From contig JAZDFI010000008.1 in the NCBI GenBank assembly GCA_043808015.1, positions 13,271 through 77,270 of the forward strand: a stretch of DNA of 64,000 nucleotides. The letters are read 5' to 3'. The translations under genes were made by a program, and so were the position numbers. The notes beneath the pieces are model-generated. The model had not been told where the DNA came from. It saw only the letters and a program-made list of their open reading frames with translations, and made no database searches. Numbering within the stretch: position 1 is the first letter of the stretch; every line of letters begins with the position of its first letter. The DNA is from Candidatus Aenigmatarchaeota archaeon (GTDB taxonomy: Archaea > Aenigmatarchaeota > Aenigmatarchaeia > QMZP01 > QMZT01). This document shows, one piece after another, positions 1 through 64,000 of this stretch.

Positions 1-1251
1 ACAGAAGAGATAAAGAGCATAATCATGAGGATACGCGGCATGGACCCCGGGAAAAGCGATGTTATCCGGTACTACGTACAACGAGACATCATCGGCCTGG
101 GCAGGATAGAGCCGCTCATGAGGGACAAGAACATCGAGGAAGTATCGTGCGACGGCGATAAAATCCCGCTTTACATCTACCACAGGAACCCGCTTTTCGG
201 CTCGACCGTGACCAATATAGTTTTCGACGACGCTGACGTTCTGGACACGTTCGTCATGAAGATGTCGCAGAAATGCGGCAAGTCGATTTCCGTCGCGGAT
301 CCCATGATAGAAGGCTCGCTGCCGGACGGCTCGAGGGTCCACGCGACGCTGGGAACGGACATAGCCAGACGAGGTTCGAATTTCACGATACGCAAGTTCA
401 CCAAGACACCGCTCACTCCGATACACATGCTGGAATACGGCACGCTCGACTCGACACAGCTCGCATACCTTTGGCTCGCGATAGAGAACCGCAAGTCCAT
501 GCTAATCTCCGGTGGTACGGCATCGGGCAAGACGTCGCTTCTCAATGCGCTGTCGCTTTTCATCAGACCCAACATGAAGATAGTTTCGATAGAGGATACG
601 CCGGAGCTGAGCCTGCCGCACCCCCACTGGGTGCCGGAAGTCGCCAGAACTCCGATATCCGAGGGCAAGAAGACCGGCGAGGTCAGCCTTTTCGACCTGC
701 TCAAGTCGTCGTTAAGACAGCGACCGGACTACATAATAGTCGGCGAGGTGAGAGGCACGGAAGCGTACGTCCTGTTCCAGCAAATCGCTACAGGTCACGC
801 CGGGATAGCGACGATTCACGCGGCGAATCTGCAGCAGCTCGTAGACAGACTTACGACGCCTCCCATCAACCTGCCGTCGAGCCTTATACAAAATCTGGAC
901 ATCATAGTGTTCATAATGCAGGTCAAGTCGCGCGACCGCTACGTGCGCAGAGTCAACCAGATTCTCGAGGTCACGGGAGTCAAGGGCGACAAGCCCGTGA
1001 CAAGCGAGGTCTTCAAATGGAAGCCCATCGATGACAAGTTCGAGCTTTCCGAGAGGAGCACCATGCTGGAGCACATCGCCAGGTCGCTCGGCCTGACAGA
1101 AATTACGCTAAAGGAAGAGATGCGCACCAGGAAGATCATCCTAGAGTGGATGTGGGAAAAGCGCATGTTCGACTACAGGGACGTGTCTAAAATGATAACC
1201 GGCTACTATTCCAATCCTGAAAGGATAATCGGCCTCGTCGAGGGCATATGA
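1..1251 (+). CDS. Type IV pilus/archaellum-family secretion ATPase (FlaI/PilB/GspE-like), 5'-truncated by the window edge
   Basis: Frame 1 is open from nt 1 (TEEIKSII precedes the first Met of ORF 25..1251). Walker A GGTASGKTS, Walker B-like DYIIVGEVRG and His-box ATIHAAN are present. Platform-protein genes follow directly. Confidence 0.85.
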   Translation, partial: TEEIKSIIMRIRGMDPGKSDVIRYYVQRDIIGLGRIEPLMRDKNIEEVSCDGDKIPLYIYHRNPLFGSTVTNIVFDDADVLDTFVMKMSQKCGKSISVADPMIEGSLPDGSRVHATLGTDIARRGSNFTIRKFTKTPLTPIHMLEYGTLDSTQLAYLWLAIENRKSMLISGGTASGKTSLLNALSLFIRPNMKIVSIEDTPELSLPHPHWVPEVARTPISEGKKTGEVSLFDLLKSSLRQRPDYIIVGEVRGTEAYVLFQQIATGHAGIATIHAANLQQLVDRLTTPPINLPSSLIQNLDIIVFIMQVKSRDRYVRRVNQILEVTGVKGDKPVTSEVFKWKPIDDKFELSERSTMLEHIARSLGLTEITLKEEMRTRKIILEWMWEKRMFDYRDVSKMITGYYSNPERIIGLVEGI

Positions 1252-1286
1252 GGTGCGACTAAGGCTGAGTTTTTCGTAATCCAGAC

Positions 1287-2156
1287 ATGCCTTGGCAAGG
1301 AAAATTTATGTTGGGAAGATTCGCATACAAACTTTTCGGGAGGGTAGTGGAATCATACGCCGAATATTTTGATTCTCTCAGCCTGCAGCTGAAGCAGGCC
1401 AAGATGAAATACCCGGTCGAGGAATACGTTTCGCTGCTGATGCTGGCGTCGCTCATAACCTTCGCGGCAGTTATAATGGCTGGCTCGTTCTACATTACCA
1501 TAACAACGGCCCGCGCTTTCTACTCGTACACGTTCTCCATCATAATCTCCTGCGTTGCGGCAGTCGGCGTGTTCTTCCTGGGCATGTATTATCCGACCAT
1601 GAAGGCGAAGGGCATACAGAGCGAAATAAACAAGTCCATTCCATTCGCCACGATTTACATGGCGACAGTCGCGTCTGCAGACACGAATGCGGCGCAGCTG
1701 TTCAAGATAGCTTCGCTCAGGGGCGGCCACATAGGCAAGGAGTGCGAAAAAATCTACCGCGACATACACATGCTCGGCATGGATGTTTCGACCGCGATAA
1801 CGAAGGCTGCGAACCGCACGCCGTCAGCGAAGTTCTCCGAGATGTTGTGGGGCATGCTTTCCGTGATAAAGCGCGGAGGCGACCTGGGCGAATACCTCGC
1901 GGACAAGTCCAAGGAATACATGAACGATTACAGGCGCTCGCTGGAAGACTATTCGAAGCAGATAAGTTTCTATACTGAGATTTACATAACGCTCATAATC
2001 GTGGGCACGCTGTTCTTCATCGTGCTCTCGTCGATAATGTCGCCGCTCGTGGGTGGCGATATACTCATGGTGCAGACGTTCCTGGTGTTCTTCTTCATAC
2101 CGCTCATATCCGCGGGATTCCTGGTATTGATGAAGAGCCTTTCACCTTCGAATTGA
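1287..2156 (+). CDS. Single T2SSF-domain membrane platform protein, first of two (FlaJ/PilC/TadB-like)
   Basis: 289 aa. TM segments flank a soluble helical domain typical of T2SS-F/PilC (IPFATIYMATVASADTNAAQLF, RTPSAKFSEMLWGMLSVIKRGGDLGEYL). Lies immediately downstream of the ATPase. Confidence 0.7.
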   Translation: MPWQGKFMLGRFAYKLFGRVVESYAEYFDSLSLQLKQAKMKYPVEEYVSLLMLASLITFAAVIMAGSFYITITTARAFYSYTFSIIISCVAAVGVFFLGMYYPTMKAKGIQSEINKSIPFATIYMATVASADTNAAQLFKIASLRGGHIGKECEKIYRDIHMLGMDVSTAITKAANRTPSAKFSEMLWGMLSVIKRGGDLGEYLADKSKEYMNDYRRSLEDYSKQISFYTEIYITLIIVGTLFFIVLSSIMSPLVGGDILMVQTFLVFFFIPLISAGFLVLMKSLSPSN

Positions 2157-2175
2157 AGGAAAATAGAGTGAACAT

Positions 2176-3102
2176 ATGGACAAGGAAAGGAGAGTGCTAC
2201 TGGTTTCGATGATAATAGCTGTCGTGCTGGTCAGCGTTTTCGCCGTCCTTACCCAGGATGTCGGCATCATAGTTAACGTGAGCGTCATAGCGCTGTTCAT
2301 AGTCATCACTCCGCTTTTCCTGATAAAATACACGGAATTACTCTGGTTAAAATCGATAGAGAAAGAGTTCCCTGCATTCATCCGCGACCTCGCAGGCTTA
2401 AAGCGCTCCGGCATCACGCTTTCCGAAGCGATAAAGATGACGACGAAGAACAACTATGGCAAGCTCACGCCTGAAATCCAGAAGTTCTCCAACCGCTTGT
2501 CCTGGGGCGTGCATTTCATCAGGGCGCTTGAAATTTTCGGCAAGCGCTTCCGCGCCTCGAAGCTCGTAACGGAGATACTGAGCATCGTAAGAGAAGCGTA
2601 TGTCTCGGGCGCCAACATATCGGTCACTCTCGATTCGCTTTCCAGGGATATGGTCACGCTCAAGGAGATCGATGAAGAGCGCAAGTCAGTCGTTCGCCAG
2701 CACGTCATGATAATGTACGGCATATTCTTCATGTTTGTCGCGATATCCATTTCCATAATCTACGTCCTCGTGCCCATGATGAGCCAGACGCAGCAGACGT
2801 CTGTAGCGAATTCGCCGTTAGTCATGTCCTTCGCCGACCCGTGCCAGAGGATGAACATCCCGTTCCCGTGCGCGTATTTCGGCGTGGTCTGCGAGTCGTT
2901 CTCAGTAAACCAAGGAGTGGGCTGCTATTACTTCTCGCTGTTCTTCACCGTGCTTGTCATACAGGCGATATTCATGGGCCTGATATCAGGGCAGCTCGGT
3001 GAGAATTCGATCGTCGCTGGCGTCAAGCACTCGCTCATAATGCTCGCTTCCGTGTTCATGATATTCATGTTCGTGGTCAGGAGCGGGCTGCTGCCGGTTT
3101 GA
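2176..3102 (+). CDS. Single T2SSF-domain membrane platform protein, second of two (FlaJ/PilC/TadC-like)
   Basis: 308 aa. N-terminal TMs, then EKEFPAFIRDLAGLKRSGITLSEAIKM...VSGANISVTLDSLSRDM (T2SSF-like), then C-terminal TMs. Starts 19 nt after the previous stop, in a different frame. Confidence 0.7.
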   Translation: MDKERRVLLVSMIIAVVLVSVFAVLTQDVGIIVNVSVIALFIVITPLFLIKYTELLWLKSIEKEFPAFIRDLAGLKRSGITLSEAIKMTTKNNYGKLTPEIQKFSNRLSWGVHFIRALEIFGKRFRASKLVTEILSIVREAYVSGANISVTLDSLSRDMVTLKEIDEERKSVVRQHVMIMYGIFFMFVAISISIIYVLVPMMSQTQQTSVANSPLVMSFADPCQRMNIPFPCAYFGVVCESFSVNQGVGCYYFSLFFTVLVIQAIFMGLISGQLGENSIVAGVKHSLIMLASVFMIFMFVVRSGLLPV

Positions 3103-3154
3103 TTCTGCAATATTTCCAGGCTAAATATTTTAAGAATACAAGCCAATAAAGAGT

Positions 3155-4009
3155 ATGGACTTCATCAGCGAATACTTCCTGAACCCCATTCTATCGAACG
3201 GCTGGTTCAACCCCGTCAATTCACTGGTTTATGGAATTATTCTTGTCGTGGCTGTATATTTTGTTTTCAAGCTCCTGAAGCGCATGCGCGTACGCATAGA
3301 CCGGCATTTCCTGTATGCGATAACGCCGTTCATCTTATGGGCGGCCATAACGCGCGTGCTTCACGACGCCGCGTTCGCTGGTGCGCTCAAAGGCGATATA
3401 GGCGATTTCTTCTCGATGCCGGTATTCCCGACGCCGGGCTCGTATTTCATCACGTTTACGCTCGCACTAGGAGTTTTAGTCATCTCTTTAGGCATACAGA
3501 AATATGCGAAAGCGATTCCGTACTGGAAATCCATGGCCGGGATTGGCGTGGCGCTATCGGCTATCGAATTAGCCATTATGCCAAAATTCGATATCATTCC
3601 AGTGGGCATGATTCTGGGCATCACTGGCCTATGGACTCTGCTGTTCTTCCTGTTCCACAAGTTTTCTGTTTCCTTGCAAAAAAAATCCATGCTGAAAACG
3701 CTTAAGCAGATTTTCACACTCGACAACTCGGCCATACTTTCGGCCCACATGCTCGATGCCAGCGCGACTTTCGTCGCCCTCGCGTTTTTCGGTTACGCCG
3801 AGCAGCATCCGCTGCCGCGCACGCTTATCGAGTTCTCCAACCCCGCGGCCATGTTCCTGCTCAAGCTCGTCGTGCTGATACCTGTTTTATACATAATCGA
3901 CCGTCACGCAGAGAAGGGCGAGTTCAAGAACTTCCTGAAGATAGTCATCTTCATACTAGGGCTCGCGCCAGGCCTGCGCGACATGATAAGGCTGATGGCA
4001 GGCGTCTAA
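3155..4009 (+). CDS. Polytopic membrane protein (possibly DUF63-like archaeal family)
   Basis: 284 aa with about 7-8 hydrophobic segments. The motif HMLDASATFVALAFFGYAEQHP is reminiscent of DUF63. The family call is from memory only. Confidence 0.5.
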   Translation: MDFISEYFLNPILSNGWFNPVNSLVYGIILVVAVYFVFKLLKRMRVRIDRHFLYAITPFILWAAITRVLHDAAFAGALKGDIGDFFSMPVFPTPGSYFITFTLALGVLVISLGIQKYAKAIPYWKSMAGIGVALSAIELAIMPKFDIIPVGMILGITGLWTLLFFLFHKFSVSLQKKSMLKTLKQIFTLDNSAILSAHMLDASATFVALAFFGYAEQHPLPRTLIEFSNPAAMFLLKLVVLIPVLYIIDRHAEKGEFKNFLKIVIFILGLAPGLRDMIRLMAGV

Positions 4010-4014
4010 CGATT

Positions 4015-7000
4015 TCAAGAATCAGAACCAGATTCTGCAGTGTATTGCGCCAATTCCTTCGGCCAGCATATATCATTGAATGTTATCAGCGTGTCCTTGG
4101 TGTCCTTCTTGGTGAAGCTGTACGTCGCACTCGCTGTTATAGTGTATGTCTTTTTCGGAACTTCTAACCTGCTGATACCGTTGTAGCTGCATACGCCGTC
4201 ATTTGAAAAGCCCAGCTCAAAAATATAGGCGGAAACGTTCGCGTCTTTATTGTTCAGATCAAATTTGAAACTTCTCGTGCACGTAGGTTCGCCCAAATCC
4301 TTGGTTACGTTTAAGGACACTTTGGCATTGCTTACCGCAGTGTTTTTCGGATCCCAAGTGGTTGAAAGATTGAAACCGATATAGAATCCTGTGCTTGCCT
4401 TTATTGGCTGGTCCATTGAACCGAGATTGAGGTTGGCAGGCGAAGTTGAAAGCAGAGAAGGCTTCTGCGCTCTTACAAGCTTGTCTTCTGATGAGAGCCT
4501 CTTCCATTCCTGGTCTGAAATGAAATCTATCTGCAGATTCGACGTCGACTCGTATTCGTAAGTCACGTTAATCATGAAAGGTATGTATTTCTCCCTCACC
4601 GTATGCTCTTGGCCGCCGATAAATCCGAAATCGTTCCACGCAGTGCTTCTGAAGTCTTCGCATTCCAGTTTACCGTAAAGTAGGATTGGGATGGTTTCTT
4701 TCATTTCTATATCTTCTATATTTATTCCCATAGCCTGGTTGATGTAATTTTTATCCATTGTGAACCTGTACCATTGTTCATTGGTCTTCTCGTTCTTGGG
4801 CAGCTTTTCCATTTTGTTTGTTGGGACGGTATTATGTCCAATCTTGAAATCCCTTATAGTCGTTAGTAAATCAATTCTGACGTTCTTTGCGTGGAATTGT
4901 CCCTTGTTCTCCAGCTCCATTTCTATCAAGAAAGGCTCCCCGAGATATATTGGATGGACGTCAAACTTCCTTATCTCCAGGCCGTACGCCCCTGATATTC
5001 CCATCTCGTTTTGCGCGTATTGGCCATTCGTTATCTGTTGAGCATACCCGACCGGGTTGGTGAACAGCATCCATCCCTGGCCGAACGTGTTCTGGAACTG
5101 ACCGAACATGTCGCCCATCGGCTTGAAGAAGTCATTTACGCCATTGTGGACTGACGGCCACCACTCGCCGAAGAAGGCCACGCCCACCGACTGCTGGCCG
5201 GAGCCAAGGCCGAAAATCACGAAACCTATCACGAGTATTATTACACCCATCCATGGCCTCGTCTCTGCCGGGGTTGTGAGCCCGGCTACAAGACCGAGAA
5301 TCCAAACGGCACTGAATACTATGCCGCCTGTTCCGGAGAAGAAGCCGCCAGCTAGGTTGAAGCCACCTATGACGGCAAAAATTACCATTATCGCAACGAA
5401 TACGACTTTGTCTATCATGTCGTAGCTTGCCCCTGACGCATTGCCTATTTTACCCAGAGCCTTTGCCAGGTTGTTCTTTTCTGTTGCGACAGGCAAAACG
5501 ACGAAGAAGGCCAACGTCAGCCAGCCAAGCTCTTTCGACTGGAATATGCCTCCGCCCAAAACGCCGAATATGAAAAAGGCTATGAAAAGTGCCAGCAGAA
5601 CCCTAACGAATGAAAGGATGAAGTCGTATGGCTTTGATGGTTCGAACTCTATCGGCATCTTGAAGTAAAAGCCGAACGCAAGGAACAGCAGCAGAAGATT
5701 GGAGCCCGGGAACTGCTGCGAATAAAGGCCGCCGATGAAGCACACCACGATGCCTGCCATCGCAACGGCTTTCAGAAAAGCTATGCCAGTGTTCGTTCTG
5801 TTTTCCGTATTAGTGAAAAGGCTGCCGAAAGTAGTGAATTCCTCGGCGTCGAGCTTGTTTTCCTTTGGGTTTGGAAGTATCATGTGGAAGCCCCAGAAAA
5901 TGAATCCGATAAGATACCATATGTTGCTTGTGTAAGCCGATATGGCAATTCCAATTATGACCAGAACCAGCGAAGAAATTATGTGATTGACGCCGTGACC
6001 AGTCTTCCTGGAAAAATCCGAGATGAGTCTGGAGCCTTTCGTCGCCTTTCCCAATGCTCGACCAGGACCCTTTTCTAAAATCGTGCTATCTGGCCTTTCG
6101 CCCTTACCGTCTAGATAATCTTTTATTTGCTCTTCTCTTGACCTGTTTTTTTCTTTTGCCTGTCCTTCTACCGACCGATTTTTTATTTCCAGTTTTATTA
6201 CGTCGGGGTCTGTCGGGCTGACTTCACCAGCGCTTACGACCACGCTTGCCGTTGCACTCACTTCCCTTACCTGCGTTGAAAATTCATCGGTGTATTCCTT
6301 CGTCACAGATACTTTGTATGACTTTACGCGCACTGCCGGCTGCCATGGTATCCTGCCGGCAGGAATGTCGGGAATGAAAAACTTGCCGTTCTTGCCGGAT
6401 GTGCCTTTATAATGCGTGCCGTTGACATCAATCAAGATTATTGCACCATCAACAGGAGAGCCGTGCAGGTCGGATATAATTCCGGTAGCAGCCCCGACTG
6501 CTTTGTCCGGGTCAGCCTGTTTGTTCCCTTCATGATTATGATAATGTAATTCTACATCTACAGGGTTGTCATGCACGTCAACATTGGTATTTCTATTTTT
6601 AGTGTTGTGAGTAGTGGTTTGTGTGCTACGCTGGTAGTTCTGATAGTTGAAATTAAATCCACCCTTGCCTTTTCCTCCGCCACCGCCTCCCCCACCGGAA
6701 CCGTCGAATTTTTTCGTTTTGACTTCTTTGAGCTCTTTTTTTAGCAGGAAATGACAGCCTTCTATGGCATAATGCGGATTGAAACCAGCGTTTGCCAGAG
6801 ACTTATTAATATCGATAGCTTTCGCATCTCCGGATTGAATATATGTGGGAATATCCTGAAGGTATCTCATAAGATCGTTGTATCTGGCTATTTTTTCCTT
6901 TGTGCCCATTCCCACCCATTGAACACCCGGAAAAAATATGTCCCTTGCGATTCTCAGCGCCTGCATATCCCTTCGTACTAAAGAAACTTCGTCCGGGTTT

Positions 7001-7053
7001 AAATCTGGCCCTTTCTTGCCTCTGCCTGTTAATCTGAACCTTTCAAGCACCAT
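4015..7053 (-). CDS. Large (1012 aa) multi-domain membrane protein of unknown function
   Basis: ATG at 7053. No N-terminal signal peptide. Contains a Gly run (GSGGGGGGGGKGKGG), an N/T/H-rich low-complexity stretch, a CarboxypepD_reg-like beta-sandwich (GSPVDGAIILIDVNGTHYKGTSGKNGKFFIPDIPAGR), about 8 TM helices, and a roughly 370-aa beta-rich C-terminal region with a CARDB-like segment (PIYLGEPFLIEMELENKGQFHAKNVRIDL). Confidence 0.7.
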   Translation of the reverse strand: MVLERFRLTGRGKKGPDLNPDEVSLVRRDMQALRIARDIFFPGVQWVGMGTKEKIARYNDLMRYLQDIPTYIQSGDAKAIDINKSLANAGFNPHYAIEGCHFLLKKELKEVKTKKFDGSGGGGGGGGKGKGGFNFNYQNYQRSTQTTTHNTKNRNTNVDVHDNPVDVELHYHNHEGNKQADPDKAVGAATGIISDLHGSPVDGAIILIDVNGTHYKGTSGKNGKFFIPDIPAGRIPWQPAVRVKSYKVSVTKEYTDEFSTQVREVSATASVVVSAGEVSPTDPDVIKLEIKNRSVEGQAKEKNRSREEQIKDYLDGKGERPDSTILEKGPGRALGKATKGSRLISDFSRKTGHGVNHIISSLVLVIIGIAISAYTSNIWYLIGFIFWGFHMILPNPKENKLDAEEFTTFGSLFTNTENRTNTGIAFLKAVAMAGIVVCFIGGLYSQQFPGSNLLLLFLAFGFYFKMPIEFEPSKPYDFILSFVRVLLALFIAFFIFGVLGGGIFQSKELGWLTLAFFVVLPVATEKNNLAKALGKIGNASGASYDMIDKVVFVAIMVIFAVIGGFNLAGGFFSGTGGIVFSAVWILGLVAGLTTPAETRPWMGVIILVIGFVIFGLGSGQQSVGVAFFGEWWPSVHNGVNDFFKPMGDMFGQFQNTFGQGWMLFTNPVGYAQQITNGQYAQNEMGISGAYGLEIRKFDVHPIYLGEPFLIEMELENKGQFHAKNVRIDLLTTIRDFKIGHNTVPTNKMEKLPKNEKTNEQWYRFTMDKNYINQAMGINIEDIEMKETIPILLYGKLECEDFRSTAWNDFGFIGGQEHTVREKYIPFMINVTYEYESTSNLQIDFISDQEWKRLSSEDKLVRAQKPSLLSTSPANLNLGSMDQPIKASTGFYIGFNLSTTWDPKNTAVSNAKVSLNVTKDLGEPTCTRSFKFDLNNKDANVSAYIFELGFSNDGVCSYNGISRLEVPKKTYTITASATYSFTKKDTKDTLITFNDICWPKELAQYTAESGSDS

Positions 7054-7125
7054 GTCGACCTGATAATAATTAATTAGGAATGTATAAATTTGTATAAAAA
7101 GAGAAAAGCGGTTCTAGCGACTACT

Positions 7126-7557
7126 TTACTTGCCGAACCAGAGCTTGAGCTCGGCTTTCGCTTCATCGGGCGTGCCGGAGGCGTGAATGAGATTGTAGAT
7201 GGAGCGGTGCTCTTTGTCGGCCTTCTCGCACGAGTCGTCGCCCAGATCGCCTCGTATCGTGCCCTTGTCGGCCTTGCTGGGGTCGGTAGCGCCGACTATT
7301 CGCCTCACGTGCGCGACCGCGTCCTTCCCTTCGAGCACCATAGCGACGACCTGCCGGTTGGCCAGGTATTTGATGAGCAGCTCAAAGAACGGCTTCCCCT
7401 TGTGCATGGCGTAATGCGTCTCAACAAAATCGCTGGTCGGCGCGACCATCTTCATGTTTCGCACTTTCAGGCCGCCGTCTTCAAAGCGCCTTATTATCTC
7501 GCCGATCAGGTTTCTGTCGACTCCGTCGGGCTTTATCAGGACTAGCGTTTTCTCCAT
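7126..7557 (-). CDS. ndk: Nucleoside diphosphate kinase
   Basis: MEKTLVLIKPDGVDRNLIGEIIRRFE...NLIHASG. ATG at 7557 is preceded by GAGGAGTGA. The longer ORF start at 7575 is less likely. Confidence 0.9.
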   Translation of the reverse strand: MEKTLVLIKPDGVDRNLIGEIIRRFEDGGLKVRNMKMVAPTSDFVETHYAMHKGKPFFELLIKYLANRQVVAMVLEGKDAVAHVRRIVGATDPSKADKGTIRGDLGDDSCEKADKEHRSIYNLIHASGTPDEAKAELKLWFGK

Positions 7558-7561
7558 AAAA

Positions 7562-8212
7562 TCACTCCTCAGCAAGCTTGTTTTTCTTCATGTAAGCATC
7601 AACCGATTTCAACATCCTGCGCGACACGTCTTCGATGCCGCCCACGGCGTCAACCTCTATTAGCACGCCTTTCTTCGTGTAGAAATCCACAAGCGGCTTC
7701 GTCGCCTTTTCATACACTTTCAGGCGCTTTTTGACCACGTCGTTTTTCTGATCCTCGCGGACGTAAAGTGCGCCTTTGCATTTGTCGCACATGCCGCTCT
7801 TCTTCGGCTTCGCGAACTTGTGGTGGTATATTTCCCCGCAATATCCGCATGTCAGGCGGCCTGTCATCCTTTCCAGGATGTTCCTGTTCGGCGCGACGAA
7901 GTTGATGACCATATCGATAGCGGCCGTCTTTTCGAGTTCTTTGGCCTGCACCAGCGTCCTGGGGAAGCCGTCGAGAATGAACCTCTTCCGCCCCTTGATG
8001 GCTTTCTTCATTATTTCCATAACTAAAGCGTCCGGCACCAGCTCGCCGCGGTCCATGTAAGCCTTCGCCTTTCTGCCTATTGCCGTGCCTTTCTTTGATT
8101 CGTTGCGCAGCATCTCGCCCGTGCATATGTTGGGTATCTTCATTCTGGTTGAAAGTATGCTGCACTGGGTTCCTTTGCCTATGCCCGGCGGGCCAAGGAG
8201 AATTATTTTCAT
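7562..8212 (-). CDS. adk: Adenylate kinase (long type with zinc-ribbon lid)
   Basis: MKIILLGPPGIGKGTQ P-loop and lid CGYCGEIYH...CDKCKG. Stop lies 4 nt before the ndk start. Confidence 0.9.
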   Translation of the reverse strand: MKIILLGPPGIGKGTQCSILSTRMKIPNICTGEMLRNESKKGTAIGRKAKAYMDRGELVPDALVMEIMKKAIKGRKRFILDGFPRTLVQAKELEKTAAIDMVINFVAPNRNILERMTGRLTCGYCGEIYHHKFAKPKKSGMCDKCKGALYVREDQKNDVVKKRLKVYEKATKPLVDFYTKKGVLIEVDAVGGIEDVSRRMLKSVDAYMKKNKLAEE

Positions 8213-8404
8213 GAATGTTCCTCTAGCTAGGATTATTATTCTTCAAAACGCATGCTTAAAACCTTTTCGCTACGCTCTCGTTTCTATCCCTTTCCTTATG
8301 CTCTTTATGAAATCCTCTGGCTTGACGTCGAACTTGACCTCCACTTTGGTCTGTAATGTCCTTGCTAACAACTTATTCATGTCTCCTATGACAATAATGT
8401 TACA

Positions 8405-9545
8405 ATGAGATTTAACATTCTGCAATATCTGCCTAAAGAAACAAAGATAATGATTGACAAAGATTTAGCGCAAATTCTATTTGCCAATAAAAAACTTTGC
8501 GAATTTTCCAGAGAATACGGAATCGGCTTAAAAAATATGAGCAGATACAGAAACTGCACCCGCTCGATTCCTATAAAATTATTTCAAAAAATAGCTCAAA
8601 ATTCTCCCATTAGAATGGAAGAATTCCAAGGAAAGATGCGAATTAAAATAAACAGAATGGGCAAGTATGTCAAAATAGGACCTGTTATAAACATTGATGA
8701 AAAGTGGGTATATATTTCGGAACTCATTAAAGGTGATGGTTATATCCCGTCTACTTACTGGTATATAGTTTTTGTTAATAAAAATGAAAATTTGATTAAT
8801 GTTGTCAAGAACTTTTTTTTTATCTTTGGGCTTGCCTGAAAAACAAATTGATATTCGAAGAAGATCAGATGCAACATTCCTTACAGTCAGATCATCTCCT
8901 ATTGCATACATCCTCAACGGAATACTTGGAGTGCCTGTTGGGAAGAAGGGCGAGATCGGTATCAAAAAGTTTGTTATGAATGATAAAATATTGTCGGTGG
9001 CGGCCGTTAGAGGGGCATTTGATGCGGAAGGTGCCGCTACATTCACCGGGTCGCGGAGGATATCCATAACGTCAAATAGTCAAACATGGCTCCTATATTT
9101 AAGTAAAATATTGAAGAATCTCGGTATAAAATCCACAATATATGAAGAACGGAAAGGTAGAAAAAAACCGATATATCGTTTGTTTGTGCAACATATTATT
9201 AACATTCGCAGGTTTTATGAAATAGTCCAACCTCAGCATACGCAAAGGAGTAGAAAACTTAGAGAAATCATTGAAACGTACAGCAAACCATATTTTGGTG
9301 TCGGGTATCTGAGGAAACCCATACTTCTTTCGATAAAATCAGGAAATACGAGAAGATCAAAAATAGCAGAAGACATATCACAAAATCCTATAACAGTTGG
9401 AAATAATATCAAATGGTTAAGAAAAAGAGGACTGATAAGGCCTTCAAAAATGGTTTATACGAACAATGGTGGCTTCTATGAATATATTTTGACAGAGATG
9501 GGGCTGAAATACCTAAGAGATGACACTCTCTCTTTTTTTGATTAG
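8405..9545 (+). pseudogene. Free-standing double-motif LAGLIDADG endonuclease-like gene with N-terminal HTH and C-terminal winged helix, interrupted by a frameshift
   Basis: ORF 8405..8839 carries motif 1 (SELIKGDGYI). ORF 8799..9545 carries motif 2 (AAVRGAFDAEGAA) and a wHTH-like tail (ITVGNNIKWLRKRGLI). The frames switch at a T9 run (8813..8821). The region is visibly AT-rich. Confidence 0.6.
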
Positions 9546-11240
9546 CTTGGTTATTTCGCTAATGAAGTCATCAATCTTAACGTTAAATTTCACCTTACCA
9601 TCTCTCGTTCTAACTGCCAAAGTGTTATTTTTTTCCTCTTTATCGCCAATTGTAATTACAAAAGGTATTTTATTTACAGCCGCATCCCTTACTTTGTATT
9701 CCACTGTGTTCGATTTCAGGTCGCATTCCGCCCTTATCCCCGCATTTTCAAGGCTTTTCAAGATTTCACCGGCCGCCTTATTGTTCCTGTCCGTGAAGGA
9801 CAGGACGCGCACCTGGACAGGCGAGAGCCAGACCGGAAGGTTGCCGTCAAAGTGCTCGAGAAGTATGCCTATGAACCTTTCCAAAGAGCCGTATATGACC
9901 CTGTGCAACATTACCGGCCGATGGTCCTCGTTGTCTTCCCCTTTGTACGTCAGGTCGAACCTTTCCGGCATGGCGAAGTCGAGTTGTATGGTTGCGCACT
10001 GCCAGGTCCTGCCCTGGCTGTCCTTGATGTGATAATCAATTTTCGGGCCGTAAAACGCACCATCGCCCTTGTTTATCTTGAAGTTCATTTTTTTGTGTTT
10101 GAGTGTCTCCTCGAGCTTCGCCTCCGCCTTGTCCCATATTTTGTCGTCGCCTATCCTTTTCTCGGGCCTGGTGGAAAGCTCGACGTGGTATTCGAACCCG
10201 AACTTTTTGTAAAATTTATCGACCAGTTCCATTATCCTTCCTATCTCGCTCTCCAGTTGTTCTTCGGTGCAGAAGATGTGCGCGTCGTCCTGAGTGAAGC
10301 GAATTACCCTGAAAAGCCCTGTGAGCACGCCGGACAGCTCCTGGCGGTGGACTACGCCAAGCTCGCCGACGCGAAGGGGGAGATCTTTGTAGGACTTGGG
10401 CCTGTTCTTGTAAACCATCATCCCTCCGGGGCAGTTCATGGGCTTGACGGCAAAGCTCCGGCCCTCGTACTCGGTTATGAAGTTGTTCTGGTATTTCTCC
10501 CAATGGCCTGAAATCTGCCACAACTTCTTGTCCATGATTTGCGGAGTCGAAATCTCCTGGTATCCAGCCTTCCTGTGCTGCTCCCTCCAGAAGCTGATTA
10601 GTTCGTTATATATGGTGAGACCCTTATCATGCCAGAACACCATACCTGGAGCGACTTCGCTGAAGCTGAAGAGGTCCATCTTCTGGCCGAGTATGCGGTG
10701 ATCGTTGTCCTTGAGGTTATCCTTGTCGAGCCGCGTCTTCGAGATGTCTCTCATAAGCTGCTTGTAGTCAAAACTCTCTTCCTTCGTTACCTTGGTTTTT
10801 GTTTTGGTCCTCTCGACCCCCTCGGGCAGTATGTCCCTGCTGAGCTCCGAAAGAGGATGCCCCTTGCACTTTATGTCGAAGGCCTTGTACCAGCCGAAGG
10901 GAGCGCGCTTAACCGGGACTTTCGCTTCGATTAGCGCTTCTTCCACGCCCTTGAGCACGTAGAGAGCGGAATCCGGCGACGATAGATCGCTGGACAGGTG
11001 GGCATACGGATAAACGACTACGTTTTTGGCGTTTACCTGGTTTCTGACGGATATGATTTCCTTGGCGGCTTTCTTGACCACGTCATCGAGGTTTGCCTGG
11101 TCCAGCTTCTCGACCGCGCTGAACACGACGAGGGCGTCTTCGACTCGTACGGGTTTCTTCTCGATTTCCTCCGCGCTTGAAATGGCTTTCTTCTTCGGCT
11201 CCCACTCTATGAAATCCGAATGCAGCAATAATATCTTCAT
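9513..11240 (-). CDS. thrS: Threonyl-tRNA synthetase, archaeal type with N-terminal archaeal editing domain
   Basis: 575 aa. Starts MKILLLHSDFIEWEPKKKAI. Class II core (FWHDKG, RVIRFTQDDAHIF) and a C-terminal anticodon-binding domain. Confidence 0.9.
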   Translation of the reverse strand: MKILLLHSDFIEWEPKKKAISSAEEIEKKPVRVEDALVVFSAVEKLDQANLDDVVKKAAKEIISVRNQVNAKNVVVYPYAHLSSDLSSPDSALYVLKGVEEALIEAKVPVKRAPFGWYKAFDIKCKGHPLSELSRDILPEGVERTKTKTKVTKEESFDYKQLMRDISKTRLDKDNLKDNDHRILGQKMDLFSFSEVAPGMVFWHDKGLTIYNELISFWREQHRKAGYQEISTPQIMDKKLWQISGHWEKYQNNFITEYEGRSFAVKPMNCPGGMMVYKNRPKSYKDLPLRVGELGVVHRQELSGVLTGLFRVIRFTQDDAHIFCTEEQLESEIGRIMELVDKFYKKFGFEYHVELSTRPEKRIGDDKIWDKAEAKLEETLKHKKMNFKINKGDGAFYGPKIDYHIKDSQGRTWQCATIQLDFAMPERFDLTYKGEDNEDHRPVMLHRVIYGSLERFIGILLEHFDGNLPVWLSPVQVRVLSFTDRNNKAAGEILKSLENAGIRAECDLKSNTVEYKVRDAAVNKIPFVITIGDKEEKNNTLAVRTRDGKVKFNVKIDDFISEITKLIKKRESVIS

Positions 11241-11414
11241 CCGCCATCACCTTTATCTTTATTTTTTACCATCACGGTTAATTAAACTCCCGGCTGGCCG
11301 GAGACAAATAAAAATCAGCCCGGCCGCAGACCTTTGGCTAGCACGTGGTCGTCGTAGTCGTCGTTTCGCTAGCGGTCTTGCCGGAATTCATAGAAGTTAA
11401 TTGTACAGGAAAGT

Positions 11415-12263
11415 TTAAAAGTTTTTCAGGAACGAGTAAACGCATTCCGGCAGCTTCTCGCTGTATCCGCCTTCCAGCACTGCGAATCTCGATATTTTCA
11501 GATCGGCTATCATCTTGGCGATTTTTGCATAAGTGGCGACGTTGAGCTTCAGCCCGCCAATCGGGTCGCCATCGAGCGTGTCGAAGCCCGCCGATATAGC
11601 CAGCGCATCCGGCTTGAAGTTTTCTATTATCTCCATCGCAGCTCCGAGCCTGTCGAGATAAAGCGTTTCTTCCGTCCCTGCGTCGAGCGGGAAGTTGTAA
11701 CAGTTCGCTTCAGAATGCTTGCCGGTGCCCGGATAGAAAAACGCTCCATATTGATGCAGCGATACGACTATCACGTTCTTTTTGCCAAGAAAGATTTCCT
11801 GCGTGCCGTTGCAGTGATGTACGTCGATGTCGAGAACCGCGACCTTCTTTTTCTGTTGCAGAAGCCTCGAGACCGCGAGCGCGATGTTGTTGAAATAGCA
11901 GAATCCCTCGAAATTCGTCTTGCCCGCGTGATGGCCGGGCGGGCGCATTAACGAGAATGCTTTTCCTTCCTTCAGCGATATATCGGCGGCCAGCATAGCC
12001 GCTCCTGCAGCGAGTTTCGCGTGGTCGTAAATGCCCGGGAGCGCTGGCGTTTCCGGATTGAAGAAACGGTCGTGCTTTATTTCGTTGACCATCGCCTTAG
12101 AATGGACGAGCAGCAGGTCCTGCCGCTCGCACGGCTCCGGCTGGACGAACTCGAAGCCCTTGAAATTCTGCAGGAACTCGTAACTCCTTCTCACCCGCGC
12201 GCTCGACTCGGGGTGGCCCGGCGCATCGTATCCGAGACACTTGGGCGAGAATATTATCTTCAT
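11415..12263 (-). CDS. Histone deacetylase-family (AcuC/Aph-like) zinc deacetylase
   Basis: Motifs PPGHHAGKTNFEGFCYFNN, DIDVHHCNGTQEIF, SAGFDTLDGDPIGG and LEGGYS. Start moved to MKIIFSPK (ATG 12263). The upstream 83 codons of the ORF overlap the divergent primase gene. Confidence 0.8.
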   Translation of the reverse strand: MKIIFSPKCLGYDAPGHPESSARVRRSYEFLQNFKGFEFVQPEPCERQDLLLVHSKAMVNEIKHDRFFNPETPALPGIYDHAKLAAGAAMLAADISLKEGKAFSLMRPPGHHAGKTNFEGFCYFNNIALAVSRLLQQKKKVAVLDIDVHHCNGTQEIFLGKKNVIVVSLHQYGAFFYPGTGKHSEANCYNFPLDAGTEETLYLDRLGAAMEIIENFKPDALAISAGFDTLDGDPIGGLKLNVATYAKIAKMIADLKISRFAVLEGGYSEKLPECVYSFLKNF

Positions 12264-12323
12264 ATATAATACATGGGGAGGCGTATCAAATAATTTAACC
12301 CCTGCCCCCAATCTATAGGTATT

Positions 12324-13637
12324 ATGATGGATTTGAGAGGGGTGCACGAGTATTATGCAAGGGAGGATGTGCAGAACTTCCTGCTCGAGTTCGGTAGAGA
12401 CAGGGAAGTCGTTGGCGTGTTCAGGAACGGCAGTTTCTCTCAGAGGCCTAACGTCGTTCTCTACCCGAATGACGTTCTCGCTATGGTCAAGACGGGCGTC
12501 GTCGAATTCCACTCGTCTCTCGAACGTTGGTCACAGCCCATGAGCCTGAAGCAGGACAACCATGGCCAGCTGCGCAAGGGATGGGACCTCATAATGGACG
12601 TGGACTGCGAGCTTTTCGAGCACGGCAAAATCGCCTCGGAGGCGTTCATCTGGGGCCTGCGCAAGCACGATATAAAAAACGTGTCCATAAAGTTCACTGG
12701 CGGCACTGGGTTCCACATAGGCATACCATGGGAGTCGATACCAAACGTCATAGACTATAAACCAGCGGCTTCCCTTTATCCCGAGCTCGCCCGAAAGATG
12801 GTGCTGTACCTGAAAGATTATGTTTTTGAAAGGCTGGAAAAGAACCTGTTCAAAAAATTCTCGGCCGAGGAAATGGCACAGCAGGTGAACAAGCCTCTCG
12901 GCAAGATACTCACGGAAGACGGCCTGAACGCGTACGCGGTGGTCGACGTCGACCCGGTCCTCATATCGCCGCGGCATCTATTTAGAATGCCTTACTCGCT
13001 AAACGCGAAGACGTTTCTCGTTTCGCTGCCCATCGATCCAGACAGGCTTGACAGCTTCGACCGCATGCAGGCCAAGGCAGAGCGCGTGCGAGTGCTGACG
13101 CCCTTCCTCTCCGGCGAAGGCAGGGACGGCGAAGCCGATACGCTCATAGCCGAGGCGCTGGACTGGAACGCGCGGATGCGCAAGAAGGAGGAGAAGCGGC
13201 TCGAACACAGAAACGAGATAACACGACCCGTCCCCATCGAGCGTTTCCCGCCGTGCGTCAAGAACATACTGAACGGGCTGCAGGATGGACGAAAGCGCTC
13301 GATGTTCATCCTCATCAACTTCCTGCGCTCCTCAAAGTGGACGTGGGACGACATAGAGAAGTTCGTCACCGAATGGAACAAGAGCAACAAGCCGCCGCTT
13401 CCGGAGAGCCACGTCCGCTCGCATATAAGATGGCACAGGACGAGGAACAAGGAAGTCCTGCCTCCGAATTGTTCGAACGAGGGATGGTACAAGAACTTCG
13501 GCGTGTGCGCGCCTGACGAGAAATGCGCCAAGGTAAAGAATCCGGTCAACTACGCGCTCCGCGGCATGAAGGCCGAGGAAGAGAAGAAAGACAAAACAAA
13601 AACCAAAACTAAGAAGCGCGCCCGCCGTCAGATGTAA
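12324..13637 (+). CDS. priS: DNA primase: PriS catalytic domain fused to a PriL C-terminal (Fe-S)-like domain
   Basis: PriS motifs DLIMDVDCE, FTGGTGFHIGIPW and VDPVLISPRHLFRMPYSLNAKT. C-terminal part: FPPCVKNILNGLQDGRKRSMFILINFLR...PPNC...GVCAPDEKC, with four Cys spaced like the PriL-CTD cluster ligands. Confidence 0.8.
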   Translation: MMDLRGVHEYYAREDVQNFLLEFGRDREVVGVFRNGSFSQRPNVVLYPNDVLAMVKTGVVEFHSSLERWSQPMSLKQDNHGQLRKGWDLIMDVDCELFEHGKIASEAFIWGLRKHDIKNVSIKFTGGTGFHIGIPWESIPNVIDYKPAASLYPELARKMVLYLKDYVFERLEKNLFKKFSAEEMAQQVNKPLGKILTEDGLNAYAVVDVDPVLISPRHLFRMPYSLNAKTFLVSLPIDPDRLDSFDRMQAKAERVRVLTPFLSGEGRDGEADTLIAEALDWNARMRKKEEKRLEHRNEITRPVPIERFPPCVKNILNGLQDGRKRSMFILINFLRSSKWTWDDIEKFVTEWNKSNKPPLPESHVRSHIRWHRTRNKEVLPPNCSNEGWYKNFGVCAPDEKCAKVKNPVNYALRGMKAEEEKKDKTKTKTKKRARRQM

Positions 13638-13792
13638 AAACTTGTCCAGCAGAATTTCCAGTCGACGCAGTTGCTGAAGCCGCCATTCTCATTTGTACAA
13701 CAGTCTCTGCATAGCGGTTTCTGCGTTTTCTTGCACACCACGACTTTCAATGTTTTAGTGCATTTTTCGCACGCGTGCTTTTCGCTTTCCAT
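13628..13792 (-). CDS. Small Cys-rich ORF (54 aa), unknown function
   Basis: Not in the ORF track (under 60 aa). Hand translation: MESEKHACEKCTKTLKVVVCKKTQKPLCRDCCTNENGGFSNCVDWKFCWTSFYI, with 9 Cys. Its TGA overlaps the primase stop region. Confidence 0.3.
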   Translation of the reverse strand: MESEKHACEKCTKTLKVVVCKKTQKPLCRDCCTNENGGFSNCVDWKFCWTSFYI

Positions 13793-13876
13793 CAGAACAC
13801 TGGTGATTTTTAATTTAGAAATGTAGTTAGTTGGATTACTAATAAGCTTGATTGCGTGTGTTCCAGAAAAAACTGC

Positions 13877-13996
13877 TTAACCCCTCTTCAGCTTCTCAAG
13901 CCTGACAGAACCGCATTTGGGGCAGACTTTCGTCGCCGGCTCCATTATGACGGGCTTGACGTCTTTCCCGCACTGCAGACATCTGTATTTTGCCAT
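13877..13996 (-). CDS. rpoP: Zinc-ribbon protein resembling RNA polymerase subunit P (Rpo12)
   Basis: Not in the ORF track. Hand translation: MAKYRCLQCGKDVKPVIMEPATKVCPKCGSVRLEKLKRG (39 aa). The Y-x-C-x2-C...C-P-x-C-G pattern matches archaeal RpoP. Confidence 0.45.
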   Translation of the reverse strand: MAKYRCLQCGKDVKPVIMEPATKVCPKCGSVRLEKLKRG

Positions 13997-14035
13997 GATT
14001 GTTATTCATGCTGGCAGAATTTAAATTCGCTGGCA

Positions 14036-15112
14036 TTAGTCCATGTGCAGCTCGACGATGTCGCCGTCCCTGAGAAGATGTTTTATGCCGACCTTCTGGC
14101 CATCAAATCTTGCCGTCGGTCCCCATATGCGCGCGTGGTCAAGATTCCTGGCGAACTCCCTGTGTATGCGTTCCGCTGCATCGTATACTGTCACGCCTTT
14201 CTTCATTATGAGCGGTTTTTCCATGTCCGGCGGCTTGCCGATTCGCTTCAGGTATATCCTGACCAGCTCGAGACGATTCCATATCGCCCTCTTCATCTCT
14301 TCCACACCCTCGCCCTTCAGTGATGAGATTTTCATATAATCCTTTGGAATAGTTTTCCTCCGCTCGTCCGTAAGGAGGTCGGACTTGGAAAAAACAATCA
14401 TCACCTTGACGTAAGCCCTGTTGCCTGACGTCGCGTCAATCAGTCGGTCGAGCGTTATGTCCTCGCGAATTATGACGTCGGCGTTGTGTATGCCGCGCTC
14501 GTTCATGATCAACTTGACCATTTTTTCGTCAACGTGCCGCAGGCGTACGCCTGCACTCACTTTGACTCCACCCCTGTCAGTCTTTTTTATCGTCACGTTC
14601 GGCGGTTTTTCGTTCAGCCTGAATCCCGCTTCGTAAAGTTCGCGCTGTATAACTTGCAGCTGCTGCGCGCTTTCTATCATTATCAGAATCAAATCGGCAT
14701 TCCTTACAACCGAGAATATCTCCTTGCCGCGCCCGCGGCCGGCTGAAGCGCCAGTCACGATGCCTGGGATGTCCAGGACCTGTATTTTCGCGGAGTTGTA
14801 TTCCAGTACGCCCGGCACGACGTCTAGAGTCGTGAAGTCGTATTCTCCGACCTTCGAATCCGCGGATGTTATCTTGTTAAGCAGCGTCGATTTGCCGACG
14901 GAAGGAAAGCCAACCAGCAGAACCGTCGCGTCTCCGCATTTCTTGACAGAAAAAACCTTACCGCCCACACCAGACTTGCCGCCGCTTTCTATTTCCTCCT
15001 TCAGTCGCGCTAGTTTACACTTCAGCTGGCCGACGTGGTATTGCGTGGCCTTGTTGTATTTGGTTTTGTGTATCTCCTCTTCTATCTTCTTCATTTCCTC
15101 TTCGCGACCCAT
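14036..15112 (-). CDS. DRG/Obg-family GTPase with C-terminal TGS domain
   Basis: G1 GFPSVGKSTLLN, G3 DIPG, G4 SKSD, and a TGS-like C-terminus (VTVYDAAERIHREF...DGDIVELH). Confidence 0.85.
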   Translation of the reverse strand: MGREEEMKKIEEEIHKTKYNKATQYHVGQLKCKLARLKEEIESGGKSGVGGKVFSVKKCGDATVLLVGFPSVGKSTLLNKITSADSKVGEYDFTTLDVVPGVLEYNSAKIQVLDIPGIVTGASAGRGRGKEIFSVVRNADLILIMIESAQQLQVIQRELYEAGFRLNEKPPNVTIKKTDRGGVKVSAGVRLRHVDEKMVKLIMNERGIHNADVIIREDITLDRLIDATSGNRAYVKVMIVFSKSDLLTDERRKTIPKDYMKISSLKGEGVEEMKRAIWNRLELVRIYLKRIGKPPDMEKPLIMKKGVTVYDAAERIHREFARNLDHARIWGPTARFDGQKVGIKHLLRDGDIVELHMD

Positions 15113-15151
15113 ATGCCCTCTTTTATTATGGAGTTTTCAGAATTATATTAT

Positions 15152-16792
15152 ATGGCTTTGCCTCTTTTATTCGATATTGGCATGATTATAGTCATTTCTG
15201 CGGTCCTAGCATACGTTGCCAAGTTTCTCAGACAACCGATACTGGTCGCATACGTGATTGCCGGCATTATCGTAGGACCCATGGGCATGGGCATAATAAC
15301 TAACAGCGAAGAGATAGCGTTACTGTCGGAGCTGGGCATAGTTTTCCTGCTGTTTTCCGTAGGGCTGGAGATAGATTTCCGCAAGCTCAGGCATGTGGGA
15401 TTCTCGTCGCTGGTCGGCGGCGCGATACAGATAGCGCTCATGTTCGGCCTCGGTTTCGTCGTCGCTGGCATGTTCGGTCTGGGCTCGATGCTCGCCGTTT
15501 ACATCGGCCTTTTGCTGGCGTTTTCGAGCACCATGATAGTCGCCAAGATACTCGCGGACAAGGATGAACTCAACACCATGCACGGCAGGATAATGCTGGG
15601 CATACTGCTCCTGCAGGACGTCATCGCCATAATCGTTCTTCCGCTGATGGCGAACATGGCGGCGGTAACGTCGCTTGATTTTACGTTGTCCATCGCCATG
15701 CGCGGCCTGGGGCTTTTCGCCCTTGCCATAGTTCTGAACAAATTTTTCTTCCCGCTCATACTCGACTACGCCGCGGAGAGGCATGAAGTCCTGTTCGTCA
15801 CGGCGGTCGCGAACTGCTTCTTCTTCATAGGCGCCTCGTATTTCCTCGGCTTTTCGATAGCGATAGGCGGCTTCATAGCCGGCATATCGATGGCCAACTT
15901 CCCGTACAACGTCGAAATCGCTGGAGAAGTCCACGCGCTGAGAGACTTCTTCTCGATACTGTTCTTCTCGACGCTCGGCATGCAGGTCAATTTCCTGGTC
16001 TTGCAGCAGTCGCTTCCGCTTTTCGTGACGCTCATGCTTTTGCTCGTGCTGCTCAAGCCGGTACTGCTATCGTTCATCTATCTCCTGCTCGGATACGGCG
16101 GCAGGACGTCCGGATACATCGGTCTTGGCCTCGGCCAATCCAGCGAGTTCATGTTCATACTGGCCGCCGAGATGCTCGTCATAGGCTCCATAACGCGCGA
16201 ATTTTATTCGCTGATCATAAGCGTCGTCGTGCTTTCGATAGTAATCACTCCATATGCCATGAACGCCAGGAGCGGTTTCTATAATATGTTCTCCCGTTTC
16301 AGGCTGCCGAAGCGTCTGCTGCATCCGAAAAGCATCCACGTCATAGAGAACCAGCCGAAAGACCAGATGAAAGCGCATGTCATAGTTTTCGGGGCGCACA
16401 GGATGGGAGGTAAAATAATAAAATACCTGGCCAGCGTGAAAGAGAAGTTCGTGGTCATAGAGCGCGACCCCGAGATAGTCAAGGAGCTCGGCAGGCAGAA
16501 CGTTTACATAAAATATGGCGACGCGGAAAACGAGGAGATACTCGAAAAGGTCGGACTCGCCAAAGCCAGGATGGTGATACTCACCATACCTTATGCCGAC
16601 ACATCGTCGTTCGTGATAAGAAGGGCCAGGAGGCTCAATCCCGGCATCAGGATCATAGCCCGCGCCCAGTGTGAACAGGACGCCGAAAGCCTTTATCTCG
16701 CCGGCGCGGACGCGGTCATAATACCCGAGATCGTTTCAGCGGAGAAAATAATAAAGAAAATAGACCATTTTCGTAAAGAGAAAAAACTATGA
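15152..16792 (+). CDS. CPA2 (Kef-type) cation:proton antiporter with C-terminal RCK/TrkA-N domain
   Basis: MALPLLFDIGMIIVISAVLAYVAKFLRQPILVAYVIAGIIVGP plus about 12 TMs. RCK domain: HVIVFGAHRMGGKI. The ORF start at 15035 overlaps the divergent DRG gene; 15128 or 15152 is more plausible. Confidence 0.8.
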   Translation: MALPLLFDIGMIIVISAVLAYVAKFLRQPILVAYVIAGIIVGPMGMGIITNSEEIALLSELGIVFLLFSVGLEIDFRKLRHVGFSSLVGGAIQIALMFGLGFVVAGMFGLGSMLAVYIGLLLAFSSTMIVAKILADKDELNTMHGRIMLGILLLQDVIAIIVLPLMANMAAVTSLDFTLSIAMRGLGLFALAIVLNKFFFPLILDYAAERHEVLFVTAVANCFFFIGASYFLGFSIAIGGFIAGISMANFPYNVEIAGEVHALRDFFSILFFSTLGMQVNFLVLQQSLPLFVTLMLLLVLLKPVLLSFIYLLLGYGGRTSGYIGLGLGQSSEFMFILAAEMLVIGSITREFYSLIISVVVLSIVITPYAMNARSGFYNMFSRFRLPKRLLHPKSIHVIENQPKDQMKAHVIVFGAHRMGGKIIKYLASVKEKFVVIERDPEIVKELGRQNVYIKYGDAENEEILEKVGLAKARMVILTIPYADTSSFVIRRARRLNPGIRIIARAQCEQDAESLYLAGADAVIIPEIVSAEKIIKKIDHFRKEKKL

Positions 16793-17601
16793 GACACGCA
16801 ATTTCTGCAGAACCCGTCCCGAAAGACCAGCATCTAATGACGAATCAGGGCACAGTTGATAAAATAGTGGCCGCCGCCAAATTGAAGCACGGCGACTACG
16901 TGCTCGAGATAGGTGCCGGTTCTGGTTTGCTGACGTTAAGGCTCGCTAGTAAGGGAGCCAGGGTGCTGGCGATAGAGATGGACAAACGCTTCGCAACAAC
17001 GCTTGGAAAAATCGAGGCGGCTAACGTCGAAATAATATACGCCAATGCCATAGACCTCATCGACAAAATAAAGTTCAACAAGGTAGTGTCCAACATACCG
17101 TATGCCATATGCGAGCCGCTTGTCAGCAGACTGATGAAAAAGGAGTTCGAAATCGCGGTTCTCAGCGTACCGGAGAGCTTCTACAAAATACTCACATCGA
17201 AGCCCGGGGAAAAAACGCATTCCATCCTTTCGCTGAAGGCGCAGAGTTTTTTCAGCACAGAGTTACTGTTCATCATAGACAAAAACGACTTCTCGCCGCC
17301 ACCTAAGACGGAGTCAGTAGCCATCGCCATAAGGCCGCTCTCGAAGAGCGATTACGAAAAAAATCCGGGCGCGTTCGTCTTCAGGGAGCTTTTCATGCAG
17401 AAGACCAAGAAGCTCGGCAACGCCCTGGCTGAAGCGCTCATAAACGCAGGCCGCATGCCACATGGCGAACAGCTCACCAAAAGGACAGCCAAGGCGAAAA
17501 TAAAGGAAATGGAATTAGGCAAGCTGTTGCAAAAGAAAGTCGAAGAGATGCGGCTTGATGATTTAATGGCCGTGAAAAAGAAGCTCACAATTTCTTCATG
17601 A
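16789..17601 (+). CDS. rsmA: 16S rRNA (adenine1518/1519-N6)-dimethyltransferase KsgA/Dim1
   Basis: SAM motif VLEIGAGSGLLT and VVSNIPYAI. The ATG overlaps the Kef stop (ATGA). Confidence 0.85.
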   Translation: MRHAISAEPVPKDQHLMTNQGTVDKIVAAAKLKHGDYVLEIGAGSGLLTLRLASKGARVLAIEMDKRFATTLGKIEAANVEIIYANAIDLIDKIKFNKVVSNIPYAICEPLVSRLMKKEFEIAVLSVPESFYKILTSKPGEKTHSILSLKAQSFFSTELLFIIDKNDFSPPPKTESVAIAIRPLSKSDYEKNPGAFVFRELFMQKTKKLGNALAEALINAGRMPHGEQLTKRTAKAKIKEMELGKLLQKKVEEMRLDDLMAVKKKLTISS

Positions 17602-18295
17602 AGGCTTCGTCACCGGACTGGACGCTTACACCTTTATCGGTTATCTTGTACGGGTGAAGCTTTTTCGAATGGTCGGAGCCGCTCATCTTCCATACCTGTA
17701 TAGCGCGGTTGAATGAGAATTCGTCCCTCTCGTAGTAAAGCACTACCACACTGTCGGTGACGAATTCTTCGACGCCGTAGCGCGAAATCTTGCCCGCGCT
17801 GCCAGGAACGATTTCAGAGACCAGAAGCGCCGTGCATCCCAGCTTGCGCAGGATGACGGAAAGGTTGAAAATCATGCGCCTCAGCTCGGCTTTGTCGCGT
17901 ACGTGGATGCCTAGAGCCGAAACAGAGTCGATTACGACGCGCTGGGCCTTGGTGTCGCGTATGGAGTTCTCGAGTATCTCGAAAACCTCTTCTATGTGAT
18001 AAGGGTCGTATTTTATGAAAGAGAACTTGCCGGCCTTTTCGTAAGGCTCGAAGTTGATGCCGAACTGGCTGACATTGTTCTTTATGCTCTGGGGCATTTC
18101 CTCGAACGACAGGTAAATGCCATTTTCCTTGAACTTGGTCAGGCCGTTGTATATGTATTGCGTGCATATGGTAGTCTTGCCAGTGCCGCAAGTGCCCGAA
18201 AGCAGGACGAGCTGCCCTTTCGGTATGCCGCCATTCATTATTTCGTCAAGGCCTTCTATACCCGTTTTTACGCGCTCCAACATAAGACCAACCAT
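17585..18295 (-). CDS. Single-domain KaiC-like RecA-superfamily ATPase
   Basis: VKTGIEGLDEIMNGGIPKGQLVLLSGTCGTGKTTICTQYIYNG, with Walker B VVIDSVS. Confidence 0.75.
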   Translation of the reverse strand: MVGLMLERVKTGIEGLDEIMNGGIPKGQLVLLSGTCGTGKTTICTQYIYNGLTKFKENGIYLSFEEMPQSIKNNVSQFGINFEPYEKAGKFSFIKYDPYHIEEVFEILENSIRDTKAQRVVIDSVSALGIHVRDKAELRRMIFNLSVILRKLGCTALLVSEIVPGSAGKISRYGVEEFVTDSVVVLYYERDEFSFNRAIQVWKMSGSDHSKKLHPYKITDKGVSVQSGDEAFMKKL

Positions 18296-18375
18296 GAAAA
18301 ATTTACAGTGTTATTCTTTTTCCGAGGCAGTATATATTGTTATTTGTCGCCCGATTCTTAAAAACGATTTTGGCG

Positions 18376-19401
18376 CTATCCCGATAGCCACCTGTTCAGA
18401 CTGTCGCAGCTTTTGCCGCGGTTTGAGCAGATGCGCTCTATGGTCTTGCCAATGCGCTCTTCCGAAAAGTCGAAATCGAGCATGAAGTCCCTGAGCGTCG
18501 CCATGTCAGGTTTCGTCCTCTTTATCTCCACGTCGCTCACCGGCGGCTTCATGAAGAAGTCGAATATCTCCTGCGCGCTCGTCTCGTTATCCCAGGTGAC
18601 GCGGGAAATCACGCCATCGAGGCTTTTATGATCCTTCACCATCTTCAGCGCGGTTTTCGGACCGATGCCTTTGACGCCGCCCGGATTGTAGTCCGTGCCT
18701 ATGAGAATCCCTGTTATTATCATCTGCTCGCGGCTCAGGCCGAGTTTCGCCAGCACGTCCTTTAGCTCGATAATCTCAGGCCTGACTTCGACGTAATCCT
18801 CCTTGCGCGCAACTTTGCGCCTGCCGCTGACTGTAAGGTTCTTTATCATCCTGTTCGCCCCGAAAAGCACAGAGTCCCAGTCCTGCGAGCCGCTCGCCCA
18901 GACGACGCCCGCGTTCGCCATATAAGCAGCCTGTGCCTCTCCTTCGCTCGGCGCCTGGACGACAGGTATGCCCATTAGCTCTAGCAGTTTTTTCGCATCG
19001 CTTATCATGTCGCCTGTAAGCCGCGAAGTAGCCTGCGCATATCGCCTCACGGCCTCGATATCGCCGTCGTCCCTCGCCTTCTCGAGTTTCGCCTCAGCAT
19101 TCTTCTTTATCGCGCTTCTTATCTCTGCAGTCCTGTGCTTGAACGCGGGCGGTTTGCCGTCGAATACGAATATCGGGTCTATGCCGTTCTCTATCAGGTT
19201 GGTCGTGCGGTAGAACAGCCCCGAGAGATGCGACGTGACGCGACCCTTCGAATCTTTCAGCGACTCGCCCGTGAAGCGGTCGCGTATTATGGAAAGGAAC
19301 TGGTACATCGTGTTGAACGCATCTATCGCTATCATCCGTCCCTTCAGGTCCGCTAGTTCTATCTGCCTGCCTGTGACCAGTTCTGAAAGATTCACGCCCA
19401 T
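18376..19401 (-). CDS. fen: Flap endonuclease 1
   Basis: MGVNLSELV...IAIDAFNTMYQFLS. XPG-N/I domains and H3TH (GTDYNPGGVKGIGPKTA). Start set at Met20 of the ORF. Confidence 0.9.
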   Translation of the reverse strand: MGVNLSELVTGRQIELADLKGRMIAIDAFNTMYQFLSIIRDRFTGESLKDSKGRVTSHLSGLFYRTTNLIENGIDPIFVFDGKPPAFKHRTAEIRSAIKKNAEAKLEKARDDGDIEAVRRYAQATSRLTGDMISDAKKLLELMGIPVVQAPSEGEAQAAYMANAGVVWASGSQDWDSVLFGANRMIKNLTVSGRRKVARKEDYVEVRPEIIELKDVLAKLGLSREQMIITGILIGTDYNPGGVKGIGPKTALKMVKDHKSLDGVISRVTWDNETSAQEIFDFFMKPPVSDVEIKRTKPDMATLRDFMLDFDFSEERIGKTIERICSNRGKSCDSLNRWLSG

Positions 19402-19447
19402 GCTAAAAATTGCCTTGGTGTTTAATAAACAATAAGCGCATACGATG

Positions 19448-19999
19448 CTAGAAAACAATGAAGGATAGTCCTATAAGAACGAATGCCATGCCTGCTATTT
19501 TTGTCATGGTTTTCGGGTTGATTTTTTTCGTTATGAACTTACCGGCGTATATCGCCATCGCTGAAAGAGTGAACATGGCGACCAGCGTACCAGCGAGAAC
19601 CGCTAGCGGATTGTATTGCGTGGCCAGAAGCCCGGATGAGAGTTGCGTTTTATCACCCCACTCGGCCATGAATATCATCAAGAAGCCTGCTAGAAACGGA
19701 TTCTGCGATCTCATTTTGTCCGGCTGGCATATACCTTTCTCTAAAAACATCATCACGCCGAAGGCGATGAACATTCCGCCTGCGACTACTTTTACATAGA
19801 ACTGCGGGATTAGCGCGGACAGGAAAGAGCCGGCGAGTATCGCCACGCCATCGACGATCAGATACCCCAGCGTTATGCCTATCAGAAGTTTGGTGTGGTT
19901 TTTCGTCTTTGAAGACATGAAAAGTATGCACAGCTGCGTCTTATCTCCTAGCTCTGCTATGCCAACTGCGACAAGCGCGACCAGAAAGTCAGCTATCAT
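19448..19999 (-). CDS. UPF0016/GDT1 (TMEM165)-family cation transporter
   Basis: Two E-x-G-D-K-T motifs (ELGDKTQ, EWGDKTQ) in a duplicated 3-TM architecture. ATG at 19999; an alternative GTG lies at 20008. Confidence 0.8.
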   Translation of the reverse strand: MIADFLVALVAVGIAELGDKTQLCILFMSSKTKNHTKLLIGITLGYLIVDGVAILAGSFLSALIPQFYVKVVAGGMFIAFGVMMFLEKGICQPDKMRSQNPFLAGFLMIFMAEWGDKTQLSSGLLATQYNPLAVLAGTLVAMFTLSAMAIYAGKFITKKINPKTMTKIAGMAFVLIGLSFIVF

Positions 20000-20007
20000 A
20001 AGCGTCA

Positions 20008-20349
20008 CTAGCAGCTGGAATGAATTAAGGCGACCGCTTTCTTCTTGTCGGCCAGGAAGCCGTTGAACATCTTAGCAGCCTTGGGCGAAAGGTCATGGTA
20101 TATCTCGATTTTTTTGTCCTCAGCGGCCTGGGCGACTTCCTCGGGGATTGTGACGTGGCCTTCCATGCCAGTGCCCAGAATAATGAGTTCAGGCTCTTTC
20201 TCGGCAAGCTTCAGGAACTCGTTTATGCCGAACTCGTGCGATTTCGTGCGGAATTCGATCTTGCCGTCCCACCACACAATCATGTCGGAAAAGTAGGTCT
20301 TGCCGTCTATATCGACCTCGTCGAACCTGACATCAGTTATCTTTACCAT
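20008..20349 (-). CDS. Mth938-domain (DUF498) protein
   Basis: MVKITDVRFDEVDIDGKTYFSDMIVWWDGK...PELIILGTGMEG. Start set at ATG 20349 because the longer ORF runs into the tRNA gene. Confidence 0.6.
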   Translation of the reverse strand: MVKITDVRFDEVDIDGKTYFSDMIVWWDGKIEFRTKSHEFGINEFLKLAEKEPELIILGTGMEGHVTIPEEVAQAAEDKKIEIYHDLSPKAAKMFNGFLADKKKAVALIHSSC

Positions 20350-20382
20350 GTTTATTATTGGTATTGGAGCGGATAAAAAGAA

Positions 20383-20547
20383 TAGCCCCGGGCGGATTCG
20401 AACCGCCGTCAACCGGTTTCTCCCGATTCGGGTTTTTGCTGAAGCTTTTTATTAAAAAGCTTCGTCCAGAGCCGGTTATCCTTAACCCCCCTCTCAAATC
20501 GCTTTAAGAAAAATTTTCAAAGGGATTGGCCACTAGACTACGGGGCT
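20383..20547 (-). tRNA. tRNA-Gln(CUG) with two introns (D-loop and canonical 37/38)
   Basis: Hand fold of the reverse complement: AGCCCCG-TA-GTCT-AGTGGCCAA-[44 nt]-GGAT-A-ACCGG-CTCTGG-[48 nt]-A-CCGGT-TGAC-GGCGG-TTCGAAT-CCGCC-CGGGGCT-A. The spliced product is 73 nt. Confidence 0.75.
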
Positions 20548-21422
20548 ATATTCAACATTCTTCTTACGTGCTTTATATTATTAAATCTTATGTTTGTTTT
20601 ATATTTTTCTATCTCCTCCTTTTTAGAGAGGAAAAATTGATCTAAAATTATTTTAGATGGAGAAAAACCAAGTGATATTAAACCACTTCTCGCGTCAAAA
20701 AGCAAATTTTTAGATTTATTTTTAAAGGATATTCTCAATAATTTTCTATCTCGTCTTGACATTCTAAATATTGATCCATCTGTATCTATCAAACCTCTTA
20801 TACATGATTTTAAAAAATTGGTATCAGTTTTTATCCATTCAGGTATTCCAACATTATTCACTTTTTTATTACCGTTTTTTAACCCAAAACTTTCCAATAT
20901 TTTTATAATTTCTTTGCTGTATACAGTTATGAATATTTCATTTTTTCTCATCTCGATTTTTGAATTTATTTTAAAAATGTCATCTACCAGAGGTTTTACA
21001 AAATTCAATAAATAATCTCTTTCTGTTTTCAAATCTCCAGCTATTTTTAACGCATATACGCCCTTTTCTCCGTTCCAGTAGAGATTACCATCGCCTAAAA
21101 TTATCCCTATGATTTCAGCCAATTCGATTGATTTTTCAGGAATCATAATTTTTTTGGTTTTACCGGGGGAATTTTTACCTCCCAGTACTTTGCCCCAATT
21201 GTCTTCCAGTTTTTTATCGATATGTTTGTAGAATTCAACTTCGGCAACCTGACACAATTTTTTAAAAACTTCTGAATTTAACGATACTTTTTCATTGAGT
21301 AAATCTATTCTCAAATAATCTTTACTAACTCCCACCATTTTACTCAATTGCAGCCATGTTTTATTTCTTTTCGCTTTCAATATAAGTTCCCTCTGCTTAC
21401 CATTTTTTAATATTACCCGCAT
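20538..21422 (-). CDS. Free-standing double-motif LAGLIDADG endonuclease-like protein with N-terminal HTH
   Basis: Motif 1 AEIIGIILGDGNLY, motif 2 IRGLIDTDGSIF. Very AT-rich coding sequence. The last 10 nt, including the TAG stop, overlap the 5' end of tRNA-Gln. Confidence 0.7.
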   Translation of the reverse strand: MRVILKNGKQRELILKAKRNKTWLQLSKMVGVSKDYLRIDLLNEKVSLNSEVFKKLCQVAEVEFYKHIDKKLEDNWGKVLGGKNSPGKTKKIMIPEKSIELAEIIGIILGDGNLYWNGEKGVYALKIAGDLKTERDYLLNFVKPLVDDIFKINSKIEMRKNEIFITVYSKEIIKILESFGLKNGNKKVNNVGIPEWIKTDTNFLKSCIRGLIDTDGSIFRMSRRDRKLLRISFKNKSKNLLFDARSGLISLGFSPSKIILDQFFLSKKEEIEKYKTNIRFNNIKHVRRMLNIAP

Positions 21423-21573
21423 TAAATTATTTAGTTTTTCTCACTTATAAATTTCCTTGTACACTGGACTACATATTAAAAAGTAAAATAATGTCAAATT
21501 ATTGTAACTTTTTAGTGATAAAACTATTTATAAATAAAAAAATCAAGTATTTACAATAAAACGGGTGACAGGT

Positions 21574-22953
21574 ATGGACTTCGGTTTCGAGAGCTTCGAT
21601 GCCGGTTTTGCAGGCTTTGACGTGGATGTGGAAGACTTCCATATCAGCAAAAAGAAGAAATACGACAGGATATGGAAGGTTGGTGCTGGCGGCAGCGTGT
21701 GCTCCAAACCTGTCATTGATGGCAATGTAGCTTACTTTGGGTCGCTTGATCATAATGTCTATGCTATTGATTTGAATACCGGCAAAGAGCTTTGGAGATT
21801 AAAGACTAACGGCCTTATACTTGATTCCTCTCCATCTCTGCATGATGGAGTGCTGTTCATCGGAACCTTTGGTCACGACGTTCATGCCATAAACGCTTAT
21901 GAAGGAACCGAGTTGTGGAAATTCCGTGCAGGAGCGGAGATAAACTCCAGACCTCTCGTTTTCAACGATATGGTATTTTTCACGTCAAAGAACGGCTACA
22001 TGTATGCTGTGAGCGAATCCTCTGGAAAGGAGCTGTGGCGCTTCAGGACGGGAGCGGAAATGGTTTCAGCACCGACCCAATACGATGGCAAAATAATAAT
22101 CGGCTCATACGACGGATACCTTTATTGTGTTAATATCGACGGTAAGGAACTCTGGCGCTTCAGAACAGGAGCGGAAATAGAAAATGACGATTATTTTCTC
22201 ATAGATGACGGCATAATATACTTCGGCAGCTTCGACAACAATCTTTATGCCGTGGACATAAAGACAGGCCGTGAAGCATGGCGCTTCAAAACGGGCAAAT
22301 ACGGCAACTGCGGCGTGCCGAGGATGCACAAAAAAGTCATATATTACGGATCGAGGGACGGTATATTCTACGCCATAGACTCCATTACGGGAAAAGAAAC
22401 CTGGCGCTTCAGCACAGGCAAAGAGATAATAGACAAGGGCCCCCTGGTATACAAAAACAAAATCTATTTCGGCGCGGGCGACAACAATGTTTATTGCCTG
22501 AACCTCGAAGGCGAAGAACTCTGGCGCTTCAAGACCAGCGGCGGAGTTTACACGTCTGTAGTTGAGCACAAAGGTACGCTCTACTTCGGCAGCTGGGACT
22601 GCCACCTTTACGCAGTCGATTCAGCTACGGGCAAAGAGGTGTGGCGCTTTGCGACTAGCTCGCTTACGCCAGCGCCGTTGCCGCCTGCATACGAATGCTT
22701 TGAAGTGGAAATCAAAAAAGGCGCTCACATAGAGGACGCGATATCTGAAGAAAAATATTCCAGTAAAAAACACGATCACGTTTCTCTTTCAAACTACCAG
22801 ATAACGAGCGAGTATTCGACTAAGAGCGAATACAAGCAGAAGAGCGATTACGACGCCCATTGGGTAATGTTTGAAGGTATACTAAACGAGGAGGAACTGA
22901 CATGTCTTTCGAATTTGGTGGATTTGAATCAGCGGACTTTGATGTCGAGCTAG
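21574..22953 (+). CDS. 8-bladed PQQ-like beta-propeller repeat protein, paralog 1
   Basis: Eight repeats of G-K-E-L-W-R-F-(R/K)-T-G spaced about 40 aa apart. No signal peptide. Acidic F/D-rich N-terminus. ATG at 21574 (the track start 21565 is GTG). Confidence 0.75.
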   Translation: MDFGFESFDAGFAGFDVDVEDFHISKKKKYDRIWKVGAGGSVCSKPVIDGNVAYFGSLDHNVYAIDLNTGKELWRLKTNGLILDSSPSLHDGVLFIGTFGHDVHAINAYEGTELWKFRAGAEINSRPLVFNDMVFFTSKNGYMYAVSESSGKELWRFRTGAEMVSAPTQYDGKIIIGSYDGYLYCVNIDGKELWRFRTGAEIENDDYFLIDDGIIYFGSFDNNLYAVDIKTGREAWRFKTGKYGNCGVPRMHKKVIYYGSRDGIFYAIDSITGKETWRFSTGKEIIDKGPLVYKNKIYFGAGDNNVYCLNLEGEELWRFKTSGGVYTSVVEHKGTLYFGSWDCHLYAVDSATGKEVWRFATSSLTPAPLPPAYECFEVEIKKGAHIEDAISEEKYSSKKHDHVSLSNYQITSEYSTKSEYKQKSDYDAHWVMFEGILNEEELTCLSNLVDLNQRTLMSS

Positions 22954-24254
22954 AAGATATCGAAATTAAAAGAACGAAAAAATTCGACAGGATGTGGGAA
23001 GTCGGCTTCGGCGGCAGCATCAACAACGGAGTAAGGCTTGTTGACGGCATAATATATTTCGGAGCCATGGACAACTACGTTTACGCTGTCGACGCATCGG
23101 ATGGCAAGGAAGTTTGGAAATTCAGGACAGGCGACGGCATATGCGAAAGCACGCCGGAAGTCTCGGGAGGCATAGTGTACGTCGGTTCTTTTGATCATAA
23201 TCTTTACGCGATTGACGCCAAGACTGGTACGATGAAATGGGCTTTCAGAACAGGCGGCAAGGTAGACGCATCCCCCATCGAAAGCGAAGGGATTGTTTAT
23301 GCCGGCTCAAAGGACTGTTATATCTATGCCGTTGACTGCAAGTCTGGCAAAGAAGTATGGCGCTTCAGAACAGGAGACGAGATAGCCTCGGCTCCGACAC
23401 TCCATGACAACGTGATTTTCAACGGCTCTTTTGACAAGAATTTCTACTGCCTGAACAAGAAAACGGGCAAGGAGATTTGGCGCTTCCGCACTGGTGGGGA
23501 AATACACAACGACAGGCCTTTCCTCGTGGTTAATGAAAGAGTATTTTTCACGTCATTTGACAGCCATCTTTACTGCGCTGATGTTAAAACGGGTAAAGAA
23601 ATATGGCGTTTTAAGACCGGACGATACGGCAACGCTGGTAGTCCTGCGTATAACAACGGAGTCATATATCACGGTTCCAGAGACGGCATATTCTATGCAA
23701 TTTCACATGAAGGCAGAGAGTTGTGGAGATTCAGAACAGAGAGAGATGAACCTATAGACGTAATACCACTGATATACAAAAACAGGATATATTTCGGAGC
23801 AGGTGACGGTAACTTTTATTGTCTTGATCTGAACGGAAAGGAAATGTGGAGATTCAGAGCTTCACACAACATTTACACTTCTGCGGCCGTGTTTAACAAT
23901 GTGATATTTTTCAATTCGATGGATTGCCACTTATATGCGCTGGACGCGGACACCGGAGAGGAAGTGTGGAGATTCGCCACGTCGACGATGACAATCTCAC
24001 CATTACCGCCGCCTTATGCATCCTTCAAACTCGAGGTCCGTAAATCACAAATATCTGAACATTTTGATATCAAAGAAAAATACAAGAAAAGCAAAGAAGA
24101 AACAGTGTCGCTGTCCGATTACCACATCAAAAGCGATTATGCAACAACTAGCGAATACAAGCAAAAAAGCGACTACGACACGCATTGGGTCATGCTCGAT
24201 GAAGTGTTTGCCGACGAACCTGAAATTTTCTGCGGAATTCTGAAGAAAGCCTGA
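22902..24254 (+). CDS. 8-bladed PQQ-like beta-propeller repeat protein, paralog 2
   Basis: Same architecture as paralog 1. The start is preceded by GAGGAGGAA and lies 52 nt inside the 3' end of paralog 1. Confidence 0.75.
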   Translation: MSFEFGGFESADFDVELEDIEIKRTKKFDRMWEVGFGGSINNGVRLVDGIIYFGAMDNYVYAVDASDGKEVWKFRTGDGICESTPEVSGGIVYVGSFDHNLYAIDAKTGTMKWAFRTGGKVDASPIESEGIVYAGSKDCYIYAVDCKSGKEVWRFRTGDEIASAPTLHDNVIFNGSFDKNFYCLNKKTGKEIWRFRTGGEIHNDRPFLVVNERVFFTSFDSHLYCADVKTGKEIWRFKTGRYGNAGSPAYNNGVIYHGSRDGIFYAISHEGRELWRFRTERDEPIDVIPLIYKNRIYFGAGDGNFYCLDLNGKEMWRFRASHNIYTSAAVFNNVIFFNSMDCHLYALDADTGEEVWRFATSTMTISPLPPPYASFKLEVRKSQISEHFDIKEKYKKSKEETVSLSDYHIKSDYATTSEYKQKSDYDTHWVMLDEVFADEPEIFCGILKKA

Positions 24255-24336
24255 CAATGCTTTTTAAGCAAAGGCCCGTTAAATTTTATTTAGCTTTTAT
24301 GGCTCTTATTTAACAAAATAAGACAAAGTGATAAAT

Positions 24337-25554
24337 ATGGCGAACGAGGACATTCGGAAGCGACGGCTGAAAGATATAGTCGAAGAACTCGACAACTTCC
24401 GCGGGCGCCACACGGAGCTAATATCTGTTTACATACCAGCAGGATTCAACCTCTACAAGGTGGTCGAGCAGATAAACAGCGAGAAATCTACGGCCCAGAA
24501 CATAAAGTCGAAGACGGTTCGCAAGAACGTCATGTCCGCGCTGGAGCGCATAACACAACATCTCAAGCTCTACAAGCAGACGCCTCCGAATGGCCTGGTC
24601 ATTTTCGCAGGCAACATTTCCGAGCGTGAGGGCGTTGACGACATAGAAATATACGCTCTGGAGCCGCCGGAGCCGCTTAACCAGCGGCTTTACAGGTGCG
24701 ACCAAAAGTTTGTCCTTGACCCGCTGAAAGACCTCATACGCGAGCGCGAGATATTCGGCATAGTTCTTATAGACAAGTCAGAGGCCGACATCGGCCTGCT
24801 GCACGGCAAGAAGGTCAGGCCGCTCAAGCACCTGGACTCGATGGTGCCGGGCAAGACTGAAGCGGGTGGCTGGTCGCAGGCACGATACGCTCGAGTGCGC
24901 GAAGGCCTGCTGAACGACTTCATGAAAAAAGTCGGCGAAATCGCTTCCCAAAATTTCAGCGACCAGAAGGATTTGCTGGGCGTGATTGTAGGAGGACCCG
25001 GCCCGATAAAGGAAATGTTCGCGAGAGGCGATTTCCTGAGATACGACTTCAAGAATAAAATAATCACGGTAGTCGACACGTCTTATATGGGCGAATACGG
25101 CCTCGAGGAAGCGGTCAATCGTGCCGAGGAGGCGCTCAAGGAAGCGAGCGTCATGAAAGAGAAACGAATTCTCATCCGCTTTTTCAACGAGCTCGGCAAG
25201 GATTCCGGCCTGGCGGTATATGGTCTCAAAGAGACCGTGGAAGCGCTCAAATCAGGAGTCGTCGAGTTGTTAATGGTTTCAGAGCATTTGGACTGGGTTA
25301 AAGCAAACATAAAATGCCTCAATTGCGGCGAGGAAAGGGAAGTCGTAATGCTGCGGGACAAGCTGGAGAGCCTGAAATGCGAAAAGTGCAGCGAGCTCTA
25401 CGAGATTCTGGCAGAGAAAGACCTTACGGACGAGATAATCAAGATGGCCGAGGAAATGAACACGAAAGTCGAGATGGTTTCCGCCGACACGAAGGAAGGC
25501 GCGCAACTGAAAGACATGGGCGGAATCGGAGGGATTCTCAGGTATAAGGCTTAG
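24337..25554 (+). CDS. prf1: Peptide chain release factor aRF1 (GGQ position reads GGW)
   Basis: NIKS (AQNIKSK) and YxCxxxF (YRCDQKF) are present. The middle domain reads VPGKTEAGGWSQARYARV where aRF1/eRF1 have ...GGQSxxRFxRL. A zinc-ribbon insert sits in the C-terminal domain. ATG at 24337 (the track start is GTG). Confidence 0.85.
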   Translation: MANEDIRKRRLKDIVEELDNFRGRHTELISVYIPAGFNLYKVVEQINSEKSTAQNIKSKTVRKNVMSALERITQHLKLYKQTPPNGLVIFAGNISEREGVDDIEIYALEPPEPLNQRLYRCDQKFVLDPLKDLIREREIFGIVLIDKSEADIGLLHGKKVRPLKHLDSMVPGKTEAGGWSQARYARVREGLLNDFMKKVGEIASQNFSDQKDLLGVIVGGPGPIKEMFARGDFLRYDFKNKIITVVDTSYMGEYGLEEAVNRAEEALKEASVMKEKRILIRFFNELGKDSGLAVYGLKETVEALKSGVVELLMVSEHLDWVKANIKCLNCGEEREVVMLRDKLESLKCEKCSELYEILAEKDLTDEIIKMAEEMNTKVEMVSADTKEGAQLKDMGGIGGILRYKA

Positions 25555-26057
25555 CCGCCGCGGGGTTCATATTCTTTTTTGTAAACAATCCAGAAAATTA
25601 CAGGTATTGTGATTCCAAGCACAGCCCCGCCGATCAGGTCTGCCGGCCAGTGGACGCCCAGGAAATAGCGCGACGCAGCCACGAGTAACGCTAGCGCATA
25701 AAGCGGCAGAAGCTGCTTCCTGCGCAGGGCCAGATAAAGCGACGTCACGACTGCGAACATCGCAGTGGTGTGGCCGGACGGGAAGGAATTATCTATGTCG
25801 CAGTACGGGTTGCAGTTGGAAGCGACGACGCACGGTATGCAAGGCCTTTCTATTATTATGAGGTTTTTCATGATCAGAACGACGAGCAGCGATATCAGCA
25901 CGCCGGGGATGTAGATGTAAAGAACCTTTCTGAAAAGCTTCCTTTTCTCAGATGACAGCTTCTTCCTGAAAATGAAATACGCCAACAAAAGGATTGCGGT
26001 AGAAGCGGCCCATATCTGCGGCTCGCCTATGTTAGTGACCAGATACCAAAAGTCCAT
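25551..26057 (-). CDS. PAP2-family phosphatase (membrane)
   Basis: Motifs SFPSGHTTAMFAV and SRYFLGVHWPADLIGG. ATG at 26057 (the track start is TTG). Confidence 0.8.
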   Translation of the reverse strand: MDFWYLVTNIGEPQIWAASTAILLLAYFIFRKKLSSEKRKLFRKVLYIYIPGVLISLLVVLIMKNLIIIERPCIPCVVASNCNPYCDIDNSFPSGHTTAMFAVVTSLYLALRRKQLLPLYALALLVAASRYFLGVHWPADLIGGAVLGITIPVIFWIVYKKEYEPRGG

Positions 26058-26104
26058 AAGAACCAATTATGAATTGGTAAAACCTGATTAAATAGTCAGC
26101 GAGT

Positions 26105-27106
26105 TTACTGCTGCGAACCCGTGTGCACGTGCTTTATCTCGATGGCTTCTTTCTGGCTGAAGTTTCTGAAAGACCTGCGGAAGAAAACCAGTCTCTTTTT
26201 CGCGCCAGGGACAGAGCCTTCGATGAATATGTAATTACCCTTGACTTCTCCGTAGTTGATGAAGCCGCCGTCGATTTTAACGCCTTCCTTTCCTATCTTG
26301 ACGAGCCTCTTGTTGTATTCGGTCCTGGTCTGGAAGCCCATCTGGCCTGCCTGAGCGATCGCGCCGGGCAGCACTCTGCTCGGCGTGACAGGACCCATGG
26401 TTCCGAGGTGGCGCCTTTTCAGCTTGTTTTTTCTGCTCCTGATTTTGATGCCGAACCTCTTGACAGGACCCTGATAACCTTTCCCCTTCGACACGGCTTT
26501 AACATCGAGAAATTCGCCTTCGGCGAAAACCTCGGAAACATCAAGCTCCTTGCCCAGCTTCTCCTTAACGTATTTCCATTTGTCTTCAACTGAACCAGAA
26601 AGGTCGAGTTCAAAAACTTCAGGCTTCTTCTTCCCTATCGCCGTATCTCTAGGCTGCGTGTGGACAAGAAGACGAACGTCCGCGACGTCGTTAAGCCTGC
26701 CATCGAAATCAGAAACCTGTTTAGTCGCCTTTTCTGGCAGGTTGAGTTTTCTGGCAAGATCTTTTTTCTGGTCCTTGGCCCATATCATGCCCATGTTGGT
26801 GTAGGTGTTTATGTATTTGCCGTAGACCTTGATGCCGAAAACATAAAGAGGTGGACATTCGAAAACCGAGACGGCCCTCGATATTTCCATGCCGTGCGTC
26901 GGGCTCTTTTTTCTGCTGTCCATGAATATGACGTGCGTCATGCCCGCCTTGTAGCCGGCGAATTCGACTGGCTTCGTCGTCGCGCCCATGATCTTCTGGA
27001 CGCTCACAAGCTGCGGCGAATGCTTTAGTCTGGGATAAATTCGCTTCGCCCTCTTCTTCGGCCAGAATGCTCTCGAACCGGCCCTGGGTTTGTGTCCTCT
27101 TGCCAT
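26105..27106 (-). CDS. rpl3: Ribosomal protein uL3
   Basis: MARGHKPRAGSRAFWPKKRAKRIYPR... is a typical archaeal L3 N-terminus, and the length (333 aa) fits. Confidence 0.9.
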   Translation of the reverse strand: MARGHKPRAGSRAFWPKKRAKRIYPRLKHSPQLVSVQKIMGATTKPVEFAGYKAGMTHVIFMDSRKKSPTHGMEISRAVSVFECPPLYVFGIKVYGKYINTYTNMGMIWAKDQKKDLARKLNLPEKATKQVSDFDGRLNDVADVRLLVHTQPRDTAIGKKKPEVFELDLSGSVEDKWKYVKEKLGKELDVSEVFAEGEFLDVKAVSKGKGYQGPVKRFGIKIRSRKNKLKRRHLGTMGPVTPSRVLPGAIAQAGQMGFQTRTEYNKRLVKIGKEGVKIDGGFINYGEVKGNYIFIEGSVPGAKKRLVFFRRSFRNFSQKEAIEIKHVHTGSQQ

Positions 27107-27116
27107 AAAGCATCAC

Positions 27117-27506
27117 TTAGACTCTGCGTCCTCCGCGTCCGCCCGGCTTTCTCGTGGTGTCGTGCGGAACTGGCGTCGCATCCTCGATCCTGCCTATCCT
27201 GAGGCCCGCTCTGACAAGCGCGCGAATCGCAGGCTGCGCTCCGGCGCCGGGGATTTTCTTATTATGACCGCCCTGTGCGCGGATTTTAAGATGAACTCCG
27301 ACAAGGCCTTTTGATATCGCTTCCTCCGCGACTTTTCTGGCAGCTTTCATGGCGGGGAATGGCGAACCTTTGTCCTTGTCCCTGCTGGTTATCATGCCGC
27401 CTGAGCAGCGGGCGATGGTCTCGGAACCTGTAAGGTCGGTTATGTGGATGATGGTGTTGTTGCCTGAAGAATAGATGTGAGCGATGCCCCATTTTTCGTC
27501 TTTCAT
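27117..27506 (-). CDS. rps11: Ribosomal protein uS11
   Basis: [25 protein letters not shown]...[11 protein letters not shown]. Confidence 0.9.
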
Positions 27507-27964
27507 TGTTTACCACCCTCTGCGTTTATCAGGTTCTCCTTGTCGACCGGAACTATGTATGCAGGGAAGACCATTTTCCTTCCCTCTACAAAAATATGAC
27601 CGTGCGTTATCCTCTGCCTCGCTTCCTTTACGGTCGAGGCGAAGCCTTTCTTGAAAACTAACGTTTGTAATCGGCGGTTAAGAAGCTCTCCAGCCTTGAG
27701 TTGCAGCACCTGGTCGAGGCCCTGTCCCTTCTGGATAAGGCCGATATAAACCAGCCTCTCAAGCAGAATCTGGGTTTTATTCTCGTCTTTCACCGCGATA
27801 AGGCTCCTTGCCCTTCTCCTGAAGTTGCGGACGCGCTCTTCAGCGCTCCATATCTCTCTCTTGCGCCTGAGCCCGAACTCTTTCAGTAATTTGGTTTCAT
27901 CTTCGAGTCTCGCTGAGTCCCATGGCGCTCTCGGCCTTGACAGTTTCTTTTTAAGTCTTCTCAT
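27503..27964 (-). CDS. rps4: Ribosomal protein uS4
   Basis: Archaeal S4 N-terminus ([15 protein letters not shown]) and an S4 RNA-binding domain. Confidence 0.9.
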
Positions 27965-27970
27965 AAATCA

Positions 27971-28540
27971 TCACTTCTTGCCTTTGTCTTCCTTTGAACC
28001 GGCACCAGCGCCCGGTTTGGCCTTGCTCCTCTGCACGCCTATCGTGCTGCCGCTCCTGAATGAGCTTCTGGTTCTCTGGCCGCGGACTGGCTGGCCCAAC
28101 GAGTGTCGAACGCCTTTGTAGCATCTTATCTTCTTCAGCCTGTCGATATCGTTCTTCTCAGTCAGATCGAGCTGTGACGTTGTAAGATGGAAAGTGCCAC
28201 CCTTTTCAGGGTCTTTTCTCCTGTTGAACATCCATGAGGGGATTTTGTGCTTATCCATGCTGTTTATGATATCCTCTAGCTTGCTGAGGTCATGCTCGCT
28301 CAGTTCTGACAACTTCTTGTCGCCAAAACCGGATATGTCGGCTATCGCGCGCGACAAAGAATATGATATGCCTGATATGCCCATGATGGCGTGCTGGACC
28401 TTCCTGTTGCCATCGAGATTAGTCTCGCCCAGCCTGATTATGTTTTTTAATCGCTTGTCAGCTCCGAATTCTTTCCTCTCTTCCTTCTTCTTGTCGGTCT
28501 TTTCGACCTTCTCTTTCTTTTGCGCTTTTTCGTCAGCCAT
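27971..28540 (-). CDS. rps13: Ribosomal protein uS13 with K/E-rich N-terminal extension
   Basis: Core IIRLGETNLDGNRKVQHAIMGISGI...CYKGVRHSLGQPVRGQRTRS. Confidence 0.9.
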   Translation of the reverse strand: MADEKAQKKEKVEKTDKKKEERKEFGADKRLKNIIRLGETNLDGNRKVQHAIMGISGISYSLSRAIADISGFGDKKLSELSEHDLSKLEDIINSMDKHKIPSWMFNRRKDPEKGGTFHLTTSQLDLTEKNDIDRLKKIRCYKGVRHSLGQPVRGQRTRSSFRSGSTIGVQRSKAKPGAGAGSKEDKGKK

Positions 28541-28628
28541 GAATACACCGATATATACAGTATGTCAATATGTAAAGACAATTATATAAATGAATATTTA
28601 AATATTCTCCGTTGCCGGTTTTCGGGGA

Positions 28629-29327
28629 CTATGTCACTTTTCTTGCAAATTCCTCAGCTTTTCCCCGCATATCGCTTGCCTGGTATAACGCCCGTCCGAT
28701 TATGGCGTGCCATTCCTTTCCGGCCGCGCGAGCCGCGTCGCTGATGTCGCCGCCCTGCGTTATCATGCCAGGCGAATAGAAAACGGGCTTTACACCTTTT
28801 GTTTCGAGCGTGCGCTTGTATTCGGCTATGCGCTCAGGCTTGTTGCCAGGCACGACGAAGTCGCTTACGCCTAGCGACGCCGCAAGCTCGTATATCGCCT
28901 GGGGCGCGCTGTTGCGTATGAAGCCGCCGTCGCTTTCGAGATATTTGGGGTGGGTCATCTCCCCGCCTATTATCACACCCAAACCCTCTTTCTGCGCGGC
29001 CTCAATCCATCGCCTCTCGGTTTCAGGCCCGGCCTGCGGGAAGAGAATCACAGCATCGACACCTTTGCACGCTTTCATGAACTTCTCACCGGTGTCGGGA
29101 ATGTCCGTCCCGGCCTTCTGGTGATCGTAAATTATCGGCAGTTCCGTGTGCATGCGTATCGTGTGTATGACGCTTTTCATGCCAAAAGGAATTACCAGCT
29201 CGAAGCCGATCTTGTAGCCGCCAATCCCTTTCACATCGCATGTTTCCCTGACCAGTTTATCGAGCGTTTCCAGCGTAGCGACGTCGCAAGCCGGTATTAT
29301 GCTCCTGTCTGCTTTTATTATTTTCAT
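28629..29327 (-). CDS. pyrF: Orotidine 5'-phosphate decarboxylase
   Basis: IIYDHQKAGTDIPDTG (D-x-K-x-x-D-type active site). Last gene of the pyr cluster. ATG at 29327 is preceded by AAGGTGATGAT. Confidence 0.75.
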   Translation of the reverse strand: MKIIKADRSIIPACDVATLETLDKLVRETCDVKGIGGYKIGFELVIPFGMKSVIHTIRMHTELPIIYDHQKAGTDIPDTGEKFMKACKGVDAVILFPQAGPETERRWIEAAQKEGLGVIIGGEMTHPKYLESDGGFIRNSAPQAIYELAASLGVSDFVVPGNKPERIAEYKRTLETKGVKPVFYSPGMITQGGDISDAARAAGKEWHAIIGRALYQASDMRGKAEEFARKVT

Positions 29328-29363
29328 ATCATCACCTTTCCATTTTTGCCATTGCAATTACTT

Positions 29364-30011
29364 TTATTCGAAACCCATTTTTCTGCCCCAGTTCGGAGGA
29401 TCCTTGTTCCATTCCAGAGCCTTGGAGGCCTCGTCGTGACTTATGTATTTCATATCACCCGCCACGCTTATCAGCGTCGTGAAGTCGCTCAGGGGGATGA
29501 GCTCGCATTTCGCCTGGATAAACGCGGCTTTCGCCTTCGCCATCTCGTATGTGAATATCGCCAGGCAATGCTCGACCACGCCTCCTTGGTCGCGCACGGC
29601 TTCGACGCCTGCGATGCTGGAGCCACCCGTCGAGATGAGATCCTCGACTATCAGTACTCGCTGTCCGCGCTCCATCTTCCCTTCGATCAAATTCTCCTTG
29701 CCGTGGTCTTTCGCTTCCTTGCGTATGTAAATCATGGGCTTGCCCAGTTTCTCGGCCAGCCACGCTGCATGCGGAATGCCAGATGAAGCGATGCCCGCGA
29801 CTATGTCGAAATCGAGCTTCCGCTCTTTGACGACTTTTGCAAAATAATCGACTATCATGGCGCGCTTATCGGGGTAGGACATTACAAGACGGTTGTCGCA
29901 GTAAATCGGGCTGAGTATGCCTGACGCGTATCGATAAGGCTTCTGCGGATTAAGCGTGACAGCCTTTATTTCAAGCAGAATCTTCGCGACGTCTTTTGCT
30001 ATATCACCCAT
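29364..30011 (-). CDS. pyrE: Orotate phosphoribosyltransferase
   Basis: PRPP-binding motif VLIVEDLISTGGS. Confidence 0.85.
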   Translation of the reverse strand: MGDIAKDVAKILLEIKAVTLNPQKPYRYASGILSPIYCDNRLVMSYPDKRAMIVDYFAKVVKERKLDFDIVAGIASSGIPHAAWLAEKLGKPMIYIRKEAKDHGKENLIEGKMERGQRVLIVEDLISTGGSSIAGVEAVRDQGGVVEHCLAIFTYEMAKAKAAFIQAKCELIPLSDFTTLISVAGDMKYISHDEASKALEWNKDPPNWGRKMGFE

Positions 30012-31203
30012 AAACTATCCCCCTCCCCTTGTTTTTCACGACATCACCATCATCGAAAACTATTTTTCCTCTCACGATGGTTTTCACCGGCCAGCCGCGT
30101 ACCTCGAAGCCGTCGAAAGGCGACCAGCCGCATTTCGTGCGCATCTCGTCGTTCCTGATTTTTTTCTGGGCCTTCATGTCCACTATCACGAAATCAGCGT
30201 CATACCCCTTTTTTATGAAGCCCTTGTTTTTGAGCCTGAAAATTTTTGCAGGGTTCTCGCACATGGTCCCGACCAAACGCCTCAGCGTGAGCCTGCGCTT
30301 GTTGACAGCGTCCAGCATTAGCGGAAGGCGCGTTTCGACGCCTGGCACGCCGTATAAATCGCCGGCTTCCTTTTCCTCGATGGTATGCGGCGCGTGATCG
30401 CTGCCTATCGTGTCTATCAGTCCAGCGTTAAGCGAATCCCAGAGCGCGCGCCTGTCGCTCTCGTTCTTGAGCGACGGCTTCATGCGGATGAGCTGCGTCT
30501 GGTCGGTCTCGGTCAGGAAAAGGTGGTGCGGCGTAACTTCGGCGAAAACGTTTTTGCCGTGGTTTTCCTTGACGTATTCCAGTTCGTTAAGTGTGCTCAC
30601 ATGACAAAGATAAAATTTCTTCTTCAGCTTTTCGGATATTTCTATCGCCTTCCTGGCGTTACGTCCCTCCGCGTGAATGGTGCACATGCGGGACGCCGCG
30701 ATTATGCCGCTGATTATTTTATCGTCCTGTATCAGCATGTTGCCCGTGGAAGCGTCCATGAAAATTTTCGTGGATGCGGCTTCCCCTGATTTTTCAACCT
30801 TATTGATTTCCTTTATGTTGTCAGCAGACGATCCGAAATGAAAACCGAAATCAACTATAGACTTGCTGGAGGCGAGCGAGATTTTTTCCTCAAGAAGCTT
30901 TCCCGTGAGAGTCGGTGGTTTCGTGTTCGGCATGTCCAGCACACTGGTTACCCCGCCCGCGGCTGCCGCCTGGCTGCCTGTCCTGAAATCCTCCTTGTGC
31001 GTCAGGCCGGGTTCGCGGAAATGGACGTGAGGGTCTATGGAGCCCGGAAGGATTAGCATATCGCTAGCGTTTATCGTCTCGTCCGCGGCTGTCTTGCCAC
31101 TGAATATTTTTTTGATGGTGCCGTTTTCAACTAGAATGTTTTTCCTGACAATCCTGCCGTCGATATAGACCATGCCGTTCTGGATAAAAAGCGTGTCGCT
31201 CAT
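30004..31203 (-). CDS. pyrC: Dihydroorotase
   Basis: PGSIDPHVHFREPG metal-binding motif and DHAPH. The start MSDTLF (ATG 31203) overlaps the pyrK stop as ATGA. Confidence 0.85.
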   Translation of the reverse strand: MSDTLFIQNGMVYIDGRIVRKNILVENGTIKKIFSGKTAADETINASDMLILPGSIDPHVHFREPGLTHKEDFRTGSQAAAAGGVTSVLDMPNTKPPTLTGKLLEEKISLASSKSIVDFGFHFGSSADNIKEINKVEKSGEAASTKIFMDASTGNMLIQDDKIISGIIAASRMCTIHAEGRNARKAIEISEKLKKKFYLCHVSTLNELEYVKENHGKNVFAEVTPHHLFLTETDQTQLIRMKPSLKNESDRRALWDSLNAGLIDTIGSDHAPHTIEEKEAGDLYGVPGVETRLPLMLDAVNKRRLTLRRLVGTMCENPAKIFRLKNKGFIKKGYDADFVIVDMKAQKKIRNDEMRTKCGWSPFDGFEVRGWPVKTIVRGKIVFDDGDVVKNKGRGIVYG

Positions 31204-31997
31204 TGGCATCTCCATCTGGCGTAATCGCTTATCGCGACTTTCTCGCCGCTCTTCAGGCGCGCGAAGGCGCCGAAGTCCTTTATCTTCCTGAGCTGTTCGC
31301 TAGCGAAAACGGGACCGTCCTTGCACACGCGTAAACCATCGGCTTCGCACTGGCCGCAGACGCCGAAGCCGCATTTCATGAAGCGCTCGAGGCTCGCCTC
31401 GCATTCGATTCCGTTCCGTTCGCATATCTCGAATACGCGCTTCATCATTATCTCGGGGCCGCACGTGTAAACGATGCTGAATTTCTTTTTCGCCAGTTGC
31501 GCTTCGAGAACGTCGGTGACGAAGCCCTTCGTCCCGGCAGTGCCGTCGTCCGTCGTTATGTTCGCGCCTTTAAAGCGCCCTTTGAAAATTATCCTGTCTT
31601 GCGACCTCGCTCCCTGGATGACGAGCGGGTTTTTCAGGCGCTCTATGAGCGTCGATAGCGGCGCGACGCCGCAGCCCCCGGCGACGACGCATGCGTCCGC
31701 CTTCAGCGTGAATCCATTGCCATACGGGCCGCGAATGCCTATCTTATTCCCAATTTTCATGCTGAAAAGCGCGTTCGTGAACTTGCCTTTCTCCTCGACT
31801 GTTATCGCCGTCTTATTGCCGGCGTAGGAGAGCGAAAACGGCTTTTCGTCCAGGCCCGGAAGCCATACCATTACGAATTGTCCTGGTTGCGCAACGATTT
31901 TCTTATTGATGAAAAAAGTCCTGACGTAAGGATTCTCGTACACGACTTTTGTTATCTTCACCATCTCAGGCAGTTCCGGTTTTTTGCAGTTATCCAT
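31200..31997 (-). CDS. pyrK: Dihydroorotate dehydrogenase electron-transfer subunit
   Basis: FAD/NAD-binding fold and a C-terminal 2Fe-2S motif (CGFGVCGQCEADGLRVC). ATG at 31997 overlaps the pyrD stop by 8 nt. Confidence 0.8.
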   Translation of the reverse strand: MDNCKKPELPEMVKITKVVYENPYVRTFFINKKIVAQPGQFVMVWLPGLDEKPFSLSYAGNKTAITVEEKGKFTNALFSMKIGNKIGIRGPYGNGFTLKADACVVAGGCGVAPLSTLIERLKNPLVIQGARSQDRIIFKGRFKGANITTDDGTAGTKGFVTDVLEAQLAKKKFSIVYTCGPEIMMKRVFEICERNGIECEASLERFMKCGFGVCGQCEADGLRVCKDGPVFASEQLRKIKDFGAFARLKSGEKVAISDYARWRCQ

Positions 31998-32901
31998 GGG
32001 CGGCACCTATTATTTCATCGAAGCGCTCGTATCCGTTCTCGTACATCCACTCGCTCATCTCGGAGCAGATTTTTTTGAAAACATCCATACCCCTGTAATG
32101 CACGGCCGAGCCTACGCCTATCGCCGTCGCGCCCGCCATCATAATCTCAATCGCATCCCGCCCTGTCGCGACTCCGCCGGTTCCTATTATCGGAATTTTG
32201 ACGCTTTCGTAAATGTCGTAGACGCAGCGGACAGCGACCGGCTTTAGCGCCGGTCCGGAAACGCCGCCCATCCTGAAGCCGAGAACCGGCGTCTTCGCGT
32301 CTATGTTTATTATCATGCCGGGACCCATCGTGTTGACAGCCGTTATAGCAGACGCTCCTGCCTTTTCAGCTGCCCTGGCGACGTCTCCGATGTTCCTCGT
32401 GATGGGTGATAGCTTTACGAAAACAGGAAGCTTGGTCTTCTTTATCACGGCTTTCACTATCTCGTGCGTCTTCTCGGGCGTGTCCTGTCCGGCGAGAGTG
32501 CCGAAGCCCGGGGTGTGAGGACATGAAAGCGGAATTTCTATCGCGGAGAACTCGAGACCTTCCAGCGCCTCGGCGACTTTCTCGAATTCGTCAACGTCCT
32601 GCCCTATCATGCTGGCGAAGACGGGAGCGCCCAGTTTTTTCAAACCAGTGAACTCTTTTTTCGCGTTGCTGGCGCCGGGATTCGAATAGCCTACCGCGTT
32701 CATGAGGCCGGCGTCGAAGGCGATGACAGTCGGGTTCTTGTGGCCCTCCCTGGGTTCGAGGGAAATCGATTTTATCGTCACTGCGCCGGCGCCGTTTCTT
32801 ATGACTTCAGAAAGAAGCGAACGTGAAACGCCAAGAATGCCGGAAGCAAGGATTATGGGGTTCGCGAGCTTTATGCCGCAGAGGTTCGTTTCAAGGTTCA
32901 T
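31990..32901 (-). CDS. pyrD: Dihydroorotate dehydrogenase catalytic subunit (class 1B)
   Basis: LANPIILASG, NTMGPG and GGVSGPALKPVA motifs. Confidence 0.9.
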   Translation of the reverse strand: MNLETNLCGIKLANPIILASGILGVSRSLLSEVIRNGAGAVTIKSISLEPREGHKNPTVIAFDAGLMNAVGYSNPGASNAKKEFTGLKKLGAPVFASMIGQDVDEFEKVAEALEGLEFSAIEIPLSCPHTPGFGTLAGQDTPEKTHEIVKAVIKKTKLPVFVKLSPITRNIGDVARAAEKAGASAITAVNTMGPGMIINIDAKTPVLGFRMGGVSGPALKPVAVRCVYDIYESVKIPIIGTGGVATGRDAIEIMMAGATAIGVGSAVHYRGMDVFKKICSEMSEWMYENGYERFDEIIGAAHG

Positions 32902-32911
32902 GCCTCTCTTC

Positions 32912-34365
<1,454 letters not shown>

Positions 34366-34501
34366 TTATTAATTCTGCCGGTATGACAAGCAGTTGCATG
34401 CACTACAAGTTGGTGGGCAATAATACGAAAATGCTCGAAATTTATATTAATAATACAATATAATTAACTAACTTTGTATGGTTAGTGTGAGAGGTGTGTT
34501 T

Positions 34502-35671
34502 ATGAAAAAAGAGATGTTATCGGTTTTCGTGATTGGAGCGTTCATGCTTACAATCATGTCTTCGGTCTTCGCGGCCACGATGGTGACAGGGGGTCTGCAA
34601 ATAATACTAACACGGCAGAATCCGTACCCCGTCGAGCCTGGTCAGGTCGTGGACATAGAAATCTCGCTGCAGAACAACGGTTACGCCGAGGCGCAGAATA
34701 TCATACTTGAGATAAATCCCAATAATCCGTTCACGCTTTTGCCTGGTCAGGAGAAGATCAAAAGCTTTTCCAGAATAGCCGCTCGCGATCATGTCACGGC
34801 GACTTACAAGCTGCTCGTCGCTCAGGATGCGATAACCAACAACTACGAGCTCGATTTCAAATATTACCAGCCTGGCAGCACCGACGTGCAGAGTACGGAC
34901 AAGGTGATCATACATGTCCAGGGAAAGCCGAAGCTCGTGCTGGACGGCATAGTAACGGATCCTGTTGAAATACAACCAGGCGACACAGTTACTATAAAGA
35001 CCATGGTAAAGAACATGGGAACCGGTTCAGCATCGCTGACAGAAGCGGTTCTTTTTTCCAACACGTCGTACATACTCCCGGTTTTTTCAGGCGGCATGTA
35101 TTTCATTGGTGAAATAAATCCGGGACGGACAGTCGAGGCGACTTTCACCATGAGCATAGACAATTCCGCCGAATACAAAAACTACCCGAGCATGCTCACG
35201 CTTTCTTACAAGGACGAAAGCGGCAATGACCAGACTACAAGCTTCTACATCGGCATGCCGGTAAGAGGAAGCCCCGTAATAGAGATATTGAATGCTAAAG
35301 TGGAAGGCTCGGACTTCAAGGTTGACCTTGAGAACATAGGCACTGCCAATGCGAAAGCGCTTAAGATATCGCTGGTCCAGTCAGGGCAGGTAAAGGACTC
35401 GCAAATCGCTAGCGAGTTGCGACCGTCGAAGCAGAAGACGCTGCGTTTCCGCGGCTTCGAGTACGGCAATGCGATAATAAACATTTCCTATCTGGACGAG
35501 AGCAACGAGTTTTTCAGCAACGAGATTCCGCTTTCGATTGCCCAGTCGGCATACGCCGAAGAACAGTCTGGGAATGGCGGCCTCTCGCCGCTGATACCGG
35601 TGCTGATAGTGGTCGTGGTGCTGGAAAGCTATTACGTGTGGAGACTGCGCAAAAAGTCCGGCAGTAAATAA
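34502..35671 (+). CDS. Secreted, C-terminally anchored surface protein with CARDB/COG1361-like repeats
   Basis: Signal-like MKKEMLSVFVIGAFMLTIMSSVFA follows the RBS GAGAGGTGTG. Three beta-sandwich repeats (for example PVEPGQVVDIEISLQNNGYAEAQNI) and a C-terminal TM (LIPVLIVVVVL) followed by basic residues. Confidence 0.6.
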   Translation: MKKEMLSVFVIGAFMLTIMSSVFAATMVTGGLQIILTRQNPYPVEPGQVVDIEISLQNNGYAEAQNIILEINPNNPFTLLPGQEKIKSFSRIAARDHVTATYKLLVAQDAITNNYELDFKYYQPGSTDVQSTDKVIIHVQGKPKLVLDGIVTDPVEIQPGDTVTIKTMVKNMGTGSASLTEAVLFSNTSYILPVFSGGMYFIGEINPGRTVEATFTMSIDNSAEYKNYPSMLTLSYKDESGNDQTTSFYIGMPVRGSPVIEILNAKVEGSDFKVDLENIGTANAKALKISLVQSGQVKDSQIASELRPSKQKTLRFRGFEYGNAIINISYLDESNEFFSNEIPLSIAQSAYAEEQSGNGGLSPLIPVLIVVVVLESYYVWRLRKKSGSK

Positions 35672-35690
35672 GCCATAGCGCCGCTCCAGG

Positions 35691-36377
35691 ATGGTAAGCA
35701 TGAAAAAGGTAATGTTTGAGCTGAAGGACGTCTGGAAGGTTTACTGCATGAAAGGCGCCGAAACGCAGGCGCTGAGAGACATAAGCCTGAAGATAGAGAA
35801 CGGCGAATACATAGCGATAGTCGGCCAGTCCGGCTCCGGCAAATCGACGCTCATGCACGTTATCGGGTGCCTCGACACACCCACGCGCGGCAGCGTAGTC
35901 GTCGACGGGAAAGAGATATCAGAACTCGAGGACGACGATCTTGCCAAGATAAGAAGAGAGAAGATAGGCTTCGTTTTCCAGGCTTTCAACCTTATAGGCA
36001 GTTTGACGGCGGCGGAAAATGTAGCGATGCCCATGAGGTTCAGCGGCTACGGAAAAGCGGAATCCATCAAAAAGGCAAAGGAGCTTCTCAAGAGGGTCGG
36101 CCTCGAAAAGCGAGTGGATCACAAACCAAACCAGCTTTCCGGCGGAGAGCAGCAGAGGGTCGCGATTTGCCGCGCCCTGGCGAACGACCCGGAAGTCATA
36201 CTTGCGGACGAGCCAACGGGCAACCTCGACAGCAGGTCCGGCAGCGAAATAATCGAACTTATTGAAGAACTTCACAAGTCGGGCAAGACTATAATAATAG
36301 TCACCCACGACCAGAGCCTTGCAAGGCGCGCGAAAAGGCAGATAAAACTGAAGGACGGACAGATAGTGAATGAATAG
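35691..36377 (+). CDS. ABC transporter ATP-binding protein (MacB/LolD-type)
   Basis: Walker [10 protein letters not shown], signature LSGGEQQRV, Walker [12 protein letters not shown]. Confidence 0.9.
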
Positions 36378-36379
36378 TT

Positions 36380-37507
36380 ATGATCGACTTTGCGCTAAAG
36401 GACCTGAAGGGTCACAGGGTTAGAACAATTCTCACCGGACTAGGCATACTCATAGCCATAACGGCAATCGTTTCTCTTGGTTCCATATCGGCCGGCATAA
36501 ACGAGATGGTCACATCGACCACGAGCAAAGTTGGTTCCGATACGATTTTCATCATGAAAACTTTTGATATGTCATCGATGTCCGGCCCGCCCACGTCTTG
36601 GCAGATAAGCGACATAAGCCAGGAGGACGTCGAAGCCATAAAATCCATTTCCGGCATCAAGCGCGCGGTCCCTGTTCTTTCAAAGAGCATGGGCGGCATC
36701 ATGGAAGTCGACGCTATCGACATAGACAACCTCGACATTTTCGGCGCTGACGACCTCACGTTCAAGGAAGGCTCGATGCCCGGGAACGATGATCAGGGAG
36801 CGGCGCTAGGATACACCGCTGCCAAAATTCTCGGCGTGAGCTCCGGCGACTACATAACGCTGAACAAAAAAGAAGTCGAAGTGATGGGCGTCGTCGAGGA
36901 AGGATACGGGTCTTATGACCTTGTCATACTTCTGCCTTACAAATACGGCGAGGAGATTTACGACGCAGAGGGCGAAGCCACGCAAGTCATGGTGGAGCCG
37001 CAGGACGTCTCTCTTGTCGATGAAATAAAAAATACAGTCAAGGATGAATTCGATGGGCTTGACGCCATGACCATGGAGGACGCGCTCTCCATGTCGAAAC
37101 AGATGACCCAGACGCTCGACATCATGACACTGGGCATAGGTTTCATCGCATCGCTCGTCGCTGCAATAGGCATCATAATAACGATGTATACGTCCGTTCT
37201 CGAGCGACGAAGGCAACTGGGCATAATGAAAGCCGTAGGCGCGCTGAGAAGAACGATAATGAAGCAGATACTCGAAGAAGCGCTTTTGATTTCGCTGGTA
37301 AGCAGCATGATCGGCCTCGGCATATCTTTCGTTTTCGTGGACCTGATAAACAACGTCCTGCTCGGCGGGACGAAAATAGCGACCATAACGCCGCTCCTTG
37401 GCATAGGGGCGGTCGCGTATGGCGTGATGATTACAATCATATCCAGTCTGTATCCGGCATGGGTGGCGGTTAAAATCGACCCCATAGAGGCGATAAGAAA
37501 GGGTTAG
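36380..37507 (+). CDS. ABC transporter permease, FtsX/MacB-type
   Basis: N-terminal TM, a large extracytoplasmic domain, and a C-terminal 3-TM FtsX-like module. Confidence 0.8.
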   Translation: MIDFALKDLKGHRVRTILTGLGILIAITAIVSLGSISAGINEMVTSTTSKVGSDTIFIMKTFDMSSMSGPPTSWQISDISQEDVEAIKSISGIKRAVPVLSKSMGGIMEVDAIDIDNLDIFGADDLTFKEGSMPGNDDQGAALGYTAAKILGVSSGDYITLNKKEVEVMGVVEEGYGSYDLVILLPYKYGEEIYDAEGEATQVMVEPQDVSLVDEIKNTVKDEFDGLDAMTMEDALSMSKQMTQTLDIMTLGIGFIASLVAAIGIIITMYTSVLERRRQLGIMKAVGALRRTIMKQILEEALLISLVSSMIGLGISFVFVDLINNVLLGGTKIATITPLLGIGAVAYGVMITIISSLYPAWVAVKIDPIEAIRKG

Positions 37508-37508
37508 C

Positions 37509-38615
37509 ATGCTTTGGGAAAATATTTTAAGGGAATTCGGAAGGCATAAGTTCAGGACAGCGCTAACGATACTCGGCGTTATGATAGGCATATTCCTCGT
37601 AACCAGCGTTTCCTCATTTTCCGAGGGGATAATCTACTACGTCAACGACCAGATAAAAGTGACGTCCGGCCTTATCACAGTCCACCAGAGCGACATCGCC
37701 GGTTTCAACATACAGGCCAGCGAGATAGACCAGGCCCTCGTGAGCGACGTGGAAGGCATATCCGGCGTGGAAAAGGTCGCGCCCATACTTTACGCTAACA
37801 TAGACGGCGTCGGCACCGCGATAGGCATATCAAAAGAAGGAGAAAACATACTGCGCGGCGTTAACATGGAGATAGAAGAAGGACGGGATTTCAGCGAGGG
37901 ACAAAAAGAAGTTGTTGCAGGAAAGACGTTCGCGGACAACAGCAATTACGTGGTCGGCGACCTGATCAAAATTGAAAACACGGAATTCGAGATAGTAGGC
38001 ATACTGCAGAAGACGGGCAGGAGCGACATCGACAACGCGATAAATCTTGACCTGGCCGAGCTGCAGGACGCCACCGGTAAAAAAGACATGATAACCCTGA
38101 TGATGATACAACCGTCGACACCCGAAGACGCGGATTACATAGAGCAGGCGGTCAACGACAATTTCGACGAGATAGAGGCGATGACGGACAAGAGCATAAT
38201 GAATTCGGTCAATGACATGCTGGGTCAGCTCAACGCGCTCACGTTCGCGCTAGGCAGCATAGCCGCTCTCATTTCCGGCATAGTGATAATGAACGTGATG
38301 ATAATCGCCGTGCGCGAGAGACGCAGGGAGATAGGAACGATGAAAGCGATAGGAGCGACCAACCGCCAGGTGTTACTATCGATTCTTTTGGAATCGATAA
38401 CCATAAGCCTCATCGGAGCGGTGATAGGCGTGGCCTTGAGTTTCGGAGGAGCGGCTTTCATCAACAGCATATTGTTCAGTCCCATCGCCCTCATAACGCC
38501 GCGCCTCATGCTACAGAGCATTCTATTCGCGACTTTCATAGGCGCTGTTTCGGGCATCGTTCCCGCAAGACAGGCCGCAAAACTCAATCCCATAGAATCG
38601 CTGAGATACGAATGA
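37509..38615 (+). CDS. ABC transporter permease, FtsX/MacB-type (second)
   Basis: Same architecture as the preceding gene (REIGTMKAIGATNRQV). Starts 1 nt after the previous stop. Confidence 0.8.
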   Translation: MLWENILREFGRHKFRTALTILGVMIGIFLVTSVSSFSEGIIYYVNDQIKVTSGLITVHQSDIAGFNIQASEIDQALVSDVEGISGVEKVAPILYANIDGVGTAIGISKEGENILRGVNMEIEEGRDFSEGQKEVVAGKTFADNSNYVVGDLIKIENTEFEIVGILQKTGRSDIDNAINLDLAELQDATGKKDMITLMMIQPSTPEDADYIEQAVNDNFDEIEAMTDKSIMNSVNDMLGQLNALTFALGSIAALISGIVIMNVMIIAVRERRREIGTMKAIGATNRQVLLSILLESITISLIGAVIGVALSFGGAAFINSILFSPIALITPRLMLQSILFATFIGAVSGIVPARQAAKLNPIESLRYE

Positions 38616-38619
38616 ATTT

Positions 38620-39387
38620 TTAGTGGCCTTCGAAAACAATTTTCATAACAAGTATTACAGCTATTCCCATTATCAGCATCGCAACCTGGATGAACGACTT
38701 CTTTTTGTCGCTGCTGCTACGATGAAGCTCCGGTATCAGGTCCGAAGCGGCGATGTATATGAAACCTCCGGCCGCGAAAGGCACGAGAAAAATCGCTAGG
38801 TTATCAGCGAAGTAGCTTGCAATTATAGCCACCGCGGCTCCTGCGACCGCTGTCAGCGCGGTCATGAAGTTCATCATCAGCGCCTTTTTGCGCTTGAAAC
38901 CGCCGTGCATGAGCACGCCGAAGTCGCCTATCTCCTGAGGTATTTCATGGAGTATTACGGCGAACGTTGTAGTGATGCCCAGCGGCACGGAGACGAGATA
39001 GCTGGCGCCTATTATCAGACCGTCTATGAAGTTGTGCACGCTGTCGCCTACCAGATTCATGTAAGCGAACGGGTGAGGATGGGATTCGCTGGTCGGCACG
39101 TGGCAGTGGCGCCAGTGCACGAATTTTTCGACCACGAAAAAGATAATCATGCCCGACAATAACGATATCGATATCTCAAGGCCGAAACCCGACGCTTCGA
39201 CGGCTTCCGGTAGCAGGTGTATGAAAGCGCCGCCCAGCAATCCGCCTGCCGAGAATCCCACGAGATAAAGCAGTATTTTTGACAGTTTCTCTTCCTTTAT
39301 GGAAATCGTTATTACGCCTATTAGCGAAATGGCGCTGACAATCAGAACACTCGCGATTGCGTAGAACCAGGTTTCCAGCAAAACCAT
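38620..39387 (-). CDS. ZIP-family divalent metal transporter
   Basis: HNFIDGLIIG and HEIPQEIGDFGVL motifs; 8 TMs. Confidence 0.8.
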   Translation of the reverse strand: MVLLETWFYAIASVLIVSAISLIGVITISIKEEKLSKILLYLVGFSAGGLLGGAFIHLLPEAVEASGFGLEISISLLSGMIIFFVVEKFVHWRHCHVPTSESHPHPFAYMNLVGDSVHNFIDGLIIGASYLVSVPLGITTTFAVILHEIPQEIGDFGVLMHGGFKRKKALMMNFMTALTAVAGAAVAIIASYFADNLAIFLVPFAAGGFIYIAASDLIPELHRSSSDKKKSFIQVAMLIMGIAVILVMKIVFEGH

Positions 39388-39439
39388 GCAAACTATTATT
39401 ATTTTCTTCTATAAAAGCGCGCTCGAATTTAATATCTAT

Positions 39440-40753
39440 ATGGCCAATAAAGTTGTCCATCACGATGCACATCCAGCACTCAAACGCGAGATAACGCTGT
39501 GGCAGGCGACCCTTACGGGCATAGGCCTTATCCTTGGCGCAGGCATTTACGCGCTGATTGGAAAGGCGTCAGCTATCGCTGGTAACGGCGTGTGGCTTTC
39601 ATTCGCACTGTCTGCGCTGGTGGCGATATTTACGGGCCTGAGCTACGCTGAGCTCAGTTCGATATTTCCCAAGGCCGGCGCAGAGTATGTTTACAGCAAA
39701 CACGCGTTCGGCAGGAAGCTCGCCTTCATAATCGGCTGGCTGGTAATAATATCCGGGTTCGTGTTTTCAGCGACGGTTGCGTTCGGCTTCGCCGGCTATT
39801 TCGAAAAGCTTTTCGGCGCGCCTTACATGCTGACAGCAGTAGTGCTCATTTTGCTGCTATCCTTCCTGGTTTTCTATGGCATCAAGGAATCGGTCTGGTT
39901 CGGGGTGATAGCGACATTGATCGAGATGGTAGGCCTTATCATAGTAATCATACTCGGCATTCCCTACCTAGGCCGGGTGGATTATTTTGATTTTCCAAGT
40001 CTTACGGGCGTCTTCACAGCGGCAGCTCTCGTGTTTTTTGCGTATGTGGGATTCGAACAGATATCCCGTTTGTCCGAGGAGACGAAGAATCCGAGGGTCA
40101 ACATCCATCGCGCGACTCTGTTGGCCATCGCAGTAACGACAATACTTTACATACTCGTCGCTGTCGCTGCTGTATCGATACTCGACTGGAACGTCTTAGG
40201 CGCTTCGAATGCCCCGATTGCGGACATCGCTTCAAAAATACTCGGGCCGCAGGGCTTCGTCGTTCTCTCGATAATCGCGCTGTTCGCGACTGCGAATACC
40301 GTCCTCTTCATGATGGTGGCGACCGCGCGCATGATTTATGGCGTAGGCAAATCGTTCTCGCACGAAAGCATATTGGCGCGCGTGCACTCGAAGACCCGCA
40401 CGCCCTGGGTGGCGACAATAATAACTGCCGTATTTTCGGTCGTCGCGCTCGGCTTCGGAAAGATAGACGTAGTCGCGAACATGACGGACTTCCTGATATT
40501 CGTCGTGTTCATCGTCATAAACGCCGCGGCGATAAAGCTGCGCTACACCAGCGAGCGCGAAGCGCATCATTTCAAGATGCCACTCAATATAGGACGCTTC
40601 CCGATTATACCCGTATTCGGCATAGTGTCATGCATCGCACTGATGGCCCACGTGAATTTAGACATAGTGGTTTATTCCGTTATTACGATCGCGATAGGCT
40701 TCGCGATAGCCGAAATCCTGGAGAGAAAAGGCATAAAGGCAAAATTCGAATAA
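39440..40753 (+). CDS. APC-superfamily amino acid/polyamine permease
   Basis: LWQATLTGIGLILGAGIYALIG and about 12 TMs. Start set at MANKVV (ATG 39440) to avoid overlap with the divergent ZIP gene. Confidence 0.8.
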   Translation: MANKVVHHDAHPALKREITLWQATLTGIGLILGAGIYALIGKASAIAGNGVWLSFALSALVAIFTGLSYAELSSIFPKAGAEYVYSKHAFGRKLAFIIGWLVIISGFVFSATVAFGFAGYFEKLFGAPYMLTAVVLILLLSFLVFYGIKESVWFGVIATLIEMVGLIIVIILGIPYLGRVDYFDFPSLTGVFTAAALVFFAYVGFEQISRLSEETKNPRVNIHRATLLAIAVTTILYILVAVAAVSILDWNVLGASNAPIADIASKILGPQGFVVLSIIALFATANTVLFMMVATARMIYGVGKSFSHESILARVHSKTRTPWVATIITAVFSVVALGFGKIDVVANMTDFLIFVVFIVINAAAIKLRYTSEREAHHFKMPLNIGRFPIIPVFGIVSCIALMAHVNLDIVVYSVITIAIGFAIAEILERKGIKAKFE

Positions 40754-40784
40754 TTTTATCGCGTGTTTTTCTGAAAAAATTTTA

Positions 40785-40903
40785 AGCGGAGGGAGGGAGT
40801 TGAACCCCCTTATGCCGGTATCTGCTCAGGATGACGCAGATTGCATCTGCGTCCGTCGCTTAGTCCGCTGCAGCCGGCCACATGGCCGTTTTGTTACCTC
40901 CGC
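40785..40903 (-). tRNA. tRNA-Cys(GCA) with a 48-nt intron at 37/38
   Basis: Hand fold: GCGGAGG-TA-ACAA-AACGGCC-ATGT-G-GCCGG-CTGCAG-[48 nt]-A-CCGGC-ATAA-GGGGG-TTCAACT-CCCTC-CCTCCGC-T. The discriminator is U73, the Cys identity element. Confidence 0.75.
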
Positions 40904-41038
40904 TTGTTTTCGGCTTTGTCTTGGTTATAATGTGTAATAATTACATAGCATATAGATTATTAAAAATTACATTTTTCCCGTTTCCTTGGAAATGGAAGGA
41001 TAATATATATTTATGTAAAATTTCCATCTTAATTTTGT

Positions 41039-41383
41039 ATGACAGACAATGATTCATATTTGTTGTCGCTGAAACACTCCTTATGGAATGTCCTTGCCGG
41101 AACGAGGGGCGGCGTGACCAGAATATGCATACTGAAACTGCTCAGGAAGAGGCCCTACAACATAAATCAGCTCCATGAAAAACTAAAGCTGGATTACAAA
41201 ACAATTCAACATCACATAAGGGTTTTGACAAACAACAAAATAATCACGGTCGAGAACGAAAAAAAATACGGATCGATGTATTTCATCTCGCCATTTTTGG
41301 AGAAACATATGTATCTTTTTGATGAAATCTTGGGGAAAATTGGGAAAAGGGAGTTAAATAACAACGAAAATAGTATTGTATAA
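41039..41383 (+). CDS. ArsR-type winged-helix transcription regulator
   Basis: GVTRICILKLLRKRPYNINQLHEKLKLDYKTIQHHIRVLTNNKIITVEN. Confidence 0.65.
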   Translation: MTDNDSYLLSLKHSLWNVLAGTRGGVTRICILKLLRKRPYNINQLHEKLKLDYKTIQHHIRVLTNNKIITVENEKKYGSMYFISPFLEKHMYLFDEILGKIGKRELNNNENSIV

Positions 41384-41392
41384 AGTGATTGG

Positions 41393-41680
41393 ATGAACTA
41401 CGTGGCATTGTCGTCGCTGGTAATCGACATATTGAACATAGTAGTCGTTGGTATGCTTTTCTACGTTTATATCAAAAATTACAGGCTAATAAGGTCGAGA
41501 TATAATTTGGGTCTGGTGGTTTTTTCCCTGATTTTCCTTCTGCAAAACATAGTTATCACGCACTTGAGCTTTTTTGCGTGGCCGGCCAGCATCGGCGATG
41601 CGGTAATGCTTGACATAATAACAATAAACTTCATCGAGCTTGTCGGCATGGCGACTCTTCTTTACATAACTTGGAAGTAA
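41393..41680 (+). CDS. Small 3-TM membrane protein, unknown function
   Basis: 95 aa with three hydrophobic segments. Starts 9 nt after the regulator gene. Confidence 0.45.
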   Translation: MNYVALSSLVIDILNIVVVGMLFYVYIKNYRLIRSRYNLGLVVFSLIFLLQNIVITHLSFFAWPASIGDAVMLDIITINFIELVGMATLLYITWK

Positions 41681-41784
41681 ACTGGAGTTTTGTGGGAATA
41701 AATTAGGAATACCGATATAAAGCGGTTTTGGCAAATAGAGTCTAGAAAAGCTATCAAGTAAAATCTTTTAAGAATAACATTAAA

Positions 41785-41865
41785 TCCACGGTCTGGTCAA
41801 AGAGGTGCGGCATTAGCCCCCCGTGATGCAGGGTTAAAATTCGCGCCCTGATCAGAAGGCCATGG
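41785..41865 (+). ncRNA. Candidate small structured RNA, copy 1 of an identical 81-nt element
   Basis: Identical to 51988..52068. Folds by hand into a rod: CCACGG/CCATGG, TCTGGTCA/TGATCAGA, GGTGCG/CGCGCC. AT-rich TATA-like sequence lies upstream and a T-run downstream. The strand is inferred. Confidence 0.4.
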
Positions 41866-41920
41866 ATGGTTTTACCTGAGTACGGTTTTTAAAAACAACT
41901 AAAGAGGGAGGAGTGTATAC

Positions 41921-42277
41921 ATGAAAGTCGTAAAGAAGGATGGAAGAGAGGAAAATTTCGACCATAACAAAATCAAAATAGGCATTGAAAAAGCGGCAGA
42001 GAGGGTTGGTGTCGAAAAGGAAAGAGCTAGACTGATAGCAGAAAAATTGGCGAAGGATGTGGAAAACCATTTAAGAAGCACCGCTACTGAGAGCAATCTC
42101 ACAAGCGTGAAAAGCAGTGATATAAGACATAGGGTCATCGAGGCTCTCGAAAAAGAAGAAAAGACAATCGCCGATTCTTTGAGGGAGTACAAAAAAGAGC
42201 AGACCCACAAACAGAGCCAGGAGCAGATTCACCACACAGAAACAAGAGCAGATCCACAAACAGAAACAAAATGTTAG
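41921..42277 (+). CDS. Stand-alone ATP-cone domain protein
   Basis: MKVVKKDGREENFDHNKIKIGIEKAA... is a typical ATP-cone N-terminus. Strong RBS GGGAGGAG. Low-complexity Q/T/H-rich tail. Confidence 0.7.
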   Translation: MKVVKKDGREENFDHNKIKIGIEKAAERVGVEKERARLIAEKLAKDVENHLRSTATESNLTSVKSSDIRHRVIEALEKEEKTIADSLREYKKEQTHKQSQEQIHHTETRADPQTETKC

Positions 42278-42541
42278 TGCTGATGACTCATGCCACAGCC
42301 TTTATTTATTTTTTTAACAATGGCACGTGAAGCAAAGCCGGACTGATGCGGAATGCTATCGAGAAAAATCAAAATATGAACTGTCAAACATGATGATCAT
42401 CCCATGGTCAAATTCTTTTGAACTGTATTTTACCACTTTAGTTGACTAAAAAACAAATTTATTGAAAAGCTATTTAAGAGGGCGCCGGGTTAACTTAAAA
42501 TATCCAGAACACTTCTTGTTTTGGCTATCGAGGGTTGTATC

Positions 42542-42976
42542 ATGGTAAAAACCACGGAAATAGTCGTCATCGATCTGATGAAACCGGCAAAGACTGTAAT
42601 GAAGGATATGGATATACACAAGGCACTCCACATGATGAGAACGGAGAACATCGATTTACTTTCCGTGGTTGACGACAAGCACACTCTGATAGGCGCGGTC
42701 AGCGAAGCGAACATGTTAAAACTGGTGAAGCAGGACCCGCCATCTCTGGGCGATCCGGTTTGGTACGACTCGCTTGAACATGACGCGGGCAATAAACCAA
42801 TAGAGACGATAATGACGAGAGGCATAACCACGATAGGCACGAATGACACGGCTGCCACCGCCCTCAAGGTCATGAGCGCGACCGGCTACAAACTTCTTCA
42901 CGTTGTCGGCCCGGCAGGAAGGCTGCTTGGCATCATAAGGATGAAGGATATAATCGATAAGCTGCTCGGTGCTTGA
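42542..42976 (+). CDS. CBS-domain pair protein
   Basis: Two CBS motifs (VIDLMKPAKTVMKDMDIHKAL..., IMTRGITTIGTNDTAATAL...). ATG at 42542 (the track start is TTG). Confidence 0.75.
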   Translation: MVKTTEIVVIDLMKPAKTVMKDMDIHKALHMMRTENIDLLSVVDDKHTLIGAVSEANMLKLVKQDPPSLGDPVWYDSLEHDAGNKPIETIMTRGITTIGTNDTAATALKVMSATGYKLLHVVGPAGRLLGIIRMKDIIDKLLGA

Positions 42977-42977
42977 C

Positions 42978-44141
42978 ATGGAACCTCTACTTGATTTGGC
43001 GTTGCTGCTCTTCGGGGCAAAGCTCGGCGGAATACTTTTCAGCAAGCTCAAGCAGCCCAGCGTGATAGGCGAGCTGGTGGCGGGCATTATACTCGGACCG
43101 TCGTTGCTGGCACTGGTCAATCCTTCAGACCTGGTCAAGGTCGTTTCTGATCTCGGCCTGCTGTTTATGATTTTGCTCGTAAGCCTCAGCATAGACTGGA
43201 AAATCCTCGAAGGACGCGCAGAACGCTTCAGCTGGATGGAACTTACGAGAGTCATACTTGTAATAATCGCGGTTTATGCGATAGGCACCGTACTGGGATG
43301 GAACATATACACCATGGTCGTGATGGGAACTGTGATAGCGATAGCTAGTACAGCGATAGTCGCGCGCACTCTCACCGACATGAAACTTTTCAGCACGGCT
43401 GAAGGACAAACGCTGATAGGACTGGAAGTCATTGACGAGGTCGTCGCCATAGTAAGCGTCGCGATAATAGCGAATGTCATGGGAGGCTCGGAGATAACGT
43501 TGTGGCCCATAATAACCACGATATTTCTCGTCGTGGGGTTGTTCGTCGTCATGAGCCGCGTTGGTTTCAAGTTCGTCACGAGGGTCACCAGCTCTATCCA
43601 GAAATACGGCATAGACGAGGCGTTGTTCGCTTTCACGTTGCTTTTCGCTTTCCTGCTTGGCAGCATCACTGAAGGCCTTAATCTGGCGTCCGTGCTTGGC
43701 GTATTCATCGCCGGCATGATACTCTGCAGAAGCGCGCAGCATCCGATAATAACGCGCAAGGTGAAGGAGATAGGCGAAAGCTTTTTCATACCGGTGTTTT
43801 TCGCGTCCGTCGGACTGTCAATAAACCTTTTTGCCGCATCCAGCCAGATAATCCCAATACTGATGATAATGGGCATCATCGTCGGAGTCAAGTTTGTCAC
43901 GGCCATGGCGGCTTTCAAGCTGTTCCGCTACAGCCTATCGGACGCGCTGAAGCTTTCGTCAGGCTTCGTCACGCTCTCCGAAATGACTGCGGTGATAGTC
44001 GCCGTCGCTATAGCGAAACTCGATCCGGTTTTCTACGTAGGGCTAATAGCGTCGTTCGTGCTGATTAATGCAGTATCGCCTCTCCTGATAAAATTCGCAT
44101 TCGGTCGCAGGGCAAGCGCAAACAGAAGGGGATGGAGTTAA
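42978..44141 (+). CDS. CPA2-family cation:proton antiporter
   Basis: MEPLLDLALLLFGAKLGGILFSKLKQPSVIGELVAGIILGPS and about 11 TMs. The ATG lies 1 nt after the CBS gene stop. Confidence 0.8.
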   Translation: MEPLLDLALLLFGAKLGGILFSKLKQPSVIGELVAGIILGPSLLALVNPSDLVKVVSDLGLLFMILLVSLSIDWKILEGRAERFSWMELTRVILVIIAVYAIGTVLGWNIYTMVVMGTVIAIASTAIVARTLTDMKLFSTAEGQTLIGLEVIDEVVAIVSVAIIANVMGGSEITLWPIITTIFLVVGLFVVMSRVGFKFVTRVTSSIQKYGIDEALFAFTLLFAFLLGSITEGLNLASVLGVFIAGMILCRSAQHPIITRKVKEIGESFFIPVFFASVGLSINLFAASSQIIPILMIMGIIVGVKFVTAMAAFKLFRYSLSDALKLSSGFVTLSEMTAVIVAVAIAKLDPVFYVGLIASFVLINAVSPLLIKFAFGRRASANRRGWS

Positions 44142-44160
44142 TTAAAATTTTTAATGATTT

Positions 44161-45639
44161 TCAGTAAGCTTTGGCGAAAAGCGCGGTCGCTTTCGCTGGT
44201 TTTCCGCAGATGGCGCATGCGCCTGCGTGAGCGTCACCTTCGATGCAGCGGATTGTCGCCGTCGTTTTCTCCTTCGTCTTCTCTTCGCATTCCGCGTAGC
44301 CGCACCAGTGGGCGCGGACCATCTTCTTGTTCTGTATGAGTTTTTCAAGTTCTTCGAAGTTTCTCGCGTCCTTTATGTTCGCTGTCAAAAACTCCTTGGC
44401 CTTCCTGAAAAGATTTTCCTGTATGTGATCGAGCGTAGTCGCTGCCGCGTGCTCTACGTCGCATTCTCTGACCGGTTTCTTCTCAGCCGTGTCGCGCCGC
44501 ACGAAGACGACCTGCCCGCTCTTTATGTCGCGGGGCCCGATTTCTATGCGAAGCGGCACGCCCTTCATCTCCCATTCGTTGAACTTCCAACCGGGAGAAT
44601 ATAAGTCGCGGTCGTCGAGCGTGACGCTGAATTTATGCTCCAGCGCCTTTCTGATCTTTTCGCCTTCTTTAAGCACGCTCGCTTTCGTGTCGTTGTCGTA
44701 AATAGGTATTATGACTATCTGGGTCGGGGCGATCTTCGGCGGAAGGACGAGGCCCTTGTCGTCGCCGTGCGTCATTGTAAGCGCGCCTATCGTGCGCGTC
44801 GTCAGGCCCCATGACGTCTGCCAGACCAGGCGTTCTTTTCCCTTGTCGTCCATGAACTTGATGTCGAACACTTTTGCGAAATGCTGGCCGAGCTTGTGCG
44901 ACGTCGCCATCTGCAGGCCGCGTCCGTCAGGCATCAGCGCCTCGAGCGCGATGGTGTAGTCCGCGCCTGCGAACGTTTCGCTCCTCGATTTCTTGCCCAT
45001 TAAGACGGGAATTGCGAGCTGGGTTTCTATTAGTTCTTTGTATTGACTCGCGCGGAGGGCGACTTCTTCTTCGCACTCCTTCTCGGTCGCGTGCGCGGTG
45101 TGGCCTTCCTGCCACAGGAATTCGCGTGTTCTCAGGAAAAGCCTGGTCGCCTTCACTTCCCAGCGGATTATGTTGCACCACTGGTTGATGCGAAGGGGAA
45201 GGTCACGCCAGGAGCGAATCCATTTCGCGTAAGAATCATACATTATAGTCTCGGATGTCGGGCGCAGCGCGTAGCGCTCTTCACCGTCGTCTTTCTTCTC
45301 AACCCAAGCGACTTCAGGCATGAAGCCTTCAAAATGCTCGGACTCCTTCTTCAGGAAGCGCTCGGGGATGAAGAGCGGGAAATACGCGTTCGATACGCCT
45401 GTCGCCTTTATCCTGTCGTCGAACCAGCGCTGTATCTTTTCCCATATGGCGAAGCCGTAAGGCCTTATGATCATGCAGCCGCTTATCGGAGCGTAATCCG
45501 CGAGGCCGGATTTCTGCACGAGCTGGTTATACCATTCGGAGAAATCGTCAGACTTCTTGATTTTCAGCCTGTCAGCTTCTTCTTTTGTGCCCTCTGGTTT
45601 CATGGCTTCGTGCTTTTGTCCGGCTTTTTTGTGCTCCAT
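44161..45639 (-). CDS. proS: Prolyl-tRNA synthetase, archaeal/eukaryotic type
   Basis: Class II motifs, a C-terminal Zn-binding domain (HWCGYAECE...CAICGKPA), and a terminal Tyr. Confidence 0.9.
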   Translation of the reverse strand: MEHKKAGQKHEAMKPEGTKEEADRLKIKKSDDFSEWYNQLVQKSGLADYAPISGCMIIRPYGFAIWEKIQRWFDDRIKATGVSNAYFPLFIPERFLKKESEHFEGFMPEVAWVEKKDDGEERYALRPTSETIMYDSYAKWIRSWRDLPLRINQWCNIIRWEVKATRLFLRTREFLWQEGHTAHATEKECEEEVALRASQYKELIETQLAIPVLMGKKSRSETFAGADYTIALEALMPDGRGLQMATSHKLGQHFAKVFDIKFMDDKGKERLVWQTSWGLTTRTIGALTMTHGDDKGLVLPPKIAPTQIVIIPIYDNDTKASVLKEGEKIRKALEHKFSVTLDDRDLYSPGWKFNEWEMKGVPLRIEIGPRDIKSGQVVFVRRDTAEKKPVRECDVEHAAATTLDHIQENLFRKAKEFLTANIKDARNFEELEKLIQNKKMVRAHWCGYAECEEKTKEKTTATIRCIEGDAHAGACAICGKPAKATALFAKAY

Positions 45640-45750
45640 ACATCCACCAATACGATGACAATTACTAAATTGTTAGCCTAAGTTATTAAATAATCATTCA
45701 CGTTTGGGTAAATTGAACTGCAAATCACTGAAAACAAAGCTGGCGGGACG

Positions 45751-46149
45751 TTAGCGCTCTTCTTCGTACGGCCTGTAATGGGTCAGCTGCCTGCCGATTA
45801 TGTATCTGATGTTCTTGGATACGATGTTGGTCGTTATCTTGCCGATTATCTTGCCGTCCCTGACGACTGCGAGTCTTCTTACCATTCTCTTGTCCATGAT
45901 TTCGCTCGCCTTTGATACGTCTTCGTTGGCGTCGATTGTTATGACTGGCGAGTTCATTATGCGTTTTACCGTGACGTAAGCCGGGTCCTTGCCCGCGGCC
46001 ACGACTTTTCTAAGAATGTCGCGTTCCGTCACCACTCCAAGCGGCGTTCCGTTCTCGGACACGAGAGCCGAGCCGGTGGCGTGCTTTTCAAGCGTCTTGG
46101 CAAGCTCGGTTACTGTGGTTTCAGGGCTCACTTTTACCCATTCCTTCAT
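45751..46149 (-). CDS. CBS-domain pair protein
   Basis: VKDVMKEWVKVSPETTVTELAKTL... and IMNSPVITIDANEDVSKASEIM. Start uncertain: ATG at 46149, or an upstream TTG near 46167. Confidence 0.7.
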   Translation of the reverse strand: MKEWVKVSPETTVTELAKTLEKHATGSALVSENGTPLGVVTERDILRKVVAAGKDPAYVTVKRIMNSPVITIDANEDVSKASEIMDKRMVRRLAVVRDGKIIGKITTNIVSKNIRYIIGRQLTHYRPYEEER

Positions 46150-46400
46150 GACGTCTTTTACCTTCAAGGATGACACCAAAATATATTGGAACTGTAAATC
46201 TTTAAAAAGACCTCCCACATATAATATATGCTCATAGATGCCACAAACTCGGCGGCGCATAACCCTATGTGCCAATGCTGACAGGCATTTATGACGAAGA
46301 TGTGAGCTTAATTACATTCAGAAAATTAAGTTTGAAGTAGGAGAACGTGAGAAAAGCAGCGAGATTTACAAGGAGTTTAAATAAATCCCGCCAATTTTTA

Positions 46401-47992
<1,592 letters not shown>

Positions 47993-48083
47993 TATATATA
48001 TCTCGCGCTCTCAACGCGTCTCCTACTTCTTCACACAGTCTTCAGCGATTGGCGCATACTCGTATGCGTCTTTCGTCAGTATT

Positions 48084-48216
48084 GGGCCGATAGATCAGCG
48101 GTAATGCGCGGGCGCAAGCCTGCGGTCGCTTGAGATCGCTCGCTTTGCAAGCGAGAGGCCGTGGGTTCAAATACGCCTTCGGCACGCCGCAGGCGATGGG
48201 AATCCCACTCGGTCCA
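48084..48216 (+). tRNA. tRNA-Ala(UGC) in the 16S-23S spacer, with two non-canonical introns (D-loop and T-loop)
   Basis: Hand fold: GGGCCGA-TA-GATC-AGCGGTAA-[~29 nt]-GATC-G-CTCGC-TTTGCAA-GCGAG-AGGCC-GTGGG-TTCAAAT-[31 nt]-CCCAC-TCGGTCC-A. The G3:U70 Ala identity pair is present. Confidence 0.75.
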
Positions 48217-48668
48217 TAAAAGCCTTTTAGAAAAAGGCTTTAGCGAAAAACGAAAGCGCGAACAATGTATATAAAGACCTGGCAACAATAATTAGTTGCT
48301 CACGCTTACGGAAAACGCAGGTGATGTCTGCGGTTTCCAAAACAATGGCTATCCAAAGCTGTTCAGAGCTGTGTCGTATCCGTGACAGGGAATGGCATTG
48401 CAGTCGGAGGGTGGCGTACGCGAGTACGATATCTGTTTTTCTGGACAAGCTAGGGCTAGCGACAACCAAATCTCAATGTCACGGATCATGCTAACCACAT
48501 TACACCGAACCGATTGCGGTTGATGCAAACCCGCTTTCGGCATATGAAGCCTTTCAGCGAACGCTGATGGGTGGATTAGAGAGGAGCGATGAATATCATA
48601 CAGTCACCTGAACGGACGCGCAAGCGCCTGTAATGACGAGGTGAACACCAATTGAGTTCCTTGATGAT

Positions 48669-48704
48669 GAAACATTGGCGAGTTGTCCTGACAAAAAGGA
48701 TCTG
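48669..48704 (+). promoter_or_regulatory. 5' arm of the 23S processing stem
   Basis: GAAACAT-TGGCGAGTTGTCC-TGACAAA-AAG-GATCTG pairs with 51817..51855. Helices of 6, 7, 13 and 7 bp are separated by 3-nt bulges (bulge-helix-bulge-like). Confidence 0.7.
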
Positions 48705-57609: not shown

Positions 57610-57675
57610 GTTTCATCCTCTAAGGCTGTAAAGCTTTGCTTGAGCAAATAGTGGTTTGTCAGAGGAAATAAATAG

Positions 57676-58545
57676 CTACCTGCATTTCTGGTAGGGGTTT
57701 CTGGGCACGATTATCCACAATACGATGTAAAGCAGTATGCCGAAGCCCCATGCGAGCGTCCCGATTATCCAGAGTATTCTTACTATCGTCGGGTCGATGC
57801 CCAAGTATTCGGCTATGCCGCCGCAGACGCCGCCCAGAATCTTGTCCTTGCATGACCTGTAAAGCCTGTGGACTTCTTCCATGTTCTGCGCTTTCACGGG
57901 TTTTGTTCTTTTCACAACACGCTCCTCCTGATGGTAAAGCGTCTTTTCAGTCGCGATAATTATAGCCAGGACGATGTAGCCCACGCAAAGGAAAAGCCAG
58001 AATACTAGAAATATGCTCTGGCCTATGTAGGAGACGAGGCTGGATATGAAGGGTATGTTCAGCGTCGTGTTCATGATCTGCAGTGCGTGCGCCCCTATCC
58101 AGAAGCACGTCGCTATGCCGACGGCGACAGAAACCGGGGAGAAAATCCTGTAAAGCCTGTAGTTGACCTTGGAGAAATGCGAAGTGTACGAGAAGAACAG
58201 CATGAGCATGAATAACACGCCTATGTTGCTAGTGAGGAACGCGTTTATGTCGTTGAGCAGCCAGCTCTGGACGTTGTTGTTTATGAAAGACATGACCCAC
58301 GTGAGAAGGACCATTATTATGATGCCTATGACGCTGGTTATGAGCGGCCCCAGCACGCCGAAAGTCTTGCTGAAAGAATTATCAAATTCGCAGCCTCGCC
58401 TTTCCCATGCCCTTCCCCGTCGCTCCATGTGCCTGCCGAAGCGGTTGCCGATATCCTCGACTTCCTCTCCGAAATCCTTGAAGCGCTTCTCGACGACGGT
58501 CTTTTCTTTCCTGACGTTTCTCGCGGGCTTTTTCCTTTTGACCAT
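57676..58545 (-). CDS. PspC-domain membrane protein
   Basis: C-terminal PspC motif: KDKILGGVCGGIAEYLGIDPTIVRILWIIGTLAWGFGILLYIVLWIIVP. Basic N-terminus and 4-5 additional TMs. Confidence 0.7.
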   Translation of the reverse strand: MVKRKKPARNVRKEKTVVEKRFKDFGEEVEDIGNRFGRHMERRGRAWERRGCEFDNSFSKTFGVLGPLITSVIGIIIMVLLTWVMSFINNNVQSWLLNDINAFLTSNIGVLFMLMLFFSYTSHFSKVNYRLYRIFSPVSVAVGIATCFWIGAHALQIMNTTLNIPFISSLVSYIGQSIFLVFWLFLCVGYIVLAIIIATEKTLYHQEERVVKRTKPVKAQNMEEVHRLYRSCKDKILGGVCGGIAEYLGIDPTIVRILWIIGTLAWGFGILLYIVLWIIVPRNPYQKCR

Positions 58546-58627
58546 ACAATTATTTTGTTCTGCTACTTAAAGTATTTTACCATGGTCCTGAAACAAGCAA
58601 TTTATTGGGCGCGTGCCAATTATTAAC

Positions 58628-59369
58628 ATGCTTAACGTTTTCATAATCAGCCTTCTGGCAGGCCTTGCCACGGCGCTCGGCGGGGCGCTGGTGCTCCATT
58701 CGAAAAAGATCGGCGACAAGACTCTTGGCTTCGGCCTGGGCTTTTCAGGCGGCGTTATGATTATCATAGCGTTTCTCAGCCTGTTATTCAAAGCAATAGA
58801 ATTCGGGACATATGCCGGCGCTGTCGTATGGTTCGTCATTGGCGCACTGATCATGCTCGTTCTCGACTTCTTCGTGCCGCACCAGTATTTCATAAAGGAA
58901 AAGCGCTTCGAAAGCGAAAAGAAGCTCAAGTTCATGAGGGTCGGCCTCCTTGTCGCTGTCGGGATGACGCTGCACAACTTCCCGGAAGGTGCCATAGTAG
59001 GGATAGGATATAACGTGATGCCTGCCTTTTGGCCTGATGCTCGCGTTCGCGATAGCCATGCACAACATACCTGAGGGCGTTGCCATCGCCATTCCGCTTC
59101 AGGCCGGCGGAATGAAAAGGAAAAAAATATTTATCATAACGCTTCTTTCAGGCCTTACGGAAACTTTCGGGGCGATGGTCGCGGCCTTGTTCCTGTCCGC
59201 GATTCCTGGCATAATACCAATAGCCCTCGCGCTGACCAGCGGCGTGATGGTTTACCTGTCCATGGACGAGCTGATACCTTTGGCGACGAAAAGCTGCAAC
59301 CCCCATTCGATAAGCATAGGGCTGATAGTCGGCATGGCCGCGGCGCTGCTTCTGGAAGCGATTGTTTAA
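58628..59369 (+). pseudogene. ZupT-like ZIP metal transporter interrupted by a frameshift
   Basis: ORF 58613..59074 ends after LHNFPEGAIVGIGYNV. ORF 59037..59369 continues as (LPFGL)MLAFAIAMHNIPEGVAIAIPL in another frame. The shift must lie near 59010..59020. Confidence 0.65.
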
Positions 59370-59382
59370 AACATCTAACGCC

Positions 59383-59994
59383 CTAGCTCTTCAGCAGGTC
59401 TTCCAGGCGTTTGTTGACAGCGTTCCAGTCGACGACGTCCCAGAATGCCTCGATGAATTTCGCGCGGTCGTTCTTGTAGTCAATGTAATACGCATGCTCG
59501 AACACGTCTATGACGAGCAGAATTCTGAACATCGGGTAGACGTTCGTGTTGTGCTTCTCTACTTGCATGATTATCGGGCGATGCGTCTGCCTGCAGAACG
59601 TCAGCGCGGCCCAGCCGCTGCCTTCGACGCTCATCGCGGCTTGAGTGAACTCTTTTTTGAAGCGCTCGAAGCTGCCGAACTCGTGATTTATGACTTCGAG
59701 TATCTTGCCGTGGGGCTGCGTCTTATTCGGAAGCGAGAGATTGCCCCAGAACAGCGAATGCATCAGGTGGCCGCCGATATGGAATGACAGTTCTTTGAGC
59801 GTCGCTTTCATGTCGGCGTCGCTGCCGTCGACGCGCGCCTTGTCCAGTTTTTGCAGTATCGCGTTCGCGCCGTTCACATACGCCTGATGATGCTTCTCGT
59901 AATGTATCTTCACCTGTTCTTCCGATAACGAGGGAGCCAGGTCACCGTAAGCAAAATTAAGCTTTGGCATTGCATAGAAGCCTTTGCCTTCCAT
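59383..59994 (-). CDS. sodA: Fe/Mn superoxide dismutase
   Basis: IHYEKHHQAYVNG and DVFEHAYYIDYKNDR. RBS GAGAGGTG upstream. Confidence 0.9.
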   Translation of the reverse strand: MEGKGFYAMPKLNFAYGDLAPSLSEEQVKIHYEKHHQAYVNGANAILQKLDKARVDGSDADMKATLKELSFHIGGHLMHSLFWGNLSLPNKTQPHGKILEVINHEFGSFERFKKEFTQAAMSVEGSGWAALTFCRQTHRPIIMQVEKHNTNVYPMFRILLVIDVFEHAYYIDYKNDRAKFIEAFWDVVDWNAVNKRLEDLLKS

Positions 59995-60017
59995 AATTAC
60001 ACCTCTCTTTTAAACGA

Positions 60018-60149
60018 CTATTTCTTTTTCTTTTCTTTATCGAGCTTCATGGGCTGGCCGCAGCATACCAGCGTGCCTGCGCCGTTCTCGACGACTTTCA
60101 CGACGTTGCCGCATATGAGGCATCTGTAAGTTTCCCCTACTTTTGTCAT
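60018..60149 (-). CDS. Desulforedoxin-like small iron protein (43 aa)
   Basis: Not in the ORF track. Hand translation: MTKVGETYRCLICGNVVKVVENGAGTLVCCGQPMKLDKEKKKK. C-x2-C...C-C pattern as in desulforedoxin and the Dfx N-terminal domain. Confidence 0.6.
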   Translation of the reverse strand: MTKVGETYRCLICGNVVKVVENGAGTLVCCGQPMKLDKEKKKK

Positions 60150-60183
60150 ACCTATCACTTTCCCCTTAATTATTTTTTGCTGG

Positions 60184-60471
60184 TCATTTTATTTTCATGA
60201 AAAGGCCGCACCAGCAGCGTCCTTCGTCTGCCCATATATCCTGCGCCTTGAAGTTGCAGGGACATATTAGTTTTAAGTCCCCGTCCTTAGTTCCGTCCCT
60301 CAGCCTGCACGGGCAGAGTTTAATGCCGTATTTCTTCTCGTTCACCCTGAGTCCTTTGAAAATCAGGCCCACGTGATTTTTGTCCGGGTTGAGCGCGAAG
60401 TCTTTTTTGTCGGCGAACTTGTTCCAGAGTGTGATCATATTCTCAAGTTCCGATACCTCGCCGCGCGTCAT
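60184..60471 (-). CDS. Ferredoxin:thioredoxin reductase catalytic-subunit-like protein
   Basis: CPCRLRDGTKDGDLKLICPCNFKAQDIWADEGRCWCGLF (CPC...CPC...CxC pattern). Confidence 0.7.
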   Translation of the reverse strand: MTRGEVSELENMITLWNKFADKKDFALNPDKNHVGLIFKGLRVNEKKYGIKLCPCRLRDGTKDGDLKLICPCNFKAQDIWADEGRCWCGLFMKIK

Positions 60472-60989
60472 TTTTTCAGGCGCTCCTCCGACAGATGGAG
60501 ATGGTCAGTCTCGATTTCAACCAGCGACTGGAATATCTCCTTCACCCGAGGATTCGTCGCTTCTCCGGCGGCCCTGCTGTAAAATTCGATAGCATTCGTC
60601 TCCCTCGTGTGCGAGTCTTCCAGGTTCTCGCGATTCGCTGCGTGACACTGCTCGCTACCGTCGGGCGTCTTGACCAGTTTCAGTATCTTTCTCCATATGG
60701 CCGCGTGCTCCGCCTCTATTTTGCCCAGCGCCTTGAACAGGAGCCGTCCCTCGTCATCGTCGGTCTTGCCGGCCGCGCAGAAATAAAATGCCGCGTTGCT
60801 AACTTCAACTTTCAGCGCGTGCTCCGCATTCTCCTTGTCTTTTGCGTTGAGCTCCACGTCGAAATTCGCTTTCGCGACTTTCGCCACTTTTATGTATTTC
60901 TGGTGCGCCCCGCAGAACGGGCAGTTTTTCGGGGGCGAATCACCCACGTAAGGATCTCCGCAAATCTCGCATCTCCACAGCACTACCAT
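60468..60989 (-). CDS. rbr: Rubrerythrin, reverse domain order (N-terminal rubredoxin-like, C-terminal diiron)
   Basis: CEICGDPYVGDSPPKNCPFCGA at the N-terminus. Two ExxH diiron motifs (EAEH, ETDH). Confidence 0.85.
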   Translation of the reverse strand: MVVLWRCEICGDPYVGDSPPKNCPFCGAHQKYIKVAKVAKANFDVELNAKDKENAEHALKVEVSNAAFYFCAAGKTDDDEGRLLFKALGKIEAEHAAIWRKILKLVKTPDGSEQCHAANRENLEDSHTRETNAIEFYSRAAGEATNPRVKEIFQSLVEIETDHLHLSEERLKK

Positions 60990-61008
60990 ATTATCACCAT
61001 CGATTCAA

Positions 61009-61272
61009 TTAACCATCAACTTCTTTCCTGCCGTTTTCCAGCTCCTTTATCTGCTCCTTGTCGAACTTGAGCAGCATGGTCTGGAATTCGCCCATGTGCG
61101 TCTTCTCTTCCTTCGCTATGTCCAAAAGCGTCTCCTTAAGTTTCCTGTCAGTCGCCATCGCAGCCATCTGCTCGTAAAGGTTGACGGCGTCGAGCTCGGC
61201 TATCATGCCGACTCTCGCGATCTGCCCGTCTATGTTTTCCTTGCCTATCCTCTTCGGAATGTCCGACATCAT
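61009..61272 (-). CDS. Small ferritin-like protein resembling encapsulated-ferritin (EncFtn) family
   Basis: 87 aa: [45 protein letters not shown] (E...Y...ExxH pattern). The family call is from memory. Confidence 0.6.
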
Positions 61273-61964
61273 ATTCCCTGCCTCCCTTTATGACCTTTTG
61301 GCTCTTCCAGTTTCTTGTGGCACAGCCACCAGTCAAAGCATTGTATTTCTCCCTTGCTAACCTGATCCTTTCTTTCGGCTATCATACTCTCGCTTCCAGC
61401 AGGCGGGACAATCACCTCGTCGCCGACAAGCTCGTTGTTCGGCCAGTTCGCAGGGCACGCCACTTTATGCGCGTCCACTGTCTGCAGTCCCTTCAGCATG
61501 CGCAATATCTCGTCCATGTTCCTGCCCAGCTCCTGCGGGTAGTAAAGCATCGCGCGAAGGGTGCCGGACGGGTCTATGAAAAACACCGCTCGCACGGTGT
61601 TCGTCCCCTTGCCAGGGTGTATCATGCCCAGCATCTCAGCTATCTTCCCCCGGTCGTCGGCTATGACCGGGAATTTTATCTCGACACTCAGCTTCTCTTT
61701 TATCCATTCGATCCATTTCAGATGGCTGAAGACCTGGTCTATGCTCAGACCCACCAGCTCCGCGCCGAGTGCCTTGAACTGGTCATAGCGCTTCTGGAAA
61801 GCGACGAATTCTGTGGTGCAGACTGGCGTGTAGTCTGCCGGATGGGAGAAAAGAACGACCCATTTCCCTTTGTAATCATGCGGAAAATTGAGCATTCCGT
61901 GCGTTGTTTTTGCCTCGAACTCAGGCACCTTTTCGCCAAGCAATGGCATTCTTGAATTTTCCAT
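61269..61964 (-). CDS. Peroxiredoxin (archaeal Prx6-like)
   Basis: [12 protein letters not shown] active site. ATG at 61964 is preceded by GAGGGGTGG. Confidence 0.9.
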
Positions 61965-61999
61965 AATCCACCCCTCTTTATTCAAAATCTTTAGATGCT

Positions 62000-62260
62000 T
62001 TATAAATTTAGTTCCTTGTCTATTGCGGCCCTGTCGAAGCCGACTATAACCTTGCCGTTTATCTCTATCTGCGGCACTCCGGTAAAGCCGGATTTGGCTA
62101 TCATTTCCCTAGCTGCACTCTCGTTAGACGATACGTCTATGTCCTCGAATTTCACATTCTTGGCTTTAAGATAGTCCTTTGCCATGTGACAATAAGGGCA
62201 TGTCGGAGTCGAATATATTTTCACGCTCGCTGTTTTTTTCTTGTTTGTCATTTCAACCAC
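62000..62260 (-). CDS. Glutaredoxin-like small redox protein
   Basis: [19 protein letters not shown] (CPYC) and [15 protein letters not shown]. Confidence 0.8.
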
Positions 62261-62325
62261 TCTCCTGTATTTTCAATATAATAAGTTACGATAAGTATAT
62301 AAATATGTTCGGATATATAAACATT

Positions 62326-62751
62326 ATGGTTCGAATTTCAAACTTAGAACTTGTAAAGTTATTGAAAGAAAATTCGCGTTCTTCGTATGTCGATATGGCC
62401 AGGCACTTCGGCGTCACCGAAACAGCCGTTAGAAAACGCGTCAAGAATCTTGAGACGATAGGCGTGATAAAAAAATACACCATAGACGTGGACCCGAAGA
62501 AAATCGGCTTTGACGTCGACACACTTATAGGCATCGACACGATGCCGGAAAAATATATCCGCGTGATGGAGAAGCTCAAGCCCATGCAAGAAGTGATGAG
62601 GCTTTGCTCATCGTCAGGAGATCATATGCTCATGATAGAGTGCTGGTTCCAGACCTCGCGCGAGTTCACGAAATTCATAAAGATGCTGGAAAAAATGGAC
62701 GGCGTTACAAAGGTCTGCCCGGCAATAATAAGCGAGAAGATGAAGTGCTAG
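62326..62751 (+). CDS. Lrp/AsnC-family transcription regulator
   Basis: MVRISNLELVKLLKENSRSSYVDMARHFGVTETAVRKRVKNLETIGVIKKY plus a RAM-like C-terminal domain. Divergent from the antioxidant cluster. Confidence 0.85.
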   Translation: MVRISNLELVKLLKENSRSSYVDMARHFGVTETAVRKRVKNLETIGVIKKYTIDVDPKKIGFDVDTLIGIDTMPEKYIRVMEKLKPMQEVMRLCSSSGDHMLMIECWFQTSREFTKFIKMLEKMDGVTKVCPAIISEKMKC

Positions 62752-62754
62752 GTG

Positions 62755-63549
62755 CTAGAGCCCCGCGCCTTTAAGCGCGCTCGCGCATGCGCACTCGCGC
62801 TCCTTTGGGAATTTGGTCACGAGCCTTTCCAGAACTTTTTTGACATTTTCCGTGCTCTTGTGCATCGCCTTTATGACTTCTTCTGCGGATACGGCGCCCT
62901 CTTTCCAGCAGTCGTAGTCAGTGACAGTCGCAATCGTCAGATAACAGATTTCCTTTTCCCTAGCCAGCGTGACTTCAGGCACGAGCGTCATGCCGATTAC
63001 GTCCGCTTTCATCATGCGCCACGCGTTCGACTCGGCTCTTGATGAAAAGCGCGGGCCGTCGATGCAGATGTACGCGCCTTCTTCGTGGTGACGCAGCTTC
63101 AGCTCTTTCAGGACTTTCATTGCGGCCGTCCTCATATCGTTACAGAACGGGTCGGCAAGCGAAACGTGCACGACTTTCGGCCCGTCGTAAAATGTAGTGA
63201 TGCGCATTTTAGTCATGTCTATGAACTGGTCCGGGATGACAATATCGCCTGGTCTCATATCCTCTTTCAAGGAGCCGACGGCGGCGATGCCTATTATTCG
63301 CTTGACGCCGAGTTTCTCGAGCGCTGCTATGTTCGCCCGGTAGTTTACCTTGTGCGGCGGTATCGAATGCGTTTCACCATGCCGGAAAATGAATGCGACT
63401 TTCACGCCCTTGCAAGTCCCGAGTATGATTTTGCTTGAAGGATTGCCGAACTGCGTGCTTACATCAACTTTCTTCACGTTCTCGAGCATGCTTTCAGAAT
63501 AAATTCCAGTCCCGCCGATGATGCCGATCTGCGCTTCCGCCATACACAT
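62755..63549 (-). CDS. mtnP: S-methyl-5'-thioadenosine phosphorylase / purine nucleoside phosphorylase
   Basis: IGIIGGTGIY, RHGETHSIPPHKVNYRANI and VIGMTLVPE. Start at 63549 or 63543. Confidence 0.85.
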   Translation of the reverse strand: MCMAEAQIGIIGGTGIYSESMLENVKKVDVSTQFGNPSSKIILGTCKGVKVAFIFRHGETHSIPPHKVNYRANIAALEKLGVKRIIGIAAVGSLKEDMRPGDIVIPDQFIDMTKMRITTFYDGPKVVHVSLADPFCNDMRTAAMKVLKELKLRHHEEGAYICIDGPRFSSRAESNAWRMMKADVIGMTLVPEVTLAREKEICYLTIATVTDYDCWKEGAVSAEEVIKAMHKSTENVKKVLERLVTKFPKERECACASALKGAGL

Positions 63550-63673
63550 TTTTTGTTGCTGTGGCTTAAATAATCCACTTTTATCGTTTGAAAAACAAGC
63601 GAAAAATTCTTAAATCCAGATATGTTAAAATAAAGATACTTTAAAAGGAATAATGTTAATAAAATAATTGATT

Positions 63674-64000
63674 ATGACTGCCAAAGAGACTGCGAAAGAG
63701 AAGATTCTCGTCATCAGCGTAGACAGGGATAACGATGTCGGCCAGAAGACGGGCATCGAAGGCCCGATTGTCGGACGCGAGAAGGCGATAGATGCAGCCA
63801 CGAAACTCAGCGTCAAGGACCCGGAGGAAAGCGACAGCAACGCCATATTCGGCGCGGTCAAGCTTCTCGACGAGCTCGGTGAGAAGTACGAAGCGGAAGT
63901 CGCTGTCTTAACCGGCCACAAGAACAGAGGGATTGACGCTGACCGTGAAATATCCAGGCAGCTGGACCACGTCCTCGAAAAGAGGCCGAGCGATTTTGTC
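63674..64000 (+). CDS. DUF373-like protein, 3'-truncated by the window edge
   Basis: Hand translation: MTAKETAKEKILVISVDRDNDVGQKTGIEGPIVGREKAIDAATKLSVKDPEESDSNAIFGAVKLLDEL... The frame is open to the window end. The family call is from memory. Confidence 0.55.
   Translation, partial: MTAKETAKEKILVISVDRDNDVGQKTGIEGPIVGREKAIDAATKLSVKDPEESDSNAIFGAVKLLDELGEKYEAEVAVLTGHKNRGIDADREISRQLDHVLEKRPSDFV

Follow-up and report, generated by a model that had tools for sequence, protein, structure and literature searches.

A polytopic membrane protein family of Aenigmarchaeota with murein hydrolase fusions in relatives and a possible role in cell contact

Background

Archaea lack murein. We know of no host for Aenigmarchaeota, and to our knowledge neither hosts nor attachment mechanisms have been established for most DPANN archaea, Aenigmarchaeota among them. 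Rhs, CdiA and LXG polymorphic toxin and effector systems combine a conserved trunk with swappable C-terminal domains, and VirB6-like polytopic proteins and VirB1-like wall hydrolases work in monoderm conjugation and type IV secretion. Woesearchaeota and Pacearchaeota encode large surface proteins with murein lytic-transglycosylase domains (fam00969), for which a part in binding or attacking bacterial walls has been suggested (PMC8204110, PMC9723730). Some peptidoglycan hydrolases secreted by archaea kill bacteria (PMC12352652).

The gene described here lies in a 64,000-nucleotide stretch of DNA (the window) from a Candidatus Aenigmatarchaeota MAG, a DPANN archaeon. The original prediction described its product, hereafter the window protein, as a membrane protein of unfamiliar architecture, convergent on a pilus locus, that might act at the cell surface or in cell-cell contact.

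Results

Gene, start site and family

The ORF is genuine and largely as first described. Conserved homologues exist, ruling out a spurious reading frame, and the translation is 100% identical to an NCBI protein of this MAG (P0001, 964 aa), which is called from M49. A start at M1 (position 7053) is better supported, because a confidently modelled helical domain covers aa 20-105 (pLDDT ~90), because this domain is common to the relatives P0012, P0014 and P0007 (23-27% identity to their N-termini), and because a TATA-like AT-rich stretch, a putative archaeal promoter, lies just upstream of M1. NCBI has probably placed the start 48 codons downstream of the true one.

Table 1. Features of the gene, its product and the convergent genes in the window
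Feature	Position	Strand	Basis and remarks
T2SSE ATPase (cut by window start) and two single-domain T2SSF platform genes	25..3102	+	Pfam; Tad/Epd-like type IV filament locus
DUF63 membrane protein gene (PF01889, now named AliA_AliB)	3155..4009	+	Pfam E 3.9e-64; convergent
1012-aa ORF and stop codon	4015..7053	-	ORF list and translation; ATG start
Ectodomain beta-sandwich 2, aa 861-1000	4054..4473	-	AF2; conserved C925, C955, C996
Ectodomain beta-sandwich 1, aa 691-860	4474..4983	-	CARDB/DUF11-like signature LENKGxxxAKNV; conserved C798
Juxtamembrane helices, outer face, aa 616-690	4984..5208	-	Alignments A1, A2, A4; conservation in 128 sequences
Nine-helix transmembrane core, aa 354-615	5209..5994	-	AF2 and hydropathy; TM5-TM9 most conserved part of family
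CarboxypepD_reg-like segment, aa 186-296	6166..6498	-	PF13620 and BLASTP to P0014
Low-complexity linker, aa 110-185	6499..6726	-	Translation and DNA; Gly run and N/T/H/Q-rich tract
N-terminal helical domain, aa 20-105	6739..6996	-	AF2 pLDDT 86-95; predicted cytoplasmic
TATA-like AT-rich stretch tttttatacaaatttataca	7081..7100	-	28-47 nt upstream of ATG; read from sequence

Judged by sequence, the window protein is a member of an uncharacterised polytopic membrane family found mainly in Aenigmarchaeota, and also in at least one Micrarchaeota-labelled MAG. An exhaustive profile search finds 358 representatives (clusters at 50% identity) at E<=1e-3, of which 177 also pass E<=1e-30; word-indexed homology searches return only 7-27 proteins and badly understate the family size, which the exhaustive search corrected. 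In the core HMM, a core of 665 aa is flanked by an N-extension that varies from 0 to 561 aa and a C-extension that varies from 0 to 512 aa. The core runs from nine TM helices through juxtamembrane helices to a pair of Ig-like beta-sandwiches, in which four Cys are conserved. P0001, the copy in the window, matches the core end to end (positions 1-664). The full core is present in 88 sequences, and 40 further ones begin at TM5, making 128. Six metagenome loci were matched with the SLT-clade alignment A5, five of them bearing the family core.

The gene is thus conserved in relatives, with no full-length match to a characterised family, and its architecture remains as unfamiliar as first stated: no Pfam, NCBIfam, PHROG or PDB family spans the protein. 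The NCBIfam and PHROGs libraries give no match, the best hit of a PDB sequence profile search has an E of 0.09, with none for the CarboxypepD_reg-like segment, and a BFVD structure search gives nothing meaningful. The window holds no paralogue.

Membrane core, ectodomain and topology

The transmembrane region had been read as about eight helices beginning after some 370 residues. AlphaFold2 and hydropathy instead give nine helices, the first starting at about aa 354. The C-terminal beta-rich region, put at about 370 aa, is likewise shorter: the ectodomain spans ~310 aa (692-1000) and is preceded by ~75 aa of juxtamembrane helices. Variation is greatest in the ectodomain, TM1-4 and the N-terminus, and least in TM5-9 and the juxtamembrane helices. 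The latter hold the family motifs GxGxQ, FGxWWPxxHN, TFGQ and NPVGYAxQI and show 54-75% identity even to distant relatives. The four conserved Cys of the sandwiches and the motifs GxGxQ, WWP and GAYGxE are invariant or nearly so in alignments A1, A2 and A4, with C955 kept in 96% and C996 in 97% of the 128 sequences. Beyond these, wide conservation in the core mostly concerns G, P, F, W and Y; R484, R599, E693, N716 and E849 are also widely conserved. Neither a known fold nor a catalytic motif is recognisable in the membrane core, whose fold may be new.

The two Ig-like sandwiches are probably held by two disulfides. Structure prediction and Foldseek both suggest tandem Ig-like sandwiches for the C-terminal region, the fold seen in Ig-like E-set ectodomains (CARDB PF07705, DUF11 PF01345, integrin alpha legs). 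The AF2 models are moderate (pLDDT 67-69, pTM 0.44-0.48), and the Foldseek matches in the PDB are generic tandem Ig-like ones only (integrin alpha legs and factor XIII barrels, E ~1e-5, TM-score ~0.09). For the proposed CARDB-like segment, an Ig-like fold is probable and sandwich 1 carries an N-x-G-x(3)-A-x-N-V signature, but the window protein has no Pfam match to CARDB at E<=1. Weak matches occur among 42 relatives, to CARDB in three (best E 0.002) and to DUF11 in three. Internal duplication is rejected for the two sandwiches, which hhalign pairs with a probability of 7%.

The predicted topology is N-in/C-out, with the C-terminal domain outside the cell. This prediction rests on the nine modelled helices, the charge bias of the loops (12 K+R in inside loops versus none in the outside loops that join helices), the distribution of paired CxxC zinc-ribbon signatures (28 of 87 N-extensions versus 0 of 66 C-extensions), the conserved Cys, and the density of N-glycosylation sequons (0.74 per 100 aa in the ectodomain versus 0.27 in N-extensions). 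Short family members that begin at TM5 are consistent with it. The C-extensions contain 5.9% Cys.

N-terminal region

The N-terminus is hydrophilic (MVLERFRLTGRGKKGPD...) and has no signal peptide, as first noted. The helical domain finds no PDB sequence match. The Gly run (GSGGGGGGGGKGKGG, aa 117-131, nt 6661-6705) and the Asn/Thr/His-rich tract were correctly described, the latter being N/T/H/Q-rich and extending to about aa 185. Mixed GGN codons rule out a sequencing or homopolymer artefact in the Gly run, and a search for tandem repeats found a 24-nt Gly-codon stretch alone. The linker is modelled without secondary structure (pLDDT 23-30), and no alignment of it to relatives was obtainable.

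The CarboxypepD_reg-like domain is probably real, because aa 186-296 align to a relative bearing PF13620 (precomputed hit in P0014; 33% identity to its aa 154-288, BLASTP E 4e-15) and because another relative, P0051, exceeds the Pfam gathering cut-off at 36 bits. The window protein itself scores 20.2 bits (E 7.9e-4, aa 190-235, profile positions 3-50 of 82), below that cut-off of 32.3 bits, and PF13620 is matched in five of the 42 relatives scanned. The proposed domain is probable by homology, but AF2 shows no sandwich there (pLDDT <50). It does lie before the first TM helix; its fold is normally extracellular, but the topology evidence puts the region in the cytoplasm. A cytoplasmic CarboxypepD_reg-like sandwich is atypical and casts some doubt on the topology.

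Murein hydrolase fusions in relatives

Relatives of the window protein carry murein-cleaving enzymes. A Pfam scan of 42 diverse relatives finds SLT in ten, glucosaminidase in three, and Amidase_3 and Peptidase_M23 in one each, overlapping counts since at least one protein has two domains. Such enzymes occur in roughly one third of the long-extension relatives scanned, are spread over at least five sequence clusters, and are C-terminal to the core in all six cases where they could be located. In most relatives the outer end runs on into a Cys-rich module. Hydrolases are also swapped within a clade: P0049 has a glucosaminidase and an amidase, versus SLT in P0045, and the two cores are 61% identical. 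The window protein's own cluster includes glucosaminidase-bearing members (P0006 and P0018). The window protein stops 7 aa past the family core and has no Pfam match to SLT, glucosaminidase, amidase or M23; on this evidence it is a bare variant, with neither hydrolase, Cys-rich module nor extension. What ties it to murein is its kinship with relatives that are 30-60% identical.

The same fusions could point to uptake coupled to wall degradation, an unlikely reading. In that case the nine-TM core would act as permease or channel, importing hydrolase-released fragments or other host molecules, with the ectodomain capturing the substrate and the hydrolases attached or, for the window protein, encoded separately. 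The core, especially TM5-9 and the loop motifs ENRTNTG, EFEPxKPY, PVATEK and PAETRPW (predicted to face the cytoplasm), is conserved beyond the need of a simple anchor, the joining of hydrolase and polytopic protein parallels AmpG1-Slt, which is reported to couple the cleavage of glycans to the import of muropeptides (PMC13507758), and NCBI labels two family members 'MFS transporter'. However, the 25 commonest Pfam families listed for 42 members, even at E<=1, include no transporter, on which ground the MFS label is rejected. There is also no internal repeat or pseudo-symmetry (a duplication relating TM1-4 to TM5-9 is rejected, hhalign probability 33%), and conserved polar residues within the membrane are few.

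Neighbouring genes and divergence of the locus

The gene faces the T2SSE/T2SSF/T2SSF/DUF63 operon with 5 nt between the stop codons, so the convergence on a pilus locus was correctly seen. Conserved synteny with that locus holds for close relatives and fails in distant clades. Of 17 informative loci, only nine have T2SSE/T2SSF next to the family gene. The adjacency is missing in the other eight (L004, L016, L017, L018 and L020-L023): L004 has only a T2SSE gene, starting ~9.5 kb away, and the other seven have no T2SSE/T2SSF within 7-10 kb. The most persistently linked neighbour is DUF63/AliA_AliB, kept in distant clades.

The gene diverges far more than its surroundings. Against the locus of a sister MAG (L003), DNA identity is 91% over positions 1-4008 and 88.7% over 9551-15999, versus patches at only 69-76% inside 4015-7053, where the N-terminal third is unaligned. 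The T2SSE, T2SSF and DUF63 proteins are 97, 99 and 92% identical to their sister counterparts, versus 56% for the window protein, a figure that refers to its core. With amino-acid identity this low, synonymous sites are saturated. At a second locus (L014) the neighbours are 76-85% identical, versus 40% for the window protein. GC3 is 0.537 in the gene and 0.448 in its N-terminal part, versus 0.65-0.77 in the flanking genes. We infer that the locus may be under diversifying pressure or subject to allele replacement. Low GC3 could reflect low expression instead of import.

The linkage to DUF63 suggests that the window protein might be an envelope-biogenesis partner of that neighbour, for example in handling, anchoring or organising lipid-modified or other surface proteins, though this seems improbable. 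In 16 of the 18 informative loci, some of them from clades at ~30% identity that lack nearby pilus genes, ThrRS, ADK and NDK, a convergent DUF63 gene lies within 0-2 genes, and archaeal lipoprotein lipidation depends on AliA and AliB (PMC12462473). The neighbourhood analysis in that account gives other partners for AliA/AliB and no such protein. Convergent genes are not co-transcribed, the different identities of DUF63 and the window protein argue against co-evolution, two loci, L020 and the Micrarchaeota-labelled L018, lack the DUF63 gene, and the linkage could be residual synteny inside one phylum.

It is quite improbable that the protein is an accessory or adhesin component of the adjacent Tad/Epd-like filament machine, the original suggestion and now largely disfavoured. 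The tail-to-tail arrangement recurs in nine related loci, but the opposed genes are not one transcription unit, the adjacency is lost in nearly half of the informative loci, distant clades included, and evolutionary rates are decoupled. The window protein has no Pfam or NCBIfam homology to pilus parts (ATPase, platform, prepilin, peptidase or alignment proteins), and the 25 commonest families listed for the 42 relatives include none. A pilus component is rejected on this lack of homology and of co-occurrence across the family, and position beside the pilus genes is a poor argument for function.

That the protein is a virus receptor, decoy or other arms-race target unrelated to host contact, hypervariable to escape viruses that use the ectodomain, fits the precise gene-boundary breakpoints of the hot spot, its atypical GC3 and the exposed ectodomain being the most variable structured part, but is very improbable, since it leaves the recurrent independent fusions to four hydrolase classes and the conserved polytopic core unexplained, the PHROG and BFVD searches gave no relatives, and it names a selective pressure, not a function, compatible with a contact role.

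Discussion

The window gene may best be explained, tentatively, as encoding a fast-evolving polytopic cell-surface contact platform from a putatively wall-targeting family, at a candidate partner-recognition locus. A contact role is supported because the organism is a DPANN archaeon, the C-terminal domain, with its four conserved Cys and the Cys-rich extensions of relatives, is predicted to lie outside, hydrolase fusions are repeated and divergence is fast. The conclusion of the original prediction, a surface or contact role in a possible episymbiont, is therefore supported, but its positional argument is weak; the contact role is most likely independent of the adjacent pilus genes.

The cytoplasmic side of such a platform would carry the lineage-variable N-terminus, that is, the helical domain, the disordered Gly/Asn/Thr/His linker and the CarboxypepD_reg-like segment. 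Outside, two Ig-like sandwiches would form a stalk on the nine-helix core and juxtamembrane helices. Embedded in the membrane, the platform may confront the envelope of an adjacent cell, a bacterium being the most plausible, with modules for binding or for wall degradation. The invariant unit of TM5-TM9 and juxtamembrane helices would link the outside to the variable cytoplasmic domain, or serve as a conduit. The bare window protein would work by binding or docking, not by hydrolysis. Diversifying pressure or allele replacement would be expected for a partner-recognition determinant.

A bolder form of the contact reading, doubtful as a whole, is a DPANN-specific, contact-dependent host-interaction machine. 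Recombination would swap the tip (bare, Cys-rich binder or one of four hydrolase classes) on a nine-TM conduit with an Ig-like stalk, and the allele would set which bacterial, not archaeal, partner is attached to, breached and fed on. If true, it would open a first molecular way into the study of cross-domain episymbiosis or predation in Aenigmarchaeota. As a determinant of partner recognition or of attack, the family is a concrete candidate, because it is large, has no Pfam/NCBIfam model or solved relative, bears wall-cutting enzymes on its outer end and occupies a fast-changing slot. A further hint is that the partners of some Aenigmarchaeota may be bacteria instead of archaea. For annotation, the window protein should be named as a member of the nine-TM family, not as a bare 'hypothetical protein', and pilus association should not be used.

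Comparison with known systems

VirB6/VirB1 systems likewise combine a large polytopic protein that has an extracellular part with the same hydrolase classes (SLT, glucosaminidase, M23 and amidase). A VirB6/TrbL-like channel subunit is rejected on the lack of a Pfam match and of a VirB4-like neighbour in the called-gene tables.

AmpG1-Slt of Acinetobacter baumannii (PMC13507758) is, like the window family, a polytopic protein with an extracytoplasmic domain physically joined to a lytic transglycosylase. However, AmpG has a known fold, that of an MFS permease, and serves to recycle the wall of its own cell, and the core of the window family has no MFS signature.

Rhs, CdiA and LXG share with the window family a conserved N-terminal and central part and a highly variable C-terminal end, which within one clade of the window family may be absent or may consist of a Cys-rich module, SLT, glucosaminidase, amidase or M23. 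The window locus also appears to show allele replacement, as polymorphic toxins do. Unlike theirs, the trunk of the window family is an integral nine-TM protein, so that the effector would stay tethered to its producer, and no immunity gene, secretion-system signature or sequence relation is seen for it.

Proteins of the fam00969 type, compared here by description, are defined by SLT, reach ~3000 aa and occur in other phyla. The window family is instead defined by its nine-TM core and two sandwiches, occurs in Aenigmarchaeota and at least one Micrarchaeota-labelled MAG, and includes a window protein with no hydrolase. The fam00969-type proteins are nonetheless DPANN-specific, large, membrane-bound or extracellular, and equipped with bacterial-type murein hydrolase domains, and many relatives of the window protein likewise carry SLT or glucosaminidase.

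Gene, start codon and predicted fold

The minus-strand ORF is a real gene, as the original prediction had it with small corrections, and its translation from an ATG start has 1012 aa. The NCBI copy (P0001, from a Candidatus Aenigmatarchaeota MAG) is 100% identical but called from M49, giving 964 aa. M1 (nt 7053) is the better-supported start, since it is preceded at 28-47 nt by an AT-rich, TATA-like stretch, and since AlphaFold2 predicts a confident helical domain at aa 20-105 (pLDDT about 90) that the family proteins P0012, P0014 and P0007 have in common with it at 23-27% identity. A start at M49 would halve this conserved domain. The N-terminus is hydrophilic. The expected glycine run, GSGGGGGGGGKGKGG, lies at aa 117-131 and is encoded by mixed GGN codons, and the low-complexity tract directly after it is rich in Gln as well as Asn, Thr and His.

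Two AlphaFold2 models, one of the conserved core (12 sequences, pLDDT 69.4) and one of the full-length protein (26 sequences, pLDDT 66.9), both place nine TM helices at aa 355-614, then long amphipathic helices at aa 620-675 and two beta-sandwiches at about 692-860 and 862-990 (pLDDT about 85), the latter here called the ectodomain. The C-terminal region is thus beta-rich as proposed, and the about eight TMs become nine. The protein is predicted to be N-in/C-out, because the predicted inside segments carry 6, 2, 1, 3 and 0 Lys plus Arg and each inter-helix outside loop carries none, and because the ectodomain has four conserved Cys and about three times the N-glycosylation sequon density of the N-terminal extensions. 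Paired CxxC zinc-ribbon signatures, in 28 of 87 N-terminal against 0 of 66 C-terminal extensions (the latter 5.9% Cys), argue for the same orientation.

The sole Pfam match, to CarboxypepD_reg (aa 190-235, E 7.9e-4), is sub-threshold at 20.2 bits against a cut-off of 32.3, and AlphaFold2 left residues 110-295 unmodelled. The domain proposed there is probably real all the same, since aa 186-296 are homologous to the N-terminal part of P0014 (E 4e-15), and P0014 has a precomputed PF13620 match; P0051 scores above the PF13620 cut-off. It is predicted to be cytoplasmic, an unusual place for such a domain. The proposed CARDB-like segment holds at most at the level of fold: the Pfam scan of the protein gave no CARDB match, and CARDB and DUF11 each match weakly in three of 42 relatives. 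An NCBIfam scan returned nothing, a PDB sequence profile search gave a best E of 0.09, a BFVD structure search found no relatives, and a check for internal repeats was negative. With Foldseek, the only PDB matches were tandem Ig-like legs (integrin alpha, factor XIII, arrestin; E about 1e-5, TM about 0.09). In these searches the core could be assigned to no established fold or family. Across 128 sequences, conservation falls mainly on Gly, Pro and aromatic residues, with R484, R599, E693, N716 and E849 in addition, and no catalytic signature stands out.

An undescribed family with variable ends

Word-indexed searches found only 7-27 relatives. When 1.84 billion cluster representatives were searched exhaustively by profile, 358 matched at E<=1e-3, and 177 of them at E<=1e-30. 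All source names are Aenigmarchaeota but one, Micrarchaeota, and close relatives occur in twelve GTDB species-representative genomes. By a local HMM, a conserved core of 665 positions, its folds and topology predicted as described, lies between a variable N-terminal extension (0-561 aa) and a variable C-terminal one (0-512 aa). Forty members begin at TM5, which reduces the minimal unit to TM5-TM9 and the ectodomain. Wholly unannotated Aenigmarchaeota-specific families, mostly membrane or extracellular, have been noted earlier (PMC8204110, PMC9723730), and no description of the present nine-TM family was found in the literature searched. The family is undescribed and of moderate interest.

A Pfam scan of 42 diverse members found SLT in ten, CarboxypepD_reg in five, Glucosaminidase in three, Amidase_3 and Peptidase_M23 in one each, and zinc ribbons of several families in a few. 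The hydrolase is C-terminal to the core in all six located cases: P0006 (core end 792, glucosaminidase 834-905), P0075 (1124, SLT 1193-1313), P0049 (1024, glucosaminidase 1211-1283 and amidase 1334-1528), and likewise P0051, P0045 and P0110. Of the 147 members whose core is complete at its end, 105 carry a C-terminal extension of at least 60 aa, and only 20 stop, like the window protein, no more than 15 aa past the core. Where the extension reaches 40 aa or more, it is Cys-rich in 102 of 110 cases. Hydrolase-bearing members are spread over at least five sequence clusters, and different enzymes are found on cores 61% identical to each other, which indicates repeated gain, loss and swapping of these ends. 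Large murein-transglycosylase surface proteins have been reported in Woesearchaeota and Pacearchaeota (PMC8204110, PMC9723730).

The family may be pictured as a membrane-embedded platform that would expose a binding or wall-degrading tip toward the envelope of another cell, probably of a bacterium, with the window protein as a bare variant that would only bind. A cell-surface or cell-cell contact role, as first proposed from the pilus position, is plausible, and other evidence now replaces those grounds. The nearest rival is a conduit whose uptake would be coupled to degradation of the wall, for which AmpG1-Slt (PMC13507758) may be compared.

Genomic neighbourhood

The gene is convergent on the filament operon, with stop codons 5 nt apart. 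This tail-to-tail arrangement with T2SSE-T2SSF-T2SSF-DUF63 occurs at nine loci of closer clades. At four loci with 32-34% identity (L004, L015-L017), DUF63 alone is still convergent and adjoining. In the SLT clade (L021-L023, about 30% identity) one small gene separates the two, and T2SSE/F, ThrRS, ADK and NDK are all missing within 7 kb. DUF63 is absent near the family gene in L018 (labelled Micrarchaeota) and L020. A pilus accessory role, which would draw on the adjacency in the closer clades, is an unlikely further rival; since distant clades lack that adjacency, the pilus link has the look of synteny of local extent. The link to DUF63 goes back further, though the genes are convergent and their rates of evolution unrelated; a partner in envelope biogenesis of the AliA/AliB-family protein, a family linked to archaeal lipoprotein lipidation (PMC12462473), is the corresponding rival.

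L004 and L021-L023 have in common a homologous upstream gene (373-490 aa, without Pfam match), co-directional with the family gene and possibly its operon partner. Its copies are 30-41% identical to one another, and it is weakly similar (27% over 104 aa) to the second propeller gene of the window. Giant ORFs lie further upstream in L004 (at least 2911 aa) and L023 (1492 aa). In L021-L023 an ORF of 208-265 aa lies between the family gene and DUF63 on the DUF63 strand, one with a weak Tat-signal match.

Coordinates of features in the window and in related loci
Locus	Feature	Position	Strand	Remarks
Window	T2SSE ATPase	25-1251	+	truncated by window start
Window	T2SSF, single-domain	1287-2156	+	
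Window	T2SSF, single-domain	2176-3102	+	
Window	DUF63 (PF01889, now AliA_AliB)	3155-4009	+	
Window	Family gene	4015-7053	-	
Window	NDK	7126-7575	-	
Window	ADK	7562-8212	-	
Window	Low-GC insertion	8216-9551		between ADK and ThrRS
Window	144-aa ORF	8405-8839		no matches
Window	LAGLIDADG_3 homing-endonuclease-like ORF	8799-9545		E 3.7e-13; overlaps ThrRS stop by 33 nt
Window	ThrRS	9513-11240		575 aa
Window	Low-GC stretch	20001-22000		GC 0.373
Window	Tandem PQQ_2/BamB-like beta-propellers	21565-24254		462 and 450 aa; second at 22902-24254
Window	16S rRNA	46401-47839		archaeal rRNA operon
Window	23S rRNA	48693-51828		archaeal rRNA operon
Window	tRNA	54658-54766		109 nt
L004	Upstream gene	8795-9916		immediately upstream of family gene
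L023	Upstream gene	4603-5724		as above
L022	Upstream gene	4852-6249		as above
L021	Upstream gene	4452-5924		as above
L019	GT4 glycosyltransferase and 240-aa ORF	13461-15422		inserted between family gene and DUF63

A divergence hot spot

DNA identity to the sister locus L003 (an Aenigmatarchaeota MAG from Lac Pavin) is 91.2% over 1-4008 and 88.7% over 9551-15999. Inside the gene only three patches align (69-76%), the N-terminal third is unalignable, and identity breaks down right at the ends of the gene. Protein identities for T2SSE, T2SSF, DUF63 and the core are 97, 99, 92 and 56% between window and L003, 85, 79, 76 and 40% between window and L014, and 99, 98, 95 and 96% between the near-identical strains L001 and L009. 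Variation among the structured parts is greatest in the ectodomain and TM1-4 and least in TM5-9 and the juxtamembrane helices. The gene has a GC3 of 0.537, falling to 0.448 in its N-terminal part, and the flanking genes have 0.65-0.77. All this is consistent with allele replacement, or with diversifying selection acting on an exposed determinant; a virus-receptor arms race is the last rival, and the platform reading is preferred.

Other features of the window

The low-GC insertion (GC3 0.33 against about 0.7 in its flanks) is missing from L003, where the locus is otherwise 89-91% identical, and resembles the insertion of a free-standing mobile endonuclease. The adjoining ThrRS shares 90% identity with that of L003 and only 33-34% with the same-slot enzymes of L001, L005, L013 and L014 (about 630 aa), amid surrounding genes 65-85% identical, which suggests that two divergent types have been swapped at one position. 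The propeller pair sits just downstream of the low-GC stretch. The tRNA match exceeds its 71-position model and so probably contains an intron.

In Aenigmarchaeota (window and L001-L019) the DUF63/AliA_AliB-family gene is the last of the filament operon, whose platform protein is encoded by two separate single-domain T2SSF genes, like bacterial TadB/TadC.

Follow-up and report, generated by a model that had tools for sequence, protein, structure and literature searches.

A single-polypeptide PriS-PriL primase gene in Aenigmarchaeota, a member of the fused primase family of DPANN Cluster 2

A primase whose PriS catalytic domain is fused to the Fe-S domain of PriL was reportedly noted in Nanoarchaeum equitans by Iyer et al. 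in 2005. The enzyme, NEQ395 (AAR39242.1), was characterised biochemically in 2023 (Schneider, Bergsch and Lipps, NAR; PMC10250227) as a brown, Fe-S-containing monomer that primes sequence-specifically, on a template triplet with a central T, and makes primers of ~9 nt. It is the only AEP in the N. equitans genome and has already been proposed as a minimal model primase (PMC10250227). Our first-pass annotation of the gene described below had rightly named this precedent for a fused PriS-PriL.

Mutagenesis of NEQ395 divides its residues by function (PMC10250227). H58, D87/D89, H125, D194, H202 and R205 are essential for all synthesis, the double mutation of D87/D89 abolishing activity. Mutations of R301, R303 and F306 lose priming and leave elongation intact. 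The Fe-S ligands are C289, C364, C376 and C384. Models place a linker element at residues 251-280, whose length sets primer length, and the PriL domain is needed in cis for initiation, with no complementation in trans (PMC10250227).

Raymann et al. (2014) extended the fused primase to Nanohaloarchaea and Parvarchaeota; in one nanohaloarchaeon the short primase is divided between two neighbouring genes (PMC3914693). Dombrowski et al. (2020) recorded the fused form in all Undinarchaeota and all of DPANN Cluster 2, explicitly including Aenigmarchaeota, and treated it as a synapomorphy, DPANN Cluster 1 retaining separate priS and priL (PMC7414124).

We analysed a 64-kb stretch of Aenigmarchaeota DNA (the window, here meaning that whole stretch) that holds a primase gene of the fused type; its features are collected in Table 1. 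The ORF encodes 437 aa plus a stop codon (50.9 kDa and pI 9.4, computed from the translation), and its start codon appears to be correct because the N-terminus, MMDLRGVHEYY, agrees with the family consensus MNLRxVYEYY taken from an alignment of 52 homologues. We read the gene, with a probability of roughly 0.93, as the cellular replicative primase of Aenigmarchaeota (DPANN Cluster 2), a single polypeptide with the mechanism proposed below. It forms a divergent pair with an HDAC-family gene (11415-12263, minus strand). The 60-bp intergenic spacer holds the element ATAATTTAA, ~30 nt upstream of the primase ATG, which by its letters is a candidate archaeal TATA box with a putative promoter role.

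Table 1. Features of the primase gene, with positions in the window
Feature	Position	Strand	Evidence
A/T-rich TATA-box-like element ATAATTTAA	12290..12298	+	Read from sequence
Complete gene of the putatively monomeric PriS-PriL(CTD) primase	12324..13637	+	ORF list; 3340 homologues
AEP/PriS-type catalytic domain, ~aa 1-255	12324..13088	+	Pfam, Foldseek, AF2
AEP motif I (hhhDhD) DLIMDVDCE, with predicted metal-binding D92 and D94	12585..12611	+	Conservation
AEP motif II (sxH) FTGGTGFHI, with T125 and H131	12693..12719	+	Conservation
AEP motif III and nucleotide-binding stretch, D210...R217 H218 LF R221 MPYSLNAKT	12951..13013	+	Conservation
Long linker alpha-helix, aa 272-294, in place of the PriL N-terminal domain	13137..13205	+	DSSP on AF2 model
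PriL C-terminal [4Fe-4S] domain (predicted), ~aa 305-410	13236..13553	+	
Cys311, predicted Fe-S ligand 1 (in FPPC)	13254..13256	+	Conservation, alignment to P. abyssi PriL
R323-K-R325-S-M-F328, helix end predicted to bind the initiating nucleotide or primer 5' end	13290..13307	+	Conservation, NEQ395 spacing
Cys383, Cys395 and Cys401, predicted Fe-S ligands 2-4 (PPNC...GVC.PD..C)	13470..13526	+	Conservation, P. abyssi PriL alignment
Lys/Arg-rich C-terminal tail, aa 411-437	13554..13634	+	Composition

A search of a protein database returned 3340 homologues at E<=1e-3, a similarity far greater than chance on the sequence comparison. The best 120 of these 3340 are all 417-483 aa long, and the named ones among them come nearly all from Aenigmarchaeota MAGs. 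Conservation was scored in two sets, the 52 aligned homologues at 50-83% identity and 80 reference-genome orthologues with identity down to 37%, a set that does not include N. equitans.

The motifs by which the first-pass annotation had recognised the two halves of the protein are all there: DLIMDVDCE at aa 88-96, FTGGTGFHI at aa 124-132 and RHLFRMPYSLNAKT at aa 217-230 in the PriS half, and FPPCVKNILNGLQDGRKRSMFILINFLR at aa 308-335, PPNC at aa 380-383, GVC at aa 393-395 and EKC at aa 399-401 in the C-terminal half. The two-domain layout that it drew also stands; its limits, roughly 300 aa of PriS and a final 130 aa, are slightly refined to ~aa 1-255 and ~aa 305-410, with the helix between them and the basic tail behind. 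Structure prediction bears the layout out, the full-length AlphaFold2 model (mean pLDDT 87.6, the terminal helix being of low confidence) consisting of an alpha/beta catalytic domain with pLDDT mostly above 90, a long helix and a helical C-terminal domain. Of the Pfam profiles, PF01896 (DNA_primase_S) covers aa 116-238 with 25.2 bits and E 2.3e-5, which is 1.6 bits short of its gathering score of 26.8, and PF04104 (DNA_primase_lrg, PriL), whose gathering score is 22.4, exceeds it with 29.1 bits over aa 285-385. When the 52 close homologues were scanned one by one, PF01896 matched 34 of them at E<=1e-3 (best E 1.1e-9) and PF04104 matched 47. A PriCT-1 domain, the C-terminal domain of mobile-element primases, was considered and dropped, the PriCT_1 Pfam match having E 0.22.

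The N-terminal domain belongs to the AEP superfamily: it carries the LIMDVD, GFH and VD motifs, that is, the acidic triad and the histidine, and its fold matches that of AEPs at E 5e-8. Twelve residues of the protein are invariant in the 52 homologues, namely H63, D92, D94, H131, D210, H218, R221, C311, R325, C383, C395 and C401, and only T or S occurs at position 125. Among the 80 reference orthologues, at identities down to 37%, the catalytic residues are kept in 78-80 (counted in MAFFT columns), D92 and D94 in all 80. By phmmer, aa 203-250 align with eukaryotic PriS chains such as 8g9f_D. Of the five Cys in the protein, C95, beside the catalytic aspartates, lies in the catalytic domain and the other four in the C-terminal domain; with this single Cys the PriS half has no Zn-binding motif.

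Foldseek, run with the full-length model, returned AEP catalytic domains at E 5e-8 to 5e-5, among them Prim-PolC, LigD PolDom and the PriS of human, yeast and Pyrococcus. The top matches were Prim-PolC of M. smegmatis and the LigD/NHEJ polymerases of P. aeruginosa, M. tuberculosis and Methanocella (E 5e-8 to 1e-5), with TMt up to 0.56 for Prim-PolC/LigD against 0.32-0.45 for canonical PriS chains. The LigD_Prim-Pol profile of Pfam does about as well in the family as that of PriS, matching 32 of the 52 members with a best E of 1e-9. The catalytic domain thus resembles bacterial NHEJ Prim-Pol at least as closely as canonical PriS. Such a likeness would be expected if the protein were mainly a repair (NHEJ-type) primase-polymerase like LigD PolDom or Prim-PolC and not a replicative primase, and archaeal replicative primases are reported to act in double-strand-break repair (PMC12019639). 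We consider a mainly repair-directed enzyme very improbable, because NHEJ polymerases are without the PriL-type Fe-S domain that is present and conserved here, because neither Ku nor a ligase is found among the annotated immediate neighbours of the gene, and because the orthologue NEQ395, with no other AEP beside it in its genome, is a true sequence-specific primase. That the fold comes nearer to these polymerases than to PriS is probably due to the compact form of the domain, which with its single Cys has no Zn-binding insertion. The replicative reading is compatible with a secondary role in repair.

The identity of the C-terminal domain is established by sequence profiles. Five NCBIfam PriL models match aa 272-433 (best E 2.2e-9), and the match is confined to the C-terminal third of the models (e.g. 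profile positions 196-337 of 358; for Pfam, 87-190 of 266). From this we take the PriL N-terminal domain to be absent; with only the C-terminal domain (CTD) present, the NCBIfam scores lie far below the cutoffs for full-length equivalogs. When a profile of the C-terminal 142 residues was compared with all PDB sequences, it found one protein, P. abyssi PriL (9f26_B, E 5.5e-8), in a match that is colinear through FPPC and PPNC...C.PD..C...NP..Y. The PDB sequences searched include no close relative of the primase, the best match, at E 8.7e-5, being a canonical PriL. We count the domain as having the helical PriL-CTD fold, although Foldseek with the CTD-only model gave no significant match, with a best E of 3.9 and the listed PriL chains at E 7-9.

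The four suitably spaced PriL-type Cys noticed in the first pass hold up as one Cys followed by a group of three, aligned with FPPC and PPNC..C.PD..C of P. abyssi PriL. C311, C383, C395 and C401 are each present in 52/52 homologues, and in 79, 78, 66 and 78 of the 80 reference orthologues. These are MAFFT column counts, since the spacing varies and a fixed-spacing pattern would miss 23/80; the lower figure for the third Cys arises from shifts of spacing in some orthologues, e.g. that of locus L028. The domain is predicted to bind a [4Fe-4S] cluster through these four Cys, as its counterpart in NEQ395 does. Ahead of the group of three, the invariant R325 is flanked by R or K at 323 and by F or L at 328. 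The C-terminal tail has 12 K+R in 27 residues, a pI of 10.8 and a model pLDDT of 52-71; its sequence is variable, yet it is basic in every family member.

NEQ395 has the same plan, with PriS, a long linker helix and a four-Cys PriL-CTD, and likewise is without the PriL N-terminal domain. Its residues were mapped to ours by numbering and spacing, not by direct sequence alignment, and on this basis H58, D87/D89, S119 and H125 correspond to H63, D92/D94, T125 and H131 (offset +5/+6), D194/H202/R205 to D210/H218/R221 (offset +16, identical spacing), and C289, R301, R303 and F306 to C311, R323, R325 and F328 (offset +22, same spacing). C364 and C376 correspond to C383 and C395 (offset +19) and C384 to C401, the last two Cys being 6 residues apart here and 8 in NEQ395. 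The present protein is the longer one (437 against 393 aa), and 36 residues, including the 27-residue basic tail, follow its last Cys, whereas in NEQ395 at most 9 do, so that NEQ395 is without such a tail. The hosts differ, Aenigmarchaeota here and Nanoarchaeota for NEQ395, both genes being chromosomal and from DPANN.

Canonical PriS/PriL (P. abyssi 9f26/9f28, human 4rr2, yeast Pri2 CTD 6di2) is made of two chains in place of one and has a PriL N-terminal domain and a PriS Zn-binding motif, neither of which is found here; its heterodimer has roughly 80-110 kDa, against 51 kDa. Among mobile-element AEPs, pTN2 PolpTN2, pRN1 ORF904 and RSF1010 RepB' likewise have an AEP domain tethered to a helical initiation domain, through a long connecting helix in RepB'. 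Their helical domains are without the PriL four-Cys Fe-S signature or have no detectable similarity to the DPANN fusions, and they are carried by plasmids and viruses, whereas the present gene stands in a conserved chromosomal context.

By analogy with the orthologue NEQ395, in its enzymatic activities, residue roles, Fe-S binding and function as a monomer, we propose the following mechanism. The N-terminal AEP/PriS domain would carry out templated polymerisation of ribonucleotides, with the acidic triad D92/D94/D210 and H131 for catalysis and H63/T125/H218/R221 forming the pocket for the elongating nucleotide. The helix would tether the catalytic domain to the PriL-type helical domain with its predicted [4Fe-4S] cluster, and R323/R325/F328 of the latter would hold the initiating nucleotide as well as the 5' end of the growing primer. 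This hold would allow de novo dinucleotide synthesis and, together with the length of the tether, would set primer length. In heterodimers the PriL N-terminal domain docks PriL onto PriS, and here the covalent linker would stand in for this absent domain.

The compact catalytic domain, in profile and fold at least as near to NHEJ Prim-Pol domains as to canonical PriS, and the K/R-rich tail that NEQ395 does not have could point to one elaboration, namely a dual role as replicative primase and as gap-filling or end-joining polymerase in these reduced genomes, in which the tail would add DNA or partner binding and a template specificity unlike that of NEQ395. We think this unlikely, though less so than a protein devoted mainly to repair.

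In the GTDB species set we found at least 592 loci with full-length relatives of the primase. The nearest, with 78% identity, belongs to an Aenigmarchaeota MAG; others, still full-length, come from Woese-, Pace- and Nanoarchaeia and have 37-42%. The PriS-like and PriL-CTD-like profiles fell in the same single ORF in 80/80 orthologous loci examined (1.15 Mb), as they do in our gene, so that the single-polypeptide fusion of PriS with a PriL-CTD claimed at first sight is borne out; the count also agrees with the published claim that all of Cluster 2 is fused. As a member of the fused set of DPANN Cluster 2 and Undinarchaeota, with relatives in Aenigmarchaeota MAGs at 50-94% identity, our primase differs from it in nothing of substance; its exact sequence is absent from the protein collection searched, where the best match has 94% identity.

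A fused protein might still work with a separate canonical PriL or a PriX-like subunit encoded elsewhere and not be self-sufficient. The window covers 64 kb of the genome and a separate priL may sit beyond it, some archaea do have extra primase subunits such as PriX, and the nanohaloarchaeon with two adjacent genes is a case of a divided short primase (PMC3914693). The same profiles, however, found no second PriS-like or PriL-CTD-like ORF in the six-frame translation of the window, nor in the 1.15 Mb around the 80 orthologues. All Cluster 2 DPANN are reported to have the fused form, with canonical priS and priL in Cluster 1 only (PMC7414124), and NEQ395 is a monomer that is not complemented in trans (PMC10250227). 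Dependence on a further subunit therefore appears extremely improbable to us.

The primase has housekeeping genes on either side and stands in the series adenylate kinase, ThrRS, HDAC, primase, Drg-type GTPase, Kef-type transporter, KsgA, KaiC-like ATPase, FEN1, an arrangement that recurs at the two nearest Aenigmarchaeota loci (L001 and L002). In GC content (0.53) the primase region is typical of the window. Conserved gene order and typical GC together argue for a vertically inherited housekeeping gene and not one of a mobile element. The alternative would be the primase or replicase of an integrated plasmid or virus, for example a PriS-PriL fusion of the pTN2 type or an AEP of the pRN1 type that carries a helix-bundle or PriCT domain. 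Monomeric fusions of an AEP with a helical domain are described as typical of such elements (PMC3973330, PMC5862659, PMC3914693), the PriCT_1 profile gives its faint match, and the window holds two low-GC insertions that carry LAGLIDADG genes. Beyond its GC and its neighbours, the primase is single-copy at each locus in 80/80 genomes, its PriCT match is not significant whereas its PriL match is, and neither on the protein nor beside the gene is there a helicase, integrase or Rep domain. The pTN2 fusion and the fused primases of DPANN showed no sequence similarity in the analysis of Raymann et al. (PMC3914693). A mobile origin is extremely improbable in our judgement. The replicative gene of the cell fits the context, and the reduced-genome (DPANN-like) origin suggested by the first-pass annotation agrees with the nearest relatives in Aenigmarchaeota and with the synteny kept there.

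The primase is already known in kind: its family is published and has been reported from this very lineage, and it is an ordinary orthologue within that family. Its gene is a dependable marker for the Cluster 2 DPANN origin of the window, in this case Aenigmarchaeota, and adds little beyond annotation. As one more mesophile-like orthologue (GC ~0.5) it could complement the thermophilic NEQ395 in studies of initiation and counting. An experimental structure of any member of the fused family would still be useful, though this is a consequence of the published work rather than of the window.

Other features of the window were recorded along the way. Two small Cys-rich ORFs lie on the opposite strand between the primase and the Drg GTPase (13628-13996, minus strand). 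The first has 54 aa with 9 Cys (13628-13792, minus strand), and its end overlaps the primase stop codon by 10 nt; the second has 39 aa (13877-13996, minus strand) and is a CxxC...CxxC zinc ribbon (Zn_ribbon_8, E 4e-8).

Low-GC patches lie at 8405-9545 (GC 0.40) and 20538-21422 (GC 0.37), against ~0.50 elsewhere. Each holds one free-standing LAGLIDADG_3 ORF (8799-9545, plus strand, E 3.7e-13; 20538-21422, minus strand, E 3.4e-9), and neither ORF has a counterpart in the syntenic loci L001 and L002. The patches look like lineage-specific intergenic insertions of homing-endonuclease-type genes. The ThrRS gene that adjoins one of them (9513-11240, minus strand) has only 31-33% identity to the ThrRS at the same position in L001 and L002, against 50-87% for flanking genes, and may be a xenologous replacement; the architecture is the same on both sides of this comparison, with an archaeal editing domain, a class II core and an anticodon-binding domain.

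At 21565-24254 (plus strand) two PQQ/beta-propeller paralogues (462 and 450 aa) follow each other in tandem with a slight overlap; L001 has one copy there and L002 none. A 1012-aa ORF (4015-7053, minus strand) has a weak CarboxypepD_reg-like Pfam match below cutoff and 40-52% identity to its counterparts in L001 and L002, and probably encodes a large surface protein. An rRNA operon occupies 46401-51828, with the 16S at 46401-47839 and the 23S at 48693-51828; the latter is 3136 nt long where the model has 2987, a difference that suggests insertions. ARAGORN finds no tRNA in the window, and Rfam places a 109-nt tRNA, presumably intron-containing, at 54658-54766.

What the first reader, a model, noticed from the sequence alone, without database searches (positions are those of the whole stretch)
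20383..20547. tRNA-Gln(CUG) interrupted by two introns, one in the D-loop
The acceptor halves (AGCCCCG / CGGGGCT-A) lie 165 nt apart. A cloverleaf forms only after two segments are removed. One is a 44-nt insert between D-loop AGTGGCCAA and the 3' D-stem GGAT (20482..20525). The other is a 48-nt insert at the canonical 37/38 site (about 20417..20465). The spliced 73-nt product closely resembles known archaeal tRNA-Gln, including the same AGTGGCC D-loop. Multi-intron tRNAs with non-canonical sites are best known from Thermoproteales. Standard tRNA finders often miss or mis-call such genes.
Basis: partly seen in the sequence, partly recalled or inferred. Interest (0 to 1): 0.55.

Follow-up and report, generated by a model that had tools for sequence, protein, structure and literature searches.

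The report
Two-intron tRNA-Gln tied to homing endonuclease
This is a real glutamine tRNA gene split by two introns in a DPANN (Aenigmatarchaeota) archaeon, and its unusual D-loop intron sits next to, and appears to belong to, a small mobile homing-endonuclease cassette, which suggests how such odd tRNA introns spread.

Summary
On the minus strand, 20547→20383 encodes tRNA-Gln(CUG), interrupted by a 44-nt insert after D-loop A21 (20482-20525) and a 48-nt intron at 37/38 (20418-20465). Removing both gives a 73-nt tRNA identical to a real intron-less gene in a syntenic relative (L065), which scores 63 bits on Rfam's tRNA model. Another close relative (L001) has only the anticodon intron. The anticodon intron has a full hBHBh' motif. 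The D-loop intron has a relaxed HBh' motif, and 14 of 18 distinct introns at the same site in other genomes share its central helix, with covariation. The organism is a Candidatus Aenigmatarchaeota MAG, not Thermoproteales.

A new point is that the tRNA's first bases hold the stop codon of an intact LAGLIDADG homing endonuclease gene (20538-21422). This gene lies in a 959-bp AT-rich island that close relatives lack. Upstream of it is a decayed, uninterrupted copy of tRNA nt 7-27. The same layout (5' remnant, HEG, tRNA-Gln) recurs in 10 further independent contexts. All 7 loci of the closest HEG clade carry the D-loop intron. I infer a homing cassette whose intron shields the adjacent tRNA gene. 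A recombinase-based analogue was described once, in Caldiarchaeum.

The parts
20383..20547 (-). tRNA-Gln(CUG) gene, 165 nt: three exons and two introns. It has A1:U72 and discriminator A73, and CCA is not encoded.
   Evidence: ARAGORN on the spliced product. The identical 73-nt intron-less gene in L065 scores 63 bits on Rfam RF00005.
20526..20547 (-). Exon 1 (tRNA nt 1-21: acceptor 5' strand, D-stem 5' strand, D-loop AGUGGCCAA).
   Evidence: This exact 22-mer is shared by 94 metagenomic tRNA-Gln loci.
20482..20525 (-). Intron 1: 44 nt, non-canonical, between A21 and G22 in the D-loop, with a relaxed HBh' motif. H is G18G19C20C20a paired with intron -6..-3 GGUU. h' is 6 bp. The exon-side helix h is only 1 bp.
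   Evidence: Absent from L001, L065 and L074, where exon 1 and exon 2 are contiguous. BHB scan. Shuffle P = 7.5e-5. Covariation.
20466..20481 (-). Exon 2 (tRNA nt 22-37: D-stem 3' strand, A26, anticodon stem 5' strand, C32 U33 C34 U35 G36 G37).
20418..20465 (-). Intron 2: 48 nt at the canonical 37/38 site, with a full hBHBh' motif (h = 7, H = 4, h' = 3, two 3-nt bulges). It contains a perfect internal hairpin GAAGCUUUUU/AAAAAGCUUC.
   Evidence: BHB scan. Shuffle P = 3e-4. The orthologous 48-49-nt intron in L001 and L107 has pair-preserving changes. It is absent in L065.
20383..20417 (-). Exon 3 (tRNA nt 38-73: anticodon stem 3' strand, variable loop, T-arm, acceptor 3' strand, A73).
   Evidence: L107 shows an A27:U43 to G27:C43 compensatory change across the intron.
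20375..20382 (-). T-run (TTCTTTTT) directly after A73, a likely transcription stop.
   Evidence: Read from the sequence. The function is inferred.
20538..21422 (-). LAGLIDADG homing endonuclease gene (294 aa). It has an N-terminal helical domain and a single-chain double-LAGLIDADG core. Its last codons and its TAG stop are tRNA nt 2-10.
   Evidence: Pfam PF14528, E = 3.4e-9. It is identical to P0001, named a LAGLIDADG family homing endonuclease at NCBI. D111 and D213/D215 are invariant in 76 relatives. The AF2 model has pLDDT 92.5 and best matches the TliVMA intein homing-endonuclease domain, I-Tsp061I and I-DmoI.
20548..21506 (.). AT-rich island of 959 bp (GC 0.24-0.35 against about 0.5 in the flanks). 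It replaces the 79-nt PQQ-tRNA spacer of the close relative L001.
   Evidence: Composition. blastn and alignment to L001.
21452..21472 (-). Remnant: a decayed, uninterrupted copy of tRNA nt 7-27 (GTAGTCCAGTGTACAAGGAAA), 29 nt upstream of the HEG ATG.
   Evidence: Remnants score 16-19/22 at 894-948 nt upstream in six HEG loci scored with the 22-nt query, against at most 15/22 in about 70 HEG-less loci. Remnants at a matching position were read directly in L114, L124 and L125.
21444..21451 (-). TATA-like TTTATAAG between the remnant and the HEG start, a candidate HEG promoter.
   Evidence: The same position is conserved in L107, L109 and L124, with TTTAAGTA in L108. The function is inferred.
20571..20585 (-). 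TATA-like TTTAATAATATAAAG at -38..-24 of the tRNA, inside the HEG 3' coding region (codons of the invariant F280 and N282). It is a candidate tRNA promoter.
   Evidence: TTTAATAA is conserved at about -37..-30 in WIN, L107, L108, L123 and L112. The function is inferred.

Best explanation
The locus is a functional tRNA-Gln(CUG) gene of a Candidatus Aenigmatarchaeota archaeon. Its transcript must lose two introns to the archaeal splicing endonuclease and ligase. One is a canonical 48-nt hBHBh' intron at 37/38. The other is a 44-nt relaxed HBh' intron between A21 and G22 of the D-loop. Those points are shown or strongly supported. The D-loop intron is not an isolated insertion. It is the 3' end of a roughly 1-kb cassette made of a displaced, uninterrupted 5' fragment of tRNA-Gln, a TATA box, an intact I-DmoI-like LAGLIDADG homing endonuclease gene that runs into the tRNA, a replacement exon 1, and the intron. 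This architecture is shown, and it recurs in 10 further contexts. The mechanism below is inferred. The endonuclease cuts uninterrupted tRNA-Gln genes in the D-arm, around nt 21-27. The break is repaired from a cassette-bearing allele. If the left end pairs with the remnant, the HEG, the new exon 1 and the intron are all copied in. If it pairs with the functional exon 1, only the intron is copied. The intron splits the recognition site, so the resident tRNA gene next to the HEG is not cut, and splicing keeps the tRNA functional. Recombination between the two direct repeats can later delete the HEG and leave an ORF-less D-loop intron.
For: tRNA and introns. The spliced product gives a clean ARAGORN tRNA-Gln call. 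The identical intron-less gene at the syntenic locus in L065 scores 63 bits on Rfam. L001 has I2 only, with 73/73 identical exons although the flanks are 85-89% identical. L107 has an A27:U43 to G27:C43 compensatory change. I2 has a full hBHBh' motif and I1 an HBh' motif, with shuffle P of 3e-4 and 7.5e-5. Across 18 distinct D-loop introns at the same site, 14 have a perfect 4-bp H in register, against 0 of 18 in six slid registers, with C:G to U:A covariation. HBh' D-loop introns alongside a canonical intron are cleaved in vitro in M. kandleri tRNA-Glu, and DPANN EndAs carry a loop linked to disrupted tRNA genes (PMC5829648). Cassette. The HEG is Pfam LAGLIDADG_3. Its catalytic Asp residues are invariant in 76 relatives. 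The AF2 model has pLDDT 92.5, with top folds the TliVMA intein homing-endonuclease domain, I-Tsp061I and I-DmoI. The island is AT-rich and absent from L001, L065 and L074. In 11 of 11 contexts examined, the HEG abuts or overlaps a tRNA 5' end on the same strand. That tRNA is tRNA-Gln(CUG) in 10 and tRNA-Glu in 1. At least 68 of 120 family C-termini are encoded by tRNA nt 1-15. Remnants occur only in HEG loci and at a fixed distance. All 7 loci of the >=59%-identity clade carry the D-loop intron, against about 12 of 70 HEG-less genes (2.1e-5, uncorrected for phylogeny). In L109, L124 and L125 the remnant (C12..G23) and the functional gene (G12..C23) derive from different alleles. Among close relatives the HEG and I1 co-segregate, whereas I2 does not. 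There are precedents for the logic: collaborative homing (PMC6083498) and the Caldiarchaeum tRNA-Thr fragment-recombinase-intron locus (PMC3293823).
Against: No expression, splicing or cleavage data exist. The endonuclease target and its cut site are inferred only from where the remnants end. The exon-side helix of the I1 motif is weak (0-1 bp). Full-length MFE folding does not show either BHB: the constrained structure is -52.9 against an MFE of -66.7 kcal/mol, although the same misfold is predicted for the mature tRNA. D-loop introns at this site also occur in at least 12 HEG-less lineages with no remnant, so the intron does not need the HEG to persist. Three HEG loci (L112, L114, L118) have no intron, so immunity there must come from sequence differences. 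HEG divergence between the window and L107 (64%) is similar to that of host proteins (58-79%), which fits vertical inheritance plus loss as well as it fits recent homing. The 7/7 association is not phylogenetically independent: five of the introns are homologous, and three or four of the loci share the RIO1 neighbourhood. The EndA type of this genome was not examined.
Confidence: 0.62

Rival explanations
1. The tRNA is a genuine two-intron gene, but the HEG next to it is a coincidence or merely uses the tRNA flank as a safe landing site. The D-loop intron was gained independently and has no role in endonuclease immunity or mobility.
For: D-loop introns at the same site occur in at least 12 HEG-less lineages without remnants. 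HEG loci L112, L114 and L118 have no intron. The window's I1 and L107's I1 are unrelated in sequence to the intron family shared by L108, L109, L123, L124 and L125.
Against: All 7 loci of the closest HEG clade have the intron, against about 17% in the background. Remnants end at nt 21 or at about nt 27, which is the intron insertion site. Among near-identical genomes, the HEG and I1 are both present or both absent, while I2 varies independently.
Confidence: 0.2
2. The LAGLIDADG protein is a domesticated DNA- or RNA-binding factor, comparable to WhiA or to a maturase or regulator of tRNA-Gln expression, and not an active homing nuclease. The conserved adjacency would then reflect co-expression with the tRNA.
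For: The family is large, full-length and conserved across DPANN, and always lies on the same strand as the tRNA and overlaps it. It has an extra N-terminal helical domain. WhiA appears among the fold matches at rank 37. A candidate tRNA TATA box lies inside the conserved C-terminal codons.
Against: Both catalytic Asp motifs are invariant in 76 sequences, and the best fold matches are active enzymes: an intein homing-endonuclease domain, I-Tsp061I and I-DmoI. The gene is present or absent among close relatives and has a foreign AT-rich composition. It is flanked by a direct repeat of its putative target, which is an insertion signature.
Confidence: 0.12
3. The 44-nt D-loop insert is a disabling insertion. 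On this view the locus is a tRNA pseudogene, and CAG codons are read by another tRNA-Gln elsewhere in the genome.
For: The exon-side BHB helix is weak, MFE folding does not favour the splice-competent fold, and only 64 kb of the genome can be inspected.
Against: The exons are 73/73 identical to relatives whose flanks differ by 11-15%. If the exons drifted like the flanks, the chance of no change would be about 1e-4 (my own estimate from the identities). The HBh' motif has P = 7.5e-5. The same-site introns in 17 other distinct genes show a covarying helix. No second copy exists in the window. A TATA-like box and a T-run are present.
Confidence: 0.05

Closest known systems
Methanopyrus kandleri pre-tRNA-Glu(UUC), with a D-loop HBh' intron plus a canonical 37/38 intron (Kaneta et al. 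2018, PMC5829648)
   Same: It is a two-intron tRNA with one relaxed HBh' intron in the D-loop and one strict BHB intron in the anticodon loop. It needs a broad-specificity EndA for efficient removal of the D-loop intron.
   Different: It is a different tRNA and lineage (Euryarchaeota), and the intron lies one position away (exon 2 begins at A21). No mobile-element context is described there. It has been tested in vitro, whereas this locus has not.
Multi-intron and non-canonical-intron tRNAs of Thermoproteales and TACK archaea, and of ARMAN (Sugahara 2007/2008, Fujishima 2010/2011, as cited in PMC4090602 and PMC5829648)
   Same: These have BHB or relaxed-BHB introns at non-canonical positions and several introns per gene. 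Standard finders miss them. Introns are gained and lost rapidly between close relatives.
   Different: This locus belongs to DPANN Aenigmatarchaeota. The mechanism of intron gain in those lineages is stated to be unknown (PMC4090602), whereas here a homing endonuclease gene is physically attached.
Caldiarchaeum subterraneum tRNA-Thr(GGU) locus (Sugahara et al. 2012, PMC3293823)
   Same: The layout is the same: an uninterrupted 5' tRNA fragment, an inserted gene immediately next to the tRNA on the same strand, and a reconstituted tRNA with an extra D-arm intron (24/25). The alleles are polymorphic among close relatives. The authors also proposed that the intron is delivered by the element and blocks further invasion.
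   Different: There the inserted gene is a recombinase in a 1.8-kb, pNOB8-like element, and one locus in one population was seen. Here the gene is a LAGLIDADG homing endonuclease in a cassette of about 0.96 kb, its ORF overlaps tRNA nt 1-10, and the layout recurs in 11 contexts across several DPANN lineages. That implies break repair (homing), not site-specific integration.
Collaborative homing: free-standing F-CphI and the ORF-less group I intron in cyanophage psbA (Zeng, Bonocora and Shub 2009, via PMC6083498)
   Same: A free-standing endonuclease gene lies next to a gene whose ORF-less intron interrupts the enzyme's target. The intron gives immunity and the enzyme gives the intron mobility.
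   Different: [quoted passage not shown] Here the intron is protein-spliced (BHB), the enzyme is LAGLIDADG, the genome is archaeal and the gene is a tRNA. The cassette also carries a replacement exon 1 and leaves a displaced 5' fragment. Cleavage and immunity have been shown there and are only inferred here.
I-DmoI and I-Tsp061I: LAGLIDADG enzymes encoded inside archaeal BHB-type rRNA introns
   Same: They share the single-chain double-LAGLIDADG fold (TM 0.65-0.73 on the target), the archaeal host and the association with BHB-spliced introns.
   Different: Those ORFs lie inside the intron they mobilise, and the genes are rRNA genes. Here the ORF lies outside and upstream of a short ORF-less tRNA intron, and the protein has an extra 75-residue N-terminal domain.

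Membership tests
tRNA (Rfam RF00005), tRNA-Gln(CUG) | Cloverleaf with a 7-bp acceptor stem, D, anticodon and T arms, a conserved T-loop and a CUG anticodon | tested here: met
   ARAGORN calls the spliced product tRNA-Gln(ctg). The identical sequence in L065 scores 63.0 bits against a 29-bit threshold, full length with no non-standard pairs.
tRNA (Rfam RF00005), tRNA-Gln(CUG) | Expression and aminoacylation | not testable with these tools
   There are only indirect signs: a TATA-like box at -38..-24, a T-run after A73, and exons fully conserved relative to the flanks.
Canonical archaeal BHB (hBHBh') tRNA intron (for I2) | Located at 37/38, with two 3-nt bulges separated by a 4-bp helix, flanked by helices of at least 2 bp, and cut between bulge nt 2 and 3 | tested here: met
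   h = 7, H = 4 (C32:G, U33:A, C34:G, U35:G), h' = 3, with bulges G36 G37 A and A A A38. Shuffle P = 3e-4. Substitutions in L001 keep the pairs.
Relaxed HBh' non-canonical tRNA intron (for I1) | A 4-bp central helix and an intron-side helix h' with one well-formed bulge, with the exon-side helix weak or absent, and excision restoring the tRNA | tested here: met
   H = 4 (GGCC:GGUU), h' = 6, h = 1. P = 7.5e-5. In register, 14 of 18 distinct same-site introns have 4/4 pairs, against 0 of 18 when slid, with C:G to U:A covariation. A local fold reproduces H and h'.
Relaxed HBh' non-canonical tRNA intron (for I1) | Cleavage by the organism's splicing endonuclease (a broad-specificity EndA) | not tested
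   No EndA gene was sought in the window. The literature reports an L3-loop EndA in DPANN lineages, associated with disrupted tRNA genes (PMC5829648).
LAGLIDADG homing endonuclease, single-chain two-motif type | Two LAGLIDADG motifs, each with a catalytic acidic residue, and two alpha-beta-beta-alpha-beta-beta-alpha halves | tested here: met
   Pfam PF14528. LGD111G and LID213TD215G are invariant in 76 sequences. AF2 pLDDT is 92.5. Foldseek top hits are the TliVMA intein HE domain, I-Tsp061I and I-DmoI, with E about 1e-8 to 1e-7.
LAGLIDADG homing endonuclease, single-chain two-motif type | Site-specific double-strand cleavage of an allele that lacks the element | not testable with these tools
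   This is inferred from the position of the remnants, which end at nt 21 or about nt 27.
LAGLIDADG homing endonuclease, single-chain two-motif type | Optional presence among close relatives (mobility signature) | tested here: met
   It is present in the window and absent from L001, L065 and L074 at the same locus, where flanks are 85-92% identical at the DNA level. It is AT-rich relative to its flanks in most loci.
Collaborative homing (free-standing HEG plus ORF-less immunity intron) | A free-standing HEG adjacent to the intron-containing gene, where the intron has no ORF | tested here: met
   The HEG ends in tRNA nt 8-10, and I1 is 44 nt with no ORF. The same holds in L107, L108, L109, L123, L124 and L125.
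Collaborative homing (free-standing HEG plus ORF-less immunity intron) | The enzyme cuts the intron-less allele at or near the intron insertion site, and the intron blocks cleavage | not testable with these tools
   The evidence is circumstantial only: remnant end-points coincide with the intron site, and all 7 loci of one HEG clade carry the intron. Counter-examples L112, L114 and L118 lack an intron.
Group I or group II intron carrying the HEG | A ribozyme core detectable around the ORF | tested here: not met
   A permissive Rfam scan of 20250-21650 returned only noise-level hits, none to intron families. There was nothing at gathering level in the window.
Integrase-type element integrated in a tRNA gene (SSV or pNOB8 type) | An integrase or recombinase gene between direct repeats of the tRNA | tested here: not met
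   The direct repeat is present, but the only gene between the repeats is the LAGLIDADG ORF, and host genes follow immediately outside in all contexts.

The most novel reading that the evidence does not exclude
A family of LAGLIDADG homing-endonuclease cassettes in DPANN archaea targets the D-arm of tRNA-Gln genes. These cassettes deliver, or mobilise in trans, a short BHB-spliced D-loop intron that both restores the tRNA and immunises it against the enzyme. This would be the first concrete DNA-level mechanism for the gain and spread of non-canonical archaeal tRNA introns. It would also be a direct instance of the Randau-Soll idea that tRNA introns protect tRNA genes from invading elements.
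Probability: 0.4. Interest if true: 0.85.

Novelty: new variant of a known kind. Interest (0 to 1): 0.68.

Why it matters
Taken alone, the two-intron tRNA is one more member of a known class, although it lies in a lineage (Aenigmatarchaeota, DPANN) whose tRNA sets are reported to be incompletely predicted (PMC5829648). It shows concretely why: ARAGORN and Rfam both fail on it.

The wider value is the context. How archaeal tRNA genes acquire BHB introns at non-canonical sites is stated to be unknown (PMC4090602). The idea that such introns protect tRNA genes from invading elements has had 'no direct evidence' beyond a single Caldiarchaeum locus (PMC3293823). Here a compact, recurrent cassette (5' remnant, LAGLIDADG HEG, tRNA-Gln with D-loop intron) turns both questions into bench experiments with defined substrates, because natural intron-less, one-intron and two-intron alleles of the same gene are in hand. 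It also flags a large DPANN protein family, annotated only generically, as tRNA-gene-associated.

Tried and rejected
1. ARAGORN's own single-intron model (tRNA-Leu(cag) with a 75-nt intron) has a 2-bp D-stem, a 3-bp anticodon stem and an oversized variable arm. I rejected it in favour of the two-intron model.
2. I considered a group I or group II intron around the HEG. The permissive Rfam scan shows nothing.
3. I considered a giant BHB intron whose 5' exon is the upstream remnant. In the window, L107 and L108 the remnant lacks the acceptor strand, and the bases after the remnant cannot form h' with the intron 3' part.
4. I considered an integrase-type integrated element. No integrase lies between the repeats in any context.
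5. I checked for the same HEG arrangement at the other intron-containing tRNAs of the window (Cys, Lys). It is not there.
6. Full-length MFE folding as a test of the BHB motifs was uninformative, because the same D-arm/anticodon-arm mispairing is predicted for the mature tRNA.
7. A naive BHB scan without boundary constraints is too permissive, giving about 0.1-0.2 motifs of comparable quality per random 165-nt segment. Only the boundary-constrained test was used.
8. The exact-protein look-up of the window's own proteins found nothing. The organism was identified through FEN1 relatives and the protein search instead.
9. The L021/L038 5' half has no 3' half within 3 kb, so the idea of an ORF-containing tRNA intron there was dropped.
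10. The distant LAGLIDADG ORFs in L028 and L077 sit next to other, antisense tRNA genes, so they were not counted as the same arrangement.
Full report
1. OBSERVATION

On the minus strand, window 20547→20383 reads AGCCCCG UA GUCU AGUGGCCAA [44 nt] GGAU A ACCGG CUCUGG [48 nt] A CCGGU UGAC GGCGG UUCGAAU CCGCC CGGGGCU A.

ARAGORN in default mode finds no tRNA anywhere in the window. Rfam at gathering threshold finds the archaeal SSU and LSU rRNAs and one tRNA at 54658-54766, but nothing at this locus. ARAGORN with intron search does call a gene at c[20382,20548], but as tRNA-Leu(cag) with one 75-nt intron, a 2-bp D-stem and a 3-bp anticodon stem.

Removing 20482-20525 (I1, 44 nt) and 20418-20465 (I2, 48 nt) gives a 73-nt sequence. 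ARAGORN's default mode calls it tRNA-Gln(ctg) with a regular cloverleaf. Removing only one insert gives nothing or a mis-call. The second intron is 20418-20465, and the one-base ambiguity does not change the product.

2. NATURAL ALLELES PROVE THE EXON-INTRON STRUCTURE

A scan of genomes with the neighbouring FEN1 protein identified the nearest genome as a Candidatus Aenigmatarchaeota MAG (L001, FEN1 95% identical). The HEG protein of the window is itself deposited under that taxon name.

- In L001 the three exons are 100% identical to the window. Exon 1 and exon 2 are contiguous, and a 48-nt intron sits at 37/38.
- A metagenome scan with the exon-1 22-mer returned 94 loci.
- L065 is syntenic (FEN1 91% at the DNA level). 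It carries a 73-nt gene identical to the predicted spliced product. L074 also lacks the D-loop insert.
- Rfam's tRNA model scores the L065 gene at 63.0 bits (threshold 29) and the L001 gene at 50 bits. It does not see the two-intron genes.
- L107 is a more distant syntenic relative. It has an A27:U43 to G27:C43 compensatory change across the anticodon intron.
- The exons are 73/73 identical between genomes whose flanks are 85-89% identical, while I2 differs at 4 of 48 positions. This argues for continued selection on the exons.

3. SPLICE MOTIFS

With the cut placed between bulge nucleotides 2 and 3, I2 forms a full hBHBh' motif. The helix h is the anticodon stem plus two further pairs (7 bp). 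H is C32:G, U33:A, C34:G, U35:G. h' is 3 bp. The two bulges are G36 G37 A and A A A38.

I1 forms a relaxed HBh' motif. H pairs D-loop G18 G19 C20 C20a with intron positions -6..-3 (GGUU). h' is 6 bp inside the intron. The exon-side helix is only 1 bp.

At the boundaries that restore the cloverleaf, shuffled inserts of the same composition do as well with P = 7.5e-5 for I1 and 3e-4 for I2. An unconstrained scan is too permissive to mean anything.

Eighteen distinct tRNA-Gln genes from the fetched loci have an insert at this same site, with lengths of 13-96 nt and mostly unrelated sequences. In the A21|…|G22 register, 14 of 18 have a perfect 4-bp H and 59 of 72 cells are paired. In each of six slid registers, 0 of 18 do. 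Helix position 3 covaries: C:G in 10 genes, U:A in 3 and U:G in 1.

Local folding of the D-arm plus I1 reproduces H and h', with the D-stem as a displaced outer helix. Full-length MFE folding prefers a D-arm/anticodon-arm mispairing. The same mispairing is predicted for the mature tRNA, so it is not informative.

There is an experimentally cleaved precedent: M. kandleri pre-tRNA-Glu(UUC), which has a D-loop HBh' intron plus a canonical intron. DPANN EndAs with an 'L3' loop are associated with more disrupted tRNA genes (PMC5829648).

A 294-aa ORF (20538-21422, minus strand) ends with its TAG stop in tRNA nt 8-10.

- It matches Pfam LAGLIDADG_3.
- Both catalytic motifs are intact: LGD111G and LID213TD215G, invariant in 76 relatives.
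- The AlphaFold model (pLDDT 92.5) has an N-terminal helical domain and a double alpha-beta-beta-alpha-beta-beta-alpha core. The best Foldseek match is the homing-endonuclease domain of the TliVMA intein. The archaeal intron-encoded enzymes I-Tsp061I and I-DmoI follow closely and have the highest TM-scores on the target.
- The ORF lies in a 959-bp island of GC 0.24-0.35, against about 0.5 in the flanks.
- That island replaces the 79-nt spacer seen in L001. It is also absent from L065 and L074.
- At the far end of the island, 29 nt upstream of the ATG, lies GTAGTCCAGTGTACAAGGAAA. This is a decayed copy of tRNA nt 7-27 with the D-loop junction uninterrupted.

5. THE ARRANGEMENT IS A FAMILY TRAIT

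The HEG belongs to a family with more than 300 members, about 300 aa long, in Aenigm-, Nano- and Pacearchaeota. I fetched ten further independent contexts.

| Locus | HEG identity to window | tRNA abutted | D-loop insert | Upstream remnant |
|---|---|---|---|---|
| L124 | 67% | tRNA-Gln(CUG) | yes | nt 1-27 |
| L107 | 64% | tRNA-Gln(CUG) | yes | nt 8-27 |
| L123 | 61% | tRNA-Gln(CUG) | yes | nt 1-27 |
| L109 | 61% | tRNA-Gln(CUG) | yes | nt 1-27 |
| L125 | 60% | tRNA-Gln(CUG) | yes | about nt 1-24 |
| L108 | 59% | tRNA-Gln(CUG) | yes | nt 10-28 |
| L112 | 56% | tRNA-Gln(CUG) | no | none found |
| L114 | 49% | tRNA-Gln(CUG) | no | nt 1-21 |
| L118 | 48% | tRNA-Gln(CUG) | no | nt 1-21 |
| L122 | 43% | tRNA-Glu(CUC) | not assessed | not identified |

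In all of them the ORF abuts or overlaps the 5' end of a tRNA on the same strand. At least 68 of 120 family C-termini (xPVV, AP) are the translation of tRNA nt 1-15.

Nine of the eleven contexts, counting the window, have an upstream remnant of the tRNA 5' part. It ends at about nt 27 in the intron-bearing loci, and exactly at nt 21, the intron site, in L114 and L118. A TATA-like box usually follows. With the 22-nt query, remnant matches are 16-19/22 at 894-948 nt upstream in six HEG loci. The best match in about 70 HEG-less loci is at most 15/22.

All seven loci whose HEG is at least 59% identical to the window's, counting the window, carry a D-loop insert. None of the three tRNA-Gln loci at 56% or below does. 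The background is about 12 of 70 distinct HEG-less genes, giving a hypergeometric P of 2.1e-5, not corrected for phylogeny.

In L109, L124 and L125 the remnant has the C12…G23 D-stem type, and the functional gene has G12…C23. The displaced fragment and the working 5' part therefore come from different alleles. A permissive Rfam scan shows no ribozyme around the ORF, and no integrase is present in any context.

6. MECHANISM

Shown:
- a spliceable two-intron tRNA-Gln gene;
- a minimal cassette of remnant, TATA box, HEG, exon 1 and intron, which is optional among close relatives;
- co-segregation of the HEG and I1, while I2 varies independently.

Inferred:
- The enzyme cuts uninterrupted tRNA-Gln DNA around nt 21-27.
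- Repair from a cassette allele copies the HEG, exon 1 and the intron when the left end pairs with the remnant, and copies the intron alone when it pairs with the functional exon 1.
- The intron splits the target, so the resident gene is immune.
- Splicing keeps the tRNA functional.
- Repeat-mediated deletion removes the HEG and leaves an ORF-less intron.

This accounts for all four observed states: HEG±, intron±. It parallels collaborative homing (PMC6083498). It also parallels the single Caldiarchaeum tRNA-Thr locus, where a recombinase element sits between a 5' fragment and a tRNA that gained a 24/25 intron (PMC3293823).

Weak points:
- There are no functional data.
- D-loop introns also exist without the HEG or a remnant.
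- Three HEG loci lack the intron.
- HEG divergence between the window and L107 (64%) is no greater than that of host proteins (58-79%), so vertical descent with loss is not excluded.

7. COMPARISON AND NOVELTY

As a multi-intron tRNA with a non-canonical HBh' intron, this is a new member of a known kind, found in DPANN and not Thermoproteales.

I found no description of a LAGLIDADG gene fused to the 5' end of tRNA-Gln, with a displaced 5' fragment and a same-site D-loop intron, in the literature searched. It is best seen as a new variant of two known ideas: element-delivered tRNA introns and collaborative homing. Reviews state that the mechanism of archaeal tRNA-intron gain is unknown (PMC4090602).

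8. VERDICT

Interest is raised by the endonuclease cassette. My confidence is about 0.9 for the two-intron tRNA and for the cassette architecture, and about 0.4-0.5 for the homing and immunity mechanism.

Noticed in passing
window 8405-9545 (+): There is a second AT-rich island (GC 0.31-0.39) between adenylate kinase (7562-8212, minus) and ThrRS (9513-11240, minus). It holds two overlapping ORFs of 144 and 248 aa, each with one LAGLIDADG-type motif (ELIKGDG, RGAFDAEG). The second matches Pfam LAGLIDADG_3 with E = 3.7e-13. The island is absent from the close relative L001. It may be a frameshifted or two-part homing endonuclease gene, and no tRNA lies next to it.
   Followed up: partly
window 40784-40904 (-) and 54657-54767 (+): Two more intron-containing tRNAs are present. 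tRNA-Cys(GCA) has a 48-nt intron and is called by ARAGORN -i only; Rfam misses it at gathering level. tRNA-Lys(CUU) has an intron of about 36-38 nt and scores 58.7 bits on Rfam. All three tRNAs found in this 64-kb window carry introns. Neither of these two has an adjacent HEG.
   Followed up: partly
window 20538-20547 (-), and the same in L107-L126: The HEG stop codon lies inside the tRNA (nt 8-10, or further in, reaching the D-loop intron in L124 and L125). If the HEG and the tRNA are co-transcribed, RNase P cleavage at tRNA nt 1 would remove the stop codon from the HEG message. That would be a possible coupling between tRNA processing and endonuclease expression.
   Followed up: no
L122 2501-3415 and downstream: A more distant member of the same HEG family (43% identity) abuts a tRNA-Glu(CUC) with a 96-nt anticodon-loop intron, not a tRNA-Gln. 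The family may have switched tRNA targets.
   Followed up: no
L013, L018, L022, L036, L052, L062, L025/L043/L060/L080 and others: Many metagenomic tRNA-Gln genes that share exon 1 carry inserts inside the T-loop or T-arm (for example GGTTCGAA|...). Some are 214 nt long with apparently three inserts. The intron landscape of this one tRNA is unusually rich.
   Followed up: no
L021 6730 onward, and L038: A tRNA-Gln(UUG)-like 5' half has no matching 3' half within 3 kb. It is flanked by two distant LAGLIDADG-like ORFs of 386 aa (5181-6341 and 7103-8263). It may be a split tRNA or a disrupted gene.
   Followed up: partly
L114, about 250 nt downstream of the tRNA-Gln: A second copy of the tRNA 3' end (CTGGTGGGGCTA) lies downstream of the complete tRNA. 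This suggests that in this clade the cassette carries a whole tRNA gene and displaced both ends of the resident gene.
   Followed up: no
window 48693-51828 (+): The LSU rRNA match spans 3136 nt against a 2987-position model, so it may contain extra segments. I did not examine these for introns.
   Followed up: no

Follow-up and report, generated by a model that had tools for sequence, protein, structure and literature searches.

An AT-rich LAGLIDADG endonuclease gene ending inside an intron-bearing tRNA-Gln gene: a probable member of a mobile cassette family of archaeal tRNA-Gln and tRNA-Glu genes

The segment of roughly 1 kb that abuts tRNA-Gln(CUG) in the 64,000-nt stretch of Candidatus Aenigmatarchaeota DNA analysed here (hereafter, the window) is probably a resident copy of a free-standing, two-motif LAGLIDADG cassette family that colonizes tRNA-Gln and tRNA-Glu genes, in which DNA cleavage and cassette transfer are the presumed activities. 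On the best reading of the sequence comparisons, the insertion would have occurred in the D-arm region of the tRNA, with a complete tRNA gene lying directly downstream of the endonuclease. The order of elements in the cassette is a residual duplicate of tRNA positions 1–21/25, a TATA box, an ORF lacking a stop codon of its own, and the complete tRNA, whose first 10–15 nt supply the last codons of the endonuclease together with its stop. In the window, the gene and its overlap with the tRNA are located as follows:

20538..21422, reverse strand: LAGLIDADG homing-endonuclease gene, 294 aa (ORF call and Pfam)
20538..20547, reverse strand: ORF/tRNA overlap, 10 nt, in which tRNA positions 1–10 give ..(AT)A GCC CCG TAG

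The 294-aa product matches the Pfam family LAGLIDADG_3 with 37.3 bits (cut-off 22.5). Its final codons read ATA GCC CCG TAG, where A20547 is position 1 of the tRNA and the stop codon (20540–20538) corresponds to U8-A9-G10 of tRNA-Gln(CUG); the tRNA, therefore, encodes the last three residues and the stop codon of the endonuclease. The coordinates thus bear out the original prediction of a LAGLIDADG ORF ending inside the tRNA, and the ORF map likewise places the gene between tRNA-Gln and the divergent PQQ-propeller genes, as had been proposed. The AT-richness relative to both flanks, formerly judged by eye, is substantial: the GC content of the ORF is 0.292 versus 0.495 for the flanks (the value also obtained for the whole window), and its GC3 is 0.264 versus 0.64 ± 0.09 in 49 long ORFs, some 4 sd under the mean. 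An exact-sequence look-up of the protein among contigs gave no match, and NCBIfam contains no family specific to it.

The AlphaFold model of the endonuclease (mean pLDDT 91) comprises an N-terminal helical domain (residues 1–72), a flexible linker (76–88) and a two-domain LAGLIDADG core (99–290), the last of these displaying a tandem alpha-beta-beta-alpha-beta-beta-alpha fold; the model can be overlaid on the experimentally determined structures of I-Tsp061I and I-DmoI from archaeal introns (target-normalised TM 0.65–0.72). There are two LAGLIDADG motifs (IIGIILGDGNL and IRGLIDTDGSI), and the catalytic aspartates, D111 and D215, are invariant in an alignment of 30 homologues; the ORF of the window is intact and retains both. 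The best structural and sequence matches are to I-DmoI, I-Tsp061I and intein endonuclease domains: a Foldseek search with the model returned I-Tsp061I (E = 4e-8, target-normalised TM 0.72) and I-DmoI (TM 0.60–0.71), and a profile search of the PDB matched I-DmoI at 1e-5. By its motifs and modelled fold, the protein appears to be a monomeric, two-motif, I-DmoI-like homing endonuclease, with a predicted capacity to cleave DNA. The extra domain is N-terminal in the model, unlike the C-terminal helix-turn-helix of WhiA-like regulators, and the WhiA models scored under their cut-offs against this protein. A C-terminal motif, GFSNxKHxxR, is also conserved; because it sits in confidently modelled helices, protein structure suffices to explain its conservation.

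The tRNA gene itself is interrupted twice, a feature that had been overlooked in the initial inspection of the DNA:

20383..20547, reverse strand: tRNA-Gln(CUG) gene, 165 nt, two introns (spliced comparison with L085)
20526..20547, reverse strand: tRNA exon 1, positions 1–21, 22 nt
20482..20525, reverse strand: D-loop intron, 44 nt, at position 21/22; boundary ambiguous by 2 nt (AA repeat)
20466..20481, reverse strand: tRNA exon 2, positions 22–37
20418..20465, reverse strand: anticodon-loop intron, 48 nt, at the canonical position 37/38
20383..20417, reverse strand: tRNA exon 3, positions 38–73

Removal of both inserts yields 73 nt with the anticodon CUG, identical at 73/73 positions to the tRNA-Gln of L085, a close relative whose gene has no interruptions, and the cloverleaf elements of the spliced molecule were assigned both by hand and by script. 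As judged from its sequence, the locus is a multi-intron archaeal tRNA gene that is predicted to give a canonical tRNA once the inserts are removed. [quoted passage not shown] Relaxed bulge-helix-bulge motifs can be drawn by eye at the D-loop junction (an AUCC/GGAU helix with 3-nt bulges) and at the anticodon junction (a CUCU/GGAG helix with GGA and AAA bulges), and neither is seen in the minimum-free-energy fold. The endonuclease ORF lies outside the introns, upstream of tRNA +1, and the 44- and 48-nt introns hold no ORF.

Homologues were compared at 80 genome loci. In some 79 of the 80 genomes, the ORF enters, or ends just before, a tRNA-Gln or tRNA-Glu gene. About three-quarters of the loci could be parsed, giving tRNA-Gln (CUG/UUG) or tRNA-Glu (CUC/UUC) genes that start within the ORF or 0–20 nt beyond it; the hard-to-parse loci also show one or other of these tRNAs, except L034, which has a 5' fragment only. 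This linkage is kept across differing gene neighbourhoods. An overlap of 10 or 15 nt between ORF and tRNA recurs across the family, a trait that had likewise escaped the first inspection. In the window by itself, a stop-free run of three codons to the tRNA carries little information (p about 0.7); among 49 members of the family, however, 44 have an ORF that extends as far as the tRNA, versus 31 expected from composition (P about 5e-6), and a median of 4 codons separates the end of the folded protein from tRNA +1. Moreover, the nearest neighbour of each protein is linked to the same isoacceptor in 49/49 cases, and the neighbour-joining clades equal isoacceptor. Intact full-length ORFs from several phyla share 40–67% protein identity; six loci lack the N-terminal 55–95 residues and represent degenerate copies. 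There are at least 431 matches to the endonuclease among species-representative genomes; the family comprises four isoacceptor-specific clades and occurs mainly in genomes labelled as DPANN archaea. A scan of viral contigs returned only distant LAGLIDADG relatives, which leaves a viral vector unsupported, and the searchable literature yielded no description of an endonuclease/tRNA-Gln/Glu arrangement of this kind. Taken as sequence evidence, these observations suggest a widespread and apparently undescribed selfish cassette of tiny DPANN archaea that inserts into tRNA-Gln and tRNA-Glu genes.

A search for a duplicated tRNA 5' segment, such as might be expected of a tRNA-targeted insertion, was successful. 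In 22 of 57 loci, tRNA positions 1–21/25 are repeated ahead of the start codon, with a TATA box after the repeat (copy of tRNA positions 1–22; p ≤ 0.01, with 17 of these at p ≤ 0.001), and in 18 of the 22 the repeat ends 32–40 nt ahead of the ATG. The corresponding elements of the window, together with candidate promoter sequences in the 3' end of the ORF, are:

21452..21474, reverse strand: decayed copy of the D-arm segment, approximately positions 7–25, without intron (ATGTAGTCCAGTGTACAAGGAAA; the tRNA itself has CCGTAGTCTAGTGGCCAAGGATA)
21444..21451, reverse strand: TATA-like box TTTATAAG, 22–29 nt ahead of the ATG, a candidate endonuclease promoter with a predicted function
20571..20612, reverse strand: TATA-like stretches, TTTAATAATATAAAG at −38..−24 and AAAAATATAAAA at about −60..−49 from tRNA +1, a candidate internal tRNA promoter

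The scored 22-mer of the window (about 21457–21478) matches at 13/22 positions (p = 0.009 versus shuffles) and lies at the family-typical distance from the ATG; a homologous relic, TTAGTTCAGTGGTCAAGGATAT, is carried by L001. Near-perfect copies are present in ten loci (L003, L005, L012, L016, L022, L025, L036, L044, L069 and L072), and by eye, a TATA-like box separates repeat and ATG in most loci. The fresh copies are preceded by TATA-like promoters of their own that look native. In L025, the fresh copy begins 3 nt past an upstream tRNA-Gln, at the expected start of the resident tRNA-Glu; the displaced copy there occupies the native position. The downstream copy is conserved and has a perfect 7-bp acceptor stem, whereas in the window, as in many further loci, the acceptor part of the upstream copy has been lost. 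As a guide to which 5' copy is native, pairing with the 3' acceptor strand gave mixed results, the upstream copy being the better match in L007 and L012 but the poorer one in L022, L071 and L072. The endonuclease ORF is flanked by two copies of a segment of its presumed target gene, one within the working gene and one displaced, the latter decayed in the window. An internal tRNA promoter at a fixed distance in the 3' end of the ORF gave no sharp positional peak across loci.

The suggestion of a tRNA-targeted mobile endonuclease is supported by close relatives. The same tRNA-Gln lies beside the same DUF498 gene without the endonuclease in at least 10 orthologous loci (L085–L093 and L099), and in some of the relatives that lack the endonuclease, the neighbouring DUF498 is 96–98% identical; the window and L001 are filled. 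In the closest empty-site relative, L087, the flanks (PQQ genes; DUF498/GDT1/FEN1) are 88–91% identical to those of the window on both sides, and the following segment is absent:

20484..21494, reverse strand: window-specific segment, about 1011 nt

The blastn breakpoints pair L087 1277 with 21495 and L087 1365 with 20483, and in L087 the site is occupied by 87 nt consisting of the leader and tRNA positions 1–20. The left boundary of the insert is approximate, as the placement of the relic is ambiguous when the upstream spacer of the window is aligned to the empty sites with MAFFT. The gene is thus neither universal at this locus nor host-like in composition. Filled and empty alleles coexist, as expected for the gain-and-loss cycle that homing endonucleases would undergo. 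The introns vary among these relatives, the empty-site tRNA having zero, one or two: the D-loop intron of the window type is missing from L085, L087, L088 and L092, other D-loop introns occur in L086, L090, L091, L001 and L099, and a closely similar anticodon-loop intron is found both in L001 and in the endonuclease-free L087. Across the family, 21 of 49 linked tRNAs (43%) have no intron, and among these are genes, such as that of L018, in which the D arm still has the consensus sequence; such genes would be open to self-cleavage, which counts against the mobile-cassette reading. The idea that a D-loop intron is needed to carry the endonuclease was discarded, since the insert is missing from about half of the linked tRNAs and is often present in endonuclease-free alleles.

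The copy in the window does not appear to be young. Its repeat is heavily decayed, and it is therefore either an old resident or was imported already old; indeed, a repeat matching at 13/22 is far more diverged than the approximately 10% divergence of the flanks, which excludes a scenario in which the cassette simply entered an L087-like allele recently. The AT-richness does not serve as a sign of recent insertion either: in 58 of 60 loci the gene has a higher AT content than the flanking DNA, and these include L001, where the homologue occupies the same tRNA-Gln site and is equally AT-rich. A recent foreign arrival was accordingly rejected as the source of the composition, and neutral mutational equilibrium proved insufficient, as the non-ORF DNA of the window has a GC content of 0.45 versus 0.29 for the gene. 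The endonuclease is 64% identical to that of L001, which falls within the 49–79% seen for neighbouring host proteins and is a value that a maintained gene, passed on vertically over a long time, could show as well.

It is unlikely, in our judgement, that the gene is instead a domesticated host factor, that is, a conserved DPANN DNA-binding regulator or a tRNA-Gln/Glu maturation factor that is co-inherited and co-transcribed with the tRNA, the D-arm-like box being its operator. Such a factor would account for intact ORFs in several phyla, strictly isoacceptor-specific clades, a host-like divergence from L001 and a D-arm-like box whose spacing to the TATA box and the ATG is constant, also in loci that have lost the acceptor part; yet, the gene is dispensable, given the empty loci in relatives with almost identical DUF498, truncated copies exist, and the codon composition is strongly foreign-like. 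Additionally, WhiA and similar domesticated LAGLIDADG regulators have lost their catalytic residues, whereas both aspartates are kept here. Very unlikely, too, is an intron-encoded endonuclease, in which the upstream 5' copy would be the real exon 1, and everything from the TATA box to the D-loop insert a single giant bulge-helix-bulge intron, as for I-DmoI in rRNA introns. It is the downstream copy that is conserved and forms the perfect acceptor stem, and the upstream copy that has commonly lost its acceptor part; moreover, most upstream copies run on into exon-2-like sequence (GGA..) rather than intron, and the tRNAs without a D-loop insert, about half of those linked, would offer no 3' splice site there. 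These points outweigh the kinship of the enzyme to archaeal intron-encoded proteins, the native-looking promoters of the fresh upstream copies, and the fact that in many loci the repeat homology stops at, or a few nucleotides past, the D-loop intron position 21/22.

An insert bounded by direct repeats of part of a tRNA gene is a classic signature of integrative elements, and tRNA-segment repeats do flank the insert here; that it is the remnant of an integrase-mediated element, with the repeat as attachment site and the endonuclease as leftover cargo, is nevertheless highly improbable. The insert is a single gene of about 1 kb with no tyrosine or serine recombinase gene within it and no integrase nearby, about 80 genomes share this minimal layout, the repeated portion comes from the tRNA 5' part and is set at a constant distance from an adjoining promoter, and only distant relatives were found on viral contigs. 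Finally, chance juxtaposition, or an artefact of annotation or assembly, is scarcely credible: the short stop-free run is unremarkable in the window considered singly, but the recurrence of the arrangement in about 79 of 80 independent genomes and the excess of ORFs that reach the tRNA already refute chance.

Under the preferred reading of a mobile cassette, the enzyme would cut endonuclease-free tRNA-Gln(CUG) genes near the D arm and anticodon stem, at roughly positions 15–37, which would account for the isoacceptor-specific clades. Two observations point to a D-arm target, namely the position at which the repeat homology ends and the isoacceptor specificity. Double-strand-break repair would then copy the cassette from a filled allele, using homology to the intact tRNA on the right and to the upstream repeat of the tRNA 5' end on the left. 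The 5' segment already at the site would be displaced upstream, and a complete tRNA, whose own 5' segment may have travelled with the cassette, would end up after the endonuclease. The host would lose nothing, as a working tRNA would remain, made either from the native promoter via a long leader that is removed by RNase P or from the TATA-like sequences within the 3' end of the ORF.

This arrangement has partial counterparts among known systems. Among the closest are the hybrid genes formed by 'mobile ORFs' in fungal mitochondria, described for atp6 of Allomyces macrogynus and for atp6, atp9, cox2 and nad3 of Glomus (PMC3630166): there, too, a free-standing LAGLIDADG or GIY-YIG ORF has entered a host gene along with a duplicate of the gene terminus, the native fragment is displaced past the ORF, which may be in phase without a stop of its own, and close relatives have filled and empty sites. 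The host gene here, however, is an archaeal chromosomal tRNA rather than a mitochondrial protein gene; it is the 5' end that is duplicated, with the endonuclease upstream, as in a mirror image; and rescue would occur at the RNA level, with subfamilies for four isoacceptors across whole phyla. SegB of phage T4, a free-standing GIY-YIG homing endonuclease (PMC2330249), is similarly encoded among tRNA genes, is inherited with its flanks and cuts the tRNA region of endonuclease-free relatives, but it belongs to another nuclease family, acts between phage genomes, and has neither an ORF/tRNA overlap nor a duplicated tRNA segment. The enzymes of archaeal rRNA bulge-helix-bulge introns (I-DmoI, I-Tsp061I and I-PorI) are closest in sequence and fold, are likewise archaeal and also target stable-RNA genes; their ORFs lie inside the intron, whereas that of the window is outside, upstream of the mature RNA and beside ORF-less tRNA introns, and its product has an extra 72-residue N-terminal domain. 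Collaborative (trans) homing, of which cyanophage psbA is one case, is alike in that an endonuclease gene adjoins a gene with an intron in the likely target, which could confer immunity. In the T4 mobE/I-TevIII case (PMC2790892), a free-standing endonuclease is paired with an ORF-less intron. The introns of collaborative homing are, however, group I, in contrast to the protein-spliced archaeal type found here, which varies independently of the endonuclease and is missing from 43% of the linked tRNAs, so that a collaborative relationship here would be conjectural.

The family would define a widespread mobile element and would bring to archaeal tRNA genes a strategy, that of an endonuclease with a duplicated gene terminus, seen in protein genes of fungal mitochondria. 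The family further offers a testable link between selfish endonucleases and non-canonical archaeal tRNA introns. In this connection, we raise, tentatively and as a doubtful proposition, that the D-loop introns (at 21/22 and 15/16, from several independent inserts) and the anticodon-loop introns may be kept since they split the endonuclease site, that an arms race with tRNA-nested endonucleases may help to drive the fragmentation of archaeal tRNA genes, and that the RNase P-trimmed tRNA 5' leader may constitute a third 'self-removing' niche, in addition to introns and inteins. For enzymology, the family may provide a panel of natural meganucleases whose specificities could be related yet distinct. 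There are also consequences for annotation: as the linked tRNAs are missed or miscalled by standard finders, genome bins can seem to be without tRNA-Gln or tRNA-Glu, and the endonuclease ORFs show seemingly odd C-termini (AP*, SPVV*).

The LAGLIDADG gene of the window ends inside the tRNA gene that follows it, as had been claimed in the original prediction. The tRNA 5′ end at the ORF terminus reads AGCCCCG UA GUCU AGUGGCCAA.., and because AGCCCCG pairs with ..CGGGGCU-A at 20389-20383, A20547 is tRNA position 1 and the TAG stop codon corresponds to U8-A9-G10; the ORF/tRNA junction is thus confirmed. The locus comprises the following elements, of which both inserts were delimited by the restoration of the tRNA on their removal:

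21474-21452, minus strand: decayed copy of the tRNA 5′ segment, ATGTAGTCCAGTGTACAAGGAAA
21451-21444, minus strand: TATA-like box, TTTATAAG, after the decayed copy
21422 (ATG) to 20540-20538 (TAG), minus strand: LAGLIDADG ORF of 294 aa, by ORF reading
20525-20482, minus strand: D-loop insert of 44 nt, after tRNA position 21
20465-20418, minus strand: insert of 48 nt, canonical intron position 37/38

The ORF scores 37.3 bits against Pfam LAGLIDADG_3 (cut-off 22.5) and carries two motifs, ..IIGIILGDGNL.. and ..IRGLIDTDGSI..; the catalytic aspartates, D111 and D215, are invariant in an alignment of 30 homologues. The AlphaFold model of the protein (mean pLDDT 91) presents an N-terminal helical domain of 72 residues, a disordered linker (residues 76-88) and a two-domain LAGLIDADG core extending to residue 290; at the C-terminus, only the last few, tRNA-encoded residues are of low confidence. 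The closest structures, by Foldseek and a PDB profile search, are the archaeal intron enzymes I-Tsp061I and I-DmoI, together with intein endonuclease domains, and no specific family for the protein was found in NCBIfam.

The tRNA gene itself eludes standard tools: default ARAGORN over the whole window gave zero tRNAs, the Rfam tRNA model did not report the tRNA-Gln at the thresholds used, and intron-permitting ARAGORN wrongly labels it tRNA-Leu, all because the two inserts interrupt the gene. With both removed, the 73-nt product has the anticodon CUG and matches, at 73/73 positions, the tRNA-Gln of L085, a close relative in which this gene is uninterrupted; therefore, this is a functional-looking, doubly interrupted tRNA-Gln(CUG). 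The tRNA-Cys(GCA) (40784-40904, minus strand; 48-nt intron) and tRNA-Lys(CUU) (54657-54767, plus strand; 36-nt intron) were likewise detected by ARAGORN only with introns allowed, such that introns interrupt every one of the three tRNA genes in the 64-kb window, none of which appeared in the default scan.

Homologues of ∼300 aa and 40-67% identity are numerous in genomes that carry the labels Aenigmat-, Nano-, Woese-, Pace-, Iain- and Micrarchaeota; among species representatives, at least 431 matches were obtained. Some members lie in bins labelled as non-DPANN, namely, Hadarchaeota (L039), Thermoplasmatales (L038) and Methanosarcinales (L046, L056 and L063), which could reflect mis-binning, loose labels or a real spread beyond DPANN. 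In the first three contexts inspected, one syntenic with the window and two unrelated, the ORF invariably ends inside a tRNA-Gln(CUG). A scripted parse of 80 genome loci placed the tRNA start 10 or 15 nt before the ORF stop in most, and 0-20 nt past it in a few; where the parse failed, a Gln or Glu tRNA was visible by eye in all but one locus (L034), which retains a 5′ fragment only. All of the tRNAs found at ORF ends are Gln (CUG/UUG) or Glu (CUC/UUC), and translation of their 5′ ends in two reading frames accounts for the C-termini AP*, SPVV*, APIV* and APWCSGQI... The median distance from the end of the folded protein region to tRNA +1 is 4 codons, and the ORF is open up to the tRNA in 44/49 loci, whereas base composition predicts 31 (P about 5e-6). 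In a neighbour-joining tree, the protein clades follow the isoacceptor (49/49 proteins have a nearest neighbour of their own type), and tRNA-Gln and tRNA-Glu copies can coexist in single genomes.

The duplication of the tRNA 5′ segment, a search for which had been suggested as a check, was found upstream of the gene. Many loci carry an intron-free copy of tRNA positions 1-21/25 ∼35 nt ahead of the ATG, followed by a TATA-like box (for example, AGCCCCGTAGTCTAGTGGTCAAGGAaaagTTTATAAA...ATG in the homologous locus L003). Judged against shuffled upstream sequence, the copy is significant in 22 of 57 non-redundant loci at p ≤ 0.01 (17 at p ≤ 0.001), and in 18 of these 22 it ends 32-40 nt ahead of the ATG. 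Many of the non-significant best matches occupy the same place, suggesting that they are older, decayed copies. In the window, a 22-mer overlapping the decayed copy matches at 13/22 (p = 0.009), and the filled locus at the same tRNA-Gln site in another genome (L001) has TTAGTTCAGTGGTCAAGGATAT at the matching position. Fresh copies in turn have TATA-like boxes ahead of them, at -25 to -38, where native tRNA promoters would be expected to have them. In L025 (5840-6000 and 6900-7020), the array starts with a complete endonuclease-free, intron-free tRNA-Gln(CUG). A 21/22-identical copy of a tRNA-Glu 5′ segment begins 3 nt past it, and is followed by an older, decayed D-arm-like box and TATA box, the endonuclease gene and a working, intron-bearing tRNA-Glu(CUC). 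As the displaced copy occupies the expected start of the resident tRNA-Glu, the insert is within the original tRNA gene: its left boundary falls at about positions 21-26, and a complete tRNA follows it. Leftover copies of two generations point to serial invasions.

Metagenomic relatives, retrieved via the neighbouring DUF498 protein, bear directly on the proposal of a tRNA-targeted mobile endonuclease. In L085-L092, L093 and L099, tRNA-Gln(CUG) adjoins DUF498 without an endonuclease gene; in L087, whose flanks on either side share 88-91% identity with the window, 87 nt stand in place of window 21494-20484 (about 1011 nt). Given these empty sites, the locus does not universally hold a gene of host-like composition, and the proposal is upheld; we consider a mobile cassette of this kind the probable explanation of the locus. 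Intron state varies independently of the endonuclease: empty alleles may be intron-free (L085, L088/89 and L092), have a D-loop intron only (L086, L090 and L091), an anticodon intron only (L087, nearly the same as that of the window) or both (L093 and L099, the D-loop insert of L099 being at a different position, 15/16). Divergent from the cassette, the segment 21565-25554 (plus strand) holds two tandem paralogous PQQ/β-propeller genes (about 49% mutual identity) and, after them, a third ORF (24328-25554, plus strand); this gene order is kept in L001 and the empty-site relatives.

The AT-richness of the segment relative to both flanks was borne out by computation (GC 0.292 against 0.495; GC3 0.264 against 0.64 ± 0.09 for 49 long window ORFs), but it does not signify recent insertion. 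In 58 of 60 loci the gene exceeds its flanks in AT content, equally so in L001 (GC 0.28 against 0.505), and the slope of endonuclease GC on host GC is only 0.41; the bias is therefore a family property. Decay of the upstream repeat in the window far exceeds the ∼10% flank divergence from empty alleles, such that the cassette is either old or entered as an already-old unit. Endonuclease identity between the window and L001 is 64%, and that of neighbouring proteins 49% to 79%. Their synteny fits either vertical descent with repeated loss or independent homing, since insertions at the same target always look syntenic. N-terminally truncated genes at 6 of 80 loci fit a cycle of gain, decay and loss.

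The cassette is a widespread and strikingly regular selfish element. In its logic, it most resembles the 'mobile ORF' of fungal mitochondria, in which a LAGLIDADG or GIY-YIG ORF enters atp6, atp9, cox2 or nad3, bringing a foreign copy of the C-terminus of that gene and displacing the native one; the ORF is at times in phase and lacks a stop of its own (PMC3630166). The cassette is the mirror image of this hybrid gene, on an archaeal tRNA. T4 SegB is likewise free-standing, an endonuclease with a tRNA gene cluster as its target (PMC2330249), but has neither overlap nor repeat, and I-DmoI-type enzymes, although nearest in fold, are encoded inside introns, which is not the case for the ORF at the window locus. 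Full-text literature searches, whose coverage is incomplete, uncovered no account of a LAGLIDADG gene that adjoins tRNA-Gln/Glu in archaea, and an earlier one may exist. The cassette bears on how archaeal tRNA genes become fragmented.

As to mechanism, the enzyme would recognize endonuclease-free tRNA-Gln(CUG) genes near the junction of D arm and anticodon stem, where the repeat homology ends (positions 21-26); a ∼22-bp site centred there would take in the anticodon, and this would account for clades specific to one isoacceptor. Repair of the break from a filled allele could rely on the intact tRNA for homology on the right and on the upstream repeat for homology on the left; transfer would then be independent of the surrounding genes. 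The host would retain a working tRNA. This tRNA may be expressed from the native promoter as a precursor whose 1-kb leader is cut off by RNase P, which would cost the mRNA its stop codon, or be transcribed from TATA-like sequences within the ORF end. More speculatively, the D-arm-like box beside the endonuclease TATA box might be an operator for autoregulation, for which I-TevI provides an analogue.

The presumed target contains or borders both window introns, D-loop inserts arose at more than one position, and Methanopyrus kandleri tRNA-Glu(UUC) has introns at the same two positions as the window tRNA-Gln (PMC5829648), all of which could suit introns that confer immunity; the intron link may have a parallel in collaborative homing (PMC2790892). 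Evidence against immunity is that introns are lacking from 21 of 49 linked tRNAs, and that among the relatives of the window D-loop introns are present in both filled alleles and in about half of those free of the endonuclease. Immunity is the less likely reading, and we place far less confidence in the details of the target and of the immunity mechanism than in the cassette itself. The tRNA-Gln genes of relatives are hot spots for non-canonical introns, some (L082, L067, L095 and L096) having T-loop inserts (GGTTCGAA/.../ATCC) plus D-loop inserts.

Elsewhere in the window, a frameshift seemingly divides another LAGLIDADG_3 gene, which belongs to a different family (8405-9545, plus strand; E = 3.7e-13), into two ORFs, 8405-8839 and 8799-9545; the gene has no adjoining tRNA and, with a GC3 of 0.337, is the sole other composition outlier among the 49 long ORFs. 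The window also holds an archaeal 16S-23S rRNA operon (46401-47839 and 48693-51828, plus strand), with no tRNA detected in the 850-nt spacer; its 23S match spans 3136 nt against a model of 2987 positions and may contain an insertion.

Follow-up and report, generated by a model that had tools for sequence, protein, structure and literature searches.

Overlapping eight-bladed propeller genes form a two-cassette version of an Aenigmarchaeota gene array with conserved, predicted disordered termini

Organization of the gene pair

The window (the whole 64,000-nt stretch of DNA that was analysed) belongs to an archaeal host, as indicated by its archaeal rRNAs and its aRF1 and FEN1 genes. It contains two overlapping genes that encode propeller proteins, referred to here as gene 1 and gene 2 (Table 1). 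The two gene products exhibit 51% identity over 447 aa by BLASTP (E=1e-160) with both termini included, which bears out their description as tandem overlapping paralogues in an earlier note made from the sequence. The start of gene 1 is placed at the ATG at 21574, a choice backed by the family alignment; the alternative GTG at 21565 falls within the Shine-Dalgarno (SD) sequence. The TTTATAAA element is found at the same spacing upstream of the first genes of arrays at other loci, where GGTG(A/G) occupies the position equivalent to the SD sequence of gene 1. The GGAGG core of the gene 2 SD sequence lies at 22890–22894 and is separated from the gene 2 ATG by 7 nt; both this site and the overlap are found inside gene 1 as first described. 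The T5 run after gene 2 is followed by a TATA-like sequence and then a putative SD sequence for aRF1 (24328..).

Table 1. Features of the propeller gene pair and its flanks, in window coordinates
Feature	Position	Strand	Description
TATA-like box TTTATAAATA	21527..21536	+	~40–47 nt upstream of gene 1; putative promoter element
SD-like GGGTGA for gene 1	21563..21568	+	Read from the sequence
Gene 1	21574..22953	+	459 aa; orthogroup 'A'; cassette propeller protein
Gene 1 N-terminal acidic Phe-rich motif MDFGFESFDAGFAGFDVDVE	21574..21633	+	aa 1–20; predicted disordered, pLDDT<50
Gene 1 eight-bladed PQQ-like beta-propeller	21634..22722	+	aa 21–383; AlphaFold2 pLDDT>90, 32 strands
Gene 1 conserved C-terminal tail EKYSSKKHDHVSLSNYQITSEYSTKSEYKQKSDYDAHWVMFE	22750..22875	+	aa 393–434; pLDDT<50; holds recombination crossover at ~22825–22850
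Gene 1 C-terminal extension	22876..22953	+	aa 435–459 plus stop; set by the SD and N-terminal codons of gene 2
SD GAGGAGG for gene 2	22888..22894	+	Located inside gene 1
Gene 1/gene 2 overlap	22902..22953	+	Exactly 52 nt; gene 2 in the -1 frame
Gene 2	22902..24254	+	450 aa; orthogroup 'D'; cassette propeller protein; closes the array
Gene 2 N-terminal acidic Phe-rich motif MSFEFGGFESADFDVELEDI	22902..22961	+	aa 1–20; pLDDT<50
Gene 2 conserved C-terminal tail EKYKKSKEETVSLSDYHIKSDYATTSEYKQKSDYDTHWVMLD	24075..24200	+	aa 392–433; four S-(D/E)-Y hexads; pLDDT<50
T5 run	24261..24265	+	Immediately follows the stop of gene 2; possible archaeal terminator

The propeller domain

Each translation contains eight G(K/T/R/E)E.W(R/K)F motifs, the number originally counted, and AlphaFold2 (AF2) predicts eight four-stranded blades, as in the PQQ-like repeat superfamily; the gene 2 propeller is likewise modelled at pLDDT>90. 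The Pfam profile PF13360 (PQQ_2) matches gene 1 and gene 2 at 246.5 and 176.3 bits (gathering cut-off 27.6), and PF13570 (Beta-prop_ACSF4) matches at 233.9 and 221 bits (cut-off 133). The repeat is near-consensus and highly symmetric, and the propeller comprises ~360 aa with short loops and no insertions. The best Foldseek matches are designed eight-bladed proteins, BamB and YxaL. Among natural proteins of solved structure, the closest in sequence is 3hxj (E=8e-53), an archaeal PQQ-like propeller of 330 aa.

It is scarcely credible that the two products are PQQ-dependent dehydrogenases (quinoproteins), an identity suggested by partial, repeat-level matches to PF01011 and TIGR03075. The matches to PF01011 cover only ~30–40 of its 595 profile positions, and the scores of 108 and 128 bits against TIGR03075 and of 58 and 65 bits against TIGR03074 lie far below the respective cut-offs of 480 and 833. 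Quinoproteins have enlarged propellers in which inserted loops build the PQQ/metal pocket, and those of the PDB, at 560–690 aa, match the cassette proteins in short stretches only; the periplasmic signal peptide of such enzymes is absent from both products. This identity was therefore rejected on curated cut-offs, size and the missing signal peptide, and with no full-length match to a characterised PQQ dehydrogenase, one of the two findings that the earlier note had named as fatal to its interpretation did not materialise. Identity with BamB (YfgL) was also rejected: the products score 173 and 184 bits against TIGR03300 (cut-off 285) and 119 bits against NF008351 (cut-off 423), both below the equivalog cut-offs, and in place of a lipobox signal peptide and a BamA partner in a diderm bacterium there is an acidic N-terminus and an archaeal host.

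Sequence variability within the propeller is concentrated in strand A (mean column entropy 2.86) and the D-A loops (2.09), versus 1.17–1.42 for the outer strands C and D. Blade 6 carries a conserved patch (G241-K-Y-G-N245 / S260-R-D-G263). We infer that the propellers are non-enzymatic and serve as non-catalytic binding modules.

Predicted location in the cell

The maximum 19-residue Kyte-Doolittle mean is 0.96 for gene 1 and 0.93 for gene 2, which corresponds to no signal peptide and no transmembrane segment, and the first 22 residues carry net charges of -7 and -8. Neither protein contains a lipobox or a C-terminal anchor. The initial statement that both proteins lack a signal peptide thus stands on hydropathy and on charge, and with no hydrophobic N-terminus or transmembrane segment the cassette proteins are predicted to be cytoplasmic. 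The missing signal peptide may also be compatible with unconventional export. Many archaeal PQQ/YVTN propeller proteins are S-layer or adhesin-like proteins, and the closest natural solved relative of the cassette proteins and many PQQ-like propellers are found at the cell surface or in the periplasm. Propellers are also frequent in the surface proteins of DPANN archaea (PMC5498576). The cassette proteins could by analogy be exported or surface proteins whose acidic N-terminus provides a non-classical signal, but this is improbable given the strongly negative first 22 residues, the hydrophilic tail at the C-terminus and the absence of any of the export or anchoring features listed above.

Conserved, predicted disordered termini

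The N-terminal motif immediately precedes blade 1 and has the family consensus MDFGFEGFES.DFDVELED, also written as M-D-(F/I)-G-F-E-G-F-E...D-F-D-V-E-L-E-D. It is present in both genes of the window and in 138 of 164 core ORFs, the remainder being truncated or frameshifted. The Lys/Ser/Tyr-rich tail has the consensus EKYK.KKEETVSLSDY...SEY...SEYKQKSDYD..FVMFE and features four S-(D/E)-Y-x-x-x hexads and five invariant Tyr residues (Y395/408/414/420/426 in gene 1 and Y394/407/413/419/425 in gene 2). We know of no counterpart to this regular Tyr hexad repeat. Across 127 full-length relatives, the mean column entropy is 1.11 for N-terminal residues 1–20 and 1.01 for tail residues 393–431, compared to 1.79 for the propeller core. 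The termini are thus better conserved than the folded core, and the possibility that they are unconserved in orthologs, the other finding that would have counted against the original interpretation, can be set aside.

The tail that the earlier note described as shared is indeed common to both proteins up to DYD..(F/W)VMFE, but residues ~435–459 of gene 1 are not part of it and are instead an out-of-frame reading of the SD sequence and N-terminal codons of gene 2. This extension exhibits a column entropy of 2.50 and is missing in the last genes of arrays, and third-position variability in the junction consensus tracks the downstream frame. The conservation of the last ~25 residues of gene 1 arises because the same DNA encodes the SD sequence and N-terminus of gene 2 in another frame.

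As the last ~25 residues of internal genes are dictated in this way by the following gene, and as recombination does happen in the tail-coding segment, conservation of the termini could be considered a mere by-product of constraints at the DNA level, such as overlapping frames and gene conversion between tandem copies. This is very unlikely. The overlap begins only downstream of the Tyr-hexad tail, and all synonymous codons are used at the invariant terminal residues (saturated), including both the AGY and TCN codons of Ser, which argues for selection on the protein. Both motifs are retained in singletons and in array-final genes, and the first genes of arrays, which have no upstream overlap, still encode the N-terminal motif. 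A constraint at the DNA level is therefore largely refuted for aa 1–20 and 393–434. In a divergent subfamily of ~420 aa, both termini persist in modified form and the proteins stop immediately after the Tyr hexads.

In the AF2 model of gene 1 (43-sequence MSA), residues 1–20 and 384–459 have pLDDT<50 and no docking of the termini onto the propeller in cis is observed. When the tail of gene 1 was fused to full-length gene 2 to give a trans-like arrangement (45-sequence MSA), all tails were again predicted to be disordered, a negative but not decisive result. A search of 1.84e9 representative proteins with a profile of the tail returned 44 matches, consisting of family members, fragments, deletion minis, two chimeras and spurious repeats. 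In 759 kb of DNA from Aenigmarchaeota, which is the scope of the search for the N-terminal motif, no other ORF bears either terminal motif. The tail was thus found on no other type of cargo, the proteins contain no hydrophobic segment of the kind seen in a Sec/Tat signal peptide or a PGF-CTERM-type anchor, and a role of the tail as a general sorting signal was rejected, along with the suggestion that the termini recur elsewhere in the genome as such a signal. Of the original proposal that the termini are docking or localisation signals, docking is still the favoured reading, given that the termini combine conservation with predicted disorder, while a localisation signal common to other proteins is not upheld.

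Two further candidates from these searches were rejected. Against PDB sequences, the sole match to the tail profile was to ubiquitin ('TLSDYNIQKE'), a short chance likeness that reaches significance only for polyubiquitin by summation. A 177-aa ORF of L022 that carries both termini and no propeller was considered as a separate adaptor, and was found to be the result of an internal deletion between blade-1 and blade-8 repeats. Minis resembling this ORF recur (P0130, P0134 and P0135).

The gene junction

The junction between the two genes follows a fixed arrangement, in which the end of the upstream gene also contains, in the -1 frame, the SD sequence and the first ~17 codons of the gene that follows. 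Among about 100 junctions of the family, the overlap ranges from 46 to 73 nt with a mode of 52 nt, the length found at 61 junctions and in the window. All overlaps are 1 mod 3, which places the downstream gene always in the -1 frame. The GGAGG sequence within the upstream gene is conserved at 96 junctions, and the ATG is likewise conserved.

A constant -1 frame at every junction would suit programmed -1 ribosomal frameshifting that fuses cassettes into multi-propeller polyproteins, a reading that is highly improbable since the junction consensus contains neither an X XXY YYZ slippery heptamer nor a conserved, stimulatory RNA structure. The alifold energy of the junction is -1.58 kcal/mol with 0 compensatory pairs, and the junction of the window gives z=+1.03. 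In addition, each downstream gene has its own conserved SD sequence and ATG, and its N-terminal motif starts at Met1. The frame relation is accounted for by descent of the junctions from one junction module. A hairpin that sequesters the SD sequence was also considered and rejected, with no conserved structure or covariation at the junction.

Arrays in Aenigmarchaeota and recombination

The pair in the window is the minimal two-cassette form of a gene array found so far only in Aenigmarchaeota (DPANN). Related genomes carry 1–11 tandem copies at the same syntenic sites, with the conserved order DUF498 / array / aRF1, and singletons exist. The family comprises 42 orthogroups at >=58% identity, and the size, composition and order of the arrays differ widely between genomes. 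A literature search found no paper that describes this propeller-cassette family.

The closest comparison for the window is a 5-gene array in L005, in which the first gene is 85% identical to gene 1 and the last gene is 85% identical to gene 2. Up to ~22834 the nucleotide sequence of gene 1 follows L005 gene A, and beyond this point it follows L005 gene Y. Gene 1 is thus a chimera of two cassettes from a 5-gene array with its crossover in the tail-coding segment, which demonstrates cassette loss by recombination. The tail-coding segment has been a substrate for unequal homologous recombination, and the pair is the remnant of a larger recombining cassette array.

Clustering of all ORFs within 4 kb of the arrays identified no recurrent dedicated neighbour gene and recovered housekeeping synteny only (DUF498, FEN1, aRF1, KaiC-like, L3, PAP2, ThrRS and nadC). 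One singleton adjoins genes for a T2SSE-type ATPase and a 1905-aa protein, an arrangement seen once only.

Proposed function

The best overall explanation, to which we give about an even chance, is that the family forms an array of diversified propeller binding modules with family-specific terminal handles. The propellers would be non-catalytic, with the variable inner strand and D-A loops giving each paralogue its own ligand, and the invariant termini would act as the handles. These may join family members to one another, in mixed oligomers or polymers of co-translated paralogues, which is slightly favoured, or they may dock all members onto a single dedicated partner. Start sites embedded in the preceding gene would coordinate the translation of neighbouring cassettes. 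Against this explanation stand the AF2 models in which the termini do not dock in cis or in the trans-like arrangement, the lack of a recurrent dedicated neighbour and the existence of cassette singletons. The variable size and composition of the arrays make a complex of fixed stoichiometry less likely.

In a somewhat unlikely alternative, a separate machine shared by all members would recognise the termini as docking or targeting signals, and the family would serve as interchangeable substrate receptors or effectors and not as a self-assembling scaffold. Candidates for this machine include an unfoldase/protease, an enzyme that modifies the Ser/Tyr hexads, or a dedicated system for export or for cell-to-cell transfer into a host, DPANN archaea being mostly symbionts. 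Short conserved motifs in disordered regions usually bind folded partners, AF2 gave no docking within the family, and the paralogue diversity, copy-number variation and cassette shuffling resemble host-interaction repertoires. The T2SSE-type ATPase and 1905-aa protein beside one singleton would also fit, but this is a single occurrence, no candidate partner gene recurs near the arrays, and the restriction of the tail to one type of cargo among 1.84e9 representatives is unusual for a general targeting signal.

A bolder proposal, which we consider unlikely, is that the arrays encode 40 or more ancient propeller types that recombine as a repertoire and supply these ultra-small, symbiotic archaea with a variable set of binders of ligands or host factors, shuffled cassette by cassette. 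The propellers would either assemble together by means of their invariant Phe-rich heads and Tyr-hexad tails, forming mixed polymers or condensates, or be handed over to one dedicated transfer machine. If so, the 52-nt junction would have a triple role as translation start, protein motif and recombination site, and the family would represent a kind of variable-receptor system not described before in prokaryotes.

Aenigmarchaeota genomes are ~1 Mb in size, and within them this one family occupies several loci, with as many as 11 or more tandem genes at a single locus. An investment of this scale indicates that the propeller family must matter for the biology of these archaea. The combination of predicted disordered termini that are better conserved than the folded core with a regular Tyr hexad repeat is unusual, and the 52-nt overlap encodes at once the end of one protein, the ribosome-binding site of the next gene and the N-terminal motif of the next protein. 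The recombination scar kept in the window shows how the arrays shrink. If the termini are assembly or docking handles, they would offer an experimental entry into DPANN cell biology and a modular scaffold of natural origin that shares its repeat with designer propellers.

Comparison with known systems

In sequence and fold, the cassette proteins come closest to 3HXJ and to the designer proteins Cake, Scone, Bagel8 and Tako8, with E=1e-131 for Cake10; TM-scores normalised to the target go up to 0.92 among these matches. These are isolated propeller domains and, in contrast to the cassette proteins, have neither the Phe-rich N-terminus nor the Tyr-hexad tail. BamB, a protein-binding scaffold of the bacterial BAM complex, resembles the cassette proteins in being a bare propeller with eight blades and no catalytic role; it has ~360 aa and is made of the same repeat (Foldseek E~1e-22, sequence E~1e-23). 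It differs in carrying a lipobox and in being a lipoprotein of the periplasm of diderm bacteria, whereas the cassette proteins are archaeal, have no signal peptide and fall under the TIGR03300 cut-off, and it has neither the conserved terminal motifs nor the cassette organisation of this family.

Two other systems are comparable in logic or in gene organisation. In large paralogous families of eukaryotic substrate receptors such as F-box/WD40 or DCAF proteins, a variable propeller provides specificity and a short conserved motif docks every member to a shared partner, an arrangement that the cassette family may parallel in logic only; the motifs exhibit no sequence or structural likeness, and no cullin/Skp1-like partner was identified for the cassette family. 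Repertoires of tandem cassettes that are diversified through recombination between conserved flanks, such as the gene arrays of bacterial variable surface proteins, resemble the Aenigmarchaeota arrays in that cassettes with variable cores lie between conserved boundaries, unequal recombination alters the copy number and the order is shuffled. In contrast to those systems, the products of the Aenigmarchaeota cassettes lack an export signal, neighbouring cassettes are joined by a 52-nt out-of-frame overlap, and the cassettes are apparently expressed ORFs with their own SD sequence and ATG and not silent donors.

Fold and gene arrangement of the propeller pair

The array of the window, meaning a tandem run of overlapping cassettes (each one propeller gene with both conserved termini), consists of gene 1 and gene 2. 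The two proteins share 51% identity over 447 residues (E=1e-160) with both termini inside the alignment, and each translation contains eight G-x-E-x-W-(R/K)-F motifs. Since gene 2 begins with the ATG at 22902 and gene 1 stops at 22951-22953, the genes overlap by 52 nt and gene 2 is read in the -1 frame. Upstream of gene 1 lie a separate GGGTGA and a TTTATAAATA box. The net charge of the first 22 residues is -7 for gene 1 and -8 for gene 2. Neither protein has a hydrophobic segment (maximum 19-residue Kyte-Doolittle mean <1.0), and the reading of the products as unconventional surface proteins is judged unlikely. The ORFs, their identity, the overlap and the lack of a hydrophobic segment bear out the earlier note, which had described two overlapping paralogous eight-motif genes without a signal peptide. 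Between gene 2 and the aRF1 gene lie a T5 run and a TATA-like element, which suggest that the array may form its own transcription unit.

Pfam places both products in the PQQ-like propeller repeat superfamily (PQQ_2, Beta-prop_ACSF4) far over threshold, while matches to the quinoprotein dehydrogenase model PF01011 are limited to repeat-sized stretches. An AlphaFold2 model of the gene 1 product, built with a 43-sequence alignment, contains an eight-bladed propeller at residues 21-383 (pLDDT>90) in which strand 21-26 is paired with strand 376-381; residues 1-20 and 384-459 have pLDDT<50. Foldseek analysis against the PDB identified designed eight-bladed proteins (Cake, Bagel8, Scone, Tako8), BamB, tetrathionate hydrolase and YxaL, and the nearest natural solved relative by sequence is 3hxj, an archaeal propeller of 330 aa. 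The quinoprotein dehydrogenases of the PDB (560-690 aa) gave short-stretch sequence matches only. Every NCBIfam match to both proteins is far under its curated cut-off, including the BamB model (173/184 versus 285) and the PQQ alcohol dehydrogenase model (108/128 versus 480). Membership in the BamB family is ruled out by the former scores, and membership among the dehydrogenases by the sub-cut-off NCBIfam scores, the repeat-sized PF01011 matches and the short stretches shared with the larger enzymes; with the alcohol dehydrogenase scores so low, the chance that the pair encodes a quinoprotein enzyme is next to nil. Both proteins are thus bare near-consensus propellers of non-catalytic type, with a cytoplasmic-type sequence.

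Features of the window discussed in the text
Feature	Position	Strand	Remarks
Second LAGLIDADG-like ORF, free-standing, 248 aa	8799-9545 (also 8405-8839)	+	PF14528, E=4e-13
Threonyl-tRNA synthetase (ThrRS)	9513-11240	-	beside second LAGLIDADG-like ORF
LAGLIDADG-like ORF, free-standing, 294 aa	20538-21422	-	PF14528; between DUF498 and array
Gene 1	21574..22953	+	ORF listing, 459 aa from ATG
GAGGAGG (SD, gene 2)	22888-22894	+	sequence
Gene 2	22902..24254	+	ORF listing, 450 aa
Archaeal 16S and 23S rRNA genes	46401-47839, 48693-51828		
tRNA match, 109 nt	54658-54766		without ARAGORN call

Conserved termini

Among 5.8 billion proteins searched for homology, 1517 matched at E<=1e-10; the closest reach only 55% identity, and the named organisms among them are all Candidatus Aenigmarchaeota. 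Alignment of 43 homologues gives a family N-terminus of MDFGFEGFES.DFDVELED.EVKK..KFDR. and a C-terminal tail of EEKYK.KKEETVSLSDYHI.SEY.TTSEYKQKSDYD..FVMFE., the latter with five invariant Tyr residues of which the last four stand at exact six-residue spacing. The non-propeller termini that the earlier note had seen shared by the two proteins are therefore conserved family-wide. Among 127 non-identical full-length proteins from related loci, mean column entropy is 1.11 for residues 1-20 and 1.01 for residues 393-431, compared to 1.79 for the propeller core. Synonymous codons are saturated at the invariant tail positions, with Tyr encoded by TAC and TAT at about 1:1, Ser by both AGY and TCN, and Leu by six codons. 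This places the constraint on the protein, not the DNA, and makes it very unlikely that conservation of the termini is an artefact of DNA-level constraint; the predicted-disordered, family-specific termini are under protein-level purifying selection. A divergent subfamily of about 420 aa, mostly singletons, retains altered forms of both motifs and ends directly after the Tyr hexads, which shows the hexads to be the tail's core.

Conservation of the gene 1 tail holds up to WVMFE. The last genes of arrays, gene 2 included, lack the ending beyond this point and diverge past FVMFE, and the entropy of residues 432-459 is 2.50. The consensus of 96 cassette boundaries is ...TTTGAAG...ATGGAGG..GA.G..ATATGGA.TTCGGATTCGAAGG.TTTGA., in which the SD sits within the 'MEGEE(I/L)W' codons of the upstream gene and the upstream '(I)WTSDLK' is an out-of-frame reading of ATGGACTTCGGATTTGAAG, which encodes MDFGFE; weakly conserved positions track third codon positions of the downstream frame. 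The sequence past WVMFE thus reflects the start region of gene 2, and the extreme C-terminus of gene 1 is an overlap artefact. No conserved RNA structure or slippery heptamer was found at the cassette junction, which makes programmed frameshifting or an SD-masking hairpin unlikely, and a polyprotein produced by frameshifting across the cassettes exceedingly so.

The earlier note had also raised a sorting signal recurring on other proteins, which the searches argue against. No other ORF in 759 kb of loci plus the window carries either terminal motif. A tail-only profile of 48 positions, searched against 1.84 billion cluster representatives at E<=1e-3, gave 44 matches only, comprising family members, C-terminal fragments, deletion minis, two apparent chimeras and spurious repeat proteins. 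The termini are therefore family-specific and not a signal common to other cargo. In the two chimeras the family tail follows an unrelated N-terminal part, namely a signal-peptide-like segment with a CxxCH motif (P0145, 130 aa) or a region that by eye has a periplasmic-binding-protein-type look (P0138, 301 aa); these may be real fusions or assembly or gene-call chimeras. Against PDB sequences the sole match of the profile is a resemblance to ubiquitin residues 48-64 (KQLEDGRTLSDYNIQKE), in which the segment (E)TVSLSDYHI.SE corresponds to profile positions 11-26 (gene 1 aa ~398-413). The score is significant only against polyubiquitin chains, and with E about 0.4 for a single ubiquitin the likeness is most likely due to chance.

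Arrays and their recombination

The synteny FEN1, DUF498, array, aRF1, PAP2, L3, S11, S4, S13 is found again in Aenigmarchaeota contigs whose proteins are about 45-50% identical, with 2, 5, 6 or at least 7 overlapping propeller genes in the DUF498-aRF1 slot. A second conserved slot between S2 and nadC-enolase-rpoK holds 1 or 3 copies, and a third holds a singleton adjoining a T2SSE ATPase. The two main slots (related loci L051/L053; window 24328-27106) lie beside S13-S4-S11(-L3) and beside S2/enolase/RpoK. In many archaea these genes belong to one ribosomal-protein/RNA-polymerase supercluster; if they form one such supercluster, the Aenigmarchaeota arrays sit at its break points. Seven other loci carry an array immediately upstream of ThrRS, and the window has none there. 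At another locus (L004 12036-14774) the aRF1 downstream of the array is 912 aa long and carries an intein (Intein_splicing and LAGLIDADG_3) within eRF1 domain 2; the aRF1 of the window (24328-25554) has no intein.

A scan with the tail pattern YK[QT]KSDY[DS], covering a single genome for each GTDB species, identified 45 loci, several per genome, all from Aenigmatarchaeota or archaeal MAGs without a name. Both termini are present on 138 of the 164 propeller ORFs in 759 kb of loci plus the window, the remainder being truncated or frameshifted, and the largest arrays have 11 genes. The overlap is exactly 52 nt at 61 of about 100 junctions and 46-73 nt at the others; all overlap lengths are 1 mod 3, which puts every downstream gene in the -1 frame. 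In one two-gene array (L001 6672-8052, identical to L033 9052-10432) the first cassette is split into ORFs of 169 and 277 aa by a frameshift or as a pseudogene, which on this 1.1-Mb contig suggests ongoing cassette decay.

The cassettes fall into 42 orthogroups when clustered at >=58% identity (median pairwise identity 46%), and which of these an array holds, and in what order, differs from genome to genome. The window array has the order 'A D'. Its closest relative, L005 on an Aenigmatarchaeota MAG from Lac Pavin, has 'A U Q Y D', and each window gene is 85% identical to its L005 counterpart. In a sliding nucleotide comparison, gene 1 matches gene A of L005 at 64-100% up to about 22833 (100% within 22789-22833), and from about 22834 it matches gene Y at 73-93% versus 53-69% for A. 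Gene 1 is thus a chimera, and unequal homologous recombination between the A and Y tail segments, with loss of three cassettes, is the best explanation for the two-gene state. The crossover lies within the conserved segment encoding 'SEYKQKSDYD', so the conserved junction is also a substrate for recombination. Internal deletions between blade repeats are represented by a 177-aa ORF (L022 6693-7223) and three database proteins (P0130, P0134, P0135). These minis are intact ORFs of 170-212 aa in which the N-terminal motif and the complete Tyr-hexad tail flank one or two blades, and they recur in several 50%-identity clusters; from this recurrence, some may be functional 'termini-only' proteins.

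The 294-aa LAGLIDADG-like ORF lies in a low-GC stretch (20001-22000, GC 0.37). At L001, L004 and L005 the array directly follows the DUF498 gene, so this ORF looks like an inserted mobile homing-endonuclease gene. The second such ORF is also in a low-GC island (8001-10000, GC 0.40), and the two are weakly alike (32% over 71 aa). Elsewhere in the window, the 109-nt tRNA presumably contains an intron.

Paralogue variation and proposed role

Mapped on the AlphaFold2 secondary structure, entropy peaks in the innermost strand A (2.86), followed by the A-B loops (2.23) and D-A loops (2.09); the outer strands C (1.42) and D (1.17) are conserved, as are the B-C loops (1.30). With the usual topology of a propeller, this variation would gather at the top face and around the central channel. 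Near-invariant residues specific to one blade include G241 and G244 in the conserved stretch GKYGN (241-245), R261 and G263 in SRDG (260-263), C185 and C343. From loop topology, segments 241-245 and 260-263 should lie side by side on one face of blade 6, as a candidate common binding patch. The two Cys residues are near-invariant family-wide, in 'FYC' of blade 4 (window ~22126) and 'WDCH' of blade 8 (~22600).

The cassettes thus combine start sites embedded in the upstream gene with diversified inner surfaces and recombination. Each cassette may be a ligand-binding module, with the Phe-rich head and Tyr-hexad tail acting as handles that would either link family members in mixed assemblies or attach all of them to one dedicated partner; this joint proposal has about an even chance of being correct. 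Mixed assembly is slightly favoured, since the handles occur on nothing else and the start sites of neighbouring cassettes are coupled. AlphaFold2 modelling of the gene 1 tail fused ahead of gene 2 left every tail disordered. ORF clustering within 4 kb of the arrays gave only housekeeping synteny and no dedicated partner gene, and termini that serve an external partner or targeting are a less likely alternative to mixed assembly.

The literature searched yielded no description of the two predicted-disordered conserved termini, the Tyr hexad repeat, the fixed 52-nt junction, arrays of 1-11 cassettes or the recombination scar in the window, and no Pfam or NCBIfam model captures both termini, the Tyr hexads, the 52-nt out-of-frame junction, the phylum-restricted arrays or the scar. 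The cassette proteins have the same well-known fold and repeat as BamB, the archaeal PQQ-like propellers and the designer Cake and Scone proteins. The cassettes form an unusual and cleanly defined family.
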